Positions 1-49,417 of a stretch of DNA of 49,417 nt are shown here, piece after piece. The stretch comes from Thermoproteota archaeon (lineage in GTDB: Archaea > Korarchaeota > Korarchaeia > Korarchaeales > JAOZGB01). The translations under genes and the position numbers were made by a program. The stretch covers positions 1 to 49,417 of the forward strand of contig JAVCBU010000002.1 in the NCBI GenBank assembly GCA_037917685.1, given 5' to 3'. Position 1 is the first letter of the stretch; each line of letters opens with the position of its first letter. Under the pieces are notes generated by a model. That model did not search any database and was not told the DNA's origin. It was given only the letters and a program-made list of their open reading frames with translations.

Positions 1-54
1 ATGTAGGATGTAAGATTGGATGCCGGAGTCTGAGAAATTTTATTATAGTCACCT

Positions 55-2052
55 ATGAGGATTGACATAATGGAGGCACGTAGCGAACGGTCTTCAAGTA
101 TAGGTCTAGTCTTGATCCTAATGCCACTAGTAATTGGGATCTCATACTTCCAGGGATTGAAAGCTTACCTCTCATGGCTCTACAAGCTTATATGGGACCT
201 CGGCGAGTGGGGTGCTCCAGGCGGCTCACCGCTCATGCTTCTAACGGTTCTCGCCTTCGCCTCGCCATTAATTGCGGTGGTGATAGGAAGGAGAGTATCC
301 ACTACCAGGGTTCTCTCGGTGCTTCTACTCTTTATTTCAGTATTCACAGTTATAATAGGATTTAACCTGCCTGCGTGGGCTGAAATGCTAACATCCTCGC
401 TTATCGTAGGCCTCTTTGGAATTTTACTTCCATACACTGCAGAATTTTTCTCTGGGGTAAGAAATGGGGCGAGGATTCTAGCCATGGGGTTTTTGTTGGC
501 CGTATCTTATGAGCTTTCCATCCACGTTCTCGGAGTAACCTATGGACCAACGCTAAATCCCAGGCTCCTACCGGTACAAGTTGTAATCTCAACTGTTGCT
601 GCATACCTTTCATTCCGGATTAGAAGGTTCCCCTATAATGCAGGGGATATCCCAGCTGTAAAAGTATCCAGCCTAAGGTATGTTCTAACCTTTTCAGGCC
701 TATGGATTATACTATTTCTTCAATTCACCATATTTGGCAGTCCAAGCTTTCTACTTAGACTTTCACACGTTAGCCCGGGCTATCTTGGTATACCATTGCT
801 ATCATTTCTCCTGGTGGCTGCGGTCTCCATGTCTGTAATGTTTCCGGTCATCGAGAACCGGCCTCTCGTGACAGTTGGATGCCTGATTATAGTCGTAGCC
901 ATTCTATCCATATTCTACGTTCACGGGGTGTGCTCGCTGGCACCATTTATTATTGGCCAGTTCTTCATAGCCCTTAACATGTATATGCTTGTCTGGTATG
1001 CAGTAACACATAAGCCTTCAGGTGGTAAGAGGAGGGCTGTCTCAGCAGCATGCATACTGGGAAACATGCTTCTATTTCTATGGACAGTAATGTACACCTT
1101 CACGTTTGTATATGCCTTCCTACCGGCAGCATCCCCGTTCAGGGGGAAACTGCTAATAGTCATGGTTCCAGCCTCAATTATAGCCTCTATACCCGTCCTG
1201 GCGGTTTCAAAGGGGAGACAGGCGTCGGTGAAACTTGGCATAGGGAACAGAGTACTCCTAGTGTTAGCTATTCCTCTGCTAGTACTTGGAATATCAGCTC
1301 CCATGTACAGGGTAAGCCCCGTACCTTCAGGCGGGGAAGGAATAAGGGTTATGACCTATAATATCCATGAAGGATTCAACGTAGATGGTAGGCTGTGCAT
1401 GGAGGCCATAGCAGAGACTATAATGGAATTCAACCCTGACATTCTCGTCCTCCAAGAGGTCGACCAAGGTTGCGCCATGACAGCATATCTTGACGAAGCA
1501 GTCTGGCTAGGCAAAAGACTTAACATGTTCCTGGTATATGTGCCAGCCCTCGAGGGAGTATGGCAGGGAGACATAATCTTAAGTAAATACCCTGTCTCAG
1601 AGTTTAACTACACCCTTCTGGAAAGCCCGGCTGAGACCGATGTCCTTCTCTGGGCGACATTGGATGTGGACGGGCGAAGCCTGACAGTTTTTGCAGTTCA
1701 CTTTACAGCTGTTGACGCTGAAAATAGGAGGGTACAAGTAGAGAAAGCCGTAAAGATGGTGGAGGCAGCCAGCACCCCCCTCGTATGGGCTGGAGACTTC
1801 AACATAGATGCCTATACAGAAAACCCCATAGACAGGGAGAACCTCGCCAGAATCCTCTCAGTTGTGCAAGACACCTTCAGCCTATGCCCCCCTGATAGAA
1901 GGCATGGAGACTACACGTCCAGTTCATGGAACCCTCACGAGAGGATAGATTACATCTTCGTATCAGAGGGATTCAAAGTTCTAAGCCACGGAACAATATA
2001 CTCCCTAGCTTCAGACCATCTCCCTGTGTACGCTGAAATAGTGGCCCCATAA
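55..2052 (+). CDS. Polytopic membrane protein with C-terminal endonuclease/exonuclease/phosphatase (EEP) domain, Cwh43/PGAP2IP-like
   Basis: About 420 aa of consecutive hydrophobic helices, then the EEP motifs MTYNIH, LQEVD, GDFN, IDYI and SDH. Confidence 0.85.
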   Translation: MRIDIMEARSERSSSIGLVLILMPLVIGISYFQGLKAYLSWLYKLIWDLGEWGAPGGSPLMLLTVLAFASPLIAVVIGRRVSTTRVLSVLLLFISVFTVIIGFNLPAWAEMLTSSLIVGLFGILLPYTAEFFSGVRNGARILAMGFLLAVSYELSIHVLGVTYGPTLNPRLLPVQVVISTVAAYLSFRIRRFPYNAGDIPAVKVSSLRYVLTFSGLWIILFLQFTIFGSPSFLLRLSHVSPGYLGIPLLSFLLVAAVSMSVMFPVIENRPLVTVGCLIIVVAILSIFYVHGVCSLAPFIIGQFFIALNMYMLVWYAVTHKPSGGKRRAVSAACILGNMLLFLWTVMYTFTFVYAFLPAASPFRGKLLIVMVPASIIASIPVLAVSKGRQASVKLGIGNRVLLVLAIPLLVLGISAPMYRVSPVPSGGEGIRVMTYNIHEGFNVDGRLCMEAIAETIMEFNPDILVLQEVDQGCAMTAYLDEAVWLGKRLNMFLVYVPALEGVWQGDIILSKYPVSEFNYTLLESPAETDVLLWATLDVDGRSLTVFAVHFTAVDAENRRVQVEKAVKMVEAASTPLVWAGDFNIDAYTENPIDRENLARILSVVQDTFSLCPPDRRHGDYTSSSWNPHERIDYIFVSEGFKVLSHGTIYSLASDHLPVYAEIVAP

Positions 2053-2109
2053 AGCAAAGAACCATTACACCAAGGTTTTAGCATGTCCCCGGTTAACAAC
2101 GATCCATAG

Positions 2110-2124
2110 GCGGGTGAAACCCGC
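2110..2124. terminator. Short hairpin between convergent genes
   Basis: GCGGGT-GAA-ACCCGC, a perfect 6-bp stem at the junction of two convergent ORFs. Confidence 0.35.
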
Positions 2125-3056
2125 TAATAGTTAGCCAGAACTCTCATAGCGTTCAAGAAGAGTATCTTCCTTTTTTCCCTCTCCTCTAGGATTTTCGAGT
2201 CTAACACATGGTTTACAGAATCCCTCATGCTTACTCCACTTATCACTGGATAGTCTGAGCCGAACAGGATTCTATCCATGGCCCCCGCCTCTCTAAGCCT
2301 GCTGACGGCTTCAACATCATGAAACAGATATGTTACTGCCGATGTGTCAAGCCACACGTTGTCGTATGTAGACGCTATCTCTACCGCCTCGTTAAACCAT
2401 ATTTTCGGTAATAGTGCACTGTAGGATCCTGAATGGGCGAGTATAAACTCTACGTCCTTGTATTTTTTTATGAGCGGCTCTATCAGCCTGGGCCTTGAGA
2501 ACTCGGAGATCTGAGGCCTTTCCCATATTCCCGGGTCGCACCCGGTGTGAAACATCAAAATTTTCCCTTCTTTACAGCAGAATTCACATATCTTTTTAAC
2601 CCCCTTACTCTTAGAAGGGTTAAAGAACTGCAGGGTGGGGTAAAGCTTCACGCCTATAAAACCCCCGTCTTTAAGCTCTTTCAAAGCTTCCTTGACATAC
2701 CTGGAGCCCTTTGAAACATTCACAGACCCCATTCCGTAGAACCTTGTAGGATACTCTCCTACGAGGCGGGAAACAACCTCATTATCTATCCTTGCCTTTT
2801 CAAGAAGTAAAGCCATGTGCTTCCTAACCCTTTCGGTATCCCAAATACAGAGGTCAAAAAGCATGTTCTCTATGAATGGCCAGATATCTCTTCTCCCAAC
2901 ATCTTTGGGGTCAACATCTATGGCTATCAGAACTCCCTTACTGACCCCCGCCTCATTCATCTCTCTGAGAATATCCTTCACACTTGCAAAATTCAGAAGT
3001 GGATGTATGTGGAAGTCTATAATATCCATAGCCCCAGTCTCTCCAGTTAGGAGCAT
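2124..3056 (-). CDS. Amidohydrolase family protein (Amidohydro_2 type); start may be at 3029
   Basis: IDFHIH metal motif, GVKLYP, FHTG, ILAH, LDTS and FGSDYP. Confidence 0.9.
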   Translation of the reverse strand: MLLTGETGAMDIIDFHIHPLLNFASVKDILREMNEAGVSKGVLIAIDVDPKDVGRRDIWPFIENMLFDLCIWDTERVRKHMALLLEKARIDNEVVSRLVGEYPTRFYGMGSVNVSKGSRYVKEALKELKDGGFIGVKLYPTLQFFNPSKSKGVKKICEFCCKEGKILMFHTGCDPGIWERPQISEFSRPRLIEPLIKKYKDVEFILAHSGSYSALLPKIWFNEAVEIASTYDNVWLDTSAVTYLFHDVEAVSRLREAGAMDRILFGSDYPVISGVSMRDSVNHVLDSKILEEREKRKILFLNAMRVLANY

Positions 3057-3233
3057 CTTAAAGGCAACATATAAAGCTTTAGAAGTGTTTGACTACCCGC
3101 CACTTAAAACATCGTACTTAAATAACCAATACCTTATGAAACATCGCATTTACATCGTTTCTTGCCCATTACGATTCGTCAGGTTTCAGGTTAAAATTTT
3201 AAAGAAAATGTGGATTTTCCCGGTGGTGGCTCC

Positions 3234-4019
3234 ATGGATATTATCGTTTGCGTTAAGCGTGTACCAGACGTCGCGGAGGCTGAGCTTGAAATAGATGAAA
3301 CACAGAAGGATATCAGGAAGGAGGGTCTAGCGTTTGACATAAATGAATGGGACAACTACGCAGTCGAGGAAGCCCTCCTGATCAAGGAGAACTACGGCGG
3401 CAATGTAACAGTAATTACGGTTGGACCAGAATCTTCAAATGAGGTTTTAAGAAAGTGTCTTGCTAAAGGGGCAGATGAAGCAATCCGCATCGACGATGGC
3501 GGGCTCAAAGGATATGATTCATACGCAGTTGCAAGGATGCTGTATCTAGCTATAAGAGATTTGGATTATGACCTTATTCTAACGGGGGCTATGTCAGGTG
3601 ACCTGGCATATTCGGTGACTGGGCCTGCACTGGCCCAGATGCTTGGAATACCGTATGCTACCCTTGTCAAGAAGGTTGAGTTGCAGAACGGCAGGCTTCT
3701 GGTGAACAGGGAGGTTGAGGGCGGGGTTGAAGAGGTCTTAGAACTAGAGCTCCCAGCCCTGCTTACCATCCAGACAGGGATAAATGAACCCAGGTATGTG
3801 TCGATAATGGGTATAAGGAGGGCTGCTAAAAAACAGATTCAGGTTAAAACCCTTGAGGATCTTGGCCTAGACAGGGAGAAAGCCTTGGAAGAGTCGTGGG
3901 TGAGGATAGAGAAGATGTATATACCAGTCATAAAGGCTGAAACTGAGTTTATCAGCGGAAGCCCTGAAGATGTAGCTTCAAAAATAGTTGGAATCCTCAG
4001 GGAGAGGGGGTTAGTATGA
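3234..4019 (+). CDS. etfB: Electron transfer flavoprotein beta subunit
   Basis: IIVCVKRVPD, INEWDNYAVEEA, REVEGG and INEPRY; GGTGG RBS before the ATG at 3234. Confidence 0.95.
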   Translation: MDIIVCVKRVPDVAEAELEIDETQKDIRKEGLAFDINEWDNYAVEEALLIKENYGGNVTVITVGPESSNEVLRKCLAKGADEAIRIDDGGLKGYDSYAVARMLYLAIRDLDYDLILTGAMSGDLAYSVTGPALAQMLGIPYATLVKKVELQNGRLLVNREVEGGVEEVLELELPALLTIQTGINEPRYVSIMGIRRAAKKQIQVKTLEDLGLDREKALEESWVRIEKMYIPVIKAETEFISGSPEDVASKIVGILRERGLV

Positions 4020-4996
4020 CCAGGATATTAGTGCTGGCCGAGCATAGGATGGGCGAGCTTAGAGACGTCAGTTTTGAACTCATAGGCTTCGCAAGACATA
4101 TAGAAGGACTGGAGAACCCCCAGGTTTCATGCCTCATAATCGGGTCAGATGTTAAAGGATACGCGGAGAAACTTGCAGAATACGCCGATAAGGTTATAAC
4201 AGTCCAAGATGAGAGTCTTCAAGGTTTCAACTCAGAATTCTACACTGCAGCCTTAAAACAGGTTATAGAGAGGGAGAAGCCCTTCCTTACACTAATAGGC
4301 CACACAGCTGTTGGCATGGAGCTAGCCCCGTGGACCGCTTCCAGCCTTGGAGTCCCACTTGCAACTGACTGTATTGGTGTAAAGTTTGAAGACGGCAAAA
4401 TAAAGGTGACCCGGCAGGTATACAGCGGAAAAATCAACATGGAAGCAACTTTGAAAGAGGCTGAATCCTACATTTTAACAATAAGACCTGGAACCTTCCC
4501 TGCTGAGGAGGTTGAACCTGTTAAAGGCACCGTGGAAGAGTTTAAGCTGGAACTGGGAGAAGCTAAACGGAAGAAATTCGTAAAATATGTAGAGCCGCCG
4601 AAGGGAGAAGTTGACATAGAAAAAGCCGAAGTTATAGTTGCAATAGGCCGCCCGGTAAGAGAGCCTGAACAACTGTCAGTTTTCGAAGAGCTCGCAAAGG
4701 CCCTAGGAGGCGTACTCGCATGCTCAAGACCCGTTGCCGACAAAGGCCTCCTACCTAAAGACAGGCAGGTCGGTAGTTCAGGCAAAACAGTCAAGCCTAA
4801 ACTATACCTGGCAATGGGTATAAGCGGCGCATTCCAGCATATACTCGGGATGAAAAATGCGAAACTTATAATTGCAGTTAATAAAGATCCTAAAGCACCA
4901 ATATTCAACGTTGCACATTACGGCATCGTCCAAGACATGTATAAGATGGCACCAGTGCTTAAAGAAGAGATTCAGAAGCTCAAACAGCAAGCATGA
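4016..4996 (+). CDS. etfA: Electron transfer flavoprotein alpha subunit
   Basis: ACSRP, QVGSSGKTV, GISGAFQH and AVNKDPKAPIF; ATGA-type 4-bp overlap with etfB. Confidence 0.95.
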   Translation: MTRILVLAEHRMGELRDVSFELIGFARHIEGLENPQVSCLIIGSDVKGYAEKLAEYADKVITVQDESLQGFNSEFYTAALKQVIEREKPFLTLIGHTAVGMELAPWTASSLGVPLATDCIGVKFEDGKIKVTRQVYSGKINMEATLKEAESYILTIRPGTFPAEEVEPVKGTVEEFKLELGEAKRKKFVKYVEPPKGEVDIEKAEVIVAIGRPVREPEQLSVFEELAKALGGVLACSRPVADKGLLPKDRQVGSSGKTVKPKLYLAMGISGAFQHILGMKNAKLIIAVNKDPKAPIFNVAHYGIVQDMYKMAPVLKEEIQKLKQQA

Positions 4997-5045
4997 GATC
5001 TACGCCTAACAGGGAAAGCCAAATTCATGAATTGGCGGTGATGGA

Positions 5046-6362
5046 TTGAAGCCTGTGCTCGTCATTGGCGGTGGGATATCAGGGATTCAGGCAGCATTAG
5101 ATCTTGCAGATCAAGGGGTAAAAGTATACCTTGTGGAAAGGTCGCCAAGCATAGGGGGAAGGATGGCTCAGATCGACAAGACCTTTCCAACACTTGACTG
5201 CGCCTCCTGCATCCTGACACCGAAAATGGTCTCTGTAGGAAGCCACAAAAACATAGAGCTATTAACCTACTCCGAGGTCAAAGAGATAAAGGGTCACGGA
5301 GGAAACTTTACTGTTAAAATCCTTAAAAAACCGAGGTACGTAGACATCGATAAGTGCACAGGGTGCGGAGAGTGCACCGTAAAATGTCCAAGCAAGGTTC
5401 CAGACGAGTACAATCTAAACATGAGCCTCAGAAAGGCGATATACATCCCGTTCCCCCAGGCAGTTCCTAGGAAGGCTGTTATCGACGCTGAACACTGTAT
5501 ACGGCTAAACCCACCTGAAAGACTCGCTGAAAGGGCGAGGGAAAGACCTTTGTGCGGAGTGTGCATGACGGTATGCCCGGCGAAAGCCGTAGACTTCAAC
5601 CAAAAACCTGAAACCCTAGAGGTGAACGTTGCATCAATAATAGTGGCGACAGGCCTAACGCTTGAGGACCCCTCGAGAAGGCCGGAGTACGGCTATGGGA
5701 GATACGCAAATGTCTATACACATCTAGAGTTTGAAAGGCTGCTATCCTCTACGGGGCCTACCGGAGGTGAAATCGTGAGAAGATCAGATGGGAAACACCC
5801 TAGAAGTATAGCTTTCATTCAGTGTGTGTGCTCGAGAGACGTTCAAACGAACAAGTACTGCAGTGCAATATGCTGTATGGCATCGACAAAGCAAGCAATA
5901 CTGGCGAAGGAGCACCTGCCAGATGTTGAGTGCACAATCTTCTATATGGACGTTAGAAGCTATGGAAAGGGATACCAGGAATTCGTAGAGAGGGCGAAAA
6001 GAGAGTTCAACATAAGGTATGTTAGGGGAAGGCCGGGGGAGATAGAGGAGGATCCCGGGACGAAAAACCTCATAGTGAGATATGAAAACACAATGAAGGG
6101 ATCCCTGGAGAAGCTAGAGGTGGAGATGGTAGTGCTGGCGGTGGGAGTTAAACCCGTAATCCCAGACATAGGTTTAGAGCTTGACGATGACGGATTTGTA
6201 AAGCTTGTAAAACCCTACTTCGACCCTACTGGTACAAGTATAGATGGCATTTACGTCTGCGGCGTTGCAGCGGGCGCAAAAGATATACCTGACTCAGTAA
6301 CACAGGCTGGAGTGGCAGCGGTTAAAGCCTCAATCCTGGCAGCAGGTGTCAAGGATGAGTGA
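5046..6362 (+). CDS. hdrA: Short HdrA-like FAD/Fe-S flavoprotein lacking the N-terminal and C-terminal Fe-S domains (QmoA-like size)
   Basis: VIGGGISG, GGRMAQIDKTFPTLDCASC, an inserted 2x[4Fe-4S] domain (CTGCGEC...CP, CGVCMTVCP), LEFERL, CVCSR and CSAICCM. Confidence 0.93.
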   Translation: MKPVLVIGGGISGIQAALDLADQGVKVYLVERSPSIGGRMAQIDKTFPTLDCASCILTPKMVSVGSHKNIELLTYSEVKEIKGHGGNFTVKILKKPRYVDIDKCTGCGECTVKCPSKVPDEYNLNMSLRKAIYIPFPQAVPRKAVIDAEHCIRLNPPERLAERARERPLCGVCMTVCPAKAVDFNQKPETLEVNVASIIVATGLTLEDPSRRPEYGYGRYANVYTHLEFERLLSSTGPTGGEIVRRSDGKHPRSIAFIQCVCSRDVQTNKYCSAICCMASTKQAILAKEHLPDVECTIFYMDVRSYGKGYQEFVERAKREFNIRYVRGRPGEIEEDPGTKNLIVRYENTMKGSLEKLEVEMVVLAVGVKPVIPDIGLELDDDGFVKLVKPYFDPTGTSIDGIYVCGVAAGAKDIPDSVTQAGVAAVKASILAAGVKDE

Positions 6363-8706
6363 GAAGCCCAGGATCGGAGTTTACGTGTGCCACTGTGGGC
6401 TAAACATAGCTGGCATCGTAGATGTAAAAGAAGTGGTGAAAGACGCCCTAAGCCTGGAGGACGTTGTTGTGGCAAGGGACTACATATTCATGTGCTCCGA
6501 CCCAGGCCAGGAGATGATTAAAAGGGACATATCTGAGAAAGGCTTGAACAGGATTGTGGTTGCAGCCTGTTCTCCATCAATGCATGAAACCACGTTTAGA
6601 CGGGTCCTAAGGGAGGCAGGGCTAAACCCATACCTCCTTGAGATAGCAAACATCAGAGAATGCTGCTCATGGGTTCACGACGATAAACATGCGGCAACAG
6701 AGAAAGCAAAGGACCTTGTAAGGATGTCAGTTGCAAAAGCTAGGCTCCTAGAGCCCCTAGAGGATATTGTTATGGACGTTAAACCCTCAGTCCTCGTACT
6801 TGGCGGCGGAGTATCAGGGATAACCGCAGCCCTGAACACGGCCAACCGAGGGTTCGACGTCTACCTTGTTGAAAAGTCTCCAACCCTAGGTGGAAATGCG
6901 GCGAGAGTAGGTTACCTTGTGGGCAAGGAGAGCAGAGGAATAGACGTTGTGAGGAAGCTAGTGGAAGTCGTAAAATCAAATCCGAGAATCCACGTATTTA
7001 CAAATTCAAAGCTTGAGTCCCTTGACGGTGCAGTTGGAAACTTTACAGCCCTGATAAAGGTAAGCCCACGATATGTTACAGGCGACTGCACCCTATGCGG
7101 AAAGTGCGCCGAGGTCTGCCCTGTAGAGGTTGAAAACGAGTACGAATATGGCCTTAACATGAGAAAGGCGATATATCTACCTTTCAAAGGAGCATACCCA
7201 GAGGCTTACGTAATAGATGGAGACGCGTGTACGATGTGCGGTAAATGCGTAGAGGTATGCCAGGCCAAGGCAATAGACCTCAAACAAGAGGCGTCTGAGA
7301 TAAAAGTGGAGGTTGGAGCTGTGATACTGGCAACAGGCTATAGCCCATATGAGCCTGCCCTGGCAGAGTACGGCTACAAGAAAGACAGCAGGGTTGTAAC
7401 ACTGTTCCAGCTTGAGAGAATGCTCGACGAAGAAGGGCCCACAGGCGGGGAGCTAAAGATAGGCGGAGAAGTACCCCGAAGAATAGCGTTTATCATGTGC
7501 GTCGGCTCCATGGGGACAACGGAGAAAGCAGCGGATTACTGTTCAAGAATGTGCTGTGGATCAGCCATTAGAAACATAGTTAGGATCAAAGAGAAATATC
7601 CAAAATCAGACATTTACGTTTTCTTCTGGAACATAGTAACCTACGAGAAGGGAGGGGAAGACCTCTACATCAAGGCATCCGAGCAGGGAGTAAAATTTGT
7701 CAGAGTGGAGGACCCGCCCAAGGTAAGCATGGAAGGAGGACTCACCGTAGAGGCCTACGACGTAACAATTCAGGAGAACCTCAAGGTACCGATAGATCTC
7801 CTGGTCCTTGTGAACGGCATGACCCCTCCAAGAGACCTAAAGGAGGTTTGCACGGTTACAAAGGCCAGCATCGGCCCGGATGGCTTCCTTAGAGAAGCAC
7901 ATCTTAAACTCAGACCTGTGGAGTCGCCTACAGACGGGGTGTTCCTGGCAGGCGCCGCTACAGGGCCGAAAAACATTATTGAAAGCATGACCGCAGGCGG
8001 GGCAGCCGCTTCAAAAGCGGCGTCACTACTGGCAACCGGGAAAGTAACTGTTGAACCTACCATCGCAACAGTTTCAGAGGAAGTATGCAGTGGATGCGGT
8101 ACATGCGTAAATGTTTGCTCGTTCAACGCAGTAGAGCTGGTTGTGAAGAATGGTAGGAGGATCTCCCATGTCGAAAGCCTTATGTGCAAGGGCTGCGGAG
8201 CCTGCGTTGCAGCATGCCCCTCAGGGGCAATGCAACAGCAGAAGTATACTGACCCCCAGCTCCTTGCAGAGGTTGATGTCCTAGAAGAACCCACGTACAA
8301 GCCTCTAATTCTAAGCTTCCTTTGCAGGTGGTGTGCATCCGCAGCAGCCGATCTAGCTGGAACCCTGCGAATCAAGTATCCGCCCTCGATACGGCCGGTA
8401 AGAGTTAACTGCTCAAGCAGGGTGGACCCTGCATACATTGTTAGGGCTCTCCTAGACGGTGTGGACGGAGTGCTTGTGGGAGCATGCCATCCGGGAGACT
8501 GCCACTACCTTGAAGGTAATCTGAAAGCTAGGCGTAGGATGGCTGTGATTAAAAACACACTTAAAACTCTTGGTTTAGAGCCTGAAAGGGTTAGATTTGA
8601 GTATATAAGCGCTTCAGAAGGTTCGAAATTCGCCAAGGTTGTTGAAGAGTTTACCGAGCAAATACGGAAACTTGGCCCTAACCCCATAGGAGGTGGTGAT
8701 ATTTGA
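6355..8706 (+). CDS. hdrA: HdrA-MvhD fusion protein (QmoB-like architecture)
   Basis: N-terminal CHCG...CS...ACSP...RECC domain, FAD motif GGGVSG, two ferredoxin domains and a C-terminal MvhD domain (FLCRWC, VNCSSRV, CHPGDCHY). Confidence 0.93.
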   Translation: MSEKPRIGVYVCHCGLNIAGIVDVKEVVKDALSLEDVVVARDYIFMCSDPGQEMIKRDISEKGLNRIVVAACSPSMHETTFRRVLREAGLNPYLLEIANIRECCSWVHDDKHAATEKAKDLVRMSVAKARLLEPLEDIVMDVKPSVLVLGGGVSGITAALNTANRGFDVYLVEKSPTLGGNAARVGYLVGKESRGIDVVRKLVEVVKSNPRIHVFTNSKLESLDGAVGNFTALIKVSPRYVTGDCTLCGKCAEVCPVEVENEYEYGLNMRKAIYLPFKGAYPEAYVIDGDACTMCGKCVEVCQAKAIDLKQEASEIKVEVGAVILATGYSPYEPALAEYGYKKDSRVVTLFQLERMLDEEGPTGGELKIGGEVPRRIAFIMCVGSMGTTEKAADYCSRMCCGSAIRNIVRIKEKYPKSDIYVFFWNIVTYEKGGEDLYIKASEQGVKFVRVEDPPKVSMEGGLTVEAYDVTIQENLKVPIDLLVLVNGMTPPRDLKEVCTVTKASIGPDGFLREAHLKLRPVESPTDGVFLAGAATGPKNIIESMTAGGAAASKAASLLATGKVTVEPTIATVSEEVCSGCGTCVNVCSFNAVELVVKNGRRISHVESLMCKGCGACVAACPSGAMQQQKYTDPQLLAEVDVLEEPTYKPLILSFLCRWCASAAADLAGTLRIKYPPSIRPVRVNCSSRVDPAYIVRALLDGVDGVLVGACHPGDCHYLEGNLKARRRMAVIKNTLKTLGLEPERVRFEYISASEGSKFAKVVEEFTEQIRKLGPNPIGGGDI

Positions 8707-9782
8707 AGAGAATACTTGTACCTGGAAGTGTTGATTCAGCCCTGAAAAACCTACTCTCTCAAATCCTTGACAGGGAGAGAGTAGACTACGTGCTATGTCT
8801 ATCACCTCAGGGTGAAGGCTTCACGATAAAACTCTACGGTAAAAATGAAGAGCTAGATATTGCACCTTTCGCCCCTGTCATCCCAGGCGTACCAATTCCC
8901 AAGATGCTTACTTGGGCTTCAAACCCGAAGGCTAGGGCGAAAGTACTGGCAATAGTTAAGCCGTGCATGGCCCGTGCGCTTGTGGAACTTGTGAAGTTTC
9001 AGCAGGTGGACCGGGAAAAAATTCTGATAGCCTCCGTTGACTGTCTAGGTACCATAGACGTTGAAAAATACAGGGAGCTGGCAGAGTCAGGTATGGAGAG
9101 GGGTAAAATAATAGAGAGATACAGGGGGGTAGAGATGCATGAAGACTATAGGGAAGCCTGCAAGATTTGCTTAAACCCTGTCCCACCATACTTTGACGTA
9201 CATTTCTCACCTTCCAGGGATGGACTATACGTGTACTTGGGCAGTGAGGAGGGCCTAAGCCTCATAAAGGACCTAGGCTATAAGCTAGGCGAAGGAGACC
9301 CATATGAACCCTTCAGAAGCCTATTAGAAGATAGAAGGAAGAATAGGAAACAATACCTCGATAACGTATCCTTTAATGGACTTGAAGATCTGGAGAAGTT
9401 GTTCGAGGAGTGTATAGGCTGCCACAACTGTATGGAGGCATGCCCCATATGTTTCTGTAAGGAATGCTTCTACGACTCTCCCCGGTATGACTACATCACC
9501 AGGAAATTCCTGGGTTGGAAGCCGGACTCTGGCACCGTTCATCTATTGGAGTCTAAAATACAGTTCCATATTGGTAGGGCTCTCCATATGTCAACTTCAT
9601 GCATCCAGTGCGGCCTTTGCGAACAGGCATGCCCAAACGACGTAAACCTGACAAGACTCTTCATATTGCTCTCGGAGAGCAACCAGGCACTATTCAACTA
9701 CCAGGCAGGGCGTAGCCTGGAGGAAGAGCCTCCGCTAACAACGTTCCAGACCGATGAGCTGGAAATGTTCGTAGGTGGTTAA
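8703..9782 (+). CDS. FdhB/FrhB-like (F420 dehydrogenase beta subunit-like) iron-sulfur protein
   Basis: KPCMARALVEL...DCLGT, REACKIC, CIGCHNCMEACPICFCKEC and CIQCGLCEQACP. Confidence 0.85.
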   Translation: MKRILVPGSVDSALKNLLSQILDRERVDYVLCLSPQGEGFTIKLYGKNEELDIAPFAPVIPGVPIPKMLTWASNPKARAKVLAIVKPCMARALVELVKFQQVDREKILIASVDCLGTIDVEKYRELAESGMERGKIIERYRGVEMHEDYREACKICLNPVPPYFDVHFSPSRDGLYVYLGSEEGLSLIKDLGYKLGEGDPYEPFRSLLEDRRKNRKQYLDNVSFNGLEDLEKLFEECIGCHNCMEACPICFCKECFYDSPRYDYITRKFLGWKPDSGTVHLLESKIQFHIGRALHMSTSCIQCGLCEQACPNDVNLTRLFILLSESNQALFNYQAGRSLEEEPPLTTFQTDELEMFVGG

Positions 9783-9783
9783 T

Positions 9784-10989
9784 ATGAACTTAAAGGGGGA
9801 AGAATTAGAAAACCTTTTGATCTGTGGATGGTGCGGTCAGTGCATAGTTGACTGTCCAGTCTTCAAAACTTCGGGGAACACGAGGCACCTACCCCTCTTT
9901 AAGAGCCGCCTCTTCAGGAGAGTATACGAGGCTGAACAAGGAATAATATACAAGATAGGTGGTGAGGGAAGCCTCGGCATACTTCAAAACCTATCCGACG
10001 AGGCTAACATGGTATATGAATGCACACTGTGCGGCGCTTGCACTGAGAACTGCAAGTACGACATAAAACCACACACCCTCTGGTATAGGCTTAGAGAATA
10101 CCTGAACAGTAAAGGATACAATCCAGACCCCCTGAAAGCTGTGGAGGAAAACTTTAGACGCTCCGGAAACCCCTACGGATTGTCACCCTCAGCTAGAAAG
10201 TTCTGGCTCAGGAAGGCTTCCAGGAAGTATAGGATACCGGTTGGAAAGGCTAAAACAATATACTTTATAGGCTGTACGACCTCGGCGAAGGCCGTTAACA
10301 GGCCTACAGCTGAGTCGCTCTTCGGCATACTGAACTCCGCAGGGGTTGACTGGGCAATCCTAGGCTTTGAAGAACCGTGCTGTGGCGCCCCGCTAGAAAT
10401 GATAGGGTCCACGGAGATGGCTAGAGAGCAGGCGGAAAAAGTGGTCCAAGCATTGGAGTCTGCAGGCGCCGAAACAGTTATAACCTCCTGCCCAACATGC
10501 TATAGGGAGCTATCGGTTGAGTATGAGAGGACCCTAGGCTACAAACCCAGCTTCAACGTAGTCCCAGCTGTCACGTACATCCTAAAATTGTTGGATGAAG
10601 GTTTAATAAGCCTCGAGCCAGGCCAGCCTGAGAAGATAGCCTATCATGACCCATGTGAGCTTTCAAGGCATACCGACGTAATAGATGAGCCGCGGAAACT
10701 TTTAGAAAGGATGGGCTACCAACTTACAGAACCGGAATACTCGGGTAGGAAAACATTTTGCTGTGGAGGGGGAGGTATGCTTAAAGCTCAAAATAACAGT
10801 TTGAGCATTAAAGTCGCAACCGTAAGGGTGAACCAGCTGTTAAAGAACGGAGTCGTCATAATCTCTACAGCTTGCCCTTCATGCAAAGCCTCCCTAAAGG
10901 AAGCAGAGGCCTCCATTGGTGAAGCAAAAGTCTATGATATCGTCGAGCTCGCTGCAGAAAGAATCATCCGGAAGGGTGAAAAGGCGTGA
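9784..10989 (+). CDS. HdrD/GlpC-like Fe-S oxidoreductase (2x[4Fe-4S] plus two CCG domains)
   Basis: CGWCGQC..CP, CTLCGAC..C, GC...CCG...CPTC and HDPC...CCGGGG...CPSC. Confidence 0.92.
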   Translation: MNLKGEELENLLICGWCGQCIVDCPVFKTSGNTRHLPLFKSRLFRRVYEAEQGIIYKIGGEGSLGILQNLSDEANMVYECTLCGACTENCKYDIKPHTLWYRLREYLNSKGYNPDPLKAVEENFRRSGNPYGLSPSARKFWLRKASRKYRIPVGKAKTIYFIGCTTSAKAVNRPTAESLFGILNSAGVDWAILGFEEPCCGAPLEMIGSTEMAREQAEKVVQALESAGAETVITSCPTCYRELSVEYERTLGYKPSFNVVPAVTYILKLLDEGLISLEPGQPEKIAYHDPCELSRHTDVIDEPRKLLERMGYQLTEPEYSGRKTFCCGGGGMLKAQNNSLSIKVATVRVNQLLKNGVVIISTACPSCKASLKEAEASIGEAKVYDIVELAAERIIRKGEKA

Positions 10990-12116
10990 GCAAACTCCTT
11001 AGAATTGTCAAGGAATGCGATGCAATCTTGTGCATGGAATGCGGCACATGCGTTGGCTCCTGCCCCCTCTCAGAGAAGTCAGCCATGAACTTTAGGAAGA
11101 CAGTTGCAAGAATAGTCCTCGGCCTGGAAAAATCAGTCTCAGGCAGGAGCGAGTTCTGGGACTGCACAACCTGTAGCACGTGCAAGGTTAGATGCCCAAG
11201 AGGCGTGAAAACCGTAGACCTAATCATAGAGTTCAGGAAGAACATGATAGAATATGGAAGAATACCGCCAATGATAAGAGACGCGCTTGAAAACGTCTAT
11301 AAGCATGGAAACCCATGGGGAAGAAGCCGTATGAAAAGAGGGGAATGGGCTGAAGGTCTTCCCGTCAGGAAGGCTGGCGAAGAACCTGTAAGAAACATTC
11401 TCTTCACATGCTGCAGCTCTGCCTATGACAGCAGGGCCCAGGAGTCAACTAGGGCGCTGGCAAAAATACTCACTGATCAACAGATAGAATTTGGAATACT
11501 AGCGGAAAAGGAGACATGCTGTGGAAACGAAGTTTACAACATGGGGGAGGAAGGCCTATTCGAACTACTCATGGAGGAAAACGTGGAGAACCTTAACAAG
11601 TACGCGGGAGAAACGATAATAACAACATCCCCCCACTGCTATAACACATTCAAGAATAGATACCATGGGCTGAAAAAGGATGTGAAACACTACACACAGC
11701 TCCTTACAGAGCTTATCGACCAGGGCAAGATAAGATTCGACAAGAGACTGGAGCTTACAGTAACCTATCACGACCCATGTTACCTGGGAAGGTACAATGG
11801 AATATTGGAAGAACCCCGGAAGATAATAGAAAGCATCCCAGGCGTGAAACTCGTGGAAATGGACAGGAACAAGATGAACAGCCTATGCTGTGAGGGAGGA
11901 GGGGGGAGAATGTGGTATGACGGGCCGCCAGGTCCGAGGACTGCGGAGAGAAGGGTGGCTGAAGCATTAAACACAGGGGCTGAACTGCTCATAACCACAT
12001 GCCCATTCTGCCTGGCAACACTAGAGGACGCTGTGAAAGTGGTAGGAGCCGAGGACAAGCTTAAGGTTACAGACCTAGCCGAACTGCTATGCACCGCCCT
12101 AAACTTATCAATGTAA
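10986..12116 (+). CDS. Second HdrD/GlpC-like Fe-S oxidoreductase
   Basis: CMECGTC..CP, CTTCSTC..CP, CCG...SPHC and YHDPCYLGR...CCEGGGG...CPFC. Confidence 0.92.
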   Translation: MSKLLRIVKECDAILCMECGTCVGSCPLSEKSAMNFRKTVARIVLGLEKSVSGRSEFWDCTTCSTCKVRCPRGVKTVDLIIEFRKNMIEYGRIPPMIRDALENVYKHGNPWGRSRMKRGEWAEGLPVRKAGEEPVRNILFTCCSSAYDSRAQESTRALAKILTDQQIEFGILAEKETCCGNEVYNMGEEGLFELLMEENVENLNKYAGETIITTSPHCYNTFKNRYHGLKKDVKHYTQLLTELIDQGKIRFDKRLELTVTYHDPCYLGRYNGILEEPRKIIESIPGVKLVEMDRNKMNSLCCEGGGGRMWYDGPPGPRTAERRVAEALNTGAELLITTCPFCLATLEDAVKVVGAEDKLKVTDLAELLCTALNLSM

Positions 12117-12922
12117 ATTTTACTACTTTATAGCCCGTGAATCTGAGCCCTCACAACCCACCAACTACTTTATTGTTTACTAACTCGCTCTACCCGTCTA
12201 ACAATAACCTACATTGTGAGCATTGCAGATATAGTTCTCCATCCACATATGTGAAAAGGACATTGAGCAATCTTTGTCGCATATATTCTCTTATCACATG
12301 CACCCTATTAGTCACCACCGTCCCAGCTCTGTTATGGCATTCTCATTTGCAGTTATGTCAAGGCTTATTGGGATGATTATTCTTGGCGTCTCAATCTCAG
12401 GAGAGTCGAGAACCAATTATGGCAGAGCGCGGTGGAGTAGGGGGTGACGCGCGCGAATACTGTAAAGGCGAGTAGGAAGCCTAAGTGGAGCAGCGTTCCC
12501 TGACACTTCGGACGCGGCCTTCTAAGGGTTAAAGACGGGTTTAGGGCTATCACACGTAGATTGTAGGAGGCAAATACTAGTTGCAGATACCTTCAACCAT
12601 TATTGGTTATTCACCGGTTTTACAGGATAAGGGAGTTAAAGACATCTTCCTGATGACCTATCCGTCAGGCTGGCGTGATGCCTTATATAACTATCAGGTT
12701 TAGGCTTCCGCATTCTCCCTTAGTTTCAGTCTCAACTCCTCTAGCTGCTCCAAAGCTTCTGGGGTTAGCATCCCTTACTTCGAGAGAGTCTGTTTCCTCT
12801 GCTGGGTGGATTTGGTGTTGTCAAGTTTGCTGGGAAGGATATTTGAAGAGTAGCTGTTTAAGAGATGGGTAGAAATTGTGGAGGAGGAAAAGGTGGGTGA
12901 CAGAGCAGTTGAGATGGCTATT

Positions 12923-14602
12923 TTACTCTTTCAGTTTACGCCTCAACACCTTCCCTACTATGGTTGTCGGTAGCTCATCCTTGAATTCGACCTGTTTTGG
13001 AATCTTATACTTGGCTAGTTTGCCCTTGCAGTGTTCTATTATCTCTTCTGGTTTAACCTTCCCCTTATACTCGTCTTTTAGGACTACGAAAGCCTTCGGA
13101 ACCTCGCCGTAGTACTCGTCTTTCACACCTACTACTGCCGCCATCTTCACTGCTGGATGGGTGTAGATGACCTCCTCAACCTCTCTAGGCCAGACTTTCA
13201 AGCCTCCAACGTTAATCATGTCCTTCTTCCTGTCAACGATGTGGAAGTAGCCGTCCTCATCCATGTATGCCACGTCGCCCGTGTATAGCCAGCCGTTCCT
13301 GAAGGTTTTAGCCGTCTCCTCTGGCATGTTCCAGTAGCCTTTGCCCACCTGTGGGCCTTTGACGACGAGTTCTCCCGGCTCGCCCGGCTTCATCTCTTTC
13401 TCACCCTTCTCCAGATCCATGATCTTAGCGTCTGTGTCAGGTACTGGTATGCCTATCGAGCCATACCTGACCTTTGATAGGTCGTCCAGCGGGTTCACAT
13501 GAGTCACAGGCGAGGCCTCGCTGAGGCCGTATCCCTCAACAATCATGCCTCCCGTTATTTCTCTCCATCTCTTAGCAACCTCTACAGGTAGGGCCATGGC
13601 CCCGGCAATGCAGGACTTTATACTTTTCATATGCTGCTTGTACTTAGGCATTTCAGGGTGGTTCATCAGGGCTATGTACATTGTTGCCACTGCTGGGAAG
13701 TGAGTGGGCTTATACTTCTTGACGGCTTCGAACACCATTTTAGGATCAAACTTCGGCAGTACTATTACTGTACAGTTTGTGAAGGGTGTCACATTCATGG
13801 TTACGGTCATACCATAGACGTGGAACCATGGGAGAACAGCCAGCGAGACGCTGTCCTCATTTACATAGCCTACTAGCTTTGTCTGTATTGCGTTAACGGC
13901 AAGGTTAAAGTGGGTTAGCATCGCACCCTTTGGAATACCTGTTGTTCCACCTGTGTACATAAGTATGGCTAGGTCCTCCATGGGGTTTATCTCAACTTTC
14001 TTCTCAAGCGGTGGGCCCTTAACCATATCTTTAAACTGTAATGCTTCCCCGGCTGGGATCTTCGGGGGCTTAAACTTAACCAGCCTTGCTATAAATCCGA
14101 GCAGGGTGGGCATGTACTCGGTTAGGTTTGTAACTATGATGTGCTTAACACTCGTGTTATCTTTTATAGCCTTAATCCTACTATACACCATGTCAAGGAC
14201 AACCGCTATCTTTGCGCCGCTATCCTTGAGGACGTGTTCAAGCTCCTTTTCGGTGTAGAGCGGGTTAACAGGGACAACGACACCGCCGACTTTAAGGATG
14301 CCATAGTAGGCTATCATAAACTGTGGGGTATTCGGCAGAACTACTGCTACTCTATCTCCCTTCTCAAGTCCTAGTTTTGACAGGGCACCGGCGAATCTGC
14401 TTGTAAGGTCAACCATCTGCCTGTAGGTTATCTTCCTACCGAAGAAGATTAGCAAAGGCTTGTCAGGCGTCTTTTTCGCTGCTTCCTCCAAAGCCTCGTG
14501 AAGGGTTATGACAGGATACTCCACAGACTTGGGCACGCCCTTAGGCCAAAACTTAAACCAGGGTCTATCTGGCGGGACAGGCTCGCTCTTAAATGTTTTC
14601 AC
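12923..14602 (-). CDS. fadD: Long-chain fatty acid-CoA ligase (AMP-forming)
   Basis: YTGGTTGIPKG, EGYGLSE, GWLYTGD, DRKKDMI and a terminal GKVLRR. Confidence 0.93.
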   Translation of the reverse strand: MKTFKSEPVPPDRPWFKFWPKGVPKSVEYPVITLHEALEEAAKKTPDKPLLIFFGRKITYRQMVDLTSRFAGALSKLGLEKGDRVAVVLPNTPQFMIAYYGILKVGGVVVPVNPLYTEKELEHVLKDSGAKIAVVLDMVYSRIKAIKDNTSVKHIIVTNLTEYMPTLLGFIARLVKFKPPKIPAGEALQFKDMVKGPPLEKKVEINPMEDLAILMYTGGTTGIPKGAMLTHFNLAVNAIQTKLVGYVNEDSVSLAVLPWFHVYGMTVTMNVTPFTNCTVIVLPKFDPKMVFEAVKKYKPTHFPAVATMYIALMNHPEMPKYKQHMKSIKSCIAGAMALPVEVAKRWREITGGMIVEGYGLSEASPVTHVNPLDDLSKVRYGSIGIPVPDTDAKIMDLEKGEKEMKPGEPGELVVKGPQVGKGYWNMPEETAKTFRNGWLYTGDVAYMDEDGYFHIVDRKKDMINVGGLKVWPREVEEVIYTHPAVKMAAVVGVKDEYYGEVPKAFVVLKDEYKGKVKPEEIIEHCKGKLAKYKIPKQVEFKDELPTTIVGKVLRRKLKE

Positions 14603-14632
14603 CTTAATCCCGTCAAGTCCAACCTGGAATGC

Positions 14633-14646
14633 TTTATAAACTTTCC
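14633..14646 (-). promoter_or_regulatory. Archaeal BRE-TATA promoter for the acyl-CoA ligase
   Basis: Minus strand reads GGAAAG-TTTATAAA about 31 bp upstream of the GTG start. Confidence 0.55.
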
Positions 14647-14665
14647 TTATTTGCCGTGTATACTC

Positions 14666-15202
14666 CTAATAATCGATTCCCCTGCGCCTGGCCAGGCCTT
14701 CCCGGTATGGGTGCTTAACCTCACGCATAAATGTGACAAGGTCCGCTGCCTTTATTATCTCAGCTGGGGCGTATCTTCCTGTAAGCACGAGCTCAACGTG
14801 TTTTGGTTTACTCCGTATGAGATCTAGGACTTCATTAACGGATATGAGATTGAAGTCCACTGCGACGTTAACCTCGTCTAGGATAACCACGTCGTATTCC
14901 CCGCTCATAACCACTTGTCTTGCGTGTTCGATTGCCGCCTTGGCAGCATCGATGTCCTCTTTCTTCGGGTTTGATGGATTTACAAGCTCAGGTCTCCCGA
15001 ACTGTACAATCTTGAAGTTTGGCAGGTGCTCTATAGCCCGGTGCTCTCCGTAAGTAACTCCACCCTTCATAAACTGAATCATGTAAACCTTCAGTCCATG
15101 CCCCACGGCTCTAAGCCCCAGGCCTAACGCCGCGGTGGTTTTGCCCTTGCCGTCACCCGTATAGACGTGTACAATCCCCTTTTTAAGCCTAGGCTTCTGC
15201 AT
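14666..15202 (-). CDS. cobO: Cob(I)alamin adenosyltransferase, CobA/CobO/BtuR type
   Basis: VYTGDGKGKTTAA, QFMKG, ILDE, LVLTGR and KHPY...RRGIDY. Confidence 0.95.
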   Translation of the reverse strand: MQKPRLKKGIVHVYTGDGKGKTTAALGLGLRAVGHGLKVYMIQFMKGGVTYGEHRAIEHLPNFKIVQFGRPELVNPSNPKKEDIDAAKAAIEHARQVVMSGEYDVVILDEVNVAVDFNLISVNEVLDLIRSKPKHVELVLTGRYAPAEIIKAADLVTFMREVKHPYREGLARRRGIDY

Positions 15203-15205
15203 GTC

Positions 15206-16219
15206 CTAACCCTTCACCTTATTAAGGAAATCACTTAGGATCATATCAGCAGCGGTGTACGGGTCTATCCTTCTTTCTCCAACCTTTCTAATGAGCTTGT
15301 TAAAACTATCGTCTTTCGTTACTGACTTTAAAATGATCTCTTCTAATCTTCCTCTGAGGGCCTCCAGTACCTCCTGTCTCGCCCATCTCTCGATGTACTC
15401 ATTGAATTTTGTCCGCCTTAGAAATCTACGGTGTTCTTCTATCTTATCTACAAGTTCTTTTACCCCGGTGTTCATGATTGCAGAGGTTTTAACGACGGGA
15501 GGTATCCAGCCAGACATGCCGGAACGAATTGTTGGGGACATGTTGAGCATATCTTCCAGCTGCAAGGCTGTCTCATCAGCGTCCTCACGGTCAGACTTGT
15601 TAACAACAAATATGTCCCCTATCTCTATTATGCCGGCTTTTAACGTTTGAATCTCGTCTCCAAGCCCTGGGCAGAGAACCACGAGGATTGTATGAGCCAC
15701 CCTCATTATGTCAACCTCCGACTGGCCTGCACCAACGGTTTCCACAACCACAACTTCCTTGCCTGAGGCATCTAGGATTTTAACAGCATCCCTTGTCGCC
15801 CTGGAAATGCCGCCGAGGTTTCCCCTGGTAGCCATGCTTCTAATAAAGACCCCTTCGTCGCCGGTTAAATCCTGCATCCTAATTCTGTCACCTAGAAGCG
15901 CCCCACCTGTAAACGGGCTGGAAGGGTCAACAGCCAACACTCCAACCGTTTTCCCCAGTTTTCTCCATTCCTTAACCATTTTATGGACAAGTGTGCTCTT
16001 CCCACTACCCGGGGGGCCTGTTACACCGACAACGTGGGCGTTACCAGTACTGGGATAAATAAGTGAAACTATCCTACGGGCTACCGAAGCATCGTTTTCA
16101 GCCATGCTTATAAGCCTTGCTGTGGCAAACTTGTCCCCCCTTAAGAGTCTTTCAACGAGCTCTTCCAGGTTATACTTCACTTTCATCTTCAGTTCATCTC
16201 TACCGTTTCCTCTTAACAT
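15206..16219 (-). CDS. meaB: Acyl-CoA mutase-associated GTPase chaperone MeaB (start may be near 16186)
   Basis: [37 protein letters not shown] and NKSD. Confidence 0.95.
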
Positions 16220-16616
16220 TTCTCCTAATATACTCGATGATGTCCTTCAGCGGGGAGCCGGGGCCGAAGATCTCAGCTATCCCAGCCTTTTTAAGCGCCG
16301 GAATATCTTCAGTTGGGATTATTCCCCCGGCGATCACTAAAACATCATTAATCCCCCTCTCCCTCAGCAGCTCCACGACCCTGGGTAGCAGGGTCATGTG
16401 GGCACCCGACAAGATGCTGAGTCCGATAACATCCACGTCTTCCTGAATCGCTGTCTCCACAATCTGTTCAGGCGTCTGCCTGAGCCCTGTATATATAACC
16501 TCCATGCCTGCATCTCTTAACGCTCTTGCAATGACCTTCGCCCCCCTGTCATGGCCGTTGAGGCCGGGTTTAGCTATCAAAACCTTAATCTTTCTCTCCT
16601 CTCCGCTCATGGCCAT
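16200..16616 (-). CDS. Acyl-CoA mutase small (cobalamin-binding) subunit
   Basis: [12 protein letters not shown] (variant of DxHxxG), [14 protein letters not shown] and FGPG. Confidence 0.95.
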
Positions 16617-16618
16617 CC

Positions 16619-18310
16619 CTAAAATATTATTAGCTCCTGGTATTCTCCATACACCTCCTTTAAAACACCCATTATCTCCCCTATCGTGGCGTAGGCTTTA
16701 ACAGCATTTAACACATACGGCATTATATTCTCATCCCTTTCAGCAGCCTTTCTCAAACTTTCCAGCGTTCGTTTAACCCTGTCGCTGTTCCTCTGCTCTT
16801 TTACCCTTTTTAGACGCTCCAGCTGCACCCTTACAACCTCGGGGTCCACCCTGAGGAGTGGAATCTCAAGCTTCTCGTTTTCGTCTACATACTTGTTTAC
16901 CCCAACTATTACTCTCCTGCCTTCTTCAACCTCTCTTTGGAACCTATAGGAGCTCTCTGCAATCTCCCTCTGCGGGAACCCCCTCTTTACAGCCTCTATC
17001 ATTCCCCCCATACCATCAATCCTGTCAATGTACTTCATGGCTTCCTCCTCCATCCTGTCTGTTAGCCACTCAACGTAGTAGGAGCCGGCAAGCGGGTCGA
17101 CAACGTTGGCGACGCCGCTCTCATAAGCTATTATCTGCTGGGTTCTAAGAGCTATCCTTACAGCTTTCTCCGAGGGTAAAGCCCAAGCCTCATCCATACT
17201 GTTTGTATGCAGAGACTGTGTCCCGCCAAGGACAGCTGCTAAAGCCTGAATTGTAACCCTTATAATATTATTCTCGGGCTGCTGAGCTGTTAGCGCTACA
17301 CCAGAGGTTTGAGTGTGAAATCTAAGCCACATAGATCTCTCCTTTTTGGCCCCGAACCTTTCCTTCATGATCCTGGCCCACATCCGCCTTGCTGCCCTAA
17401 ACTTAGCTATCTCCTCAAAGAAGTCATTGTGGGATGCAAAGAAGAATGATAATCTATGGGCAAACTCGTCTACACCGAGTCCCCTCTTGAGCATGGCCTC
17501 AACATACGCTATTCCATCTGCAATGGTGAACGCCAGCTCCTGAACAGCCGTTGCTCCAGCCTCCCTAATATGATACCCAGATATGCTTATCGGGTTCCAC
17601 TTTGGCATATACTTGACACAGAACTCTATAACGTCTGTTGTAAGCTTGACAGCTGGCTCAGGTGGGAATACATATGACTTCTGCGCTATAAACTCTTTTA
17701 AAGCGTCGTTCTGAACTGTGCCGCCAAGTTTCTCCATGGGAACCCCCTGCTTCTCACCCACCGCGATATACATAGACAGCAGGACCGGGGTCGGAGCGTT
17801 TATCGTCATAGAAGTCGTCACCCTGTCTAGGGGTATGCCGTCAAATATTACCTCCATGTCCGCAAGGGTGTCAACAGCGACGCCACATATGCCAATCTCG
17901 TTGACAGCCATCGGATGGTCTGAGTCAAGCCCTATAATAGTGGGAAAGTCGAATGCGACGCTAAGGCCGGTTTCTCCCTCCTCGAGCAGATACTTAAACC
18001 TCTGGTTCGTCTGCTCAGCAGTACCATAGCCAGCGAACTGCCTCATCGTCCAAATACGGCCACGGTACATCGTTGCATGTATGCCCCTGGTAAACGGATA
18101 CTCGCCTGGAAGCCCTAAATCCTTGAAATAATCCATACGTTCCACGTCCAACGGAGTATATACACGCTTCACAGGTATGCCGGATGACGTTTTGAACTCA
18201 GCCATCCTCTCAGGATGTCTTTCTAAGTCCTTCTTGACACGTTCCTCCTCCCACCTGTTAATCCTATCCTTAAGACTACGGATTAATTCATCTTTAAACA
18301 AGGATATCAC
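16619..18310 (-). CDS. Acyl-CoA mutase large (substrate-binding) subunit, isobutyryl-CoA/2-hydroxyisobutyryl-CoA mutase-like
   Basis: [16 protein letters not shown] (Phe92), [11 protein letters not shown] (Gln210), [11 protein letters not shown] and QSLHTN. Confidence 0.93.
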
Positions 18311-18370
18311 CCGGCAAAACCGCTAAACTCGAACATGGCAAGTATGACATTTAATTACTTAAGGCTATCC

Positions 18371-18384
18371 TTTAATTAATTAAA
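18371..18384. promoter_or_regulatory. Palindromic TTAATTAA-type operator/promoter upstream of the mutase operon
   Basis: TTTAATTAATTAAA is a perfect 14-bp palindrome in the mutase/acylase divergent intergenic region. Confidence 0.5.
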
Positions 18385-18559
18385 TTAAGCCATAGGCAAA
18401 CATGTCAGTGGGGTGGAGTCTATATCCCAGGGCCGGGAATATACGCCGCAATCTAAACATTAAAGATTTTAACGATAAACCATGACATGTCGGATGCTAT
18501 AAAATTTCAACTTTATTAGTAAGAACCGTTCATAGTTCGCAGATGTTTAAGGTGGTTGT

Positions 18560-21052
18560 ATGAGGTGGGACGTGGTAAAATTTGCCGCGGGATGCCTCCT
18601 ATTACTCATGATATCATCGATAGCAATAATCCAACCTGTTATTCTCCAAGTAGTAGACCCTTTAAGTGGACCGTGGACGTCAACCTTTCTTGCTGAGCAC
18701 CCGTCTGGAAGCATTAAGATAAAGGGCTTGGAAAACAGGGTGACAGTGATATACGATTCGTGGGGTGTACCACACATATACGTAGACAACGAGGCAGACC
18801 TTGCAATGGCTCTTGGCTACGTTGAAGCCTATGATAGGCTCTTCCAGATGGATCTTATGAGGAGGCTTGCCTCAGGTAGGCTTTCAGAGCTCTTCGGGGA
18901 CATGGCCTACGACTCGGACGTGTTCTACAGGATTATAGGCCTAAGACGGGCCGCCGAGGCGACATGGCAGGAGATAAAAAGCGTAGACGAATACGCAGAT
19001 GTAGCTACGCTGATAGAGTCTTTCACCCTGGGAATAAATAGTTTTATCGACTGGGCTGAGTCAAAAGGCGTAGTACCTATAGAGTACGCTTTCGTAGGAT
19101 GTAAACCCGAATACTGGACTCCTGTAGATGTCGTTACTATTGTTAAGCTTATCCTATGGGACCTTTCAGGGAGTTTTGAGGACCTCGCACTAAACAAGTT
19201 CGTAGAGCAATACGGAGTAGAAACCCTTATAAATCTCGGTATCCTTGACAGCCCATTGAACACACCCATCACTAAAGGTTTAGAGACGAGATACAAAGCA
19301 GAATACACATACAATGTCCGGGGTTCCTGCTCAAACATTGTTAAGGTTCCCGTCCAGCTTCTGTCATGGCTTAAGGAGTCGAAAATACTCTCCCAAAGCC
19401 TTCTGGGAGAGGGATTCTCCAACAACTGGGTAATATCTGGAAGGATAACCTCAACAGGCTACCCAATCCTTGCAAACGATCCACACCTGAGCCTGCAGGT
19501 TCCGCCTACATGGTTAGAGATTCACATTAACGCTGGAGACCTAAACGTCGGGGGTGTAACATTCCCGGGTACGCCACTAATCGTTATTGGTAGAAACGAC
19601 TACATTGCATGGGGCTTCACAAATGTCGGGGGCGATGTCGTAGACTACTACTATTACAAGTGGAAAGACGGGAAATACTACTATGGGGGAAGATGGCTGG
19701 AGCCTGAGCGCATAGATGAAACAATACTGGTAAAGAAGGACTCAGGCTTCGAAAAGCGGACAATAACAGTAAACCTTACGGTGCACGGGCCCCTAGTTGA
19801 GAGGGACAATGGCAGGTTCGCCATGAAATGGACCGGCTCAGGAGTAACCCTTGAACCAGTGGCATTCTACTACTTTACAAGGGCCAGAACAGTATACGAC
19901 TTCCTTGAGGCGCAGAAGTACTTCCAGGCCCCCGCCCAGAACGCTGTAATAGCGGACGTGGAGGGTAACATAGCCTACTGCCCTGCCGGAGACTATCCTA
20001 TCAGGGAGCCGGCGCCTCTCGTCTACGAGTCTAATGGGAGGAAGATCTACAACACCGGCTTCCTACCGTTTAACGGAAGCAGGGGTGAAGGTGAATGGTC
20101 AGGCTTCATCCCCAGGGACGAGCTGCCAAGGGTGGTAAACCCTGAAAGAGGATACATTGTTACTGCAAACAACAAGCCTGTAGGCCCTGAATACCCGTAC
20201 TATCTCGGGTGGTCATGGGAGGAGAGATATAGATATGAGAGGATTGTCCAGATGATAGAGGAAGTCCTTAGGGAGAAGGGGGAAATCAGTGTTGAAGACG
20301 TGTTAAAGATGCAATATGACGTCAAAAGCCTAGCAGCACTTACAACAGTAGACCTGATCATGAAGGCCTATAATAAGGATAAATCATTGTTCAACGGCCT
20401 TAAAAACATAGTCAAGATGCTCTCAGAATGGAACGGGGACATGGACCCGGAGAAGGCTGAGCCTACCATAGCATACTTCACAATACTAAAGCTTAACAGC
20501 CATGTCTGGAAGGAAAAGCTCGAAGCCATAGGTTTAAGCGAAAGCTTCTTCGGGTTTGAATCAACAGAGTACATCCTGAGAATGGCCTTCAACGGCAGCG
20601 TCGAAGCATCCAGCTGGCTTGGGGAGGGCCCTGAGAAGATAGTGGCTGAAGCCCTTAAAGATGCGGTTGAAGAATGCAGGGAAAAGCTTGGAGACGACGT
20701 ATCCCAATGGAAATGGGGAGAACTACATACATATGCAATTGAGCATCCCATGGGCGGGATACTGTCGTGGCTAAACTACCCCGCCAAGCCGGCACCAGGA
20801 GACATATACACCGTTAACAGAGCGCCCAGGCTTAATGTAAAGCATGGGTCAAGCATGAGATATGTAGCAGATCTAAGCCCGCAGGAGACAGGCTACATAA
20901 TACTACCAGGAGGAAATAGTGGAAATCCGTTCAGCAAGCACTACTATGACCAACTTGAAAGGTGGATAGCTGGGCCTCACAGGAAGATATTTATGCCCAG
21001 AGACCCCGGCAAGGTCGAAGCCGAAAGTGAAGTAGAACTAACTCCTGGATAG
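18560..21052 (+). CDS. Penicillin acylase family Ntn-hydrolase (peptidase S45) with N-terminal signal or anchor
   Basis: YDSWGVPHIY, DRLFQMDLMRR, the SNNW nucleophile, LANDPHL, TANN and PGGNSG. Confidence 0.95.
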   Translation: MRWDVVKFAAGCLLLLMISSIAIIQPVILQVVDPLSGPWTSTFLAEHPSGSIKIKGLENRVTVIYDSWGVPHIYVDNEADLAMALGYVEAYDRLFQMDLMRRLASGRLSELFGDMAYDSDVFYRIIGLRRAAEATWQEIKSVDEYADVATLIESFTLGINSFIDWAESKGVVPIEYAFVGCKPEYWTPVDVVTIVKLILWDLSGSFEDLALNKFVEQYGVETLINLGILDSPLNTPITKGLETRYKAEYTYNVRGSCSNIVKVPVQLLSWLKESKILSQSLLGEGFSNNWVISGRITSTGYPILANDPHLSLQVPPTWLEIHINAGDLNVGGVTFPGTPLIVIGRNDYIAWGFTNVGGDVVDYYYYKWKDGKYYYGGRWLEPERIDETILVKKDSGFEKRTITVNLTVHGPLVERDNGRFAMKWTGSGVTLEPVAFYYFTRARTVYDFLEAQKYFQAPAQNAVIADVEGNIAYCPAGDYPIREPAPLVYESNGRKIYNTGFLPFNGSRGEGEWSGFIPRDELPRVVNPERGYIVTANNKPVGPEYPYYLGWSWEERYRYERIVQMIEEVLREKGEISVEDVLKMQYDVKSLAALTTVDLIMKAYNKDKSLFNGLKNIVKMLSEWNGDMDPEKAEPTIAYFTILKLNSHVWKEKLEAIGLSESFFGFESTEYILRMAFNGSVEASSWLGEGPEKIVAEALKDAVEECREKLGDDVSQWKWGELHTYAIEHPMGGILSWLNYPAKPAPGDIYTVNRAPRLNVKHGSSMRYVADLSPQETGYIILPGGNSGNPFSKHYYDQLERWIAGPHRKIFMPRDPGKVEAESEVELTPG

Positions 21053-21062
21053 GTGATGGAAA

Positions 21063-21428
21063 ATGAGGAGAAGTGTAAACCTGTGTCTAAGCATAGGTGT
21101 AGGCCTACTATTATTCATTGCAGCCGTCTTTACGCTTCCAATAGAAGGATTTAGAGTGGCGATAGCAGCAGCCATCGCCTCAATAGGCGTGACACTTCTA
21201 CTGGAGAGCACGGGCTTAACAGGCAGCCTCGCAACCTCCATTATAACAGTGATAGTAGGCCAAACATTCTGCCTGTCGGTATCAGGCAGAATAGCCCTAT
21301 TCCCACACTACATCTCGAAAACAGGGCTAATAGGCCTACTAATGCTCCTGATACCATTAATCGCATCTGTGGCAGGGTCGCTGATTGCATCGGGGCTAAA
21401 GAATAGGTTTATGACAGGCCGATCCTAA
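21063..21428 (+). CDS. Small membrane protein (about 4 TM), unknown function
   Basis: Hydrophobic 121-aa ORF 10 bp downstream of the acylase, with a GGTGA RBS. Confidence 0.7.
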   Translation: MRRSVNLCLSIGVGLLLFIAAVFTLPIEGFRVAIAAAIASIGVTLLLESTGLTGSLATSIITVIVGQTFCLSVSGRIALFPHYISKTGLIGLLMLLIPLIASVAGSLIASGLKNRFMTGRS

Positions 21429-21555
21429 CCCCTATTTCTATTTCGATTATTAAGCTACGATTCTCCACCCTACACTTTACTTTACCCTTGTAGATCCGCG
21501 TCTTAAAACGCCTGACAACGTTCTGATACATTTTAAACTGTTGGGGGCTTCGCCG

Positions 21556-23277
21556 CTAGGGGAGCTGGCAGCCCTCCAGCCATATAGAGGCAAGTATCTG
21601 GAAGTCCTGTGGTATGGGCTCCCTGTCGACTACAACGTCTACCACAGCCGGCTTTCCAGAGTCCACGGCTCTTTTCAAGGCTGGTTTTATCTCTTTTGGA
21701 TCTGTTACTCTCTCACCGTAGCAGCCCATCGCCTCAGCTACCTTATCGTATCTTATATCACCAAGGTCCACTCCTATATGTCTTCCCTCATAGTACAGGG
21801 TTTGACCAGCCCTTATCATGCCCCATGCTTGGTCGTTTGCAACGATGAACACTATTGGAAGTTTGAGTCTGCTGGCGGTTTCTAATTCTTGAACATTGAA
21901 GCCGAAGGACCCGTCGCCTGAGATGCAGTAGACTTGCCTTGTAGGATATGCAAGCTTTGCAGCTATTGCGTATGGAATTCCAGCCCCCAGGTGCCCTGAG
22001 TCACCGGATGCACAGCTGATATAGGTACCTGGCTCGTAGACCCTGTGGAGGTAGAAGCACCAGACGCTAGTGTTCCCCCCATCCACAACTGCTATAGCGT
22101 CTCTCGGGAAGAACTCCCGCACTTCCCTCACAAGTCTCAGGGGGTGTGTGGGCACACTGTCTGTCTGGGATGTTTTCACGAATTCTTCGATCCATGTCCT
22201 CTCAAGCTCTTTATACTCTTTCATGCTTTTTCTCGGGCTTTTCCGTGGAGTATACTTCTTAACTTTTTCGAGGAGCATTCTAAGAGTAGACTTTGCGTCT
22301 CCAACTATCGCAAGGTCTACCTGCCTGTTTAATGCTATCATCTCTCCCGAGATATCTATCTGGATAAACCTTTGTCTCTCAGGGTCGCCCCATGCGAGGG
22401 GAGGCTGACCCCACATTTCAAGGTCGCCAAGTCTACATCCGACAAGGAGTACAACATCTGCTTCAGCTTGGGCTGCGAGCCCGCCTGTGCCCGGAGAGGC
22501 TGTGATGAGGTGAAGCGGGTGGTCTTCCGGTATTGCTCCTCTACCCATCATCGAAGTAGTCACCGGGGCCTGGAGGTACTCTGCAAGCTCTATAAGCTCA
22601 TTCCACGCTCTCGATCTGATTAAGCCACCCCCGGCATGTATAAGGGGTGATTCGGCCTCCGCAAGCGTCTTTGCAGCCTTGTCTACAAGGTCAGGGTCTC
22701 CTATAGGCCTTATCATGGCCCTATACTTTTCAGGCGGCAGGATTCCGGCATTGTCGATGCTTCCAGTTTTAAAGAGGACATTTGAGGGGAAGTCGAGGTG
22801 CACAGGCCCGGGCCTCCCAGAGAGGGCAGTTCTAAAAGCCCTCTGCGTGAGCTCTGCTATACGGCTCCAATGCGACACCACAGCATTCCACTTAGTAACA
22901 GCTTTGAAAAGTGTAAGCTGGTCTAAAGCCTGCATGGACCCATGGTCAGGGTATGAACGCCATGTCTGGTTCTGCGCTGTAATGACGATGATCGGTATCC
23001 CATCAGCGAAAGCGGGGTAGACCCCGCCAACCATGTTCGCAGCTCCAGGGCCTACTGTTGCTAGGCAAACACCGGGCTCCCCTGTTAGGCGCGTCCACGC
23101 GTCCGCGGCGTGGGCAGCTGCAGCCTCATGCCTCATGCTTATAAAGTCTATTCTGTCATCCCCATAGATTGCATCAAGCACAGGGTAAAGCTGGTCCCCT
23201 GGGACGCCGAAAACATACTTGACCCCCTCCTCTATGAGGCATCTTACTAATACCTCCCCACCAGTTACATCAGTCAA
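21556..23277 (-). CDS. Thiamine diphosphate-dependent enzyme, ILVBL/2-hydroxyacyl-CoA lyase/benzaldehyde lyase-like
   Basis: RHE, TVGPG, GSMQALDQ, GHLGAGIPYAIAAKL and the TPP motif GDGSFGF...NDQAWG. Confidence 0.9.
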   Translation of the reverse strand: MTDVTGGEVLVRCLIEEGVKYVFGVPGDQLYPVLDAIYGDDRIDFISMRHEAAAAHAADAWTRLTGEPGVCLATVGPGAANMVGGVYPAFADGIPIIVITAQNQTWRSYPDHGSMQALDQLTLFKAVTKWNAVVSHWSRIAELTQRAFRTALSGRPGPVHLDFPSNVLFKTGSIDNAGILPPEKYRAMIRPIGDPDLVDKAAKTLAEAESPLIHAGGGLIRSRAWNELIELAEYLQAPVTTSMMGRGAIPEDHPLHLITASPGTGGLAAQAEADVVLLVGCRLGDLEMWGQPPLAWGDPERQRFIQIDISGEMIALNRQVDLAIVGDAKSTLRMLLEKVKKYTPRKSPRKSMKEYKELERTWIEEFVKTSQTDSVPTHPLRLVREVREFFPRDAIAVVDGGNTSVWCFYLHRVYEPGTYISCASGDSGHLGAGIPYAIAAKLAYPTRQVYCISGDGSFGFNVQELETASRLKLPIVFIVANDQAWGMIRAGQTLYYEGRHIGVDLGDIRYDKVAEAMGCYGERVTDPKEIKPALKRAVDSGKPAVVDVVVDREPIPQDFQILASIWLEGCQLP

Positions 23278-23305
23278 TGTTCAACACCTTTAACTAAGCA
23301 CCCTG

Positions 23306-23345
23306 ATTAATTAAAGTAAAATTAATTAATTTTACTTTAATTAAT
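23306..23345. repeat. Perfect 40-bp palindrome with three TTAATTAA units in a divergent promoter
   Basis: ATTAATTAAAGTAAAATTAATTAATTTTACTTTAATTAAT equals its own reverse complement. Confidence 0.9.
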
Positions 23346-23403
23346 TAGCCAGTTATGACTCAACAATATTAAATTCAACAATATCCCTATTCCCGGGGAT
23401 TCT

Positions 23404-24423
23404 ATGAAGGCAGCTGTATTCATGGGTAAAGGGGATATACAAATCCAGGATTATGACCAGCCTATAGTAGGAGCTGGAGAGGTGCTGATTAAGGTTTCAT
23501 ACTGTGGGATTTGTGGAACAGATGTGGCCGCGTATAAAACTGGGAATTATGTTCCAGGCCTAATTATAGGACACGAGTTCTCGGGGGTAGTGGCAGACGT
23601 AGGTTCCCATGTAGACAATGTTAGGGTTGGAGATAGAGTTACAGGTAACAGCCTCATTCCATGCGGCAAGTGTAGCTTCTGCCTCTCAGGCAGGCCTAGC
23701 CTCTGCGACAATCCTCAGCTGATAGGAGTCACGGTTAATGGGGCAATGGCTGAGTACGTTAAGATGTCGGCAGACTACGTTTACAGGCTACCTGAAAGTC
23801 TTACTCTAAGGGACGCCACCCTCGTAGAACCCCTTTCCTGCGTATTGCATGCCGTAAGAGTATCATCATTCAAGCCCGGAGACACAGTTCTCATTCAGGG
23901 AGCAGGGCCGATGGGTATTCTTACGCTTCAGGTTTTAAAGAGATCAGGCGCCGGCATGGCCCTTGTAACAGACATTGTTAAGGGACGGCGAGAATTAGCA
24001 GGCTGGCTCGGCGCCGATACTGTTGTCGATCCATCTACGGAGAATCTCCCGGCAGTCGTTGAAAGAGTTACCTCCGGTAGGGGGGTTGACATCGTGTTCG
24101 ATGCTGCCGGTGTTCCGGAAACACTTAGAGAAAACTTTACACTTGTCAGGAAAGGTGGAGAGATCATAGTGATCGGTATTTGCGAGGACCCAGCGCAGGC
24201 GGACTTCTTCACACTCGTATTAAACGAGCTTACAGTTAAGGGAGCCTACTATGGTTTTAACGAGTTCCAGCTGGCCATTGATATGCTTTCGAAGGGGCTA
24301 ATACCAGCAGATAGAATCATAACCTCAACCATCAAACTTGAAAACCTGGTGGAAGAAGGCTTCGAAGTGTTATTAAAGCCTGAAGGCCACTGTAAAATCG
24401 TTGTTGAGATAGGAGGCGGTTAA
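23404..24423 (+). CDS. Zn-dependent alcohol dehydrogenase (MDR; butanediol/threonine/sorbitol dehydrogenase-like)
   Basis: CGICGTD, GHE, structural Zn site CGKCSFC...C, and GAGPMG. Confidence 0.93.
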   Translation: MKAAVFMGKGDIQIQDYDQPIVGAGEVLIKVSYCGICGTDVAAYKTGNYVPGLIIGHEFSGVVADVGSHVDNVRVGDRVTGNSLIPCGKCSFCLSGRPSLCDNPQLIGVTVNGAMAEYVKMSADYVYRLPESLTLRDATLVEPLSCVLHAVRVSSFKPGDTVLIQGAGPMGILTLQVLKRSGAGMALVTDIVKGRRELAGWLGADTVVDPSTENLPAVVERVTSGRGVDIVFDAAGVPETLRENFTLVRKGGEIIVIGICEDPAQADFFTLVLNELTVKGAYYGFNEFQLAIDMLSKGLIPADRIITSTIKLENLVEEGFEVLLKPEGHCKIVVEIGGG

Positions 24424-24424
24424 A

Positions 24425-24859
24425 ATGATGTTTGCAAGCGAAGAGTATCTAAAGGAGGTTCAGAGGAGAAGTAACATGGACGAAAAATACCTCAGCCTAG
24501 CCAAGGGCCAGTACGCAAGCTACACATTTATCATGCAAGCTGAGCCTGAAAAGGGGGTTAAAGAGGACATAGTTTTAGGCTACCAGGTTGAAGATGGGAG
24601 AATAACGGACATATGGGTCGGTGAAAGGAGGACGGACTTCATAATCTCAGGTAAATATGGGGTCTGGGTTGAAATTCTCACTGGAAAGATGGGTGTTACA
24701 AAGGCCTTTCTGACAAGGAAGCTTAGGGTGAGAGGGAACTTGATGAAGATTCTAAAACTGGCCGCTGCCACTGAACGCTGGCTTGAAATACTCAGAGAAA
24801 TACCAACGGAGTTTCACGGCGAATATGAGAAGTTTAACATAAAAGGTGGTAAGGCTTGA
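24425..24859 (+). CDS. SCP2 sterol/lipid-binding domain protein
   Basis: DFIISG...W..ILTGK...AFLTRKLRVRGNLMK, an SCP2 signature. Confidence 0.85.
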   Translation: MMFASEEYLKEVQRRSNMDEKYLSLAKGQYASYTFIMQAEPEKGVKEDIVLGYQVEDGRITDIWVGERRTDFIISGKYGVWVEILTGKMGVTKAFLTRKLRVRGNLMKILKLAAATERWLEILREIPTEFHGEYEKFNIKGGKA

Positions 24860-24934
24860 GATAAGCTTGGATTCGTCCAAGGCTGTAGTATAATAGTTTA
24901 AAATTATGTAGTAATTAAATTAGCAAGGTATAAC

Positions 24935-25507
24935 ATGAGTGGTGTCTACATGGACTTGTTTGAGGCAATAATGGGTAGAAGAAGTGTTAGAAGGTTTAAA
25001 TCCGATCCGGTATCCGACGGAGAGGTTAGAAGAGTTCTAGAGGCCGCCCGTTGGGCCCCAAGCTGGGCTAACACCCAGTGTTGGGAGTTCATAGTGGTTA
25101 GAAATCCGGAGGCTAAGAAAGCTCTCTCAGAAACCCTTAGCAAGAGAAACCCTGCCACCAAGGCTGTAGAAAAGGCGCCTGTGGTAATAGTTGCATGTGG
25201 GAGGAAGGAAGTCTCAGGCTACTATAAAGGTAAACCTGTTACAGAGAAGGGTGACTGGCTAATGTTTGACGTAGCCCTAGCAGTCCAAAACCTATGTCTA
25301 GCAGCGTATGCGATGGGGCTTGGAACGGTCATAGTAGGAGCGTTCGACGAGGAGAAAGCATCAGAGATCCTCGAAATACCGGAAGATGTCGAGATAGTAG
25401 CGATGATACCTCTGGGGCGACCGGCGGGGGAACATGGTGCACCGCCGAGGAGAACCGTCGACGAATTCACGCACTACGAAACTTACGGAAACAAACAACC
25501 GAAATAA
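24935..25507 (+). CDS. Nitroreductase family flavoprotein
   Basis: RRSVRRF, APSWANTQCWEF and NLCLAAYAMGLGT. Confidence 0.93.
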   Translation: MSGVYMDLFEAIMGRRSVRRFKSDPVSDGEVRRVLEAARWAPSWANTQCWEFIVVRNPEAKKALSETLSKRNPATKAVEKAPVVIVACGRKEVSGYYKGKPVTEKGDWLMFDVALAVQNLCLAAYAMGLGTVIVGAFDEEKASEILEIPEDVEIVAMIPLGRPAGEHGAPPRRTVDEFTHYETYGNKQPK

Positions 25508-25622
25508 CCGGCAAAACCGGCTGTCTCGTAAAACTAATGTTCGAATGAATACTAGCGTTAGGTAGTACTCTTATATTTAAAATTGGTATTTAGGTGTTAA
25601 CCTTTACTACGGAGGTGTTGGC

Positions 25623-26162
25623 ATGAGTTTCCCATATGGTAGTGAGGAAGATAGGAGGATGGTCTCCTCCCTCCCATCTGAGAAGCTCCTAGACCTTTTC
25701 TTCCTTCAGATCAGGAATCTCTGGAGGGTTGACGGTCTATACTTCCTTGGTATCGAGAAAGAATTCGGGACAGAAGCAGCAACTAAGATAGACGTAGAGG
25801 TTTGGAGGATCATGGCTGTGCTGGAGGCGAAAAGCCTTAGAAAAATGTTCAACATTGGTGAAAACCCAGACGTCAAAACCATTATTGAAATGCTGAAGCT
25901 AACAAGCTGGGCATTGGACCAGCCTTTTAAAACAGTCACATTAGGGGAGAAAGAGGCTGTTTTAAGCATAGACAGATGTAGAACTCAGGAGACAAGGCTG
26001 AGGAAGGGGCTTCCAGAATTTCCCTGTAAGCAGGTAAGGTATGGATACCTGGAAAACTTTGCCAAGACCCTGAATCCACGTGTAAAGGTTAGATGTATAG
26101 TGTGCCCTCCTGATAAGCATCTCAAAGACTTATGGTGCAAGTGGGAATTCAAAATGGAATAG
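25623..26162 (+). CDS. DUF6125-like protein (V4R/ATC-hydrolase-like fold, Cys-rich)
   Basis: W.VDGLYF..IE..FG...A, CRTQ..R, FPCK, CPPD and WCKWEF. Confidence 0.7.
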   Translation: MSFPYGSEEDRRMVSSLPSEKLLDLFFLQIRNLWRVDGLYFLGIEKEFGTEAATKIDVEVWRIMAVLEAKSLRKMFNIGENPDVKTIIEMLKLTSWALDQPFKTVTLGEKEAVLSIDRCRTQETRLRKGLPEFPCKQVRYGYLENFAKTLNPRVKVRCIVCPPDKHLKDLWCKWEFKME

Positions 26163-26205
26163 AACTGAAGTGTCTAGATTTTAAATGGTAAAAGAAGGGG
26201 AGTTT

Positions 26206-27396
26206 TTAGTACTGGTAGAATCCTCTACCAGCCTTTCTCCCTGTCCAGCCCTTCTCCACGTATTCTTTGAGCAGCGGGCAAGGCTTATACATTTCCATTT
26301 CGTATTTCGAGTACAGTTCTTCAAGCTTGCTTAGAGCCCAGTCCAGGCCTTTCCTATCTGCGTACTCGCATGGGCCGGATGGCCACCCGGTTCCAAGTTT
26401 CATGCCTGTGTCTATGCTCTCAGGATCCGCTGCATCGTCCATTATTAGGTAAGCCGCCTCGTTTATAGCTACTACCCATGACCTCTCCACATCGTACTCG
26501 TCTGAAAGGTCGAAAGGTATCATCGGTCTCCCCTTAGTCCAGTCGTAGAATCCCTGCCCTGTTTTTCTACCGAGCTTCTTCTCTCTTACCAGCGGCTCCA
26601 CAACTTCATTACACGGCTTAAATCTTTCACCATAGGCATCATATAATACCTTTCCAACCTCGTAGAGTATGTCTATTCCTACGAAGTCGGCTAGCTCAAA
26701 CCATCCCATTGGGAATCCGCCTGTATACTTCACCGAGGAGTCTATAGCCTCCTTTGAAGCTTCTCCCCTCTTGAAGGCCCATAGTGCCTCGTTAAACACC
26801 GCTCCCAGTACTCTGTTTACGATGAACCCTCTAACATCCTTCTTGCATAGGATAGGCGTCTTTCCAAGCTTCCTACTCAGCTCCATGATAGTGTCGGCTG
26901 TTTCATCGCTTGTATCTTCTCCTCTCACCACCTCTATCAGCTGCATCAGCTGTGGTGGGTTAAACCAGTGCATCCCGACGGTTTTATCAGGCCTGTTGGT
27001 TGCACGCCCCATCTCGGTGATGCTTAAGGTTGAGGTGTTTGAGGCTATTATGGCATGGGCTGGGGAAAGCTTGTCTATCTGTGCGAAAATCTTCTTCTTC
27101 AACTCGATATTTTCGGGGACAGCCTCCACCGCGAGGTCTATGCCCTTGCATCCCTCTTCATAACTTATTGTTGCCTTAATCCTCGCCAGGGCTGCCTCGG
27201 CGTCCTCCTTCCTTATCCTCCTTTTCTCCACAAACTTGTTAAGGCTCCACTCGATGCTTTTCAAAGCCTTCTGTAAGATCTCATCGCTTATGTCGATAAG
27301 GCTGACCTCGTATCCCTTCATAGCGAAAACTTGGGCTATTCCATGGCCCATCAGTCCTGCTCCGACAACACACACCCTTCTTATCTTTTCCGCCAT
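26206..27396 (-). CDS. 3-hydroxyacyl-CoA dehydrogenase with duplicated C-terminal domain
   Basis: GAGLMGHGIA, EAVPE, SNTS, GMHWFNP and GFIVNR, with two C-terminal dimerisation repeats. Confidence 0.95.
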   Translation of the reverse strand: MAEKIRRVCVVGAGLMGHGIAQVFAMKGYEVSLIDISDEILQKALKSIEWSLNKFVEKRRIRKEDAEAALARIKATISYEEGCKGIDLAVEAVPENIELKKKIFAQIDKLSPAHAIIASNTSTLSITEMGRATNRPDKTVGMHWFNPPQLMQLIEVVRGEDTSDETADTIMELSRKLGKTPILCKKDVRGFIVNRVLGAVFNEALWAFKRGEASKEAIDSSVKYTGGFPMGWFELADFVGIDILYEVGKVLYDAYGERFKPCNEVVEPLVREKKLGRKTGQGFYDWTKGRPMIPFDLSDEYDVERSWVVAINEAAYLIMDDAADPESIDTGMKLGTGWPSGPCEYADRKGLDWALSKLEELYSKYEMEMYKPCPLLKEYVEKGWTGRKAGRGFYQY

Positions 27397-27427
27397 AACG
27401 TCACCTCTACTCATCCTTAAACATAAC

Positions 27428-27440
27428 TATTAAACCTTTC
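27428..27440 (-). promoter_or_regulatory. Possible BRE-TATA for the 3-hydroxyacyl-CoA dehydrogenase
   Basis: Minus strand reads GAAAGGTTTAATA about 30 bp upstream of the start. Confidence 0.4.
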
Positions 27441-27475
27441 TTCCATTCCCTCTTCTACGCTGGTAGATACTATAC

Positions 27476-27928
27476 CTAAGTATCTTGAATGTTTGTAGGG
27501 GTAAATATGTATCTAACTCTACCCTCCGGTGTCACTTCAGCGTGGAGCTTTACCTTTAACCCTACCTTTATATCTTTTTTCTTTGCTCCAACCAGCCATG
27601 CAAGAACTCTTACTCCCTCCTTTAACCTTGCGATTGCAACAGTGTATGGTCTCTCATCCTGGAAGCTTGCAGGCCTGACAATGACATGGGTGAATGTCTC
27701 TATTTCTCCCTCACCGCTCAGCTCTGTCCACCCCATGTCTGATGTCAGACATGAAGGACAGTCCGGGGATGGTGGAAAATATATTTTCCCACATTGCTTG
27801 CATTTTGTTGCATAGACCTTCCCCTCTTTTAGTCCCTCCCAGAACTTTAGTGTTTTATTTATGGGAATATTGTAGGTTATGTTTAGGGGTCTCGACTTTA
27901 AGGTTGGCATCTCACTCATGTCTCTCAC
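27476..27928 (-). CDS. DUF35 Zn-ribbon/OB-fold protein (thiolase partner)
   Basis: FWEGL..GK, CKQCG..YFPP..DCPSC, then an OB-fold; overlaps the thiolase stop. Confidence 0.92.
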   Translation of the reverse strand: MRDMSEMPTLKSRPLNITYNIPINKTLKFWEGLKEGKVYATKCKQCGKIYFPPSPDCPSCLTSDMGWTELSGEGEIETFTHVIVRPASFQDERPYTVAIARLKEGVRVLAWLVGAKKKDIKVGLKVKLHAEVTPEGRVRYIFTPTNIQDT

Positions 27929-29100
27929 CTCCTCAGGATTGTTACATAACAGTAATGCCCTGTCCCACCGACGTTGTGGGCGAGGGCTATATAGTTCTTC
28001 ATGGGGGCTTGCCTGGACGCTGGTTTAACCTCTTCTCTAAGCTGTTTCGTCAGCTCTACAACCATGGAGACGCCTGTGGCTCCTATCGGGTGTCCCTTTG
28101 CTTTTAAGCCGCCGTCGATGTTAACCGGTATTTTCCCTCCTATCTCAGTCTCCCCATTCCTTATCATCTTTCCCCCTTCACCCTTCTTACAGAATCCCAG
28201 GTCCTCGTATGCAAGTATTTCCGCTATTGTAAAGCAGTCGTGGACCGTGGCTACATCAACGTCTCCCGGCGATATCCCTGCCTTCTTATAGGCTATTCTT
28301 GAAGCCTTAACGGTTGCCTCTAAGCCCACATAGTCTTTTCTTTTACTTAGATTTGCCGTGCCCGATGAGTAGCCTATGGCTTCAATCCATACTGGCGTGT
28401 CGATGCCGAGCTCTTTAACCTTCTCCTCGGACGCGAGTACGACAGCGGCTGCGCCGTCTGAGATTGGGCAGCAGTCGTAGAGTTTAAGGGGCCAAGCGAT
28501 CACGTGGGATGAGAGAACATCTTCAACGGTTATTTCCCTCTGGAAGTGTGCTAGAGGGTTCATCGCCCCATACTTATGGTTCTTGACAGAGACCAGGGCA
28601 AGATCCTCCTCCGTGGTCCCGTACTTGTGCATGTGGGCTACAGCATGTAGTGCATAATAGGCTGGAAATGTCATGCCGAAGTTTTCAAACTCCCAAAGGT
28701 AGGATCCAGCCCTGCCTATTAGTTCTACCGCGGTCAGCGTGTTTACCTCTGTCATTTTCTCAGCTCCTATAGCCATCGCTAGGTCCACCTGCCCGCTTGC
28801 AATCGCTGTGTAGGCAGTGTTGACGGCTGCGCTTCCAGAGGCGCAGGCTGCCTCGCATCTTACAAGCCCCGCTCCCGATAGGCCGCAGTACTCCGCTATC
28901 GCCACAGCCGGCAACGGCTCTTCGTACCATACTCCAATCGTGCCTACAGATACAAACGGTATATCCTTCTGCGTTATACCTGCATCCTCCAATGCTGGCT
29001 TTACAGCTTCAAACGCAAGCTCATATACGTTTACGTCGCTTCGAACTCCGAACTTACCCTGCCCAATCCCTATAATAGCTACTCTCCTCAACATTCTCAC
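27925..29100 (-). CDS. Thiolase (archaeal/SCP-x type acetyl-CoA acyltransferase)
   Basis: CEAACASG, HDCF, KGHPIGATG and HNVGG. Confidence 0.95.
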   Translation of the reverse strand: MRMLRRVAIIGIGQGKFGVRSDVNVYELAFEAVKPALEDAGITQKDIPFVSVGTIGVWYEEPLPAVAIAEYCGLSGAGLVRCEAACASGSAAVNTAYTAIASGQVDLAMAIGAEKMTEVNTLTAVELIGRAGSYLWEFENFGMTFPAYYALHAVAHMHKYGTTEEDLALVSVKNHKYGAMNPLAHFQREITVEDVLSSHVIAWPLKLYDCCPISDGAAAVVLASEEKVKELGIDTPVWIEAIGYSSGTANLSKRKDYVGLEATVKASRIAYKKAGISPGDVDVATVHDCFTIAEILAYEDLGFCKKGEGGKMIRNGETEIGGKIPVNIDGGLKAKGHPIGATGVSMVVELTKQLREEVKPASRQAPMKNYIALAHNVGGTGHYCYVTILRR

Positions 29101-29200
29101 CTGTTTCTTTGAGATTTATTATCTCCACGACATTCACGTTTTTGAATTATTTTATATCTAACCTTTGCCGATGTCCTATCACAGGTGGAGGTGTTGGAAA

Positions 29201-30352
29201 TTGGACTTTAAGTTAACAGAAGAGCAGCTTGAGATAAAACGTGCAATCCGAGAGTTCTGTGAGAAGGAATTCGACCCGGAACTAGCCCTCGAGCTGGATA
29301 GAAAGGAAGAATATCCAATGGAGCTTTACAGGAAGGCTGCTAAGCTAGGGTTTACAAGTCTATCTATTCCAGAAGAATATGGCGGACAAGGGTATGGCTA
29401 CCTTGAATCATGCCTAGCCATGGAGGAGATGTGCAGAGCGGACTCATCCCTTGGGCTCGCAGTCATGATAGGAATATTCGGTTCTGACCTGTTACTGGTT
29501 CATGGTACCGAGGAACAAAAGGAGAAATACCTGCCTCCTCTATGTCGTGGGGAATATATATCGGCAGCAGCATTTACAGAGCCAGGGAGGGGAAGCGACA
29601 TAACAAAAATGGACACAACAGCAGTAAAATATGGGGATGAATGGTACATCAATGGTACTAAAACATTCATAACCAACGCGCCAATAGCGAACTTCATGAT
29701 CATCCTATGCCAGACAGATACCAAGGTTAGGCCTACGTATCGAGGGCAGACACTCTTTATCGTTGAAAAGGACACCCCAGGCCTAGAGGTAACCAAGCAA
29801 CAAAACAAGATGGGAATCCGTTGCACAGCCACCGGCGAGGTCTCCCTTAGCGATGTAAAAGTTACAGATGCCGCCATAGTTGGCGAGCTAAACAGGGGAT
29901 TCTACCATGCAATGTGGTTCTTCGACATAAGCAGGATCGCAGTCGCAGCTCAGGCCGTTGGAACCGCACAGGGCGCATTTGAAATAGCCTTCAAGTACGC
30001 CAAACAGAGAGAGGCCTTCGGCCAGCCAATAATCCAGTTCCAACAAGTAGGATGCAGCCTTGCCGAGATAGCAACAGAGATAGAAGCTGCCAGGCTCCTA
30101 ACCTACAAGGCAGCATGGGCCGTAGACCAGGGAAAGATAGATCCAATGCTCACTTCGATGGCGAAGCTCTATGCCAGTAGGGTTGCCGTGAAAGCCGCCA
30201 ACCTTGCCATCCAGACACTAGGTGGATACGGCTACATGGCTGAGTATAGGGTTGAGAAATACTTCAGAGACGCCAAGATAACCGAGATATACGAGGGAAC
30301 ATCTGAGATTCAGAGACTAACAGTTCTGAAGTACCTGCTCCGGATGTTCTAA
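29201..30352 (+). CDS. Acyl-CoA dehydrogenase
   Basis: TTG start after GGAGGTG; FTEPGRGSD, NGTKTFITN, GGYGY and EIYEGTSEIQR. Confidence 0.95.
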   Translation: MDFKLTEEQLEIKRAIREFCEKEFDPELALELDRKEEYPMELYRKAAKLGFTSLSIPEEYGGQGYGYLESCLAMEEMCRADSSLGLAVMIGIFGSDLLLVHGTEEQKEKYLPPLCRGEYISAAAFTEPGRGSDITKMDTTAVKYGDEWYINGTKTFITNAPIANFMIILCQTDTKVRPTYRGQTLFIVEKDTPGLEVTKQQNKMGIRCTATGEVSLSDVKVTDAAIVGELNRGFYHAMWFFDISRIAVAAQAVGTAQGAFEIAFKYAKQREAFGQPIIQFQQVGCSLAEIATEIEAARLLTYKAAWAVDQGKIDPMLTSMAKLYASRVAVKAANLAIQTLGGYGYMAEYRVEKYFRDAKITEIYEGTSEIQRLTVLKYLLRMF

Positions 30353-30403
30353 GAGAATAAAATAATAATAAAAGCACGGCTGGAAATCTGGGGTGAAGGA
30401 AAG

Positions 30404-31192
30404 TTGTCGAAGGCATATGATACTATAAAGATCGAAAGAAAGGAAAGGATTGTCTGGATAATACTGAGCCGTCAGCATAGGCTAAACGCCTTAAACGATG
30501 TAATGATGGAAGAGCTCTCAGACGCCCTAGACGTGGCCGAGCAGGATCCAGGAGCTAGAGTAGTTGTTATAACAGGAGAGGGAGACCGTGCGTTCTCAGC
30601 TGGAGCCGACATCACAGGCTTCACCAAAGTAACCCCTGTCGAAGCTGAAAAACTCTCAAGGATGGGACAGGAGGTTTTCACTAAGATCGAAAGGATGTCT
30701 AAGCCCGTTATAGCAATGATAAACGGCTATGCCCTCGGAGGAGGCCTCGAGCTGGCGTTAGCATGTGATTTCAGGATAGCTTCAGAGCACGCTGAGCTTG
30801 GAAGCCCAGAGGTAAACCTCGGAATAATACCAGGCTGGGGAGGAACCCAGAGGCTTGTAAGGGTCGCGGGACTTGCAAATGCTAAGAAACTGGTAATGCT
30901 GGGCGATAGAATAACGGCAGAAGAAGCATTGAAAATGGGGATCGTGGACAAAGTCGTCCCATTCGAGAAGTTAAGAGAGGAAACTGAGGCGCTTGCAAAG
31001 AAACTATCAGATCTGCCGCCGATAGCCCTAGCCTATGCGAAGAAGTGTATAAACTACGGAAGCCAGGTTCCGCTTGAAATAGGACTAAGGCTTGAAGCAG
31101 GGCTTATGGCCCTACTGTTCTCCACTAAGGATGTAAAGAGGGGGATAGAAGCATTCATGTCCAGGAGAAAAGCCGAGTTCAAAGGAGACTGA
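30404..31192 (+). CDS. Enoyl-CoA hydratase (crotonase)
   Basis: AFSAGADI, ALGGGLELALACD and PEVNLGIIPGWGGTQR. Confidence 0.95.
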   Translation: MSKAYDTIKIERKERIVWIILSRQHRLNALNDVMMEELSDALDVAEQDPGARVVVITGEGDRAFSAGADITGFTKVTPVEAEKLSRMGQEVFTKIERMSKPVIAMINGYALGGGLELALACDFRIASEHAELGSPEVNLGIIPGWGGTQRLVRVAGLANAKKLVMLGDRITAEEALKMGIVDKVVPFEKLREETEALAKKLSDLPPIALAYAKKCINYGSQVPLEIGLRLEAGLMALLFSTKDVKRGIEAFMSRRKAEFKGD

Positions 31193-31257
31193 CGCATCTC
31201 CTTTTTTAACTTCCTAAAGCTATACCCTTCTACTACGACCATTCAGTGCAGGCCACC

Positions 31258-31875
31258 TCAGAAGGATATATTCCTGTTCGCATCGGCTCCCCCAATTTGC
31301 TTAAGGACCAGCTTCAGTCTCCTAACTGTTATTTCACTAAGCATTACAGCTTCCTCTGTTGAAAGTAGTTTTGTTACTGAGGAATCATAAAATATATTCG
31401 CAGATGCCGGGAACTCTTCAGACTCGGCGTAAAGAACTATTATCAACGGAACCAGTGGGAGGGCGTATATCTTTACAGATGAGTCTCCATACTTGGCTTT
31501 AGAGCCGCCTAAAAGTTTACCCGCCTCAACTAGAAGCCTAGGTTCAGAGCCGAATGATCTCTCCAAAGGTTTCAAAACCCTGTAAGTAAACGGCTTAAAG
31601 TAAAGCCACCCTCCTGGCATTTGTTTAAACGAGATCAGCTTTGAGGTCTCCTCCACGGGGTTTGAGGATGCGTAACCATAGAGGACACAATATATCTTCT
31701 TAACCATATACGTGTCTAATTCCCTCCCTGTGAGTTTGTCAGTGATGGAACCATCTTCAAGTGTGAGAGTAAAACCTAGAAACGATAGTTGATCCGAGTC
31801 AGGAAAACCTAGCCTACCTCTCAGACTTCTAATTCTACTTGAGCATCGATCCCAGCTCCAATATTCACCTCCCAT
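31258..31875 (-). CDS. DUF3786-like protein
   Basis: ISFKQMPGG..Y, L...FG, ALPLVP and EEFPASANIFYD. Confidence 0.75.
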   Translation of the reverse strand: MGGEYWSWDRCSSRIRSLRGRLGFPDSDQLSFLGFTLTLEDGSITDKLTGRELDTYMVKKIYCVLYGYASSNPVEETSKLISFKQMPGGWLYFKPFTYRVLKPLERSFGSEPRLLVEAGKLLGGSKAKYGDSSVKIYALPLVPLIIVLYAESEEFPASANIFYDSSVTKLLSTEEAVMLSEITVRRLKLVLKQIGGADANRNISF

Positions 31876-32681
31876 ATAATTACCCCTGACAGCTGCTAGC
31901 TAACCCTAACATATATTCTATCACTAATTCTTCTATTACAATATTTAACCATTGAAGATTCTTGGTCAGCGGGAAACGCAGCGAGCCAGGAACATTTCTA
32001 ATCTTAGAAACTCTAATACTCACCTCAAGAATTCAGATCAAGAATTTAGAACACCTTAAAGGGTTATAGAATCCTCCTCTTCGACTACGATCAAGATAAG
32101 AGGAAACTGAAATGTGGACTATTGAGCTCTCCCCACAGGTCTGGCTATCATGTCTGGAAGATCTCCATGGTTTTAAGATATTTAACCTGTCCTTCTGATA
32201 CTATAATCTTCGCATGCCTTTGAATAAAACTGTGGGCTGTTTCGTAAATAGTTAAATACAGCCTGTGATCTCATAATAAGCTTTACAGCCGTTTTACTGC
32301 AACTGTATGCCCGCCCATAGCTCCCACCACATGTAGAGCCCCCTGTAACCTTAAATCATATTCTATAGATGGGAATCTGCATCACAGTCGACACACAAAA
32401 GTTGTCGATAAGAAGATTTATATGATTATTTTTTCTATTTTCTTGTTATGGCATGACATTAACTATTATCAATTTTGCCATATACTCTTACATGGATTGA
32501 ATGGAAAAAATATTAACCTAGATACCTATACTGGAGTAATCGTTGAAGTATTACCTCCGGTCCGTGTTGGTGGGGAAAACATTATCGATACATTCTTAGG
32601 GTTGGCAATGAAGAACTAATACTTCTCACTGGGAGTAGGAGGCTCCTATTTCCGGGAGACTGTGTAAGAACTCGAGGCTTT

Positions 32682-33665
32682 ATGAAGCCCTACTTTTATA
32701 ACCCCAAGATAAAATGTTTATACTCTCCTGGAAAAATAGAAATAATCGATAGCATAACCGACGTAGCCGGGATTAGCCGTAGACCGACTAAGATAGGGGT
32801 CTTTAATCTTAGGAGGCTTCTACATGTTTCCCCGATGGATACGGATATCTTCCGGCTCGCCCTTAAAACTTGTATGAGGGCGAGCATGATTGTGGAGGAG
32901 CTTGAAGCAAACCCTGATAAGTCTAAGCTGATCATAGACCTCTTAGGTGTGATGGTGCTTTACTCTATAATCTATAGGGATTTAGACGCCGCTATGGAAA
33001 CAGCTAACACATTGAAAATGCTCAAGCATACTCCTCTAAAAAGGAAGGAAAAAGTTAAAGTAGATACTTACTTCAGCCTCCTAAAGCCTTTACTATCATA
33101 TGAAGGCTTCCTTCCCTTTCTAATGTCCCAGGAAACAAAGGAGAAGATTAAAGTGTCAGATCCTAAGCCTAAATATAGCTATGCCCAGTTGGAAAAAATG
33201 GGAATAGACATGGAGCCCTTACTTGCCGAGATGGCACAGGAGGGATCCTCCATGATATATCTCATAGAGAGCGCGGATATCTCCCTTTCACATGATATAG
33301 TTTCAAGCATCGCATTTCAAGCAGGGGTTAAGCTGGTTGTAATACCGATAAGCATGATGGTCAAGAACTCCAGCGAAGCACTTAGAAAGCTCCATAGAAT
33401 ATTAAAGCCTAGGATGGCTGTTTTTATACCGCAGGCTCAGTTACTATGTCCTAGTAGTATCCTACGTGTTAATCTTCCCAAACAATACTATGGAGTGTTC
33501 GATAAAGCAAAGAAGAACACTATAAAACTATTAAAAAGGCTCAGAGGCGAAGTTAAAGGCGTAAAGATATTTCTATCAGCCCCCAGCAAGGTTTACATCG
33601 CAGACGAAATCATAGATATGGCGAGGATAATTCTCTGTAAGGAAAAACCAACATATTTACTCTAA
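32682..33665 (+). CDS. Hypothetical protein; C-terminal half resembles a degenerate AAA+ domain
   Basis: 327-aa ORF with a GAGG RBS; strand/helix order matches an AAA core but Walker A and B residues are lost. Confidence 0.7.
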   Translation: MKPYFYNPKIKCLYSPGKIEIIDSITDVAGISRRPTKIGVFNLRRLLHVSPMDTDIFRLALKTCMRASMIVEELEANPDKSKLIIDLLGVMVLYSIIYRDLDAAMETANTLKMLKHTPLKRKEKVKVDTYFSLLKPLLSYEGFLPFLMSQETKEKIKVSDPKPKYSYAQLEKMGIDMEPLLAEMAQEGSSMIYLIESADISLSHDIVSSIAFQAGVKLVVIPISMMVKNSSEALRKLHRILKPRMAVFIPQAQLLCPSSILRVNLPKQYYGVFDKAKKNTIKLLKRLRGEVKGVKIFLSAPSKVYIADEIIDMARIILCKEKPTYLL

Positions 33666-33774
33666 GAAACCTCAATTGATGGAGCATAATTCAGTATGTA
33701 AGCCTCACGGTTAAAATGGACAATTGATATGTATGATACATTAACAATCTTTTTATGAGGGAACTACTGCTCTA

Positions 33775-36039
33775 TTGGTGATGAGGAGCATAATCCTTAT
33801 AGTCCTGCTAACTGTGATCGTTTGTTCTTCAGCTATCCTTATCCTCGGTGTTCCCATTCAACATCAGGTTATAATTAAGGCCTATGCGGACGCGTCTATT
33901 AGGTCTGACTACGGCCTAACTAACTACGGGAGTTACACCTACCTCTGGGTTGGGGGGGACTCCTATATTGCTAGGGCTCTCGTTAGGTTCAATCTTTCAT
34001 CCATCCCGTCAGGAGCCAGTATAATCAGTGCGGAGCTGAAGCTTACTCTTTGGAAGGCTCCATCCTGCAGTGTTGAGGTTAGAGCTCATAGAATACTCGA
34101 AGACTGGCTTGAGGACCATGTAACCTGGCTTAATAGAGGGGTTGTGGTATCCTGGACAAACTTTGGTGGAGATTATAGTAGCACTGTTGAAGGCTCCTTT
34201 ACCGTTTCCTCCTCAGCGTCGGACGGCGATGAGTTCACAATGGATGTAACAGACTATGTTAGAAATGTTGTATCTGGCAACGTGCCCGACTATGGGCTTA
34301 TACTTGAAGCTGACGGCGAAGGAAGCATCCTTATGTTCTACTCATCCGAGTCCCAGAGTGGCCCTGAACTTATAGTTACCTACCTTGTCATACCGGTACC
34401 AACCATAAACTTAATCACGGGATTCGTAGTGTCAGCCTCTCCTTCAAGCCAGTCGACAACCCCTGGGGGATCCGTGGCCTATACAGTCGAGGTAGACAGG
34501 TTCGGTGGTTTCGCAGACAACGTTGTCCTAACCGTTTCGGGCATCCCAGCCGGCGCAACCTGCACCTTCACTGTAAACAACCGTGTGCCACCCTACACCT
34601 CAACTCTCATAGTTCAGATATCCCATTCAACACCCCCGGGGATGTACACCCTTGAAATAACCGGCACCGGAGGAGGGGAAACAAGCAGTGAAACAGTCTT
34701 GTTGGAGGTGGAGTCAACAATCCATCCCGACTTCCAGCTTAGGCCTTTAACTCTCTCCCAGACCATAACTCAGGGTGAAACGGCGACGTACTCCCTTAAG
34801 GTGGAGTCAATAGCAGGGTTCTCAGACCGGGTTGAACTATCAGTTCAATATGTACCCCCCGACTCCACGGCAACCGTTTCACCTGAGACTGGTACACCAA
34901 CCTTCACAGCAACAATAACAGTGGAAACCTCAAGCCAGACGCAGCCAGGCGCATACACCATTGAGGTAGTAGCTACAACAGCAGCCAGGACGAAGACAGC
35001 CCGCTTCAAGCTAATAGTTCTCCCCTCCGCCCAGCCTCCAACATCTCCACCAGCCTCCACCTCTCCACCCCCAACCCCACCGGCAACGACTCCTCCACCT
35101 TCAACCCCACCTGCATCCACGCCTGCGCCGAGTACGCCTCCAACCCATCCATCTGGAGGCTTCGATTTTACCATTTCGGTGGCGCCTTCCAGCGTAGAGA
35201 TTTATCCGGGCGAGTCCGCGACGATATCTGTAAGTATTGGCCTAGTCTCCGGGAGAAGCCGTCAGGTTAGAATAGTTGTTGAGGGGCTTCCAGCTGGGCA
35301 TGCCTACACTGTTCATCCGGAGATTGTAAGCCCACCTGCCACTTCAACCCTAACCATAACCGCCGGCTCTTCTACAGGCTCCTACACTGTTAAGGTTAAG
35401 GGGGTAAGCGGGAGGATTGAGCGGGCCGCGGAGCTGACAGTCACAGTTAAAGCGTCTAGATGTTTAATAGTGACTGCTACCTACGGTTCCGAGCTTTCAT
35501 GGCAGGTTGTTATGCTGAGAGATTTTAGAGACGGGAGGGTAATGTCAACCAGGCTGGGGAGAGCTTTCATAGAGGTGTTTAACATCGTATACTACAGTTT
35601 CAGCCCCCAGGTGTCCAGCTTCATCTCTAAACACGAAACCATCAGGTCAATAGTGAAGGTGTCGTTATACCCGCTTATATATATTCTGAGGCTGTCAGAA
35701 TATGTCTCTTCGAGTCTCTGGGGAAATGCTGAGCTGGCGATAATGGTTTCAGGCATTATCGCATGCATACTGGTAGGGATGATATACTTAACAGTTCCCC
35801 TCCTCATACTCCAAAAAGTCACCGGGTTAAGCCTCCCACTAAAACCACTTCTCCTAACAGCTACTGGATGCTTCCTGCTAACTCTGGCCTCTTTCTACCT
35901 TTCAGATTCCCTATTACCGCTCTCAACCTCCGTACTCACGGTTTCCACTGCACTGTCAGCTTCAGGACTCACTGCTAAGCTGTTACAGACCGCAGTATCC
36001 AACTATTTTAGGCCACCCGACCTGGTAGTGAAAACCTGA
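33775..36039 (+). CDS. Cell-surface protein: signal peptide, DNRLRE/CBM96-like domain, three Ig-like repeats, Pro/Thr linker, CFI-box-CTERM domain and terminal TM helices
   Basis: ADASI...NYG...RALVRFNLS.IP....SAEL.L...W.E..VTW; repeats start near 34420, 34729 and 35164; CLIVTATYGSE...LRDFRD...YYSFSP starts at 35461. Confidence 0.85.
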   Translation: MVMRSIILIVLLTVIVCSSAILILGVPIQHQVIIKAYADASIRSDYGLTNYGSYTYLWVGGDSYIARALVRFNLSSIPSGASIISAELKLTLWKAPSCSVEVRAHRILEDWLEDHVTWLNRGVVVSWTNFGGDYSSTVEGSFTVSSSASDGDEFTMDVTDYVRNVVSGNVPDYGLILEADGEGSILMFYSSESQSGPELIVTYLVIPVPTINLITGFVVSASPSSQSTTPGGSVAYTVEVDRFGGFADNVVLTVSGIPAGATCTFTVNNRVPPYTSTLIVQISHSTPPGMYTLEITGTGGGETSSETVLLEVESTIHPDFQLRPLTLSQTITQGETATYSLKVESIAGFSDRVELSVQYVPPDSTATVSPETGTPTFTATITVETSSQTQPGAYTIEVVATTAARTKTARFKLIVLPSAQPPTSPPASTSPPPTPPATTPPPSTPPASTPAPSTPPTHPSGGFDFTISVAPSSVEIYPGESATISVSIGLVSGRSRQVRIVVEGLPAGHAYTVHPEIVSPPATSTLTITAGSSTGSYTVKVKGVSGRIERAAELTVTVKASRCLIVTATYGSELSWQVVMLRDFRDGRVMSTRLGRAFIEVFNIVYYSFSPQVSSFISKHETIRSIVKVSLYPLIYILRLSEYVSSSLWGNAELAIMVSGIIACILVGMIYLTVPLLILQKVTGLSLPLKPLLLTATGCFLLTLASFYLSDSLLPLSTSVLTVSTALSASGLTAKLLQTAVSNYFRPPDLVVKT
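35023..35154 (+). repeat. Low-complexity Pro/Thr/Ser linker (PPASTS/PPATT/PPST units)
   Basis: Imperfect CCx/ACx codon repeats encoding PSAQPPTSPPASTSPPPTPPATTPPPSTPPASTPAPSTPPTHPS. Confidence 0.85.
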
Positions 36040-36688
36040 CTCTCAACATGTCAATAAGATCTGACGCGTCCTCAGCCAGATCTGACGAGCTTTCAATCTC
36101 GGCTAATATGTCGTTTAAGAGGAGTATTCCCTTGATGCCCAGGTTCTCGGGGAGCATTTTCTTTGCCTCGTGGTACTGTATATCTATCTCATGTTCAAGC
36201 CTTCCAACCTCCTCTATCCTTTCGAGACAGAGGTCGAGATCCTGAAATAGGCAGTTAACAGCCTTAACCAGCTGGTCAACCTCGGAGCTAAGCGTGTCAG
36301 CCATTTTGCAGAGTTTATCCTTCATCTTGCCGATGTCGATGCCGAGGTCGACGATTATTTCAAGTGTTAAAGCCGCGTTCTTAGCCTCGTCTCCAACCAG
36401 GTCTACACGGCTGGATAATGTAAGGAAGGCTTCAGCATCCCTGGAGCTAATACCTGACCTGGCGATCTCGAAACCTATCATCCTCCTGATGCTGTCAGCC
36501 TCGTTCTCCAGGGTTTTCACCCTCTCTATCGCCGCCCTGCAATCATCCATGTTTCCGTCTCTGTGCGAAAGAAGCGCCCTTTTAAGCTCGTTGACAGCGT
36601 CGCATATCGTGACCGCGTGCTCATGGATCTTTTCAATTATCCCTGCTGTTTCCCTTTTTTTAAAATAGTCCAGGTACTTCTCAGCCAT
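36008..36688 (-). CDS. DUF47 / PhoU-like phosphate transport regulator
   Basis: Two helical repeats: LENEADSIRR...D.VGD and LEHEID...SSDLAED. Confidence 0.85.
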   Translation of the reverse strand: MAEKYLDYFKKRETAGIIEKIHEHAVTICDAVNELKRALLSHRDGNMDDCRAAIERVKTLENEADSIRRMIGFEIARSGISSRDAEAFLTLSSRVDLVGDEAKNAALTLEIIVDLGIDIGKMKDKLCKMADTLSSEVDQLVKAVNCLFQDLDLCLERIEEVGRLEHEIDIQYHEAKKMLPENLGIKGILLLNDILAEIESSSDLAEDASDLIDMLRVRFSLPGRVA

Positions 36689-36692
36689 AGCT

Positions 36693-37730
36693 TCACCCGG
36701 GTGATAGAGCTTCTGTTAATCCTTCTCTTGGATACTTAAAGACTTTATATTTTTCAAACCAAACCTTAACATTCTCACCCTGCTCCTCCTCTGATACCGC
36801 CGTTATGATATCGCCGTTCTCAAGCTCAACCTCATATCTGATAAGGGAGCCAAGGTAGCTTCTAAGCCTAACCTTTCCAGGAATCCCCCTGCCAAACACG
36901 ACACTCTCCGGCCTAACCCCTATAACGATAAGCTCCCCGTCAGGCATGTTGCAGGGACCGAGGTCGTAGCCACCCCTCACCATGGCTCTCCCACCCCTGC
37001 AGGTTCCCGTTAGGAAGCTTGCGTCTCCGACGAAAGCCATGACAAACAGGCTTCTAGGCTCATAGTATAATTCCTCCGGCCTTCCCACTTGAAGTATCTT
37101 CCCCCTCCGCATCACAGCTATCCTGTCAGCTACCGACATAGCCTCCTCCTGGTTATGGGTGACATGAAGTGCGGTGAGGCCTTTAGACTTTACAACATCC
37201 CTAAGCTTTCTCCTAACCTCAACGGCAACCTTCGCATCTATGGACGCGAGAGGCTCATCTAGGAGCATGAGCCTGGCTCCAGAGGCAACAGCCCTAAGTA
37301 TGGCGACCTCCTGCTGCTCCCCCATACTTAGCTCTCCAGGCAGCCTCTTAAGCCTCGCCCTAAACCTAAACTCGTCTCTGAGCTTTCGAACCATGTTTAA
37401 AGCCTCATCCGTGGCTACCTCCCTCGTTAGAAGACCATACATAGAGTTCTCGAGGCCGGTCATGTGCGGGAACAAGGCTAAATTCTGAAATATAAATCCC
37501 ACACTCCTATCCTCCGGCGGCAGCCCTAATATCGACTCTCCGTCAACCCTCACGTCTCCACTGGTAGGCTGAACTATCCCTGCTATAACCTTAAGCATTG
37601 TCGACTTTCCGCATCCTGACGGCCCTATGACAGCCAAGTACTCTCCATCTCTAACTGTTAGGCTAACCTTCTCCAACGCTTTAATCCTACCATAATACTT
37701 TGAAACCCCTTGAAGCTCAAGCATCGGCAT
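36693..37730 (-). CDS. ABC transporter ATP-binding protein (PotA/CysA/WtpC class) with TOBE domain
   Basis: GPSGCGKST, degenerate signature LSMGEQQ, LLDEP and HVTH. Confidence 0.93.
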   Translation of the reverse strand: MPMLELQGVSKYYGRIKALEKVSLTVRDGEYLAVIGPSGCGKSTMLKVIAGIVQPTSGDVRVDGESILGLPPEDRSVGFIFQNLALFPHMTGLENSMYGLLTREVATDEALNMVRKLRDEFRFRARLKRLPGELSMGEQQEVAILRAVASGARLMLLDEPLASIDAKVAVEVRRKLRDVVKSKGLTALHVTHNQEEAMSVADRIAVMRRGKILQVGRPEELYYEPRSLFVMAFVGDASFLTGTCRGGRAMVRGGYDLGPCNMPDGELIVIGVRPESVVFGRGIPGKVRLRSYLGSLIRYEVELENGDIITAVSEEEQGENVKVWFEKYKVFKYPREGLTEALSPG

Positions 37731-38802
37731 TCCAGACAGCCTCCAAAACCTCGGGGTATTTGAGGGTATAGTCGTAAGGATATACTAGTACATCTTCACG
37801 TTTAAGCCCGACATCTACGGTTTCTCCCCTCCTAATCCAGCCGATTTTAACCGTGGGAGCTTCAACCACGAATCTAAGGCCGTGTGACATGAGAATTATC
37901 CTTGAATATCTTCCTAGAAACCTGATATCGTCAACTCTTGCTTTGAATGTGTTATCAAGCTTAAGGCCGGGGAAGAGCCGCCTCGTCCTTAATGCGACGA
38001 GGACCTCGCCGTTGTGCCTGTTGAAAACAGTTTCTAACTCTAGACCTCCAAGATAAACCCTGCCGTCCTCCATCCTGCCCCGGTAGAGATTGCTCTCCCC
38101 TATGAAATAGGCGGTGAAAGGGCTTTGTGGCCTCATATAAAGCCTCTCTGGAGTCCCAGATTCAACGATCTCCCCATTTCTTAGCAGGTATATTTTGTCA
38201 GCTATGCTCATTGCCTCCTCATGATCATGGGTGACATGGACCACCGTTAGACCCAGAGACTTGGCCATCCTTCTTATCTCATATCGCAGGATAATCCTGA
38301 GCATCAAGTCTAATGCTGAAAGCGGCTCGTCAAGGAGTATTAGACCTGCGCCGGAGGCGACAGCCCTCGCCAGGGCTGTACGCTGGGCCATCCCACCGCT
38401 AAGCTCCCCGGGGTAGGATTCAGCCCTATCAATCAGGCCAACCATGTTTAGTACACGCCTAGCAACCTCTTCTGTTTCCCTTAGGCTCCAACCCCTACAG
38501 TGGGCTCCGAAAGTCACATTCTCCCATACAGTAAGGTGGGGGAAAAGCGCGTATCCCTGTGGAAGATAGCCTACATTTCTATCCTCAGGAGGGAGAGATG
38601 TGTAGTCCATACCGTCAACGATTATTGAGCCCTGGCTTGGCCTGACCAGGCCTGCTATAGCTTTCAGAAGCGTCGTCTTCCCAGCGCCCGTCGGGCCTGC
38701 GATAACAGTATAGCTGCCATCCTCAACGACAAGCTCCACATTTCTAAGGGCTTCAAGCCTTCCGTATCTTACAGTTATACCTTTAAGCTCCACTCTTGGC
38801 AT
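37717..38802 (-). CDS. ABC transporter ATP-binding protein with TOBE domain
   Basis: GPTGAGKTT, LSGGMAQR, LLDEP and HVTHD; GAGGGGTG RBS before the ATG at 38802. Confidence 0.93.
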   Translation of the reverse strand: MPRVELKGITVRYGRLEALRNVELVVEDGSYTVIAGPTGAGKTTLLKAIAGLVRPSQGSIIVDGMDYTSLPPEDRNVGYLPQGYALFPHLTVWENVTFGAHCRGWSLRETEEVARRVLNMVGLIDRAESYPGELSGGMAQRTALARAVASGAGLILLDEPLSALDLMLRIILRYEIRRMAKSLGLTVVHVTHDHEEAMSIADKIYLLRNGEIVESGTPERLYMRPQSPFTAYFIGESNLYRGRMEDGRVYLGGLELETVFNRHNGEVLVALRTRRLFPGLKLDNTFKARVDDIRFLGRYSRIILMSHGLRFVVEAPTVKIGWIRRGETVDVGLKREDVLVYPYDYTLKYPEVLEAVWNADA

Positions 38803-40357
38803 ATACACCCCTCTTAAGCATGTAGAGGAGCAAGGCTGAAGCTGCAAGCAGTACGATGCACGAGGTTCCTGCCGCCTGGTAATTGCCTGCCTTTACAAGG
38901 TCAACAATGTAAACGGGTGCTGTCAGGGCACGTGGGACAACTGCTAGGGTAGCACCGGTTTCACCAAGACTTCTGGTAAAAGATAGGATAACGCCAGCTA
39001 TTATTCCAGGCTTTATCAACGGGAATGTTATCCTCTTAAAAACCATTAGTGGGGTGGCTCCAAGGGTTCGGGCTGTCTCCTCCATAGCTGGATCCAGCTG
39101 TTCGAGAGAGGCGACGATGTTTCTAACAAGTAGTGGCTGGGTGAATGAAATATGGGCGAGTGAGATAAGAGCAAGATCTGGCAGGTGGAGGGCAAGTCCC
39201 TCACTCCAGAATAGTGATATTGAGAAACCCAATGCTGTTGTCGGCACGATCAACGGTATATTTACAAGGCTGTCCAGAATAACAGATGCAAGCTTAAACT
39301 TCGACCTACCAATGAGTATCGATAATGGGATGCCTGACGCGAGATTAATAACTGTTGTTAAACCAGCCACCACTACGCTGCTTACAATCGCCGTTAAAAG
39401 GTCTCTCTCTATACTGGAGATCCCAAGCCGAGCTGGAAAACCTGCAATAAACAGGGAGGGTACAAGCACAGCTATAAAAGCGAAAAGGAAGGAAAACAGG
39501 TCTCTTAAGAATACCGGATACCCACTACTGACCCCACGTTCAAATCTATAAATCTTTCTAACCGGTATCCTCCATCTCGACGCCACATGCCTGAAGCCAA
39601 GCAGAAGTATGAGGCTTGAAACTATGAGGAACAGGCTCAGGAGGCCCCCGGCAAACATGTATAGGTCAGACCCGGCAGCCCTCCAATCCTTAATGAGGAC
39701 AGGCCCTGTCCTACGGGTAGATCCAATGATGCTTAACGCTGCAAATGTACCACCAGTCTCACTGAGGCTTTTCGAGAAGCACAGGATTAGGCCTGCAATA
39801 ATACCAGGCTTAATCATCGGAATCACCACAGTTTTAACCACGGTGAAAGGTTTAGCACCAAGAGTCCTCGCGGCAAGAACATACTGGGACTCAACACTTG
39901 ATATAGCAGCGTACAGCGTCCTAAGCATGTAAGGATAGCTCATAGCAACATGTAAAGCCACAACAATCCAGAAAGCACTCTTAAGATCAGCAATCCCACT
40001 CCAGAACATAGCCACAGAAAAGCCAAGCGCAGACGTCGGCATAGCCATGGGGAGATCTAAAACCGTATCCCACAAACCCCTAAACCTAAAATCCTTCTTC
40101 AGAAGGATCCATGCCATAGGCAATGCAGACAGGAGATCTATTGCTGAAACAGCCATGGCAATCTCATAGCTCAACTTCACAGAATCATAGAATTCACCCA
40201 TAATACTGGAATTGCCAAGGACATGGGTGAGCATACCAACATCTCTAAACAAGTAGAAAACCAGGTAGATAGGAGGAACAAGAACAAACAGTAAGAAGAA
40301 GAAAACCACCAACCCATAAAATACCGCTTTAAACCCAGCCCTGGAAAGTAAACTCAT
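38783..40357 (-). CDS. ABC transporter permease with two fused TM domains (CysT/ModB/FbpB class)
   Basis: Two copies each of (D/N)(L/I)P..(M/V)PT.ALG, the EAA-like AARTLGA/TARTLGA loop and SL(S/G)ETG. Confidence 0.92.
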   Translation of the reverse strand: MSLLSRAGFKAVFYGLVVFFFLLFVLVPPIYLVFYLFRDVGMLTHVLGNSSIMGEFYDSVKLSYEIAMAVSAIDLLSALPMAWILLKKDFRFRGLWDTVLDLPMAMPTSALGFSVAMFWSGIADLKSAFWIVVALHVAMSYPYMLRTLYAAISSVESQYVLAARTLGAKPFTVVKTVVIPMIKPGIIAGLILCFSKSLSETGGTFAALSIIGSTRRTGPVLIKDWRAAGSDLYMFAGGLLSLFLIVSSLILLLGFRHVASRWRIPVRKIYRFERGVSSGYPVFLRDLFSFLFAFIAVLVPSLFIAGFPARLGISSIERDLLTAIVSSVVVAGLTTVINLASGIPLSILIGRSKFKLASVILDSLVNIPLIVPTTALGFSISLFWSEGLALHLPDLALISLAHISFTQPLLVRNIVASLEQLDPAMEETARTLGATPLMVFKRITFPLIKPGIIAGVILSFTRSLGETGATLAVVPRALTAPVYIVDLVKAGNYQAAGTSCIVLLAASALLLYMLKRGVYAKSGA

Positions 40358-40636
40358 ATGGTAAAAAATTAAACTCTAAATCATATAAACATACCGTCCT
40401 CCCCTCCGGCAACAAAATCTAAACCTCAACAAGTACTTAGATCAAGCAATTTTTAATAGCTACATCTTACAGGCAACAATCCTACAAAGGGTTAATGTTC
40501 AGCGGCGAGGGATTAGTTGTTTGAATCGAAGGCCCAAGTGAAGTACACCCTAAATCCTGACAGTACGCTGCTTGTTAAAACCGCCGCAAATTCAAGCATG
40601 AGCCCTCCAAGATTTGCGTGGAACCCCTTGATTTAA

Positions 40637-41752
40637 ATGCTACCATCACCCCTCCATTTTATGCCTCTAATTCGAGCACTGGCCTACCACGCGGACCCAC
40701 GCCAGCCAGTAAACCGCATCGTCAAACAGCTTGGGGAAGCATCCACGATCCTGGACCGCATTGAAGAAAATATAGACATGGATGTCTGGAGTACGAGGCT
40801 TGTCTTTCCCCGGCTTACCCGTCTACAAGGGATAAGCCAGCTATCCACCTATATAGAAGACGCCCTGGAAGAGGCAGGTTTCAGCTATGCAGCTATGTCA
40901 CTCGGCCCGGCAGACCATGAAAAAGCTTCAGACGAGATTATAGAGTCCCTAAGGAACACGTCGACCATCTTCTTCAGCTATAAGGTTGCAGACCTAAATG
41001 AAGACCCTTGCATGATCAACCTCAGGCCCGTAACCGCCATGCTGAAGAAAATAGCATCGGAGGCTGGCCCAGATGCATGTACAAGATTCGCAATAGCCTA
41101 TGGCAGCCCACCTGAGACACCATACTTCCCAGTCTGCGCCTCCAGGAGGCAGGGGATATCCGCATGCTTAAGATACGCTGGGGACCTGGAAGATACTGAT
41201 AAGAACACCATAAGACATGTTATACGCCGGATAGTGAGTAACGCATACTCCATACTGGAAGAAGCCTGTCAAAACCTAAACCTCAATTATATAGGGTTAG
41301 ATGCATCCCTCTCACCATGGATGCATGAAAGCGTTGCAAAGATAATAGAGAAACTCTCAGGGGAAACCTTTGGAGAGCCTGGAACTTTGTCAGCAGTACA
41401 CTATCTAAATAAAATACTATCTGAACTGTCTGCTGAACTATTGCTTACAGGCTTTAACGAAATTATGCTCCCTCTAGCCGAGGACAGTAGGCTCATAGAG
41501 CTGGCTGAGGAGCACAGGATAAAAGCCTCAACCCTTGCATCACTAGTCTCCGTCTCGGTTGCAGGCCTAGACATGGTAGCCATACCCCTAAACACCGATG
41601 ACATAACCATAGAAAACCTGGTGGAAGACACCCTTACACTGGCTTACAGAAAACAGAAGCCGACAGGAATAAGACTAATCCTGGTAGATCTCGAACCCTA
41701 CGAACACGTAGAACTCGAAAGATTCCCCAGCATACCAGTTATTCCCCCATGA
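40637..41752 (+). CDS. DUF711 (UPF0210, PFL-like fold) family protein
   Basis: TPYFP, GLDASLSPW, GFNEIMLPLAED and GLDMV. Confidence 0.85.
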   Translation: MLPSPLHFMPLIRALAYHADPRQPVNRIVKQLGEASTILDRIEENIDMDVWSTRLVFPRLTRLQGISQLSTYIEDALEEAGFSYAAMSLGPADHEKASDEIIESLRNTSTIFFSYKVADLNEDPCMINLRPVTAMLKKIASEAGPDACTRFAIAYGSPPETPYFPVCASRRQGISACLRYAGDLEDTDKNTIRHVIRRIVSNAYSILEEACQNLNLNYIGLDASLSPWMHESVAKIIEKLSGETFGEPGTLSAVHYLNKILSELSAELLLTGFNEIMLPLAEDSRLIELAEEHRIKASTLASLVSVSVAGLDMVAIPLNTDDITIENLVEDTLTLAYRKQKPTGIRLILVDLEPYEHVELERFPSIPVIPP

Positions 41753-41797
41753 CTCGGAAAGGCCCCTAGGGGACTTATTCTCCGCGAGACCTAGCCT

Positions 41798-42715
41798 TTA
41801 AGGATAGAGGGCGCGATTATGAAGCATCTTTCTTAAGCCTTCCTCTAGTTCTACCTCTGGTTTGAATCCTAATATCTTTTTGGCTGTCGAGATGTCTGCG
41901 TAGCTGCGCTTTACATCACACGGCCTGGGCTTCCTGTACTCTGGCTCCGCGTTCACCCCTGAAATCTCAGAGATGAGGATTGCAAGCTTCTTGATGCTTA
42001 TTTCCCTCCCTGTTGCGATGTTAAAGGTTCCATGCTTAACACTTGATTCTAGAGCCCTAAGGTTTGCCCTAGCCACGTCTGTGACGTGTATGAAGTCTCT
42101 TGTCTGGCTTCCATCTCCAAATATTATGGGTGGCTTTTCCTCCTTTACTCTTCTGATGAATCTTTGTATTACTCCTGCATACTCAGGGCTCTGGCCAGGG
42201 CCGTAAACGTTGAAGTATCTTAGAACTACTGTTTCAACCCCATATGCGTGGTGGAAAGCGTTACAGTACGCCTCGCCCGCAAGCTTCGAAGCTCCGTAGA
42301 CAGATAAGGGTTTTGTAGGGTGGTTTTCCCTTATTGGGAGGCTTTCCGGCTCCCCGTAGACCGCGGCCGTGGAGGCGTAGAGTACCCTGCTGACTCCTGC
42401 CTCTACGGACGCTCTGAGAACGTTCAATGTTCCCAGGGCGTTAACCTCGTGGTATAGTAGAGGCTTAGACTTTGACTCCTCCACACTTATCAATGCTGCA
42501 AGGTGGATAACCTTACTTGCCCCCTTAAAGGCCTCAACAAGACCATTGTAGTTTCTAACGTCAACTCTTAATATTTCAACCCCCAGCTTCCTAGTCTCCC
42601 CTAACATTCCAGCCCTGGACAGGTTGTCGACAACCTTAACCCGGTAACCCTCTTCTAGAAGCATTCTAATAGTCCAGTATCCAATAAAGCCACAGCCGCC
42701 TGTAACTATGATCAT
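41798..42715 (-). CDS. NAD-dependent sugar epimerase/dehydratase (UDP-glucose 4-epimerase-like)
   Basis: TGGCGFIG, HLAA, STAAVYG, YGASK, RYFNVYGP and GDGSQTRDF. Confidence 0.95.
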   Translation of the reverse strand: MIIVTGGCGFIGYWTIRMLLEEGYRVKVVDNLSRAGMLGETRKLGVEILRVDVRNYNGLVEAFKGASKVIHLAALISVEESKSKPLLYHEVNALGTLNVLRASVEAGVSRVLYASTAAVYGEPESLPIRENHPTKPLSVYGASKLAGEAYCNAFHHAYGVETVVLRYFNVYGPGQSPEYAGVIQRFIRRVKEEKPPIIFGDGSQTRDFIHVTDVARANLRALESSVKHGTFNIATGREISIKKLAILISEISGVNAEPEYRKPRPCDVKRSYADISTAKKILGFKPEVELEEGLRKMLHNRALYP

Positions 42716-42886
42716 CGGCTTAAATGTTGAGCCCGCTTAATAAATAAATCTCTATGTGGCAGATCATTTTCCTCGGAGATCTTGATATTACATGTTTCAG
42801 AGCGTGCGCTTCAATTCTCAAATCCGGTTCGGCTCAGCAATTTTATATTTGCATGCTGCTACCTGGAGATAGGGCTAGGGATTCTA

Positions 42887-43306
42887 GTGTGGGCTGATCT
42901 TGAATACGCTGTAAACAGGCTCAGTAAGGGCTTATCCATGGTAATAGTTAAGAACGGTAGAGTCCTGTTTGAAACACGGAAACACGGCCTGTCAGGGCTA
43001 ATAGAAGCTTTAGACAAATACATGGAACGCCTGAGGGGGGCGTCCATAGCTGACAAGGTTGTTGGGAAAGCAGCAGCCCTGCTGATCGCCTACGCTGGAA
43101 TAGTAGATGTTTATGCGTCCATCCTTAGCATTCACGGCATGCAAGAGCTGGAGAAACATGGAATCCACTACCGGTATGGAAAGCTTGTAAAATATATAGC
43201 CGGGAGGCGCAGGGGGGAAGTTTGTCCTTTCGAGAGGTTAACCATGAATATATCAGATCCAGCGGAAGCCTACAGGAAGATCAAATTTTACATGGCGGAG
43301 TCGTAG
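42887..43306 (+). CDS. DUF1893 (TM1506-like) protein
   Basis: ADKVVGKAAALL and CPFE motifs; the GTG start at 42887 is inferred. Confidence 0.85.
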   Translation: MWADLEYAVNRLSKGLSMVIVKNGRVLFETRKHGLSGLIEALDKYMERLRGASIADKVVGKAAALLIAYAGIVDVYASILSIHGMQELEKHGIHYRYGKLVKYIAGRRRGEVCPFERLTMNISDPAEAYRKIKFYMAES

Positions 43307-43361
43307 AGGTCTTTAGTCCTTTACTTTCCGATGCACGTGTAGAATCCTTTATTCTCCTTCT

Positions 43362-44333
43362 TTAGCCCTTGATTTTAAGCTTTATCTCGAAGAGTTCAAC
43401 ACGCCTATTACCGTTAGCATCGTTCCACTCTATCATAATGAAGCTTGCAGTCTTATCAATCTCCTCACTCATAGTAAGATACATAGCAGCAGCAAGCGTT
43501 CCATATCTCGTAGCCCCCTCAACAACCAATGTCTCATTATAGGCGGCTATAAATGCATAGTCTCTCATACCATAGAAGGTATCTGGTAGGTACCAGCTTC
43601 CATTCGGGGTATATATATTCCACCCAGCCCTAGCCCTGTCAAAGCCTATGCTGAGTTGTTTGTTAACCCATGAAGCAGCTGGGTTCACGACTGGGCCCCC
43701 GATCTCTACTATTATGCTTCCATTACCGGCTCTTATGAGTGATGCAGCCTCAGCGTCAGCTTCACTATGAAAGTTTACACGCCCAGCATTCCTGAGATAG
43801 TCTAATATGGATCCTGGTGCAGGATCTAAAACTTCAAGATATATCCGGATCATGGGCGCCCCTGTTTCAGGCTTGCTCCAGCCTCTACAGTCGTATCTCC
43901 ATAGATTATCCGGGTTATTGTCAAGATCTAAGCCTATCCCTTCAACGTGTAGGAAGTGAAGCATGAAGAAGAACCTGCCCTGAACCTTAATTCCTGGGTT
44001 AATCTGTACAAGGCTCCAGTCTGGGTAAGTCTTAGACTTGAAAACGTAGAGTTCTCTGAAGGAAACATTTTCAACAAAAATGTTGGATCCGACGGTTGGG
44101 GTAAAATCAGCTACGATCACTTCAGCCATTCTACTGCTTATCTGGTAAATACTCACACCGACGATCAGGCATCTCCAGGGAATCCAGCACTCGTATCCGT
44201 AGGATGAGAGGCAGCTCTTATCGAGAAAAGTCTCGGCTGTCCCGTCGTCAAAGGATAGGGTGTAGGGCCATCCTGCAATGATGGCAGCGTTTAAACATAA
44301 AACTATGAGAGCTAGTACGAGGAACCTCCGCAT
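43362..44333 (-). CDS. Secreted protein with C-terminal S-layer-like domain
   Basis: Signal peptide, LSFDDGTAE, IVEIGGPVVNP, G.TRYGTLAAA and the Ca-binding-like WNDANGN. Confidence 0.7.
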   Translation of the reverse strand: MRRFLVLALIVLCLNAAIIAGWPYTLSFDDGTAETFLDKSCLSSYGYECWIPWRCLIVGVSIYQISSRMAEVIVADFTPTVGSNIFVENVSFRELYVFKSKTYPDWSLVQINPGIKVQGRFFFMLHFLHVEGIGLDLDNNPDNLWRYDCRGWSKPETGAPMIRIYLEVLDPAPGSILDYLRNAGRVNFHSEADAEAASLIRAGNGSIIVEIGGPVVNPAASWVNKQLSIGFDRARAGWNIYTPNGSWYLPDTFYGMRDYAFIAAYNETLVVEGATRYGTLAAAMYLTMSEEIDKTASFIMIEWNDANGNRRVELFEIKLKIKG

Positions 44334-44433
44334 TACTCAAACAAAGACTTAAACACATTAAAACCTTAGCATTCAACCATGCCCAGGCTGGGCTAGTAAT
44401 CCTTATATCTATAAAACAGGCACTCACCCTTGT

Positions 44434-45900
44434 ATGAGTGTGATAGTTTCGCCGGAGGTCAAAGAAATAGTTAACAAGTATAGGGAGGTATGGGCTCTTG
44501 AATATGCCAGGTCGCTTCTCGGCTGGGACATGGAGACATATATGCCTCCTAAGGCTTTTAAGGAGAGAGGCGATGTGAATGCCGTGCTTGAAACTCTTAA
44601 ACAGAGGCTTATAACAAGCCCGGAGTTCATGAAGCTGGTAGACACTGCAAAGCCCGGGAACGACGTTGAGAAGGGAATAATAAGGGTTCTCAAGAGAGAC
44701 ATCAAATACTATACTAGGCTACCCAAAGAGTTCTTGGTGGAGGAGGAAAAGGTGAAGGCGGAAGCCTTTCAGACATGGAAGAAGGCAAGGGAGAAAGGCG
44801 ACTTCCAAATGTACGCTCCTGTTCTAACCAGGATAGTAGAACTTCAGAGGGAGAAGGCTGAACTGCTAGGATACCAGGATCATCCATATGATGCCTTGCT
44901 AGACCTATATGAGGAAAACTTAACAGTAAAGAAGTGTGAGGAAATCTTCTCCAGGGTAGACAGGATCTCGGACATGTTCAAGAAAGCATCGGAAAAGTAT
45001 CCTGACACACATCCACTTGAAGACGAGAAATATGAGAAGCCCTTCCTAGAAAGACTAATCAAACATGTGATTAGAAGACTCGGCTATGACTTCAACCGGG
45101 GGAGGGTAGACGTTTCCCCGCATCCCTTTACCATAAACATGGGGTTAGACGATGTGAGAATAACGGTGAGATATGAAGGTAAAGACTTCAGGAGGGCTCT
45201 GCTGGCAGCCGTACACGAGTTCGGCCATGCAACCTACGAGATGAACGTGTCAAGGGAGCTACAAGCTACACCAGTCCAACGTGGAGTGTCCCTTGGAGTC
45301 CATGAGTCCCAGTCAAGGTTCTGGGAGAACATAGTCGGAAGGAGCAGGTGGTTTGTAGAAGAGTTCTATGGGGAAATGTGTATGGCGCTACCCTTCCTCT
45401 CAAACTATGGCGTGGAGAACGTCTACAGATACTTCACCCTGGTCAGGCCGGAGCCAATAAGGGTTGAAGCTGACGAACTCCAATATGTCCTACACGTGTA
45501 TCTAAGGTACAGGATAGAGAAGGACCTTATAGATGAGGAGCTGCAAGTAAGGGAGCTTCCCCAGGTCTGGAATAGTCTTATGGAAGACCTTGTAGGTATT
45601 AAACCACCAAATGACAGGCTAGGTGTTCTCCAGGACGTACACTGGTCCCATGCCGCTATAGGATACTTCCCTACTTATGCCATTGGAAGCATGGTTGCAG
45701 CTCAAATCTATAAACTAACCGATAACGTGGCAAGGATGGTTGAAACAGTAGATTTCAAAGGCTTAATGGAGACCTTAGCTGTTAAGATACATAGGTGGGG
45801 GGCTGTGTATCCCCCGGAGGAGCTTGTTAAGAAAGCCACGGGTGAGGAGATAAAGCCGGAATATTTCGTCTCCTACCTTGAGGAGAAATACGTGAAGTAA
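44434..45900 (+). CDS. Carboxypeptidase, family M32 (Taq/Pfu type)
   Basis: HPF, DVRIT, HEFGH, HESQSRFWEN, IRVEADE and QDVHW...GYFPTY. Confidence 0.97.
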   Translation: MSVIVSPEVKEIVNKYREVWALEYARSLLGWDMETYMPPKAFKERGDVNAVLETLKQRLITSPEFMKLVDTAKPGNDVEKGIIRVLKRDIKYYTRLPKEFLVEEEKVKAEAFQTWKKAREKGDFQMYAPVLTRIVELQREKAELLGYQDHPYDALLDLYEENLTVKKCEEIFSRVDRISDMFKKASEKYPDTHPLEDEKYEKPFLERLIKHVIRRLGYDFNRGRVDVSPHPFTINMGLDDVRITVRYEGKDFRRALLAAVHEFGHATYEMNVSRELQATPVQRGVSLGVHESQSRFWENIVGRSRWFVEEFYGEMCMALPFLSNYGVENVYRYFTLVRPEPIRVEADELQYVLHVYLRYRIEKDLIDEELQVRELPQVWNSLMEDLVGIKPPNDRLGVLQDVHWSHAAIGYFPTYAIGSMVAAQIYKLTDNVARMVETVDFKGLMETLAVKIHRWGAVYPPEELVKKATGEEIKPEYFVSYLEEKYVK

Positions 45901-46237
45901 ACATTTTTAGACGGCAAACATCTTATAATATGGGCGTTAACAAATAGAATCGATTAAAAATCGAGTAATTTTATAAGTTTATAGAGCTATGTATACATGG
46001 AAAATTTAAATATTCAAGTCGAAAAATTCGGGGGCTTCAAAATCGCAAGCATTTCGTGTAAAAGGCCCTTACACAAGGATAAGCTAAGTCTTCAAGATAC
46101 TGGTTGCATGGCTAATACAGAAGCGGGCAACAGTGGAGGGCCCGCCGTTCGGAATCTTCTACAATTCTCCAGGAGGATGGCTGAGGATAGTTAAAGTTAA
46201 AAACGTGGATAGAGCCCTCAGAGGGATGGCTGGAAAA

Positions 46238-46775
46238 CTAACAATCCTCCTGAGCAAGTCCTAGAGGCACTAGGAGAGCCCCGCAAACCATAAACCATTT
46301 CAATGCAGCCTTCGCATTCAGCCTTAAATACTCTATTCTAACCTTGAATCCACGGAGAAAGATAAAGCCACAGCAGCCGGAGACGAGAGGAGCTAAATCC
46401 CCTATATCTACACCAGCAACGAGTTCTGCACCATCCAACAAGCTGAACTCTGCCGGAAGCCAGACGGCGAGGATGAGGGGGACATCCCACAAGCCTATTT
46501 CACAATTCCTCCTCCAAACAGCTAATACCATATGAACAAATATAGTGTAAGCCGCAAAACATGGGAGGAGAAGAGGCTTCTAAAACCCAAAATACAACGT
46601 TAAAGATTGCTGGCATCCAGACAACAAGCGAAGCAGCCTTAACACCATTAAATCTACTCCTAAACCATCGAAATCCAACAAGCATGAAAAGCGAGAAGAG
46701 TACTATTAAGAATACCTCTCTAACTGTCAGCAACACCTGAAAAACCAGGGAACCACTCGGAAGCCACCTAACCAT
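46238..46775 (-). pseudogene. Probable frameshifted and truncated membrane protein gene (ORFs 46500-46775 and 46238-46531)
   Basis: Two overlapping hydrophobic ORFs join into one TM pattern if the frame shifts near the T run at about 46556-46560 (..PPM/FAAYTIFVHMVLAVW..). Confidence 0.45.
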
Positions 46776-47598
46776 CCCTATTTAGGAAAGGCGGGTCTTC
46801 CTTGAAATCCTCCCATCCTAGCTTCCTCCTCGGCCACCGGGCAATTATAAGCCCATATGCAGGCTTCAACTCTAGAAAGTCAACATCTCGAAAGAATATC
46901 CATAACAAAGATAATAGCTGAGACAAACTCCAAAAGTACACATTCAAAATGGTAGATTTCTTCCTTACAAGATCTGTCATAACCCTCGTGAAAACACCTG
47001 AAACAGCATTATAACCGGAATGGGCGGAGACCACGATAGAATCTTCGTCAGCCCTCTCCACCAACAAGCTCCTATACCCTTTGTCAAGGAACACTCCTTT
47101 CAAACGGTCGCCCTCCTCAAGGATGAAAACACCGTCGTCTACCATTGACGTTGAAACCGAGACAATAAGCCTAATCATACTCCAAGGATCAAAGTGGGCA
47201 GCGGAGAAACCCACCATGAGGGCGACATCAAACTTAACCCCCAACTCATAAACCTTAAGAGCATTCAAAACCACGGTTCTGACAGGCTCCCCTATCTCCG
47301 CGGGAGACCATTCAGCGGCAGTCTTAAGGGCTTGCCTCCTTAGATCCACAACCCATGGCTCAACCTTGCATCTTCCATTCAAAGCCTTCACGAATGAGAC
47401 AGCTCCTATTCCAGTGCCGCCGCATACGTCTAAGACACGTATCCTACCCCTCCGGAGAACAGGCTTAACCAGCTTGTGATCAAGAGCCTTCCTAAAACCA
47501 TTTACAAGCCCTTCATACCTAGTCTTAAAACCCTTCTCTGAAGGGTCCTCAACCCATGGAACAATGCTGAAAAGCCTTTCAAAGTATTCACCGCTCAA
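46768..47598 (-). CDS. Class I SAM-dependent methyltransferase
   Basis: VLDVCGGTGIG, VVDLR, FDVAL and DGVFILE. Confidence 0.9.
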   Translation of the reverse strand: MSGEYFERLFSIVPWVEDPSEKGFKTRYEGLVNGFRKALDHKLVKPVLRRGRIRVLDVCGGTGIGAVSFVKALNGRCKVEPWVVDLRRQALKTAAEWSPAEIGEPVRTVVLNALKVYELGVKFDVALMVGFSAAHFDPWSMIRLIVSVSTSMVDDGVFILEEGDRLKGVFLDKGYRSLLVERADEDSIVVSAHSGYNAVSGVFTRVMTDLVRKKSTILNVYFWSLSQLLSLLWIFFRDVDFLELKPAYGLIIARWPRRKLGWEDFKEDPPFLNRDG

Positions 47599-47732
47599 AA
47601 CTACACCAGTATATTACTCAACCCCTGATTAATAAGCTTTACCATCCGCAAACATCAGCATCCTCCTAAACCCCTCAACATCGTAAAGCATCGCGCCCGA
47701 TTGAATTTTAGGCCTCCAAACTAAGACTTATA

Positions 47733-48008
47733 TTGTATAATCATACTTTTCGATGTGCGATACAAATGAGGAAAACATCAGCCATCCTAATTTTTATCGT
47801 TGGATTAGCGATTCTAAGCAGATCAATAACCATAGTAGCCGGGCGATTATCAGGGTGGAAGGGTACTACTCATGGCGCGCGCATGGTTTTGGGTCTCTAC
47901 CTACTCATAGTAGGCGCAGACGGTTTTGAAACGCTAATATCCCTCTGTGAGGGGGGAAATGGACATGGGAGTGGCTGGCCCCAGCCGGGACGGGAACCGG
48001 AATTTTAA
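47733..48008 (+). CDS. Short hypothetical membrane protein or gene remnant (start may be near 47766)
   Basis: Two hydrophobic segments; the C-terminus looks atypical. Confidence 0.3.
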   Translation: MYNHTFRCAIQMRKTSAILIFIVGLAILSRSITIVAGRLSGWKGTTHGARMVLGLYLLIVGADGFETLISLCEGGNGHGSGWPQPGREPEF

Positions 48009-48299
48009 GACCTGAAATATTGCTGGCTGCGGCTACGTCACCCCTTGGATAATACACTAAGCAGCTAGGAAGAAGCTTGACAACAAGACTTTTAAACGGT
48101 CTCCGAAAGGCTTTTAAGTCTGGTTTCATGAACAGAGCATAAATAACGTTAGAAACATTATAATAGTCTGGCTTGCGACAGCGGCAGATCCGTGGCCAAG
48201 AATACTTTAAAAGGGTGAAGAAGAGATTAGGTTGATAGCTTCCTATCAAAGATGAGAGTATGGTCCTTTTAGCCTGCCTTTGAAATGTAATAAGGGAAG

Positions 48300-48758
48300 C
48301 TACGCCTTACGATTATGGACGTTACGGAATCCTCTCTTTATCTCTAGGTCTCTAAGCTCTTGTGAAGCTTTAAATTTGAGTCTGCTTCTCAGCCCGTACT
48401 CCCTTTCTAACAGTAGTAGTCCTGAGAGCGCTTTTAGCTTGAACCATGGTGGGGCATAGTCTATGAGTCTTACGTCGACTTTAACACCCACCTCTTCTCC
48501 TATTTTCTTTGAAAGTTCATCCTGGAAGAAGTAGGCCTCCCCAGGGGCCACTCTGAGGCCGGTGTAGACTGCTATGTCCACATCTCTGAACAAGTCTTGG
48601 TCGAGAAAACTCCCATAGACTACTGCAAGCTTCACATTCTGATTAGAAGATATTATGTCCCTTATTTTATCTATAAGCTTGAACCTACGGTTCATAGGGA
48701 TGCGGTAATATCTGAATCTTCTTCTGTCTTCAAGGATCCCTGGCCGCAAACTCCTCAA
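48300..48758 (-). CDS. mntA: Minimal nucleotidyltransferase (MNT) antitoxin
   Basis: VYGSF...RDVDIAVY and VDVR; overlaps the HEPN gene. Confidence 0.88.
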   Translation of the reverse strand: MRSLRPGILEDRRRFRYYRIPMNRRFKLIDKIRDIISSNQNVKLAVVYGSFLDQDLFRDVDIAVYTGLRVAPGEAYFFQDELSKKIGEEVGVKVDVRLIDYAPPWFKLKALSGLLLLEREYGLRSRLKFKASQELRDLEIKRGFRNVHNRKA

Positions 48759-49164
48759 CCTCCCTAATAAAATTCTTAATCGACTCTATCCCGCTCCTAT
48801 AGGCCTCATCGTATATTCTCAAATCATCGATCGTCCAGTACTTGTGAATAACAAGGTTTCTAAGAGAAGCTAGGGATGCCATCTTCCCAGCGGTTTCAAC
48901 AGAGATAACGCCGTGTTCGGCAAGCTTAAAGAAGCAGTCCCTGTAGCTCTCAGCCTCAGCACTAAAGCATTTCTCAAGTATGGTTGTTGCAATGTCCGAC
49001 GCAGATTCAACTACAAGTATTATAGTATATCTTAGAGAAAACTTAGCTCTTACACTCCTAGCAAAGCTATCCCTACCCATGCGGACAATACTCTCCATTT
49101 CAGCAAGCCCACTCCTAATATCGGTAACCACCCTATTTAGATAGTCGAGGTCAACCCTACCCAT
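48730..49164 (-). CDS. hepT: HEPN (DUF86) RNase toxin
   Basis: RNLVIHKY (Rx4HxY) motif and ESYRDCF..L...GVI. Confidence 0.9.
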   Translation of the reverse strand: MGRVDLDYLNRVVTDIRSGLAEMESIVRMGRDSFARSVRAKFSLRYTIILVVESASDIATTILEKCFSAEAESYRDCFFKLAEHGVISVETAGKMASLASLRNLVIHKYWTIDDLRIYDEAYRSGIESIKNFIREVEEFAARDP

Positions 49165-49417
49165 AACCCCAATGTATCTCTAAACCTCCATCATTAAGAA
49201 ATTATACATCCCACACCCTACCCGACACACATCAAACAACCCTAAACTAAACAGAGAGAAAGCCAGAACCACGGTATCCGTACAGCTAGATCTAACCCTC
49301 AACTCTGCTGCTTCCATAGTAATATTACATGGCACGTTTAGAATTTTAGCCTTCTATTCAGATAGGAGGCGGCCTATGCCAAAGTCTATCACGGGACCAA
49401 CGTCGAAGCTACCGTGC

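Follow-up and report, generated by a model that had tools for sequence, protein, structure and literature searches.

The question raised by this locus is whether a cluster of soluble redox genes can couple an electron transfer flavoprotein (ETF) directly to an HdrA-type flavin. The cluster lies in a window (the whole stretch of DNA analyzed here) of 49,417 nucleotides from the contig JAVCBU010000002.1 of a Thermoproteota archaeon. Judging from the sequence, we propose, with a probability of about 0.5, that the product of the operon is a soluble oxidoreductase of the HdrA type, coupled to ETF and operating by flavin-based electron bifurcation or confurcation.

Gene Organization and Genomic Context

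Seven genes on the + strand, overlapping or abutting, span positions 3234–12116 according to the open reading frame (ORF) listing and the sequence. They are listed below together with the fatty acid degradation genes of the window.

3234..4019, + strand, etfB (start codon ATG at 3234; GTG 3210 opens the longest ORF)
4016..4996, + strand, etfA
5046..6362, + strand, short HdrA (438 aa)
6355..8706, + strand, HdrA-MvhD fusion (ATG; alternative GTG at 6346; 786 aa from GTG 6346)
8308..8676, + strand, MvhD ([2Fe-2S] adaptor) domain, C-terminus of the HdrA fusion, residues 655–777
8703..9782, + strand, FdhB/ElpB-like iron–sulfur subunit (359 aa)
9784..10989, + strand, HdrD1 (ATG; alternative GTG at 9775)
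10986..12116, + strand, HdrD2
12923..14602, − strand, acyl-CoA synthetase (Pfam scan)
26206..27414 and 27476..29100, − strand, and 30404..31192, + strand, β-oxidation neighbors of the acyl-CoA dehydrogenase (Pfam scan)
29165..30352, + strand, acyl-CoA dehydrogenase (three Acyl-CoA_dh domains; outside the operon)

The gene order etfB-etfA-HdrA-HdrA/MvhD-FdhB-like-2×HdrD given in the initial annotation is confirmed by the ORF listing and the domain calls, as are the junctions at 4016/4019, 6355/6362, 8703/8706, 9782/9784 and 10986/10989. The sole real intergenic gap is 49 nt long (4997–5045). Membrane helices, which the annotation had also found lacking, were predicted in none of the seven proteins: all 19-residue Kyte–Doolittle windows reach at most 1.61, versus 2.84 for a permease from the same window that served as control. 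One transcript could nevertheless carry two separate systems with no direct electron path between them. The first would be an ETF:HdrD2 pair, to which the short HdrA may also belong, and the second an HdrA-MvhD/ElpB-like/HdrD1 disulfide reductase resembling that of a paralogous hdrCBA-mvhD-elpB-like cluster on contig C2 of the same genome. We consider this arrangement unlikely. The tight packing of the genes argues against it, as does the absence of a + strand terminator-like site among them, although little weight attaches to that scan, which was designed for bacterial terminators.

In a Pfam scan of 34 other ORFs in the window, each 120 aa or longer, HdrB/HdrC, hydrogenase, FdhA and Apr were all missing. 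In agreement with the β-oxidation set of the earlier reading, the scan did detect acyl-CoA synthetase, acyl-CoA dehydrogenase, enoyl-CoA hydratase, 3-hydroxyacyl-CoA dehydrogenase and a thiolase with a DUF35-like partner. We infer that the acyl-CoA dehydrogenase is the redox partner of the operon ETF. Outside the window, the genome encodes two hdrCB pairs, a [NiFe] hydrogenase and a second ETF, whose EtfA carries a ferredoxin domain and which is sited near another acyl-CoA dehydrogenase; this second ETF offers an alternative route. Neither an ETF-QO domain nor a membrane-bearing HdrD homologue was found in the genome, which is 95% complete. F420-linked genes are represented by CofE, Mtd and two true FrhB-type genes.

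The ETF and the Two HdrD-like Proteins

EtfB matches PF01012 (ETF) at 1.4e-41, and EtfA matches PF01012 at 2.7e-37 and PF00766 (ETF_alpha) at 1.5e-32; this EtfA has no N-terminal ferredoxin domain. There is a slim chance that the operon ETF bifurcates on its own and uses NADH, as in the FixABCX/EtfABCX type, with HdrD2 and the HdrA pair doing no more than replacing FixCX or quinone as its high-potential outlet. The best solved relative of EtfA is the bifurcating C. difficile EtfA (5ol2_A, 225 bits; then 1o94_D, 197 bits), the second best of EtfB is CarD (6fah_B, 146 bits), and the best NCBIfam matches include acryloyl-CoA reductase ETF subunits. However, the best solved relative of EtfB is 1o94_C (183 bits), which we take to be the non-bifurcating W3A1 ETF. 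In the EtfB tree, moreover, the operon protein falls inside a 30-row clade (support 100/99) of ETFs encoded beside soluble HdrD2-type, membrane EMO-type or acyl-CoA dehydrogenase genes, whereas the genomic EtfB that partners the ferredoxin-domain EtfA falls in the opposite clade (100/99). The operon also already contains a canonical bifurcating HdrA flavin.

Both HdrD-like proteins contain Fer4_8 and two CCG domains, but they belong to separate, well-supported tree clades, as would suit two separate systems. HdrD1 (PF02754, 3.2e-29), a soluble fusion of the HdrC+HdrB type, has both of its CCG cysteine motifs complete (167/202/203/239/242 and 294/329/330/367/370), and it pairs in the tree (support 100) with the HdrD of locus L009, which sits 3′ of ElpB-like genes. 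HdrD2 lacks one cysteine of its first CCG motif; the second is complete. Its best solved relative is EtfD (9ojn_A, residues 405–748, E 2.3e-58, 201 bits), and it keeps all five ligands of the EtfD cluster D2 (C265, C301, C302, C339, C342) and has no hydrophobic segment. Thus HdrD1 looks disulfide-reductase-like and HdrD2 EtfD-like, and the two are not equivalent. By homology, HdrD2 is an iron–sulfur protein of the EtfD/EMO type and a soluble counterpart of mycobacterial EtfD, an ETF-oxidizing HdrD-like protein described as accepting electrons from ETF (PMC13083937). Its relatives often adjoin etfBA, acyl-CoA dehydrogenase or hdrA genes. Given the EtfD homology and the etfBA neighbors, the ETF contact is most plausibly made at HdrD2, the presumed subunit for ETF docking and for electron entry or exit.

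Because both CCG motifs of HdrD1 are complete, the actual high-potential couple might be a thiol/disulfide. The substrate would then react at the two HdrB-type non-cubane cluster sites of HdrD1, ETF and HdrD2 would supply electrons to the same disulfide pool or withdraw them from it, and β-oxidation would be coupled to HdrA through a diffusible or protein-bound disulfide rather than by direct docking. We regard this as distinctly improbable. The complete CX(n)CCX(n)CXXC motifs, two in HdrD1 and the second one in HdrD2, are in its favor, as is the retention of two hdrCB pairs in a genome in which McrA was not found. However, the operon encodes no candidate carrier, and the equivalent pockets of EtfD and BamD are described as occluded and as serving ETF electron transfer, not disulfide chemistry.

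The Two HdrA-Type Proteins

The HdrA subunits of solved methanogen complexes are close relatives of both HdrA-type proteins. The short one consists of the thioredoxin-reductase-like FAD core with an inserted ferredoxin domain and is devoid of the N- and C-terminal HdrA domains; it matches the NCBIfam HdrA2 model at 1.3e-163 over positions 140–560 only, the HdrA core, and aligns with residues 146–565 of 5odc_A (465 bits). It retains both the FPTLDCxxC pair and the lysine at the position of Lys409, which is reported to touch N5 of FAD in 5ODC (PMC6405883). The fusion is full-length (NF040770 HdrA2 model, 5.6e-272, positions 1–774 of 777; residues 2–647 of 5odc_A, 648 bits), and its MvhD domain covers the whole FlpD/MvhD profile (PF02662, 4.7e-52, positions 1–123 of 123) and aligns with 7bkb_F (162 bits). 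Its flavin site is degenerate, with arginine replacing Lys409 and the DCxxC pair missing, but the fusion does have the domains that bear the arm. In an alignment of 19 HdrA-like sequences, the lysine is kept in 17 and the cysteine pair in 14; the pair is absent from the fusion in this window, from the C-terminal portion of the C22 fusion and from three partner subunits of bacteria, five sequences in all. A natural fusion in the same genome, 1149 aa long, joins a canonical short HdrA to a degenerate HdrA-MvhD.

Only the short HdrA is thus a candidate bifurcating protomer, and its flavin is the likely branching point of electron flow. Since it has no MvhD-carrying domains, it would need the long partner, which in turn lacks the flavin-site signature. 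The two central genes therefore look interdependent, which argues against assigning them to two separate systems. A short HdrA beside an HdrA-MvhD fusion also resembles, we assume, a QmoA/QmoB pair, but a Qmo-like module for sulfur metabolism is very improbable here. The operon lacks a membrane subunit of the QmoC type, and the ETF and ElpB-like genes would be left with no role; in the 95% complete genome AprA did not exceed the threshold and DsrA was not found, although the control genomes also stayed under the cut-off for both families.

The wiring proposed initially has experimental precedent, by analogy, in the class II benzoyl-CoA reductase. As described in a preprint (bioRxiv 10.64898/2026.04.10.717634), the two HdrA halves of that enzyme are fused in BamE, where one FAD is bifurcating (Lys) and the other is not; BamF serves as the MvhD adaptor, and ETF is bound to the HdrD-like BamD as high-potential acceptor. 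The non-bifurcating half of BamE is matched here by the MvhD-fused HdrA with its missing Lys409 and cysteine pair.

The FdhB/ElpB-like Subunit

The ElpB-like protein carries 2×[4Fe-4S]; in the domain calls FrhB_FdhB_C (PF04432) is sub-threshold (22.1 bits vs a cut-off of 23.3) and PF04422 was undetected. Its AF2 model (pLDDT 85.9) nevertheless aligns in VIA-align with 7bkb_E (Z 31.4; 334 residues, 3.6 Å) and 8rvu_E (Z 30.9), versus Z of about 16 for FrhB chains, and the family profile matches 9t1s_M (2.3e-52), 8rvu_E (9.7e-46) and 7bkb_E (6.8e-44). As modeled, the protein is thus structurally homologous over its entire length to FdhB/ElpB, the subunits that dock on Hdr (Z about 31). Of the 70 loci that could accommodate an MvhD gene or domain immediately 5′ of the ElpB-like gene, 69 have one there. 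These observations support the MvhD domain and the ElpB-like protein as a putative third port of the complex, where F420 or NAD(P)H would presumably act as the two-electron carrier.

ElpB and FdhB are reported to oxidize F420H2 at FAD and to feed HdrA via MvhD/ElpC (PMC12350162). Their N-terminal glycine motif (the CGGAVT stretch in printed alignments) is missing from the ElpB-like family, which has no invariant residue ahead of P58. Together with the PF04422 and PF04432 results, this suggests that the flavin/F420 site may have been altered or lost. Bacterial phyla in which the family is common include Chloroflexota, Thermodesulfobacteriota, Cloacimonadota and Clostridia, and most of them are not known to make or use F420. 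Homology and gene neighborhood thus favor the earlier proposal of an HdrA branching point with an MvhD/ElpB-like port, and ETF entry at an HdrD-like subunit is favored as well, but F420 as the carrier is only inferred.

Conservation of the Gene Arrangement

The exact seven-gene order, whose conservation the initial annotation had proposed to check, is absent from every other genome examined, including all 42 other genomes of the phylum; in three of the latter with close ETF relatives, the ETF genes do not adjoin Hdr genes. ETF, HdrD, HdrA, MvhD and ElpB-like genes occur all together at five of the 79 ElpB-like loci scored (80 were fetched), in two bacterial phyla. Modules that are mostly apart would be expected of two separate systems: ETF genes accompany ElpB-like genes at only these 5/79 loci, and ElpB-like genes accompany HdrD2 at only 4/79 HdrD2 loci. 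Loci L009, L010 and L013 (from "Thermoproteota archaeon" MAGs) and G001/G002 carry HdrA-MvhD-ElpB-like-HdrD with no ETF, and L125, L126, L139 and L159 carry HdrD2-etfBA and acyl-CoA dehydrogenase with no HdrA. Conversely, the full parts list does recur at the five bacterial loci, and among HdrD2 loci flanked on each side by 2.5 kb or more, HdrA lies within 3 kb of 17 of the 25 soluble-type genes.

ETF lies within the same distance at 8/25 of these soluble-type loci, either gene at 19/25 and both at 6/25; for the five membrane-type loci, ETF is found at four and HdrA at one. The soluble loci without HdrA (8/25), or without both ETF and HdrA (6/25), are compatible with a disulfide pool. As many HdrD2-etfBA loci have no HdrA nearby, soluble HdrD2 must have another partner there. 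Acyl-CoA dehydrogenase genes are present at 13/79 HdrD2 loci, and in L125 and L159 an enzyme 68% identical to that of the window is encoded immediately 3′ of HdrD2-etfB-etfA.

Proposed Electron Flow and Direction

In the single ETF-coupled complex that we prefer, the short HdrA and the HdrA-MvhD fusion would form a heterodimer replacing the HdrA homodimer, with the bifurcation-competent FAD retained solely in the short protomer. The ElpB-like subunit would exchange hydride with a mid-potential carrier, most likely F420H2/F420 in this F420-containing archaeon, or alternatively NAD(P)H. Electrons from its Fe–S clusters would reach the FAD of the short HdrA by way of the clusters at the N-terminus of the long HdrA and the [2Fe-2S] cluster of the fused MvhD. 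From there, the low-potential electron would leave through the inserted ferredoxin domain to ferredoxin, and the high-potential electron through an HdrD-like subunit to ETF, which would dock on HdrD2 and exchange electrons with acyl-CoA dehydrogenase. The net reaction, which may run either way in vivo, would be

2 F420H2 (or NAD(P)H) + Fd(ox) + enoyl-CoA ⇌ 2 F420 + Fd(red) + acyl-CoA

For butyryl-CoA/crotonyl-CoA and ferredoxin, potentials of −10 and −500 mV, respectively, can be taken; reported values are about −450 mV for ferredoxin and −125 mV for butyryl-CoA/crotonyl-CoA (PMC7082340). With either pair, and with F420 at −340 mV, we estimate that the confurcating β-oxidation direction costs about +20 to +33 kJ per mole of acyl-CoA under standard-state conditions; transfer from ETF to a disulfide is likewise uphill, a further point against the disulfide pool. 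Since, in addition, ETF is the acceptor in the sole characterized analogue, the reverse direction is at least as likely as the sink for β-oxidation electrons that the initial annotation put first.

The components of the operon are known singly, but their combination here was previously uncharacterized. The seven genes could specify an apparently membrane-free enzyme complex linking fatty acid redox chemistry via ETF with ferredoxin and with a further cofactor, for example F420. If so, it would be an HdrA-based functional counterpart of the clostridial Bcd-EtfAB, with no requirement for quinone or a membrane.

Operon Layout and Surroundings

The operon occupies 3234-12116 on the forward strand, and the layout of seven overlapping or abutting genes described in the initial annotation was borne out by the ORF coordinates and the sequence. 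The sole intergenic gap within it is 49 nt.

Genes of the operon, with the basis of each assignment
3234-4019, +, etfB (Pfam/NCBIfam)
4016-4996, +, etfA (Pfam/NCBIfam)
5046-6362, +, short HdrA, HdrA core, 438 aa (Pfam/NCBIfam)
6355-8706, +, full-length HdrA fused to MvhD, 786 aa (Pfam/NCBIfam)
8703-9782, +, ElpB-like di-cluster protein, 359 aa (sub-threshold FrhB_FdhB_C match)
9784-10989, +, HdrD1 (Fer4_8 and two CCG domains)
10986-12116, +, HdrD2 (Fer4_8 and two CCG domains)

The proteins had been described as devoid of membrane helices, and this holds: the maximum Kyte-Doolittle value over 19-residue windows does not exceed 1.61 in any of the seven, compared with 2.84 for a permease control. 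A Pfam scan of the 34 other ORFs of at least 120 aa in the window agreed with two further claims, as it detected no HdrB/C, hydrogenase, FdhA or Apr and recovered a complete β-oxidation set. An acyl-CoA synthetase and a B12-dependent acyl-CoA mutase set are also encoded in the window. These genes flank the operon on the opposite strand (12923-18310, -) and comprise the acyl-CoA synthetase, an ATP:corrinoid adenosyltransferase, a MeaB GTPase, a B12-binding small subunit and a mutase large subunit, forming a methylmalonyl-CoA or isobutyryl-CoA mutase set. In GC content (0.476-0.500), the operon resembles the rest of the window. A sigma-70/terminator scan, which is of bacterial type and uninformative for an archaeon, returned 9 promoter-like sites against 9.7 expected.

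The 806 bp that follow the operon (12117-12922) contain no convincing ORF. Rfam returned only two chance-level snoRNA-like matches there (E 0.44 and 0.93), with zero families at the gathering threshold across the window, and the predicted fold of the stretch is no better than that of shuffled sequences (z -0.41). Elsewhere in the window, an 830-aa penicillin-amidase-family protein (18560-21052, +; PF01804, 8.7e-197) lies amid the acyl-CoA metabolism genes. The GC content dips at 31876-34000, reaching 0.403 in the 32001-34000 bin; the dip surrounds a Pfam-less ORF (32682-33665) and the region where a CBM96/disaggregatase-repeat protein (33775-36039) begins. A Polbeta-type nucleotidyltransferase and a HepT-like RNase, encoded by overlapping genes (48300-49164, -), resemble an MNT/HepT toxin-antitoxin pair.

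The ElpB-like Subunit

The product of 8703-9782 had been annotated as FdhB-like, and its predicted fold agrees with this. The AF2 model, built from 23 sequences (pLDDT 85.9, pTM 0.87), matches FdhB/ElpB in VIA-align with Z 31.4 (334 residues, 3.6 Å) and Z 30.9 (330 residues), compared with Z ~16 for FrhB chains. The family profile matches FdhB/ElpB chains at 1e-44 to 2.3e-52, and the family alignment contains 15 invariant cysteines; both the Fe-S cysteine pattern and the overall fold of FdhB/ElpB are present. Within the protein itself, PF04422 was undetected and PF04432 scored 22.1 bits against a cut-off of 23.3. The difference from FdhB/ElpB lies in the N-terminal glycine stretch, which is not conserved: the family alignment has zero invariant residues before P58, and variable residues stand opposite the "CGGAVT" stretch of FdhB/ElpB. 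The FAD site for F420H2 may therefore have been altered or lost.

The family is abundant in bacterial phyla. A word-indexed search returned 413 proteins, and a genome scan confirmed at least 591 loci; of the 43 genomes of the phylum, 8 carry ElpB-like genes. Neighborhoods were scored for 79 of 80 loci, the last being truncated. Seventy of these have space for an upstream gene, and 69 of them carry an MvhD gene or domain immediately upstream of the ElpB-like gene. This arrangement makes it very likely that docking of the ElpB-like subunit on MvhD/HdrA is conserved. According to the published description of the methanogen enzyme (PMC12350162), ElpB takes a hydride from F420H2 at its FAD, and the electrons pass through its own clusters to the N-terminal clusters of HdrA, then to the MvhD-type ElpC and the bifurcating FAD.

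Two HdrA Proteins with Apparently Complementary Features

The short HdrA aligns with residues 146-565 of 5odc_A (465 bits), and the long HdrA aligns with residues 2-647 (648 bits) and also matches MvhD. Both have the thioredoxin-reductase-like FAD core, the HA4 cysteines and the inserted 2x[4Fe-4S] ferredoxin domain, and the CxGSR...CSxxCC block occurs in both. The MvhD/FlpD domain covers residues 655-777 of the fusion (PF02662, 175.6 bits, profile positions 1-123 of 123) and matches 7bkb_F with 162 bits.

The two proteins differ at the flavin site. In 5ODC, Lys409 is described as touching the flavin N5 (PMC6405883). In pairwise alignments, the short HdrA has Lys at this position and keeps the FPTLDCxxC cysteine pair; the long HdrA-MvhD has Arg, and the pair is lost. 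Among 19 aligned HdrA-like sequences, the equivalent Lys is present in 17 and the cysteine pair in 14. The pair is missing from five: the fusion in the window, the C-terminal half of a second fusion in the same genome (on contig C22, described below) and three bacterial partner subunits (561-581 aa). We infer that the FPTxDCxxC pair has a role at the bifurcating flavin.

The short HdrA lacks the N-terminal cluster domain and the C-terminal ferredoxin domain (the mobile arm), and the long HdrA has both. Judged from domain content, neither gene alone encodes a complete canonical HdrA. Since the short protein has the flavin signature but no arm, and the long one has the arm and MvhD but a degenerate flavin site, the two look like the halves of an asymmetric dimer. 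In the methanogen HdrA homodimer, by contrast, there is no such division into a short canonical and a long degenerate protomer.

HdrD2, HdrD1 and the ETF

The HdrD-like subunits had been proposed as the entry port for ETF electrons. The more plausible port of the two is HdrD2, which is a homologue of EtfD; HdrD1 differs and has two complete HdrB-type motifs. HdrD2 matches residues 405-748 of mycobacterial EtfD (9ojn_A) with E 2.3e-58, and its matches to HdrC (68 bits) and HdrB (34 bits) are far weaker. The 9OJN enzyme is described as passing electrons from ETF to menaquinone (PMC13083937). All five ligands of cluster D2 are kept, as C265/C301/C302/C339/C342 of HdrD2 align with Cys637/672/673/709/712 of EtfD. 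At the first CCG site, C143, C178, C179 and C218 are present and Ser occurs where EtfD has Cys581, so that the D1 site retains three of the four EtfD ligands plus the second Cys of the CC pair. Accordingly, only the second CX(n)CCX(n)CXXC motif is complete in HdrD2 (265-342), compared with both in HdrD1 (167-242 and 294-370).

Neither HdrD1 nor HdrD2 has a hydrophobic segment, compared with 3-7 in relatives of 657-715 aa. HdrD2 would thus correspond to the soluble part only of EtfD/EMO and, lacking the membrane ((methyl)menaquinone-reducing) domain, is not filed in that class. A tree of HdrD proteins, made by a quick method, contained 63 rows (14 of 14 membrane-type, 45 of 80 soluble-type and 4 from the present genome). 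The clade that contains HdrD2 has 23 members, all of them soluble (support 97), and its neighbor is a clade of 13 membrane-type proteins (97). HdrD1 is paired (support 100) with the HdrD encoded downstream of the ElpB-like gene in locus L009. In the soluble HdrD2 family, at least 6549 of the 8000 proteins scored reach E<=1e-30. HdrD1 might act either as another high-potential branch or as a site for a disulfide.

The affinities of the ETF to solved structures are mixed in type: EtfB matches 1o94_C (183 bits) and CarD (146 bits), and EtfA matches the C. difficile protein (225 bits) and 1o94_D (197 bits). In a 42-row tree, the window EtfB falls in a clade (100/99) containing 19 ETFs encoded beside soluble HdrD2 genes and 4 beside membrane-type genes. 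The acyl-CoA dehydrogenase (ACAD)-linked ETFs of three other genomes of the phylum (G001-G003) belong to the same clade, and the other EtfB of the present genome to another. The grouping of the window EtfB with EMO- and ACAD-linked ETFs is a weak sign that this ETF is of the ordinary, non-bifurcating kind and not the bifurcating kind, which has a second FAD in EtfB and uses NADH.

Gene Neighborhoods and Conservation

Genes found anywhere in the locus, for 79 metagenome loci recovered by the HdrD2 alignment
ETF, 32
HdrA-like, 37
ETF and HdrA-like, 13
Acyl-CoA dehydrogenase, 13
ElpB-like, 4

Because short contigs are common among these loci, the recount was limited to those with at least 2.5 kb on both flanks and to genes within 3 kb. 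Among 25 such soluble HdrD2 loci, 8 have ETF, 17 HdrA, 19 either and 6 both, compared with ETF in 4 and HdrA in 1 of five membrane HdrD2-type loci. Over all HdrD2 relatives, ETF genes lie within 3 kb of 20 of the 66 soluble-type and 8 of the 12 membrane-type genes. In loci L125 and L159, the order HdrD2-etfB-etfA is followed by an ACAD that is 68% identical to the window enzyme encoded at 29165-30352.

Synteny was conserved in part. The exact seven-gene order is not conserved, but the sub-modules and their repeated joining are. ETF, HdrD, HdrA, MvhD and ElpB-like genes all occur together in 5 of the 79 ElpB-like loci, namely in Thermodesulfobacteriota (L016, L043) and Anaerolineae (L048, L054, L061); ETF is absent from the other 74. 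Among the 43 species genomes that make up the phylum set, relatives of HdrD2 (at least 42% identity) and of EtfA (at least 44%) are confined to G001-G003, where the ETF genes are not adjacent to Hdr genes. In G002, the ETF genes adjoin ACAD and hydratase genes, 40 kb from an HdrA-MvhD-ElpB-like-HdrD2 set. In two genomes of the same taxonomic order, G036 (locus L207) and G035 (L208), the gene that adjoins EtfAB encodes an HdrD2 homologue of 657-658 aa whose N-terminal part has about five hydrophobic segments. This homologue is of the membrane EMO/EtfD type, a form apparently missing from the present genome.

The Organism and Its Other Hdr and ETF Clusters

The window is a complete contig (C4, 49,417 bp) of a 1.81 Mb genome (G000) in 22 contigs that is rated 95% complete. 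Among the matches listed, the closest public loci are labeled "Thermoproteota archaeon" MAG, and the proteins P0001 and P0122 are 86% identical to their relatives in the window. The genome encodes CdhC, Mtd, CofE, two true FrhB-type genes and two loci with antiporter-like subunits; CdhC, Mtd, CofE and the FrhB-type genes indicate that the organism uses F420 and an archaeal C1 pathway. McrA was not found in this 95% complete genome, so a methanogen or alkane-oxidizer was rejected. A QmoABC-type complex was also rejected, as the operon has no membrane (QmoC) protein and a search of the genome found no DsrA and no AprA above the cut-off. No ETF-QO domain was found in the genome, and BLASTP against its 4823 ORFs recovered no membrane-form HdrD2.

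Three other clusters of the genome are related to the operon. On contig C2 (33311-38982; L089:5312-10983), a paralogous hdrC-hdrB-hdrA-mvhD-ElpB-like cluster encodes an ElpB-like protein 53% identical to that of the window. The HdrD1-like gene of this cluster appears broken: it is represented by two ORFs of 234 and 111 aa that lack the middle part, and one cluster motif has Tyr in place of Cys. A pseudogene or an assembly error may account for this. On contig C22 (45380-53557; L090:5381-13557), a 1149-aa protein consists of a canonical short HdrA fused to a degenerate HdrA-MvhD, the degenerate half having Arg at the Lys409 position and no cysteine pair. Downstream are hdrC, hdrB, a true FrhB (PF04422 and PF04432), a GXGXG protein and a GltB-like protein. 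The C22 protein is a natural fusion of the two HdrA genes of the window, tied to a genuine F420 subunit.

The third cluster, on contig C14 (131354-143642; L091), contains a second ETF whose EtfA (400 aa) has an N-terminal ferredoxin domain. The genes of this CarDE-like ETF are read divergently from a four-gene group-3b-like [NiFe] hydrogenase, with another ACAD 6 kb away. It is possible that it provides a Bcd/Etf- or CarCDE-like route that competes with a soluble HdrA-ETF complex.

Comparison with Known Systems

The cluster is identical to none of the characterized Hdr/Flx complexes. In full-text literature searches, we found no description of a soluble etfBA-hdrA-hdrA/mvhD-fdhB-like-hdrD cluster, and supplementary MAG gene tables may mention related ones.

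With the methanogen ElpABC-HdrABC and FdhAB-MvhD-HdrABC complexes (8RVU, 7BKB), as described in PMC12350162, the operon has in common an FdhB/ElpB-type subunit, the MvhD adaptor and HdrA, including the N-terminal domain of HdrA. Unlike these complexes, it has no ElpA/FdhA or HdrB/HdrC and contains two HdrD fusions and ETF instead; its organism also differs from the methanogens in that no McrA was found. Bacterial FdhB-MvhD-HdrABC and HdrL-MvhD-FdhB clusters, which have been discussed as uncharacterized candidate bifurcating complexes, and FlxABCD-HdrABC carry the same ElpB-like family directly after mvhD. In contrast to the window, the bacterial clusters encode HdrBC, and HdrL or Flx NAD(P)H modules are frequent among them. 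HdrA2, the HdrA-MvhD fusion of the HdrA2B2C2 complex of Methanosarcina acetivorans, scores highest of the NCBIfam models with both HdrA proteins of the window (904 and 546 bits, below the cut-off of 1100), and Hdr2 is listed as F420H2-dependent (PMC6085437). Compared with that complex, the operon has no HdrB2C2 and adds the ETF, ElpB-like and HdrD genes.

Membrane versions of the ETF branch are in print as HdrF3-etfBA of Desulfobacterium autotrophicum (PMC2702500), EMO/DUF224 of syntrophs, and EtfD (9OJN; PMC13083937). In each, an HdrC+HdrB-like Fe-S domain adjoins etfBA; in the window, the two share the operon. In contrast to EtfD/EMO, HdrD2 has neither a membrane domain nor a C-terminal extension, and its partner is likely to be HdrA, not quinone.

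By analogy, the logic of the operon has a direct experimental counterpart in BamDEF-ETF of class II benzoyl-CoA reductase. There, BamE is reported to be a fused HdrA dimer with one Lys-bearing bifurcating FAD and one non-bifurcating FAD, and the ETF (BamOP) is the acceptor and docks on an HdrD-like subunit (bioRxiv 10.64898/2026.04.10.717634). Common to both are an adaptor of the MvhD type, an HdrD-like subunit whose distal non-cubane site is altered, and an HdrA pair that has, by prediction in the window, one bifurcating and one non-bifurcating FAD. This likeness is drawn from the published description, and Bam chains were not among the matches in the solved-structure searches. It is confined to the BamDEF-ETF logic: the BamBC tungsten module and the BamGHI NADH/Fd input module are absent, with an ElpB-like input instead, and the 41 window ORFs scanned contain no BamB tungsten AOR-type or BamGHI domains. 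The HdrA pair also comes from two genes, not one as in BamE, and there are two HdrD-like subunits.

Bcd-EtfAB and CarCDE share the proposed overall chemistry, in which ETF connects the enoyl-CoA/acyl-CoA couple with ferredoxin and a hydride donor of mid potential. In the window system, the bifurcating flavin would sit in HdrA instead of EtfB, and the donor may be F420H2, not NADH.

Proposed Mechanism and Energetics

Given the protein identities, motif states and neighborhood statistics observed, the best-supported reading is a single soluble complex in which an HdrA-type bifurcating flavin is served by three redox ports. We infer complex formation and the electron path, as well as which carrier the ElpB-like subunit uses and what HdrD1 does. 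At the mid-potential port, a two-electron carrier would react at the ElpB-like subunit, with transfer through MvhD to the flavin. Ferredoxin would react at the inserted ferredoxin domain, forming the low-potential port. The high-potential port would be ETF at HdrD2, with acyl-CoA dehydrogenase beyond it.

In its full form, this reading would make the operon an archaeal, F420-dependent and HdrA-based equivalent of Bcd-EtfAB, in which a single soluble complex would link the acyl-CoA/enoyl-CoA couple to ferredoxin and F420. The acyl-CoA side would be reached through ACAD, ETF and a membrane-free EtfD homologue, and the asymmetric HdrA heterodimer would have one working bifurcating flavin. We regard this whole reading as tentative and put its probability at about 30%.

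The operon had been proposed as a confurcating sink for β-oxidation electrons or, in reverse, as a bifurcating system. The enoyl-CoA couple is alternatively placed at -10 mV and ferredoxin at -500 mV, with F420 at -340 mV. Published values are -125 mV for butyryl-CoA/crotonyl-CoA (PMC7082340) and about -450 mV for ferredoxin. With both sets of potentials and -340 mV for F420, the confurcating, β-oxidation direction is uphill by approximately +20 to +33 kJ per acyl-CoA at standard state and would need a strongly oxidized F420 pool. Conversely, the bifurcating direction, in which enoyl-CoA reduction yields reduced ferredoxin, is downhill by the same estimate.

Implications

The electrons of acyl-CoA dehydrogenases are the difficult ones in anaerobic fatty-acid metabolism. 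To our knowledge, their outlets are membrane enzymes (ETF-QO, EtfD/EMO, FixCX) or ETF-based Bcd/Etf bifurcation. A third outlet would be a soluble complex in which ETF is linked with an HdrA flavin, ferredoxin and either F420 or NAD(P)H. As the operon is compact, with seven genes and zero membrane parts, it is directly testable by heterologous anaerobic expression.

If the reading is correct, two large and mostly unannotated families, the ElpB-like proteins (at least 591 loci) and soluble HdrD2 (at least 6549 proteins), would gain a function, and the widespread metagenomic sets of soluble HdrD2-etfBA(-ACAD/-hdrA) would be simpler versions of the same principle. The ETF-on-HdrD logic of benzoyl-CoA reductase would then extend to ordinary acyl-CoA metabolism and to archaea, and β-oxidation or its reversal could proceed without quinones or a membrane step.
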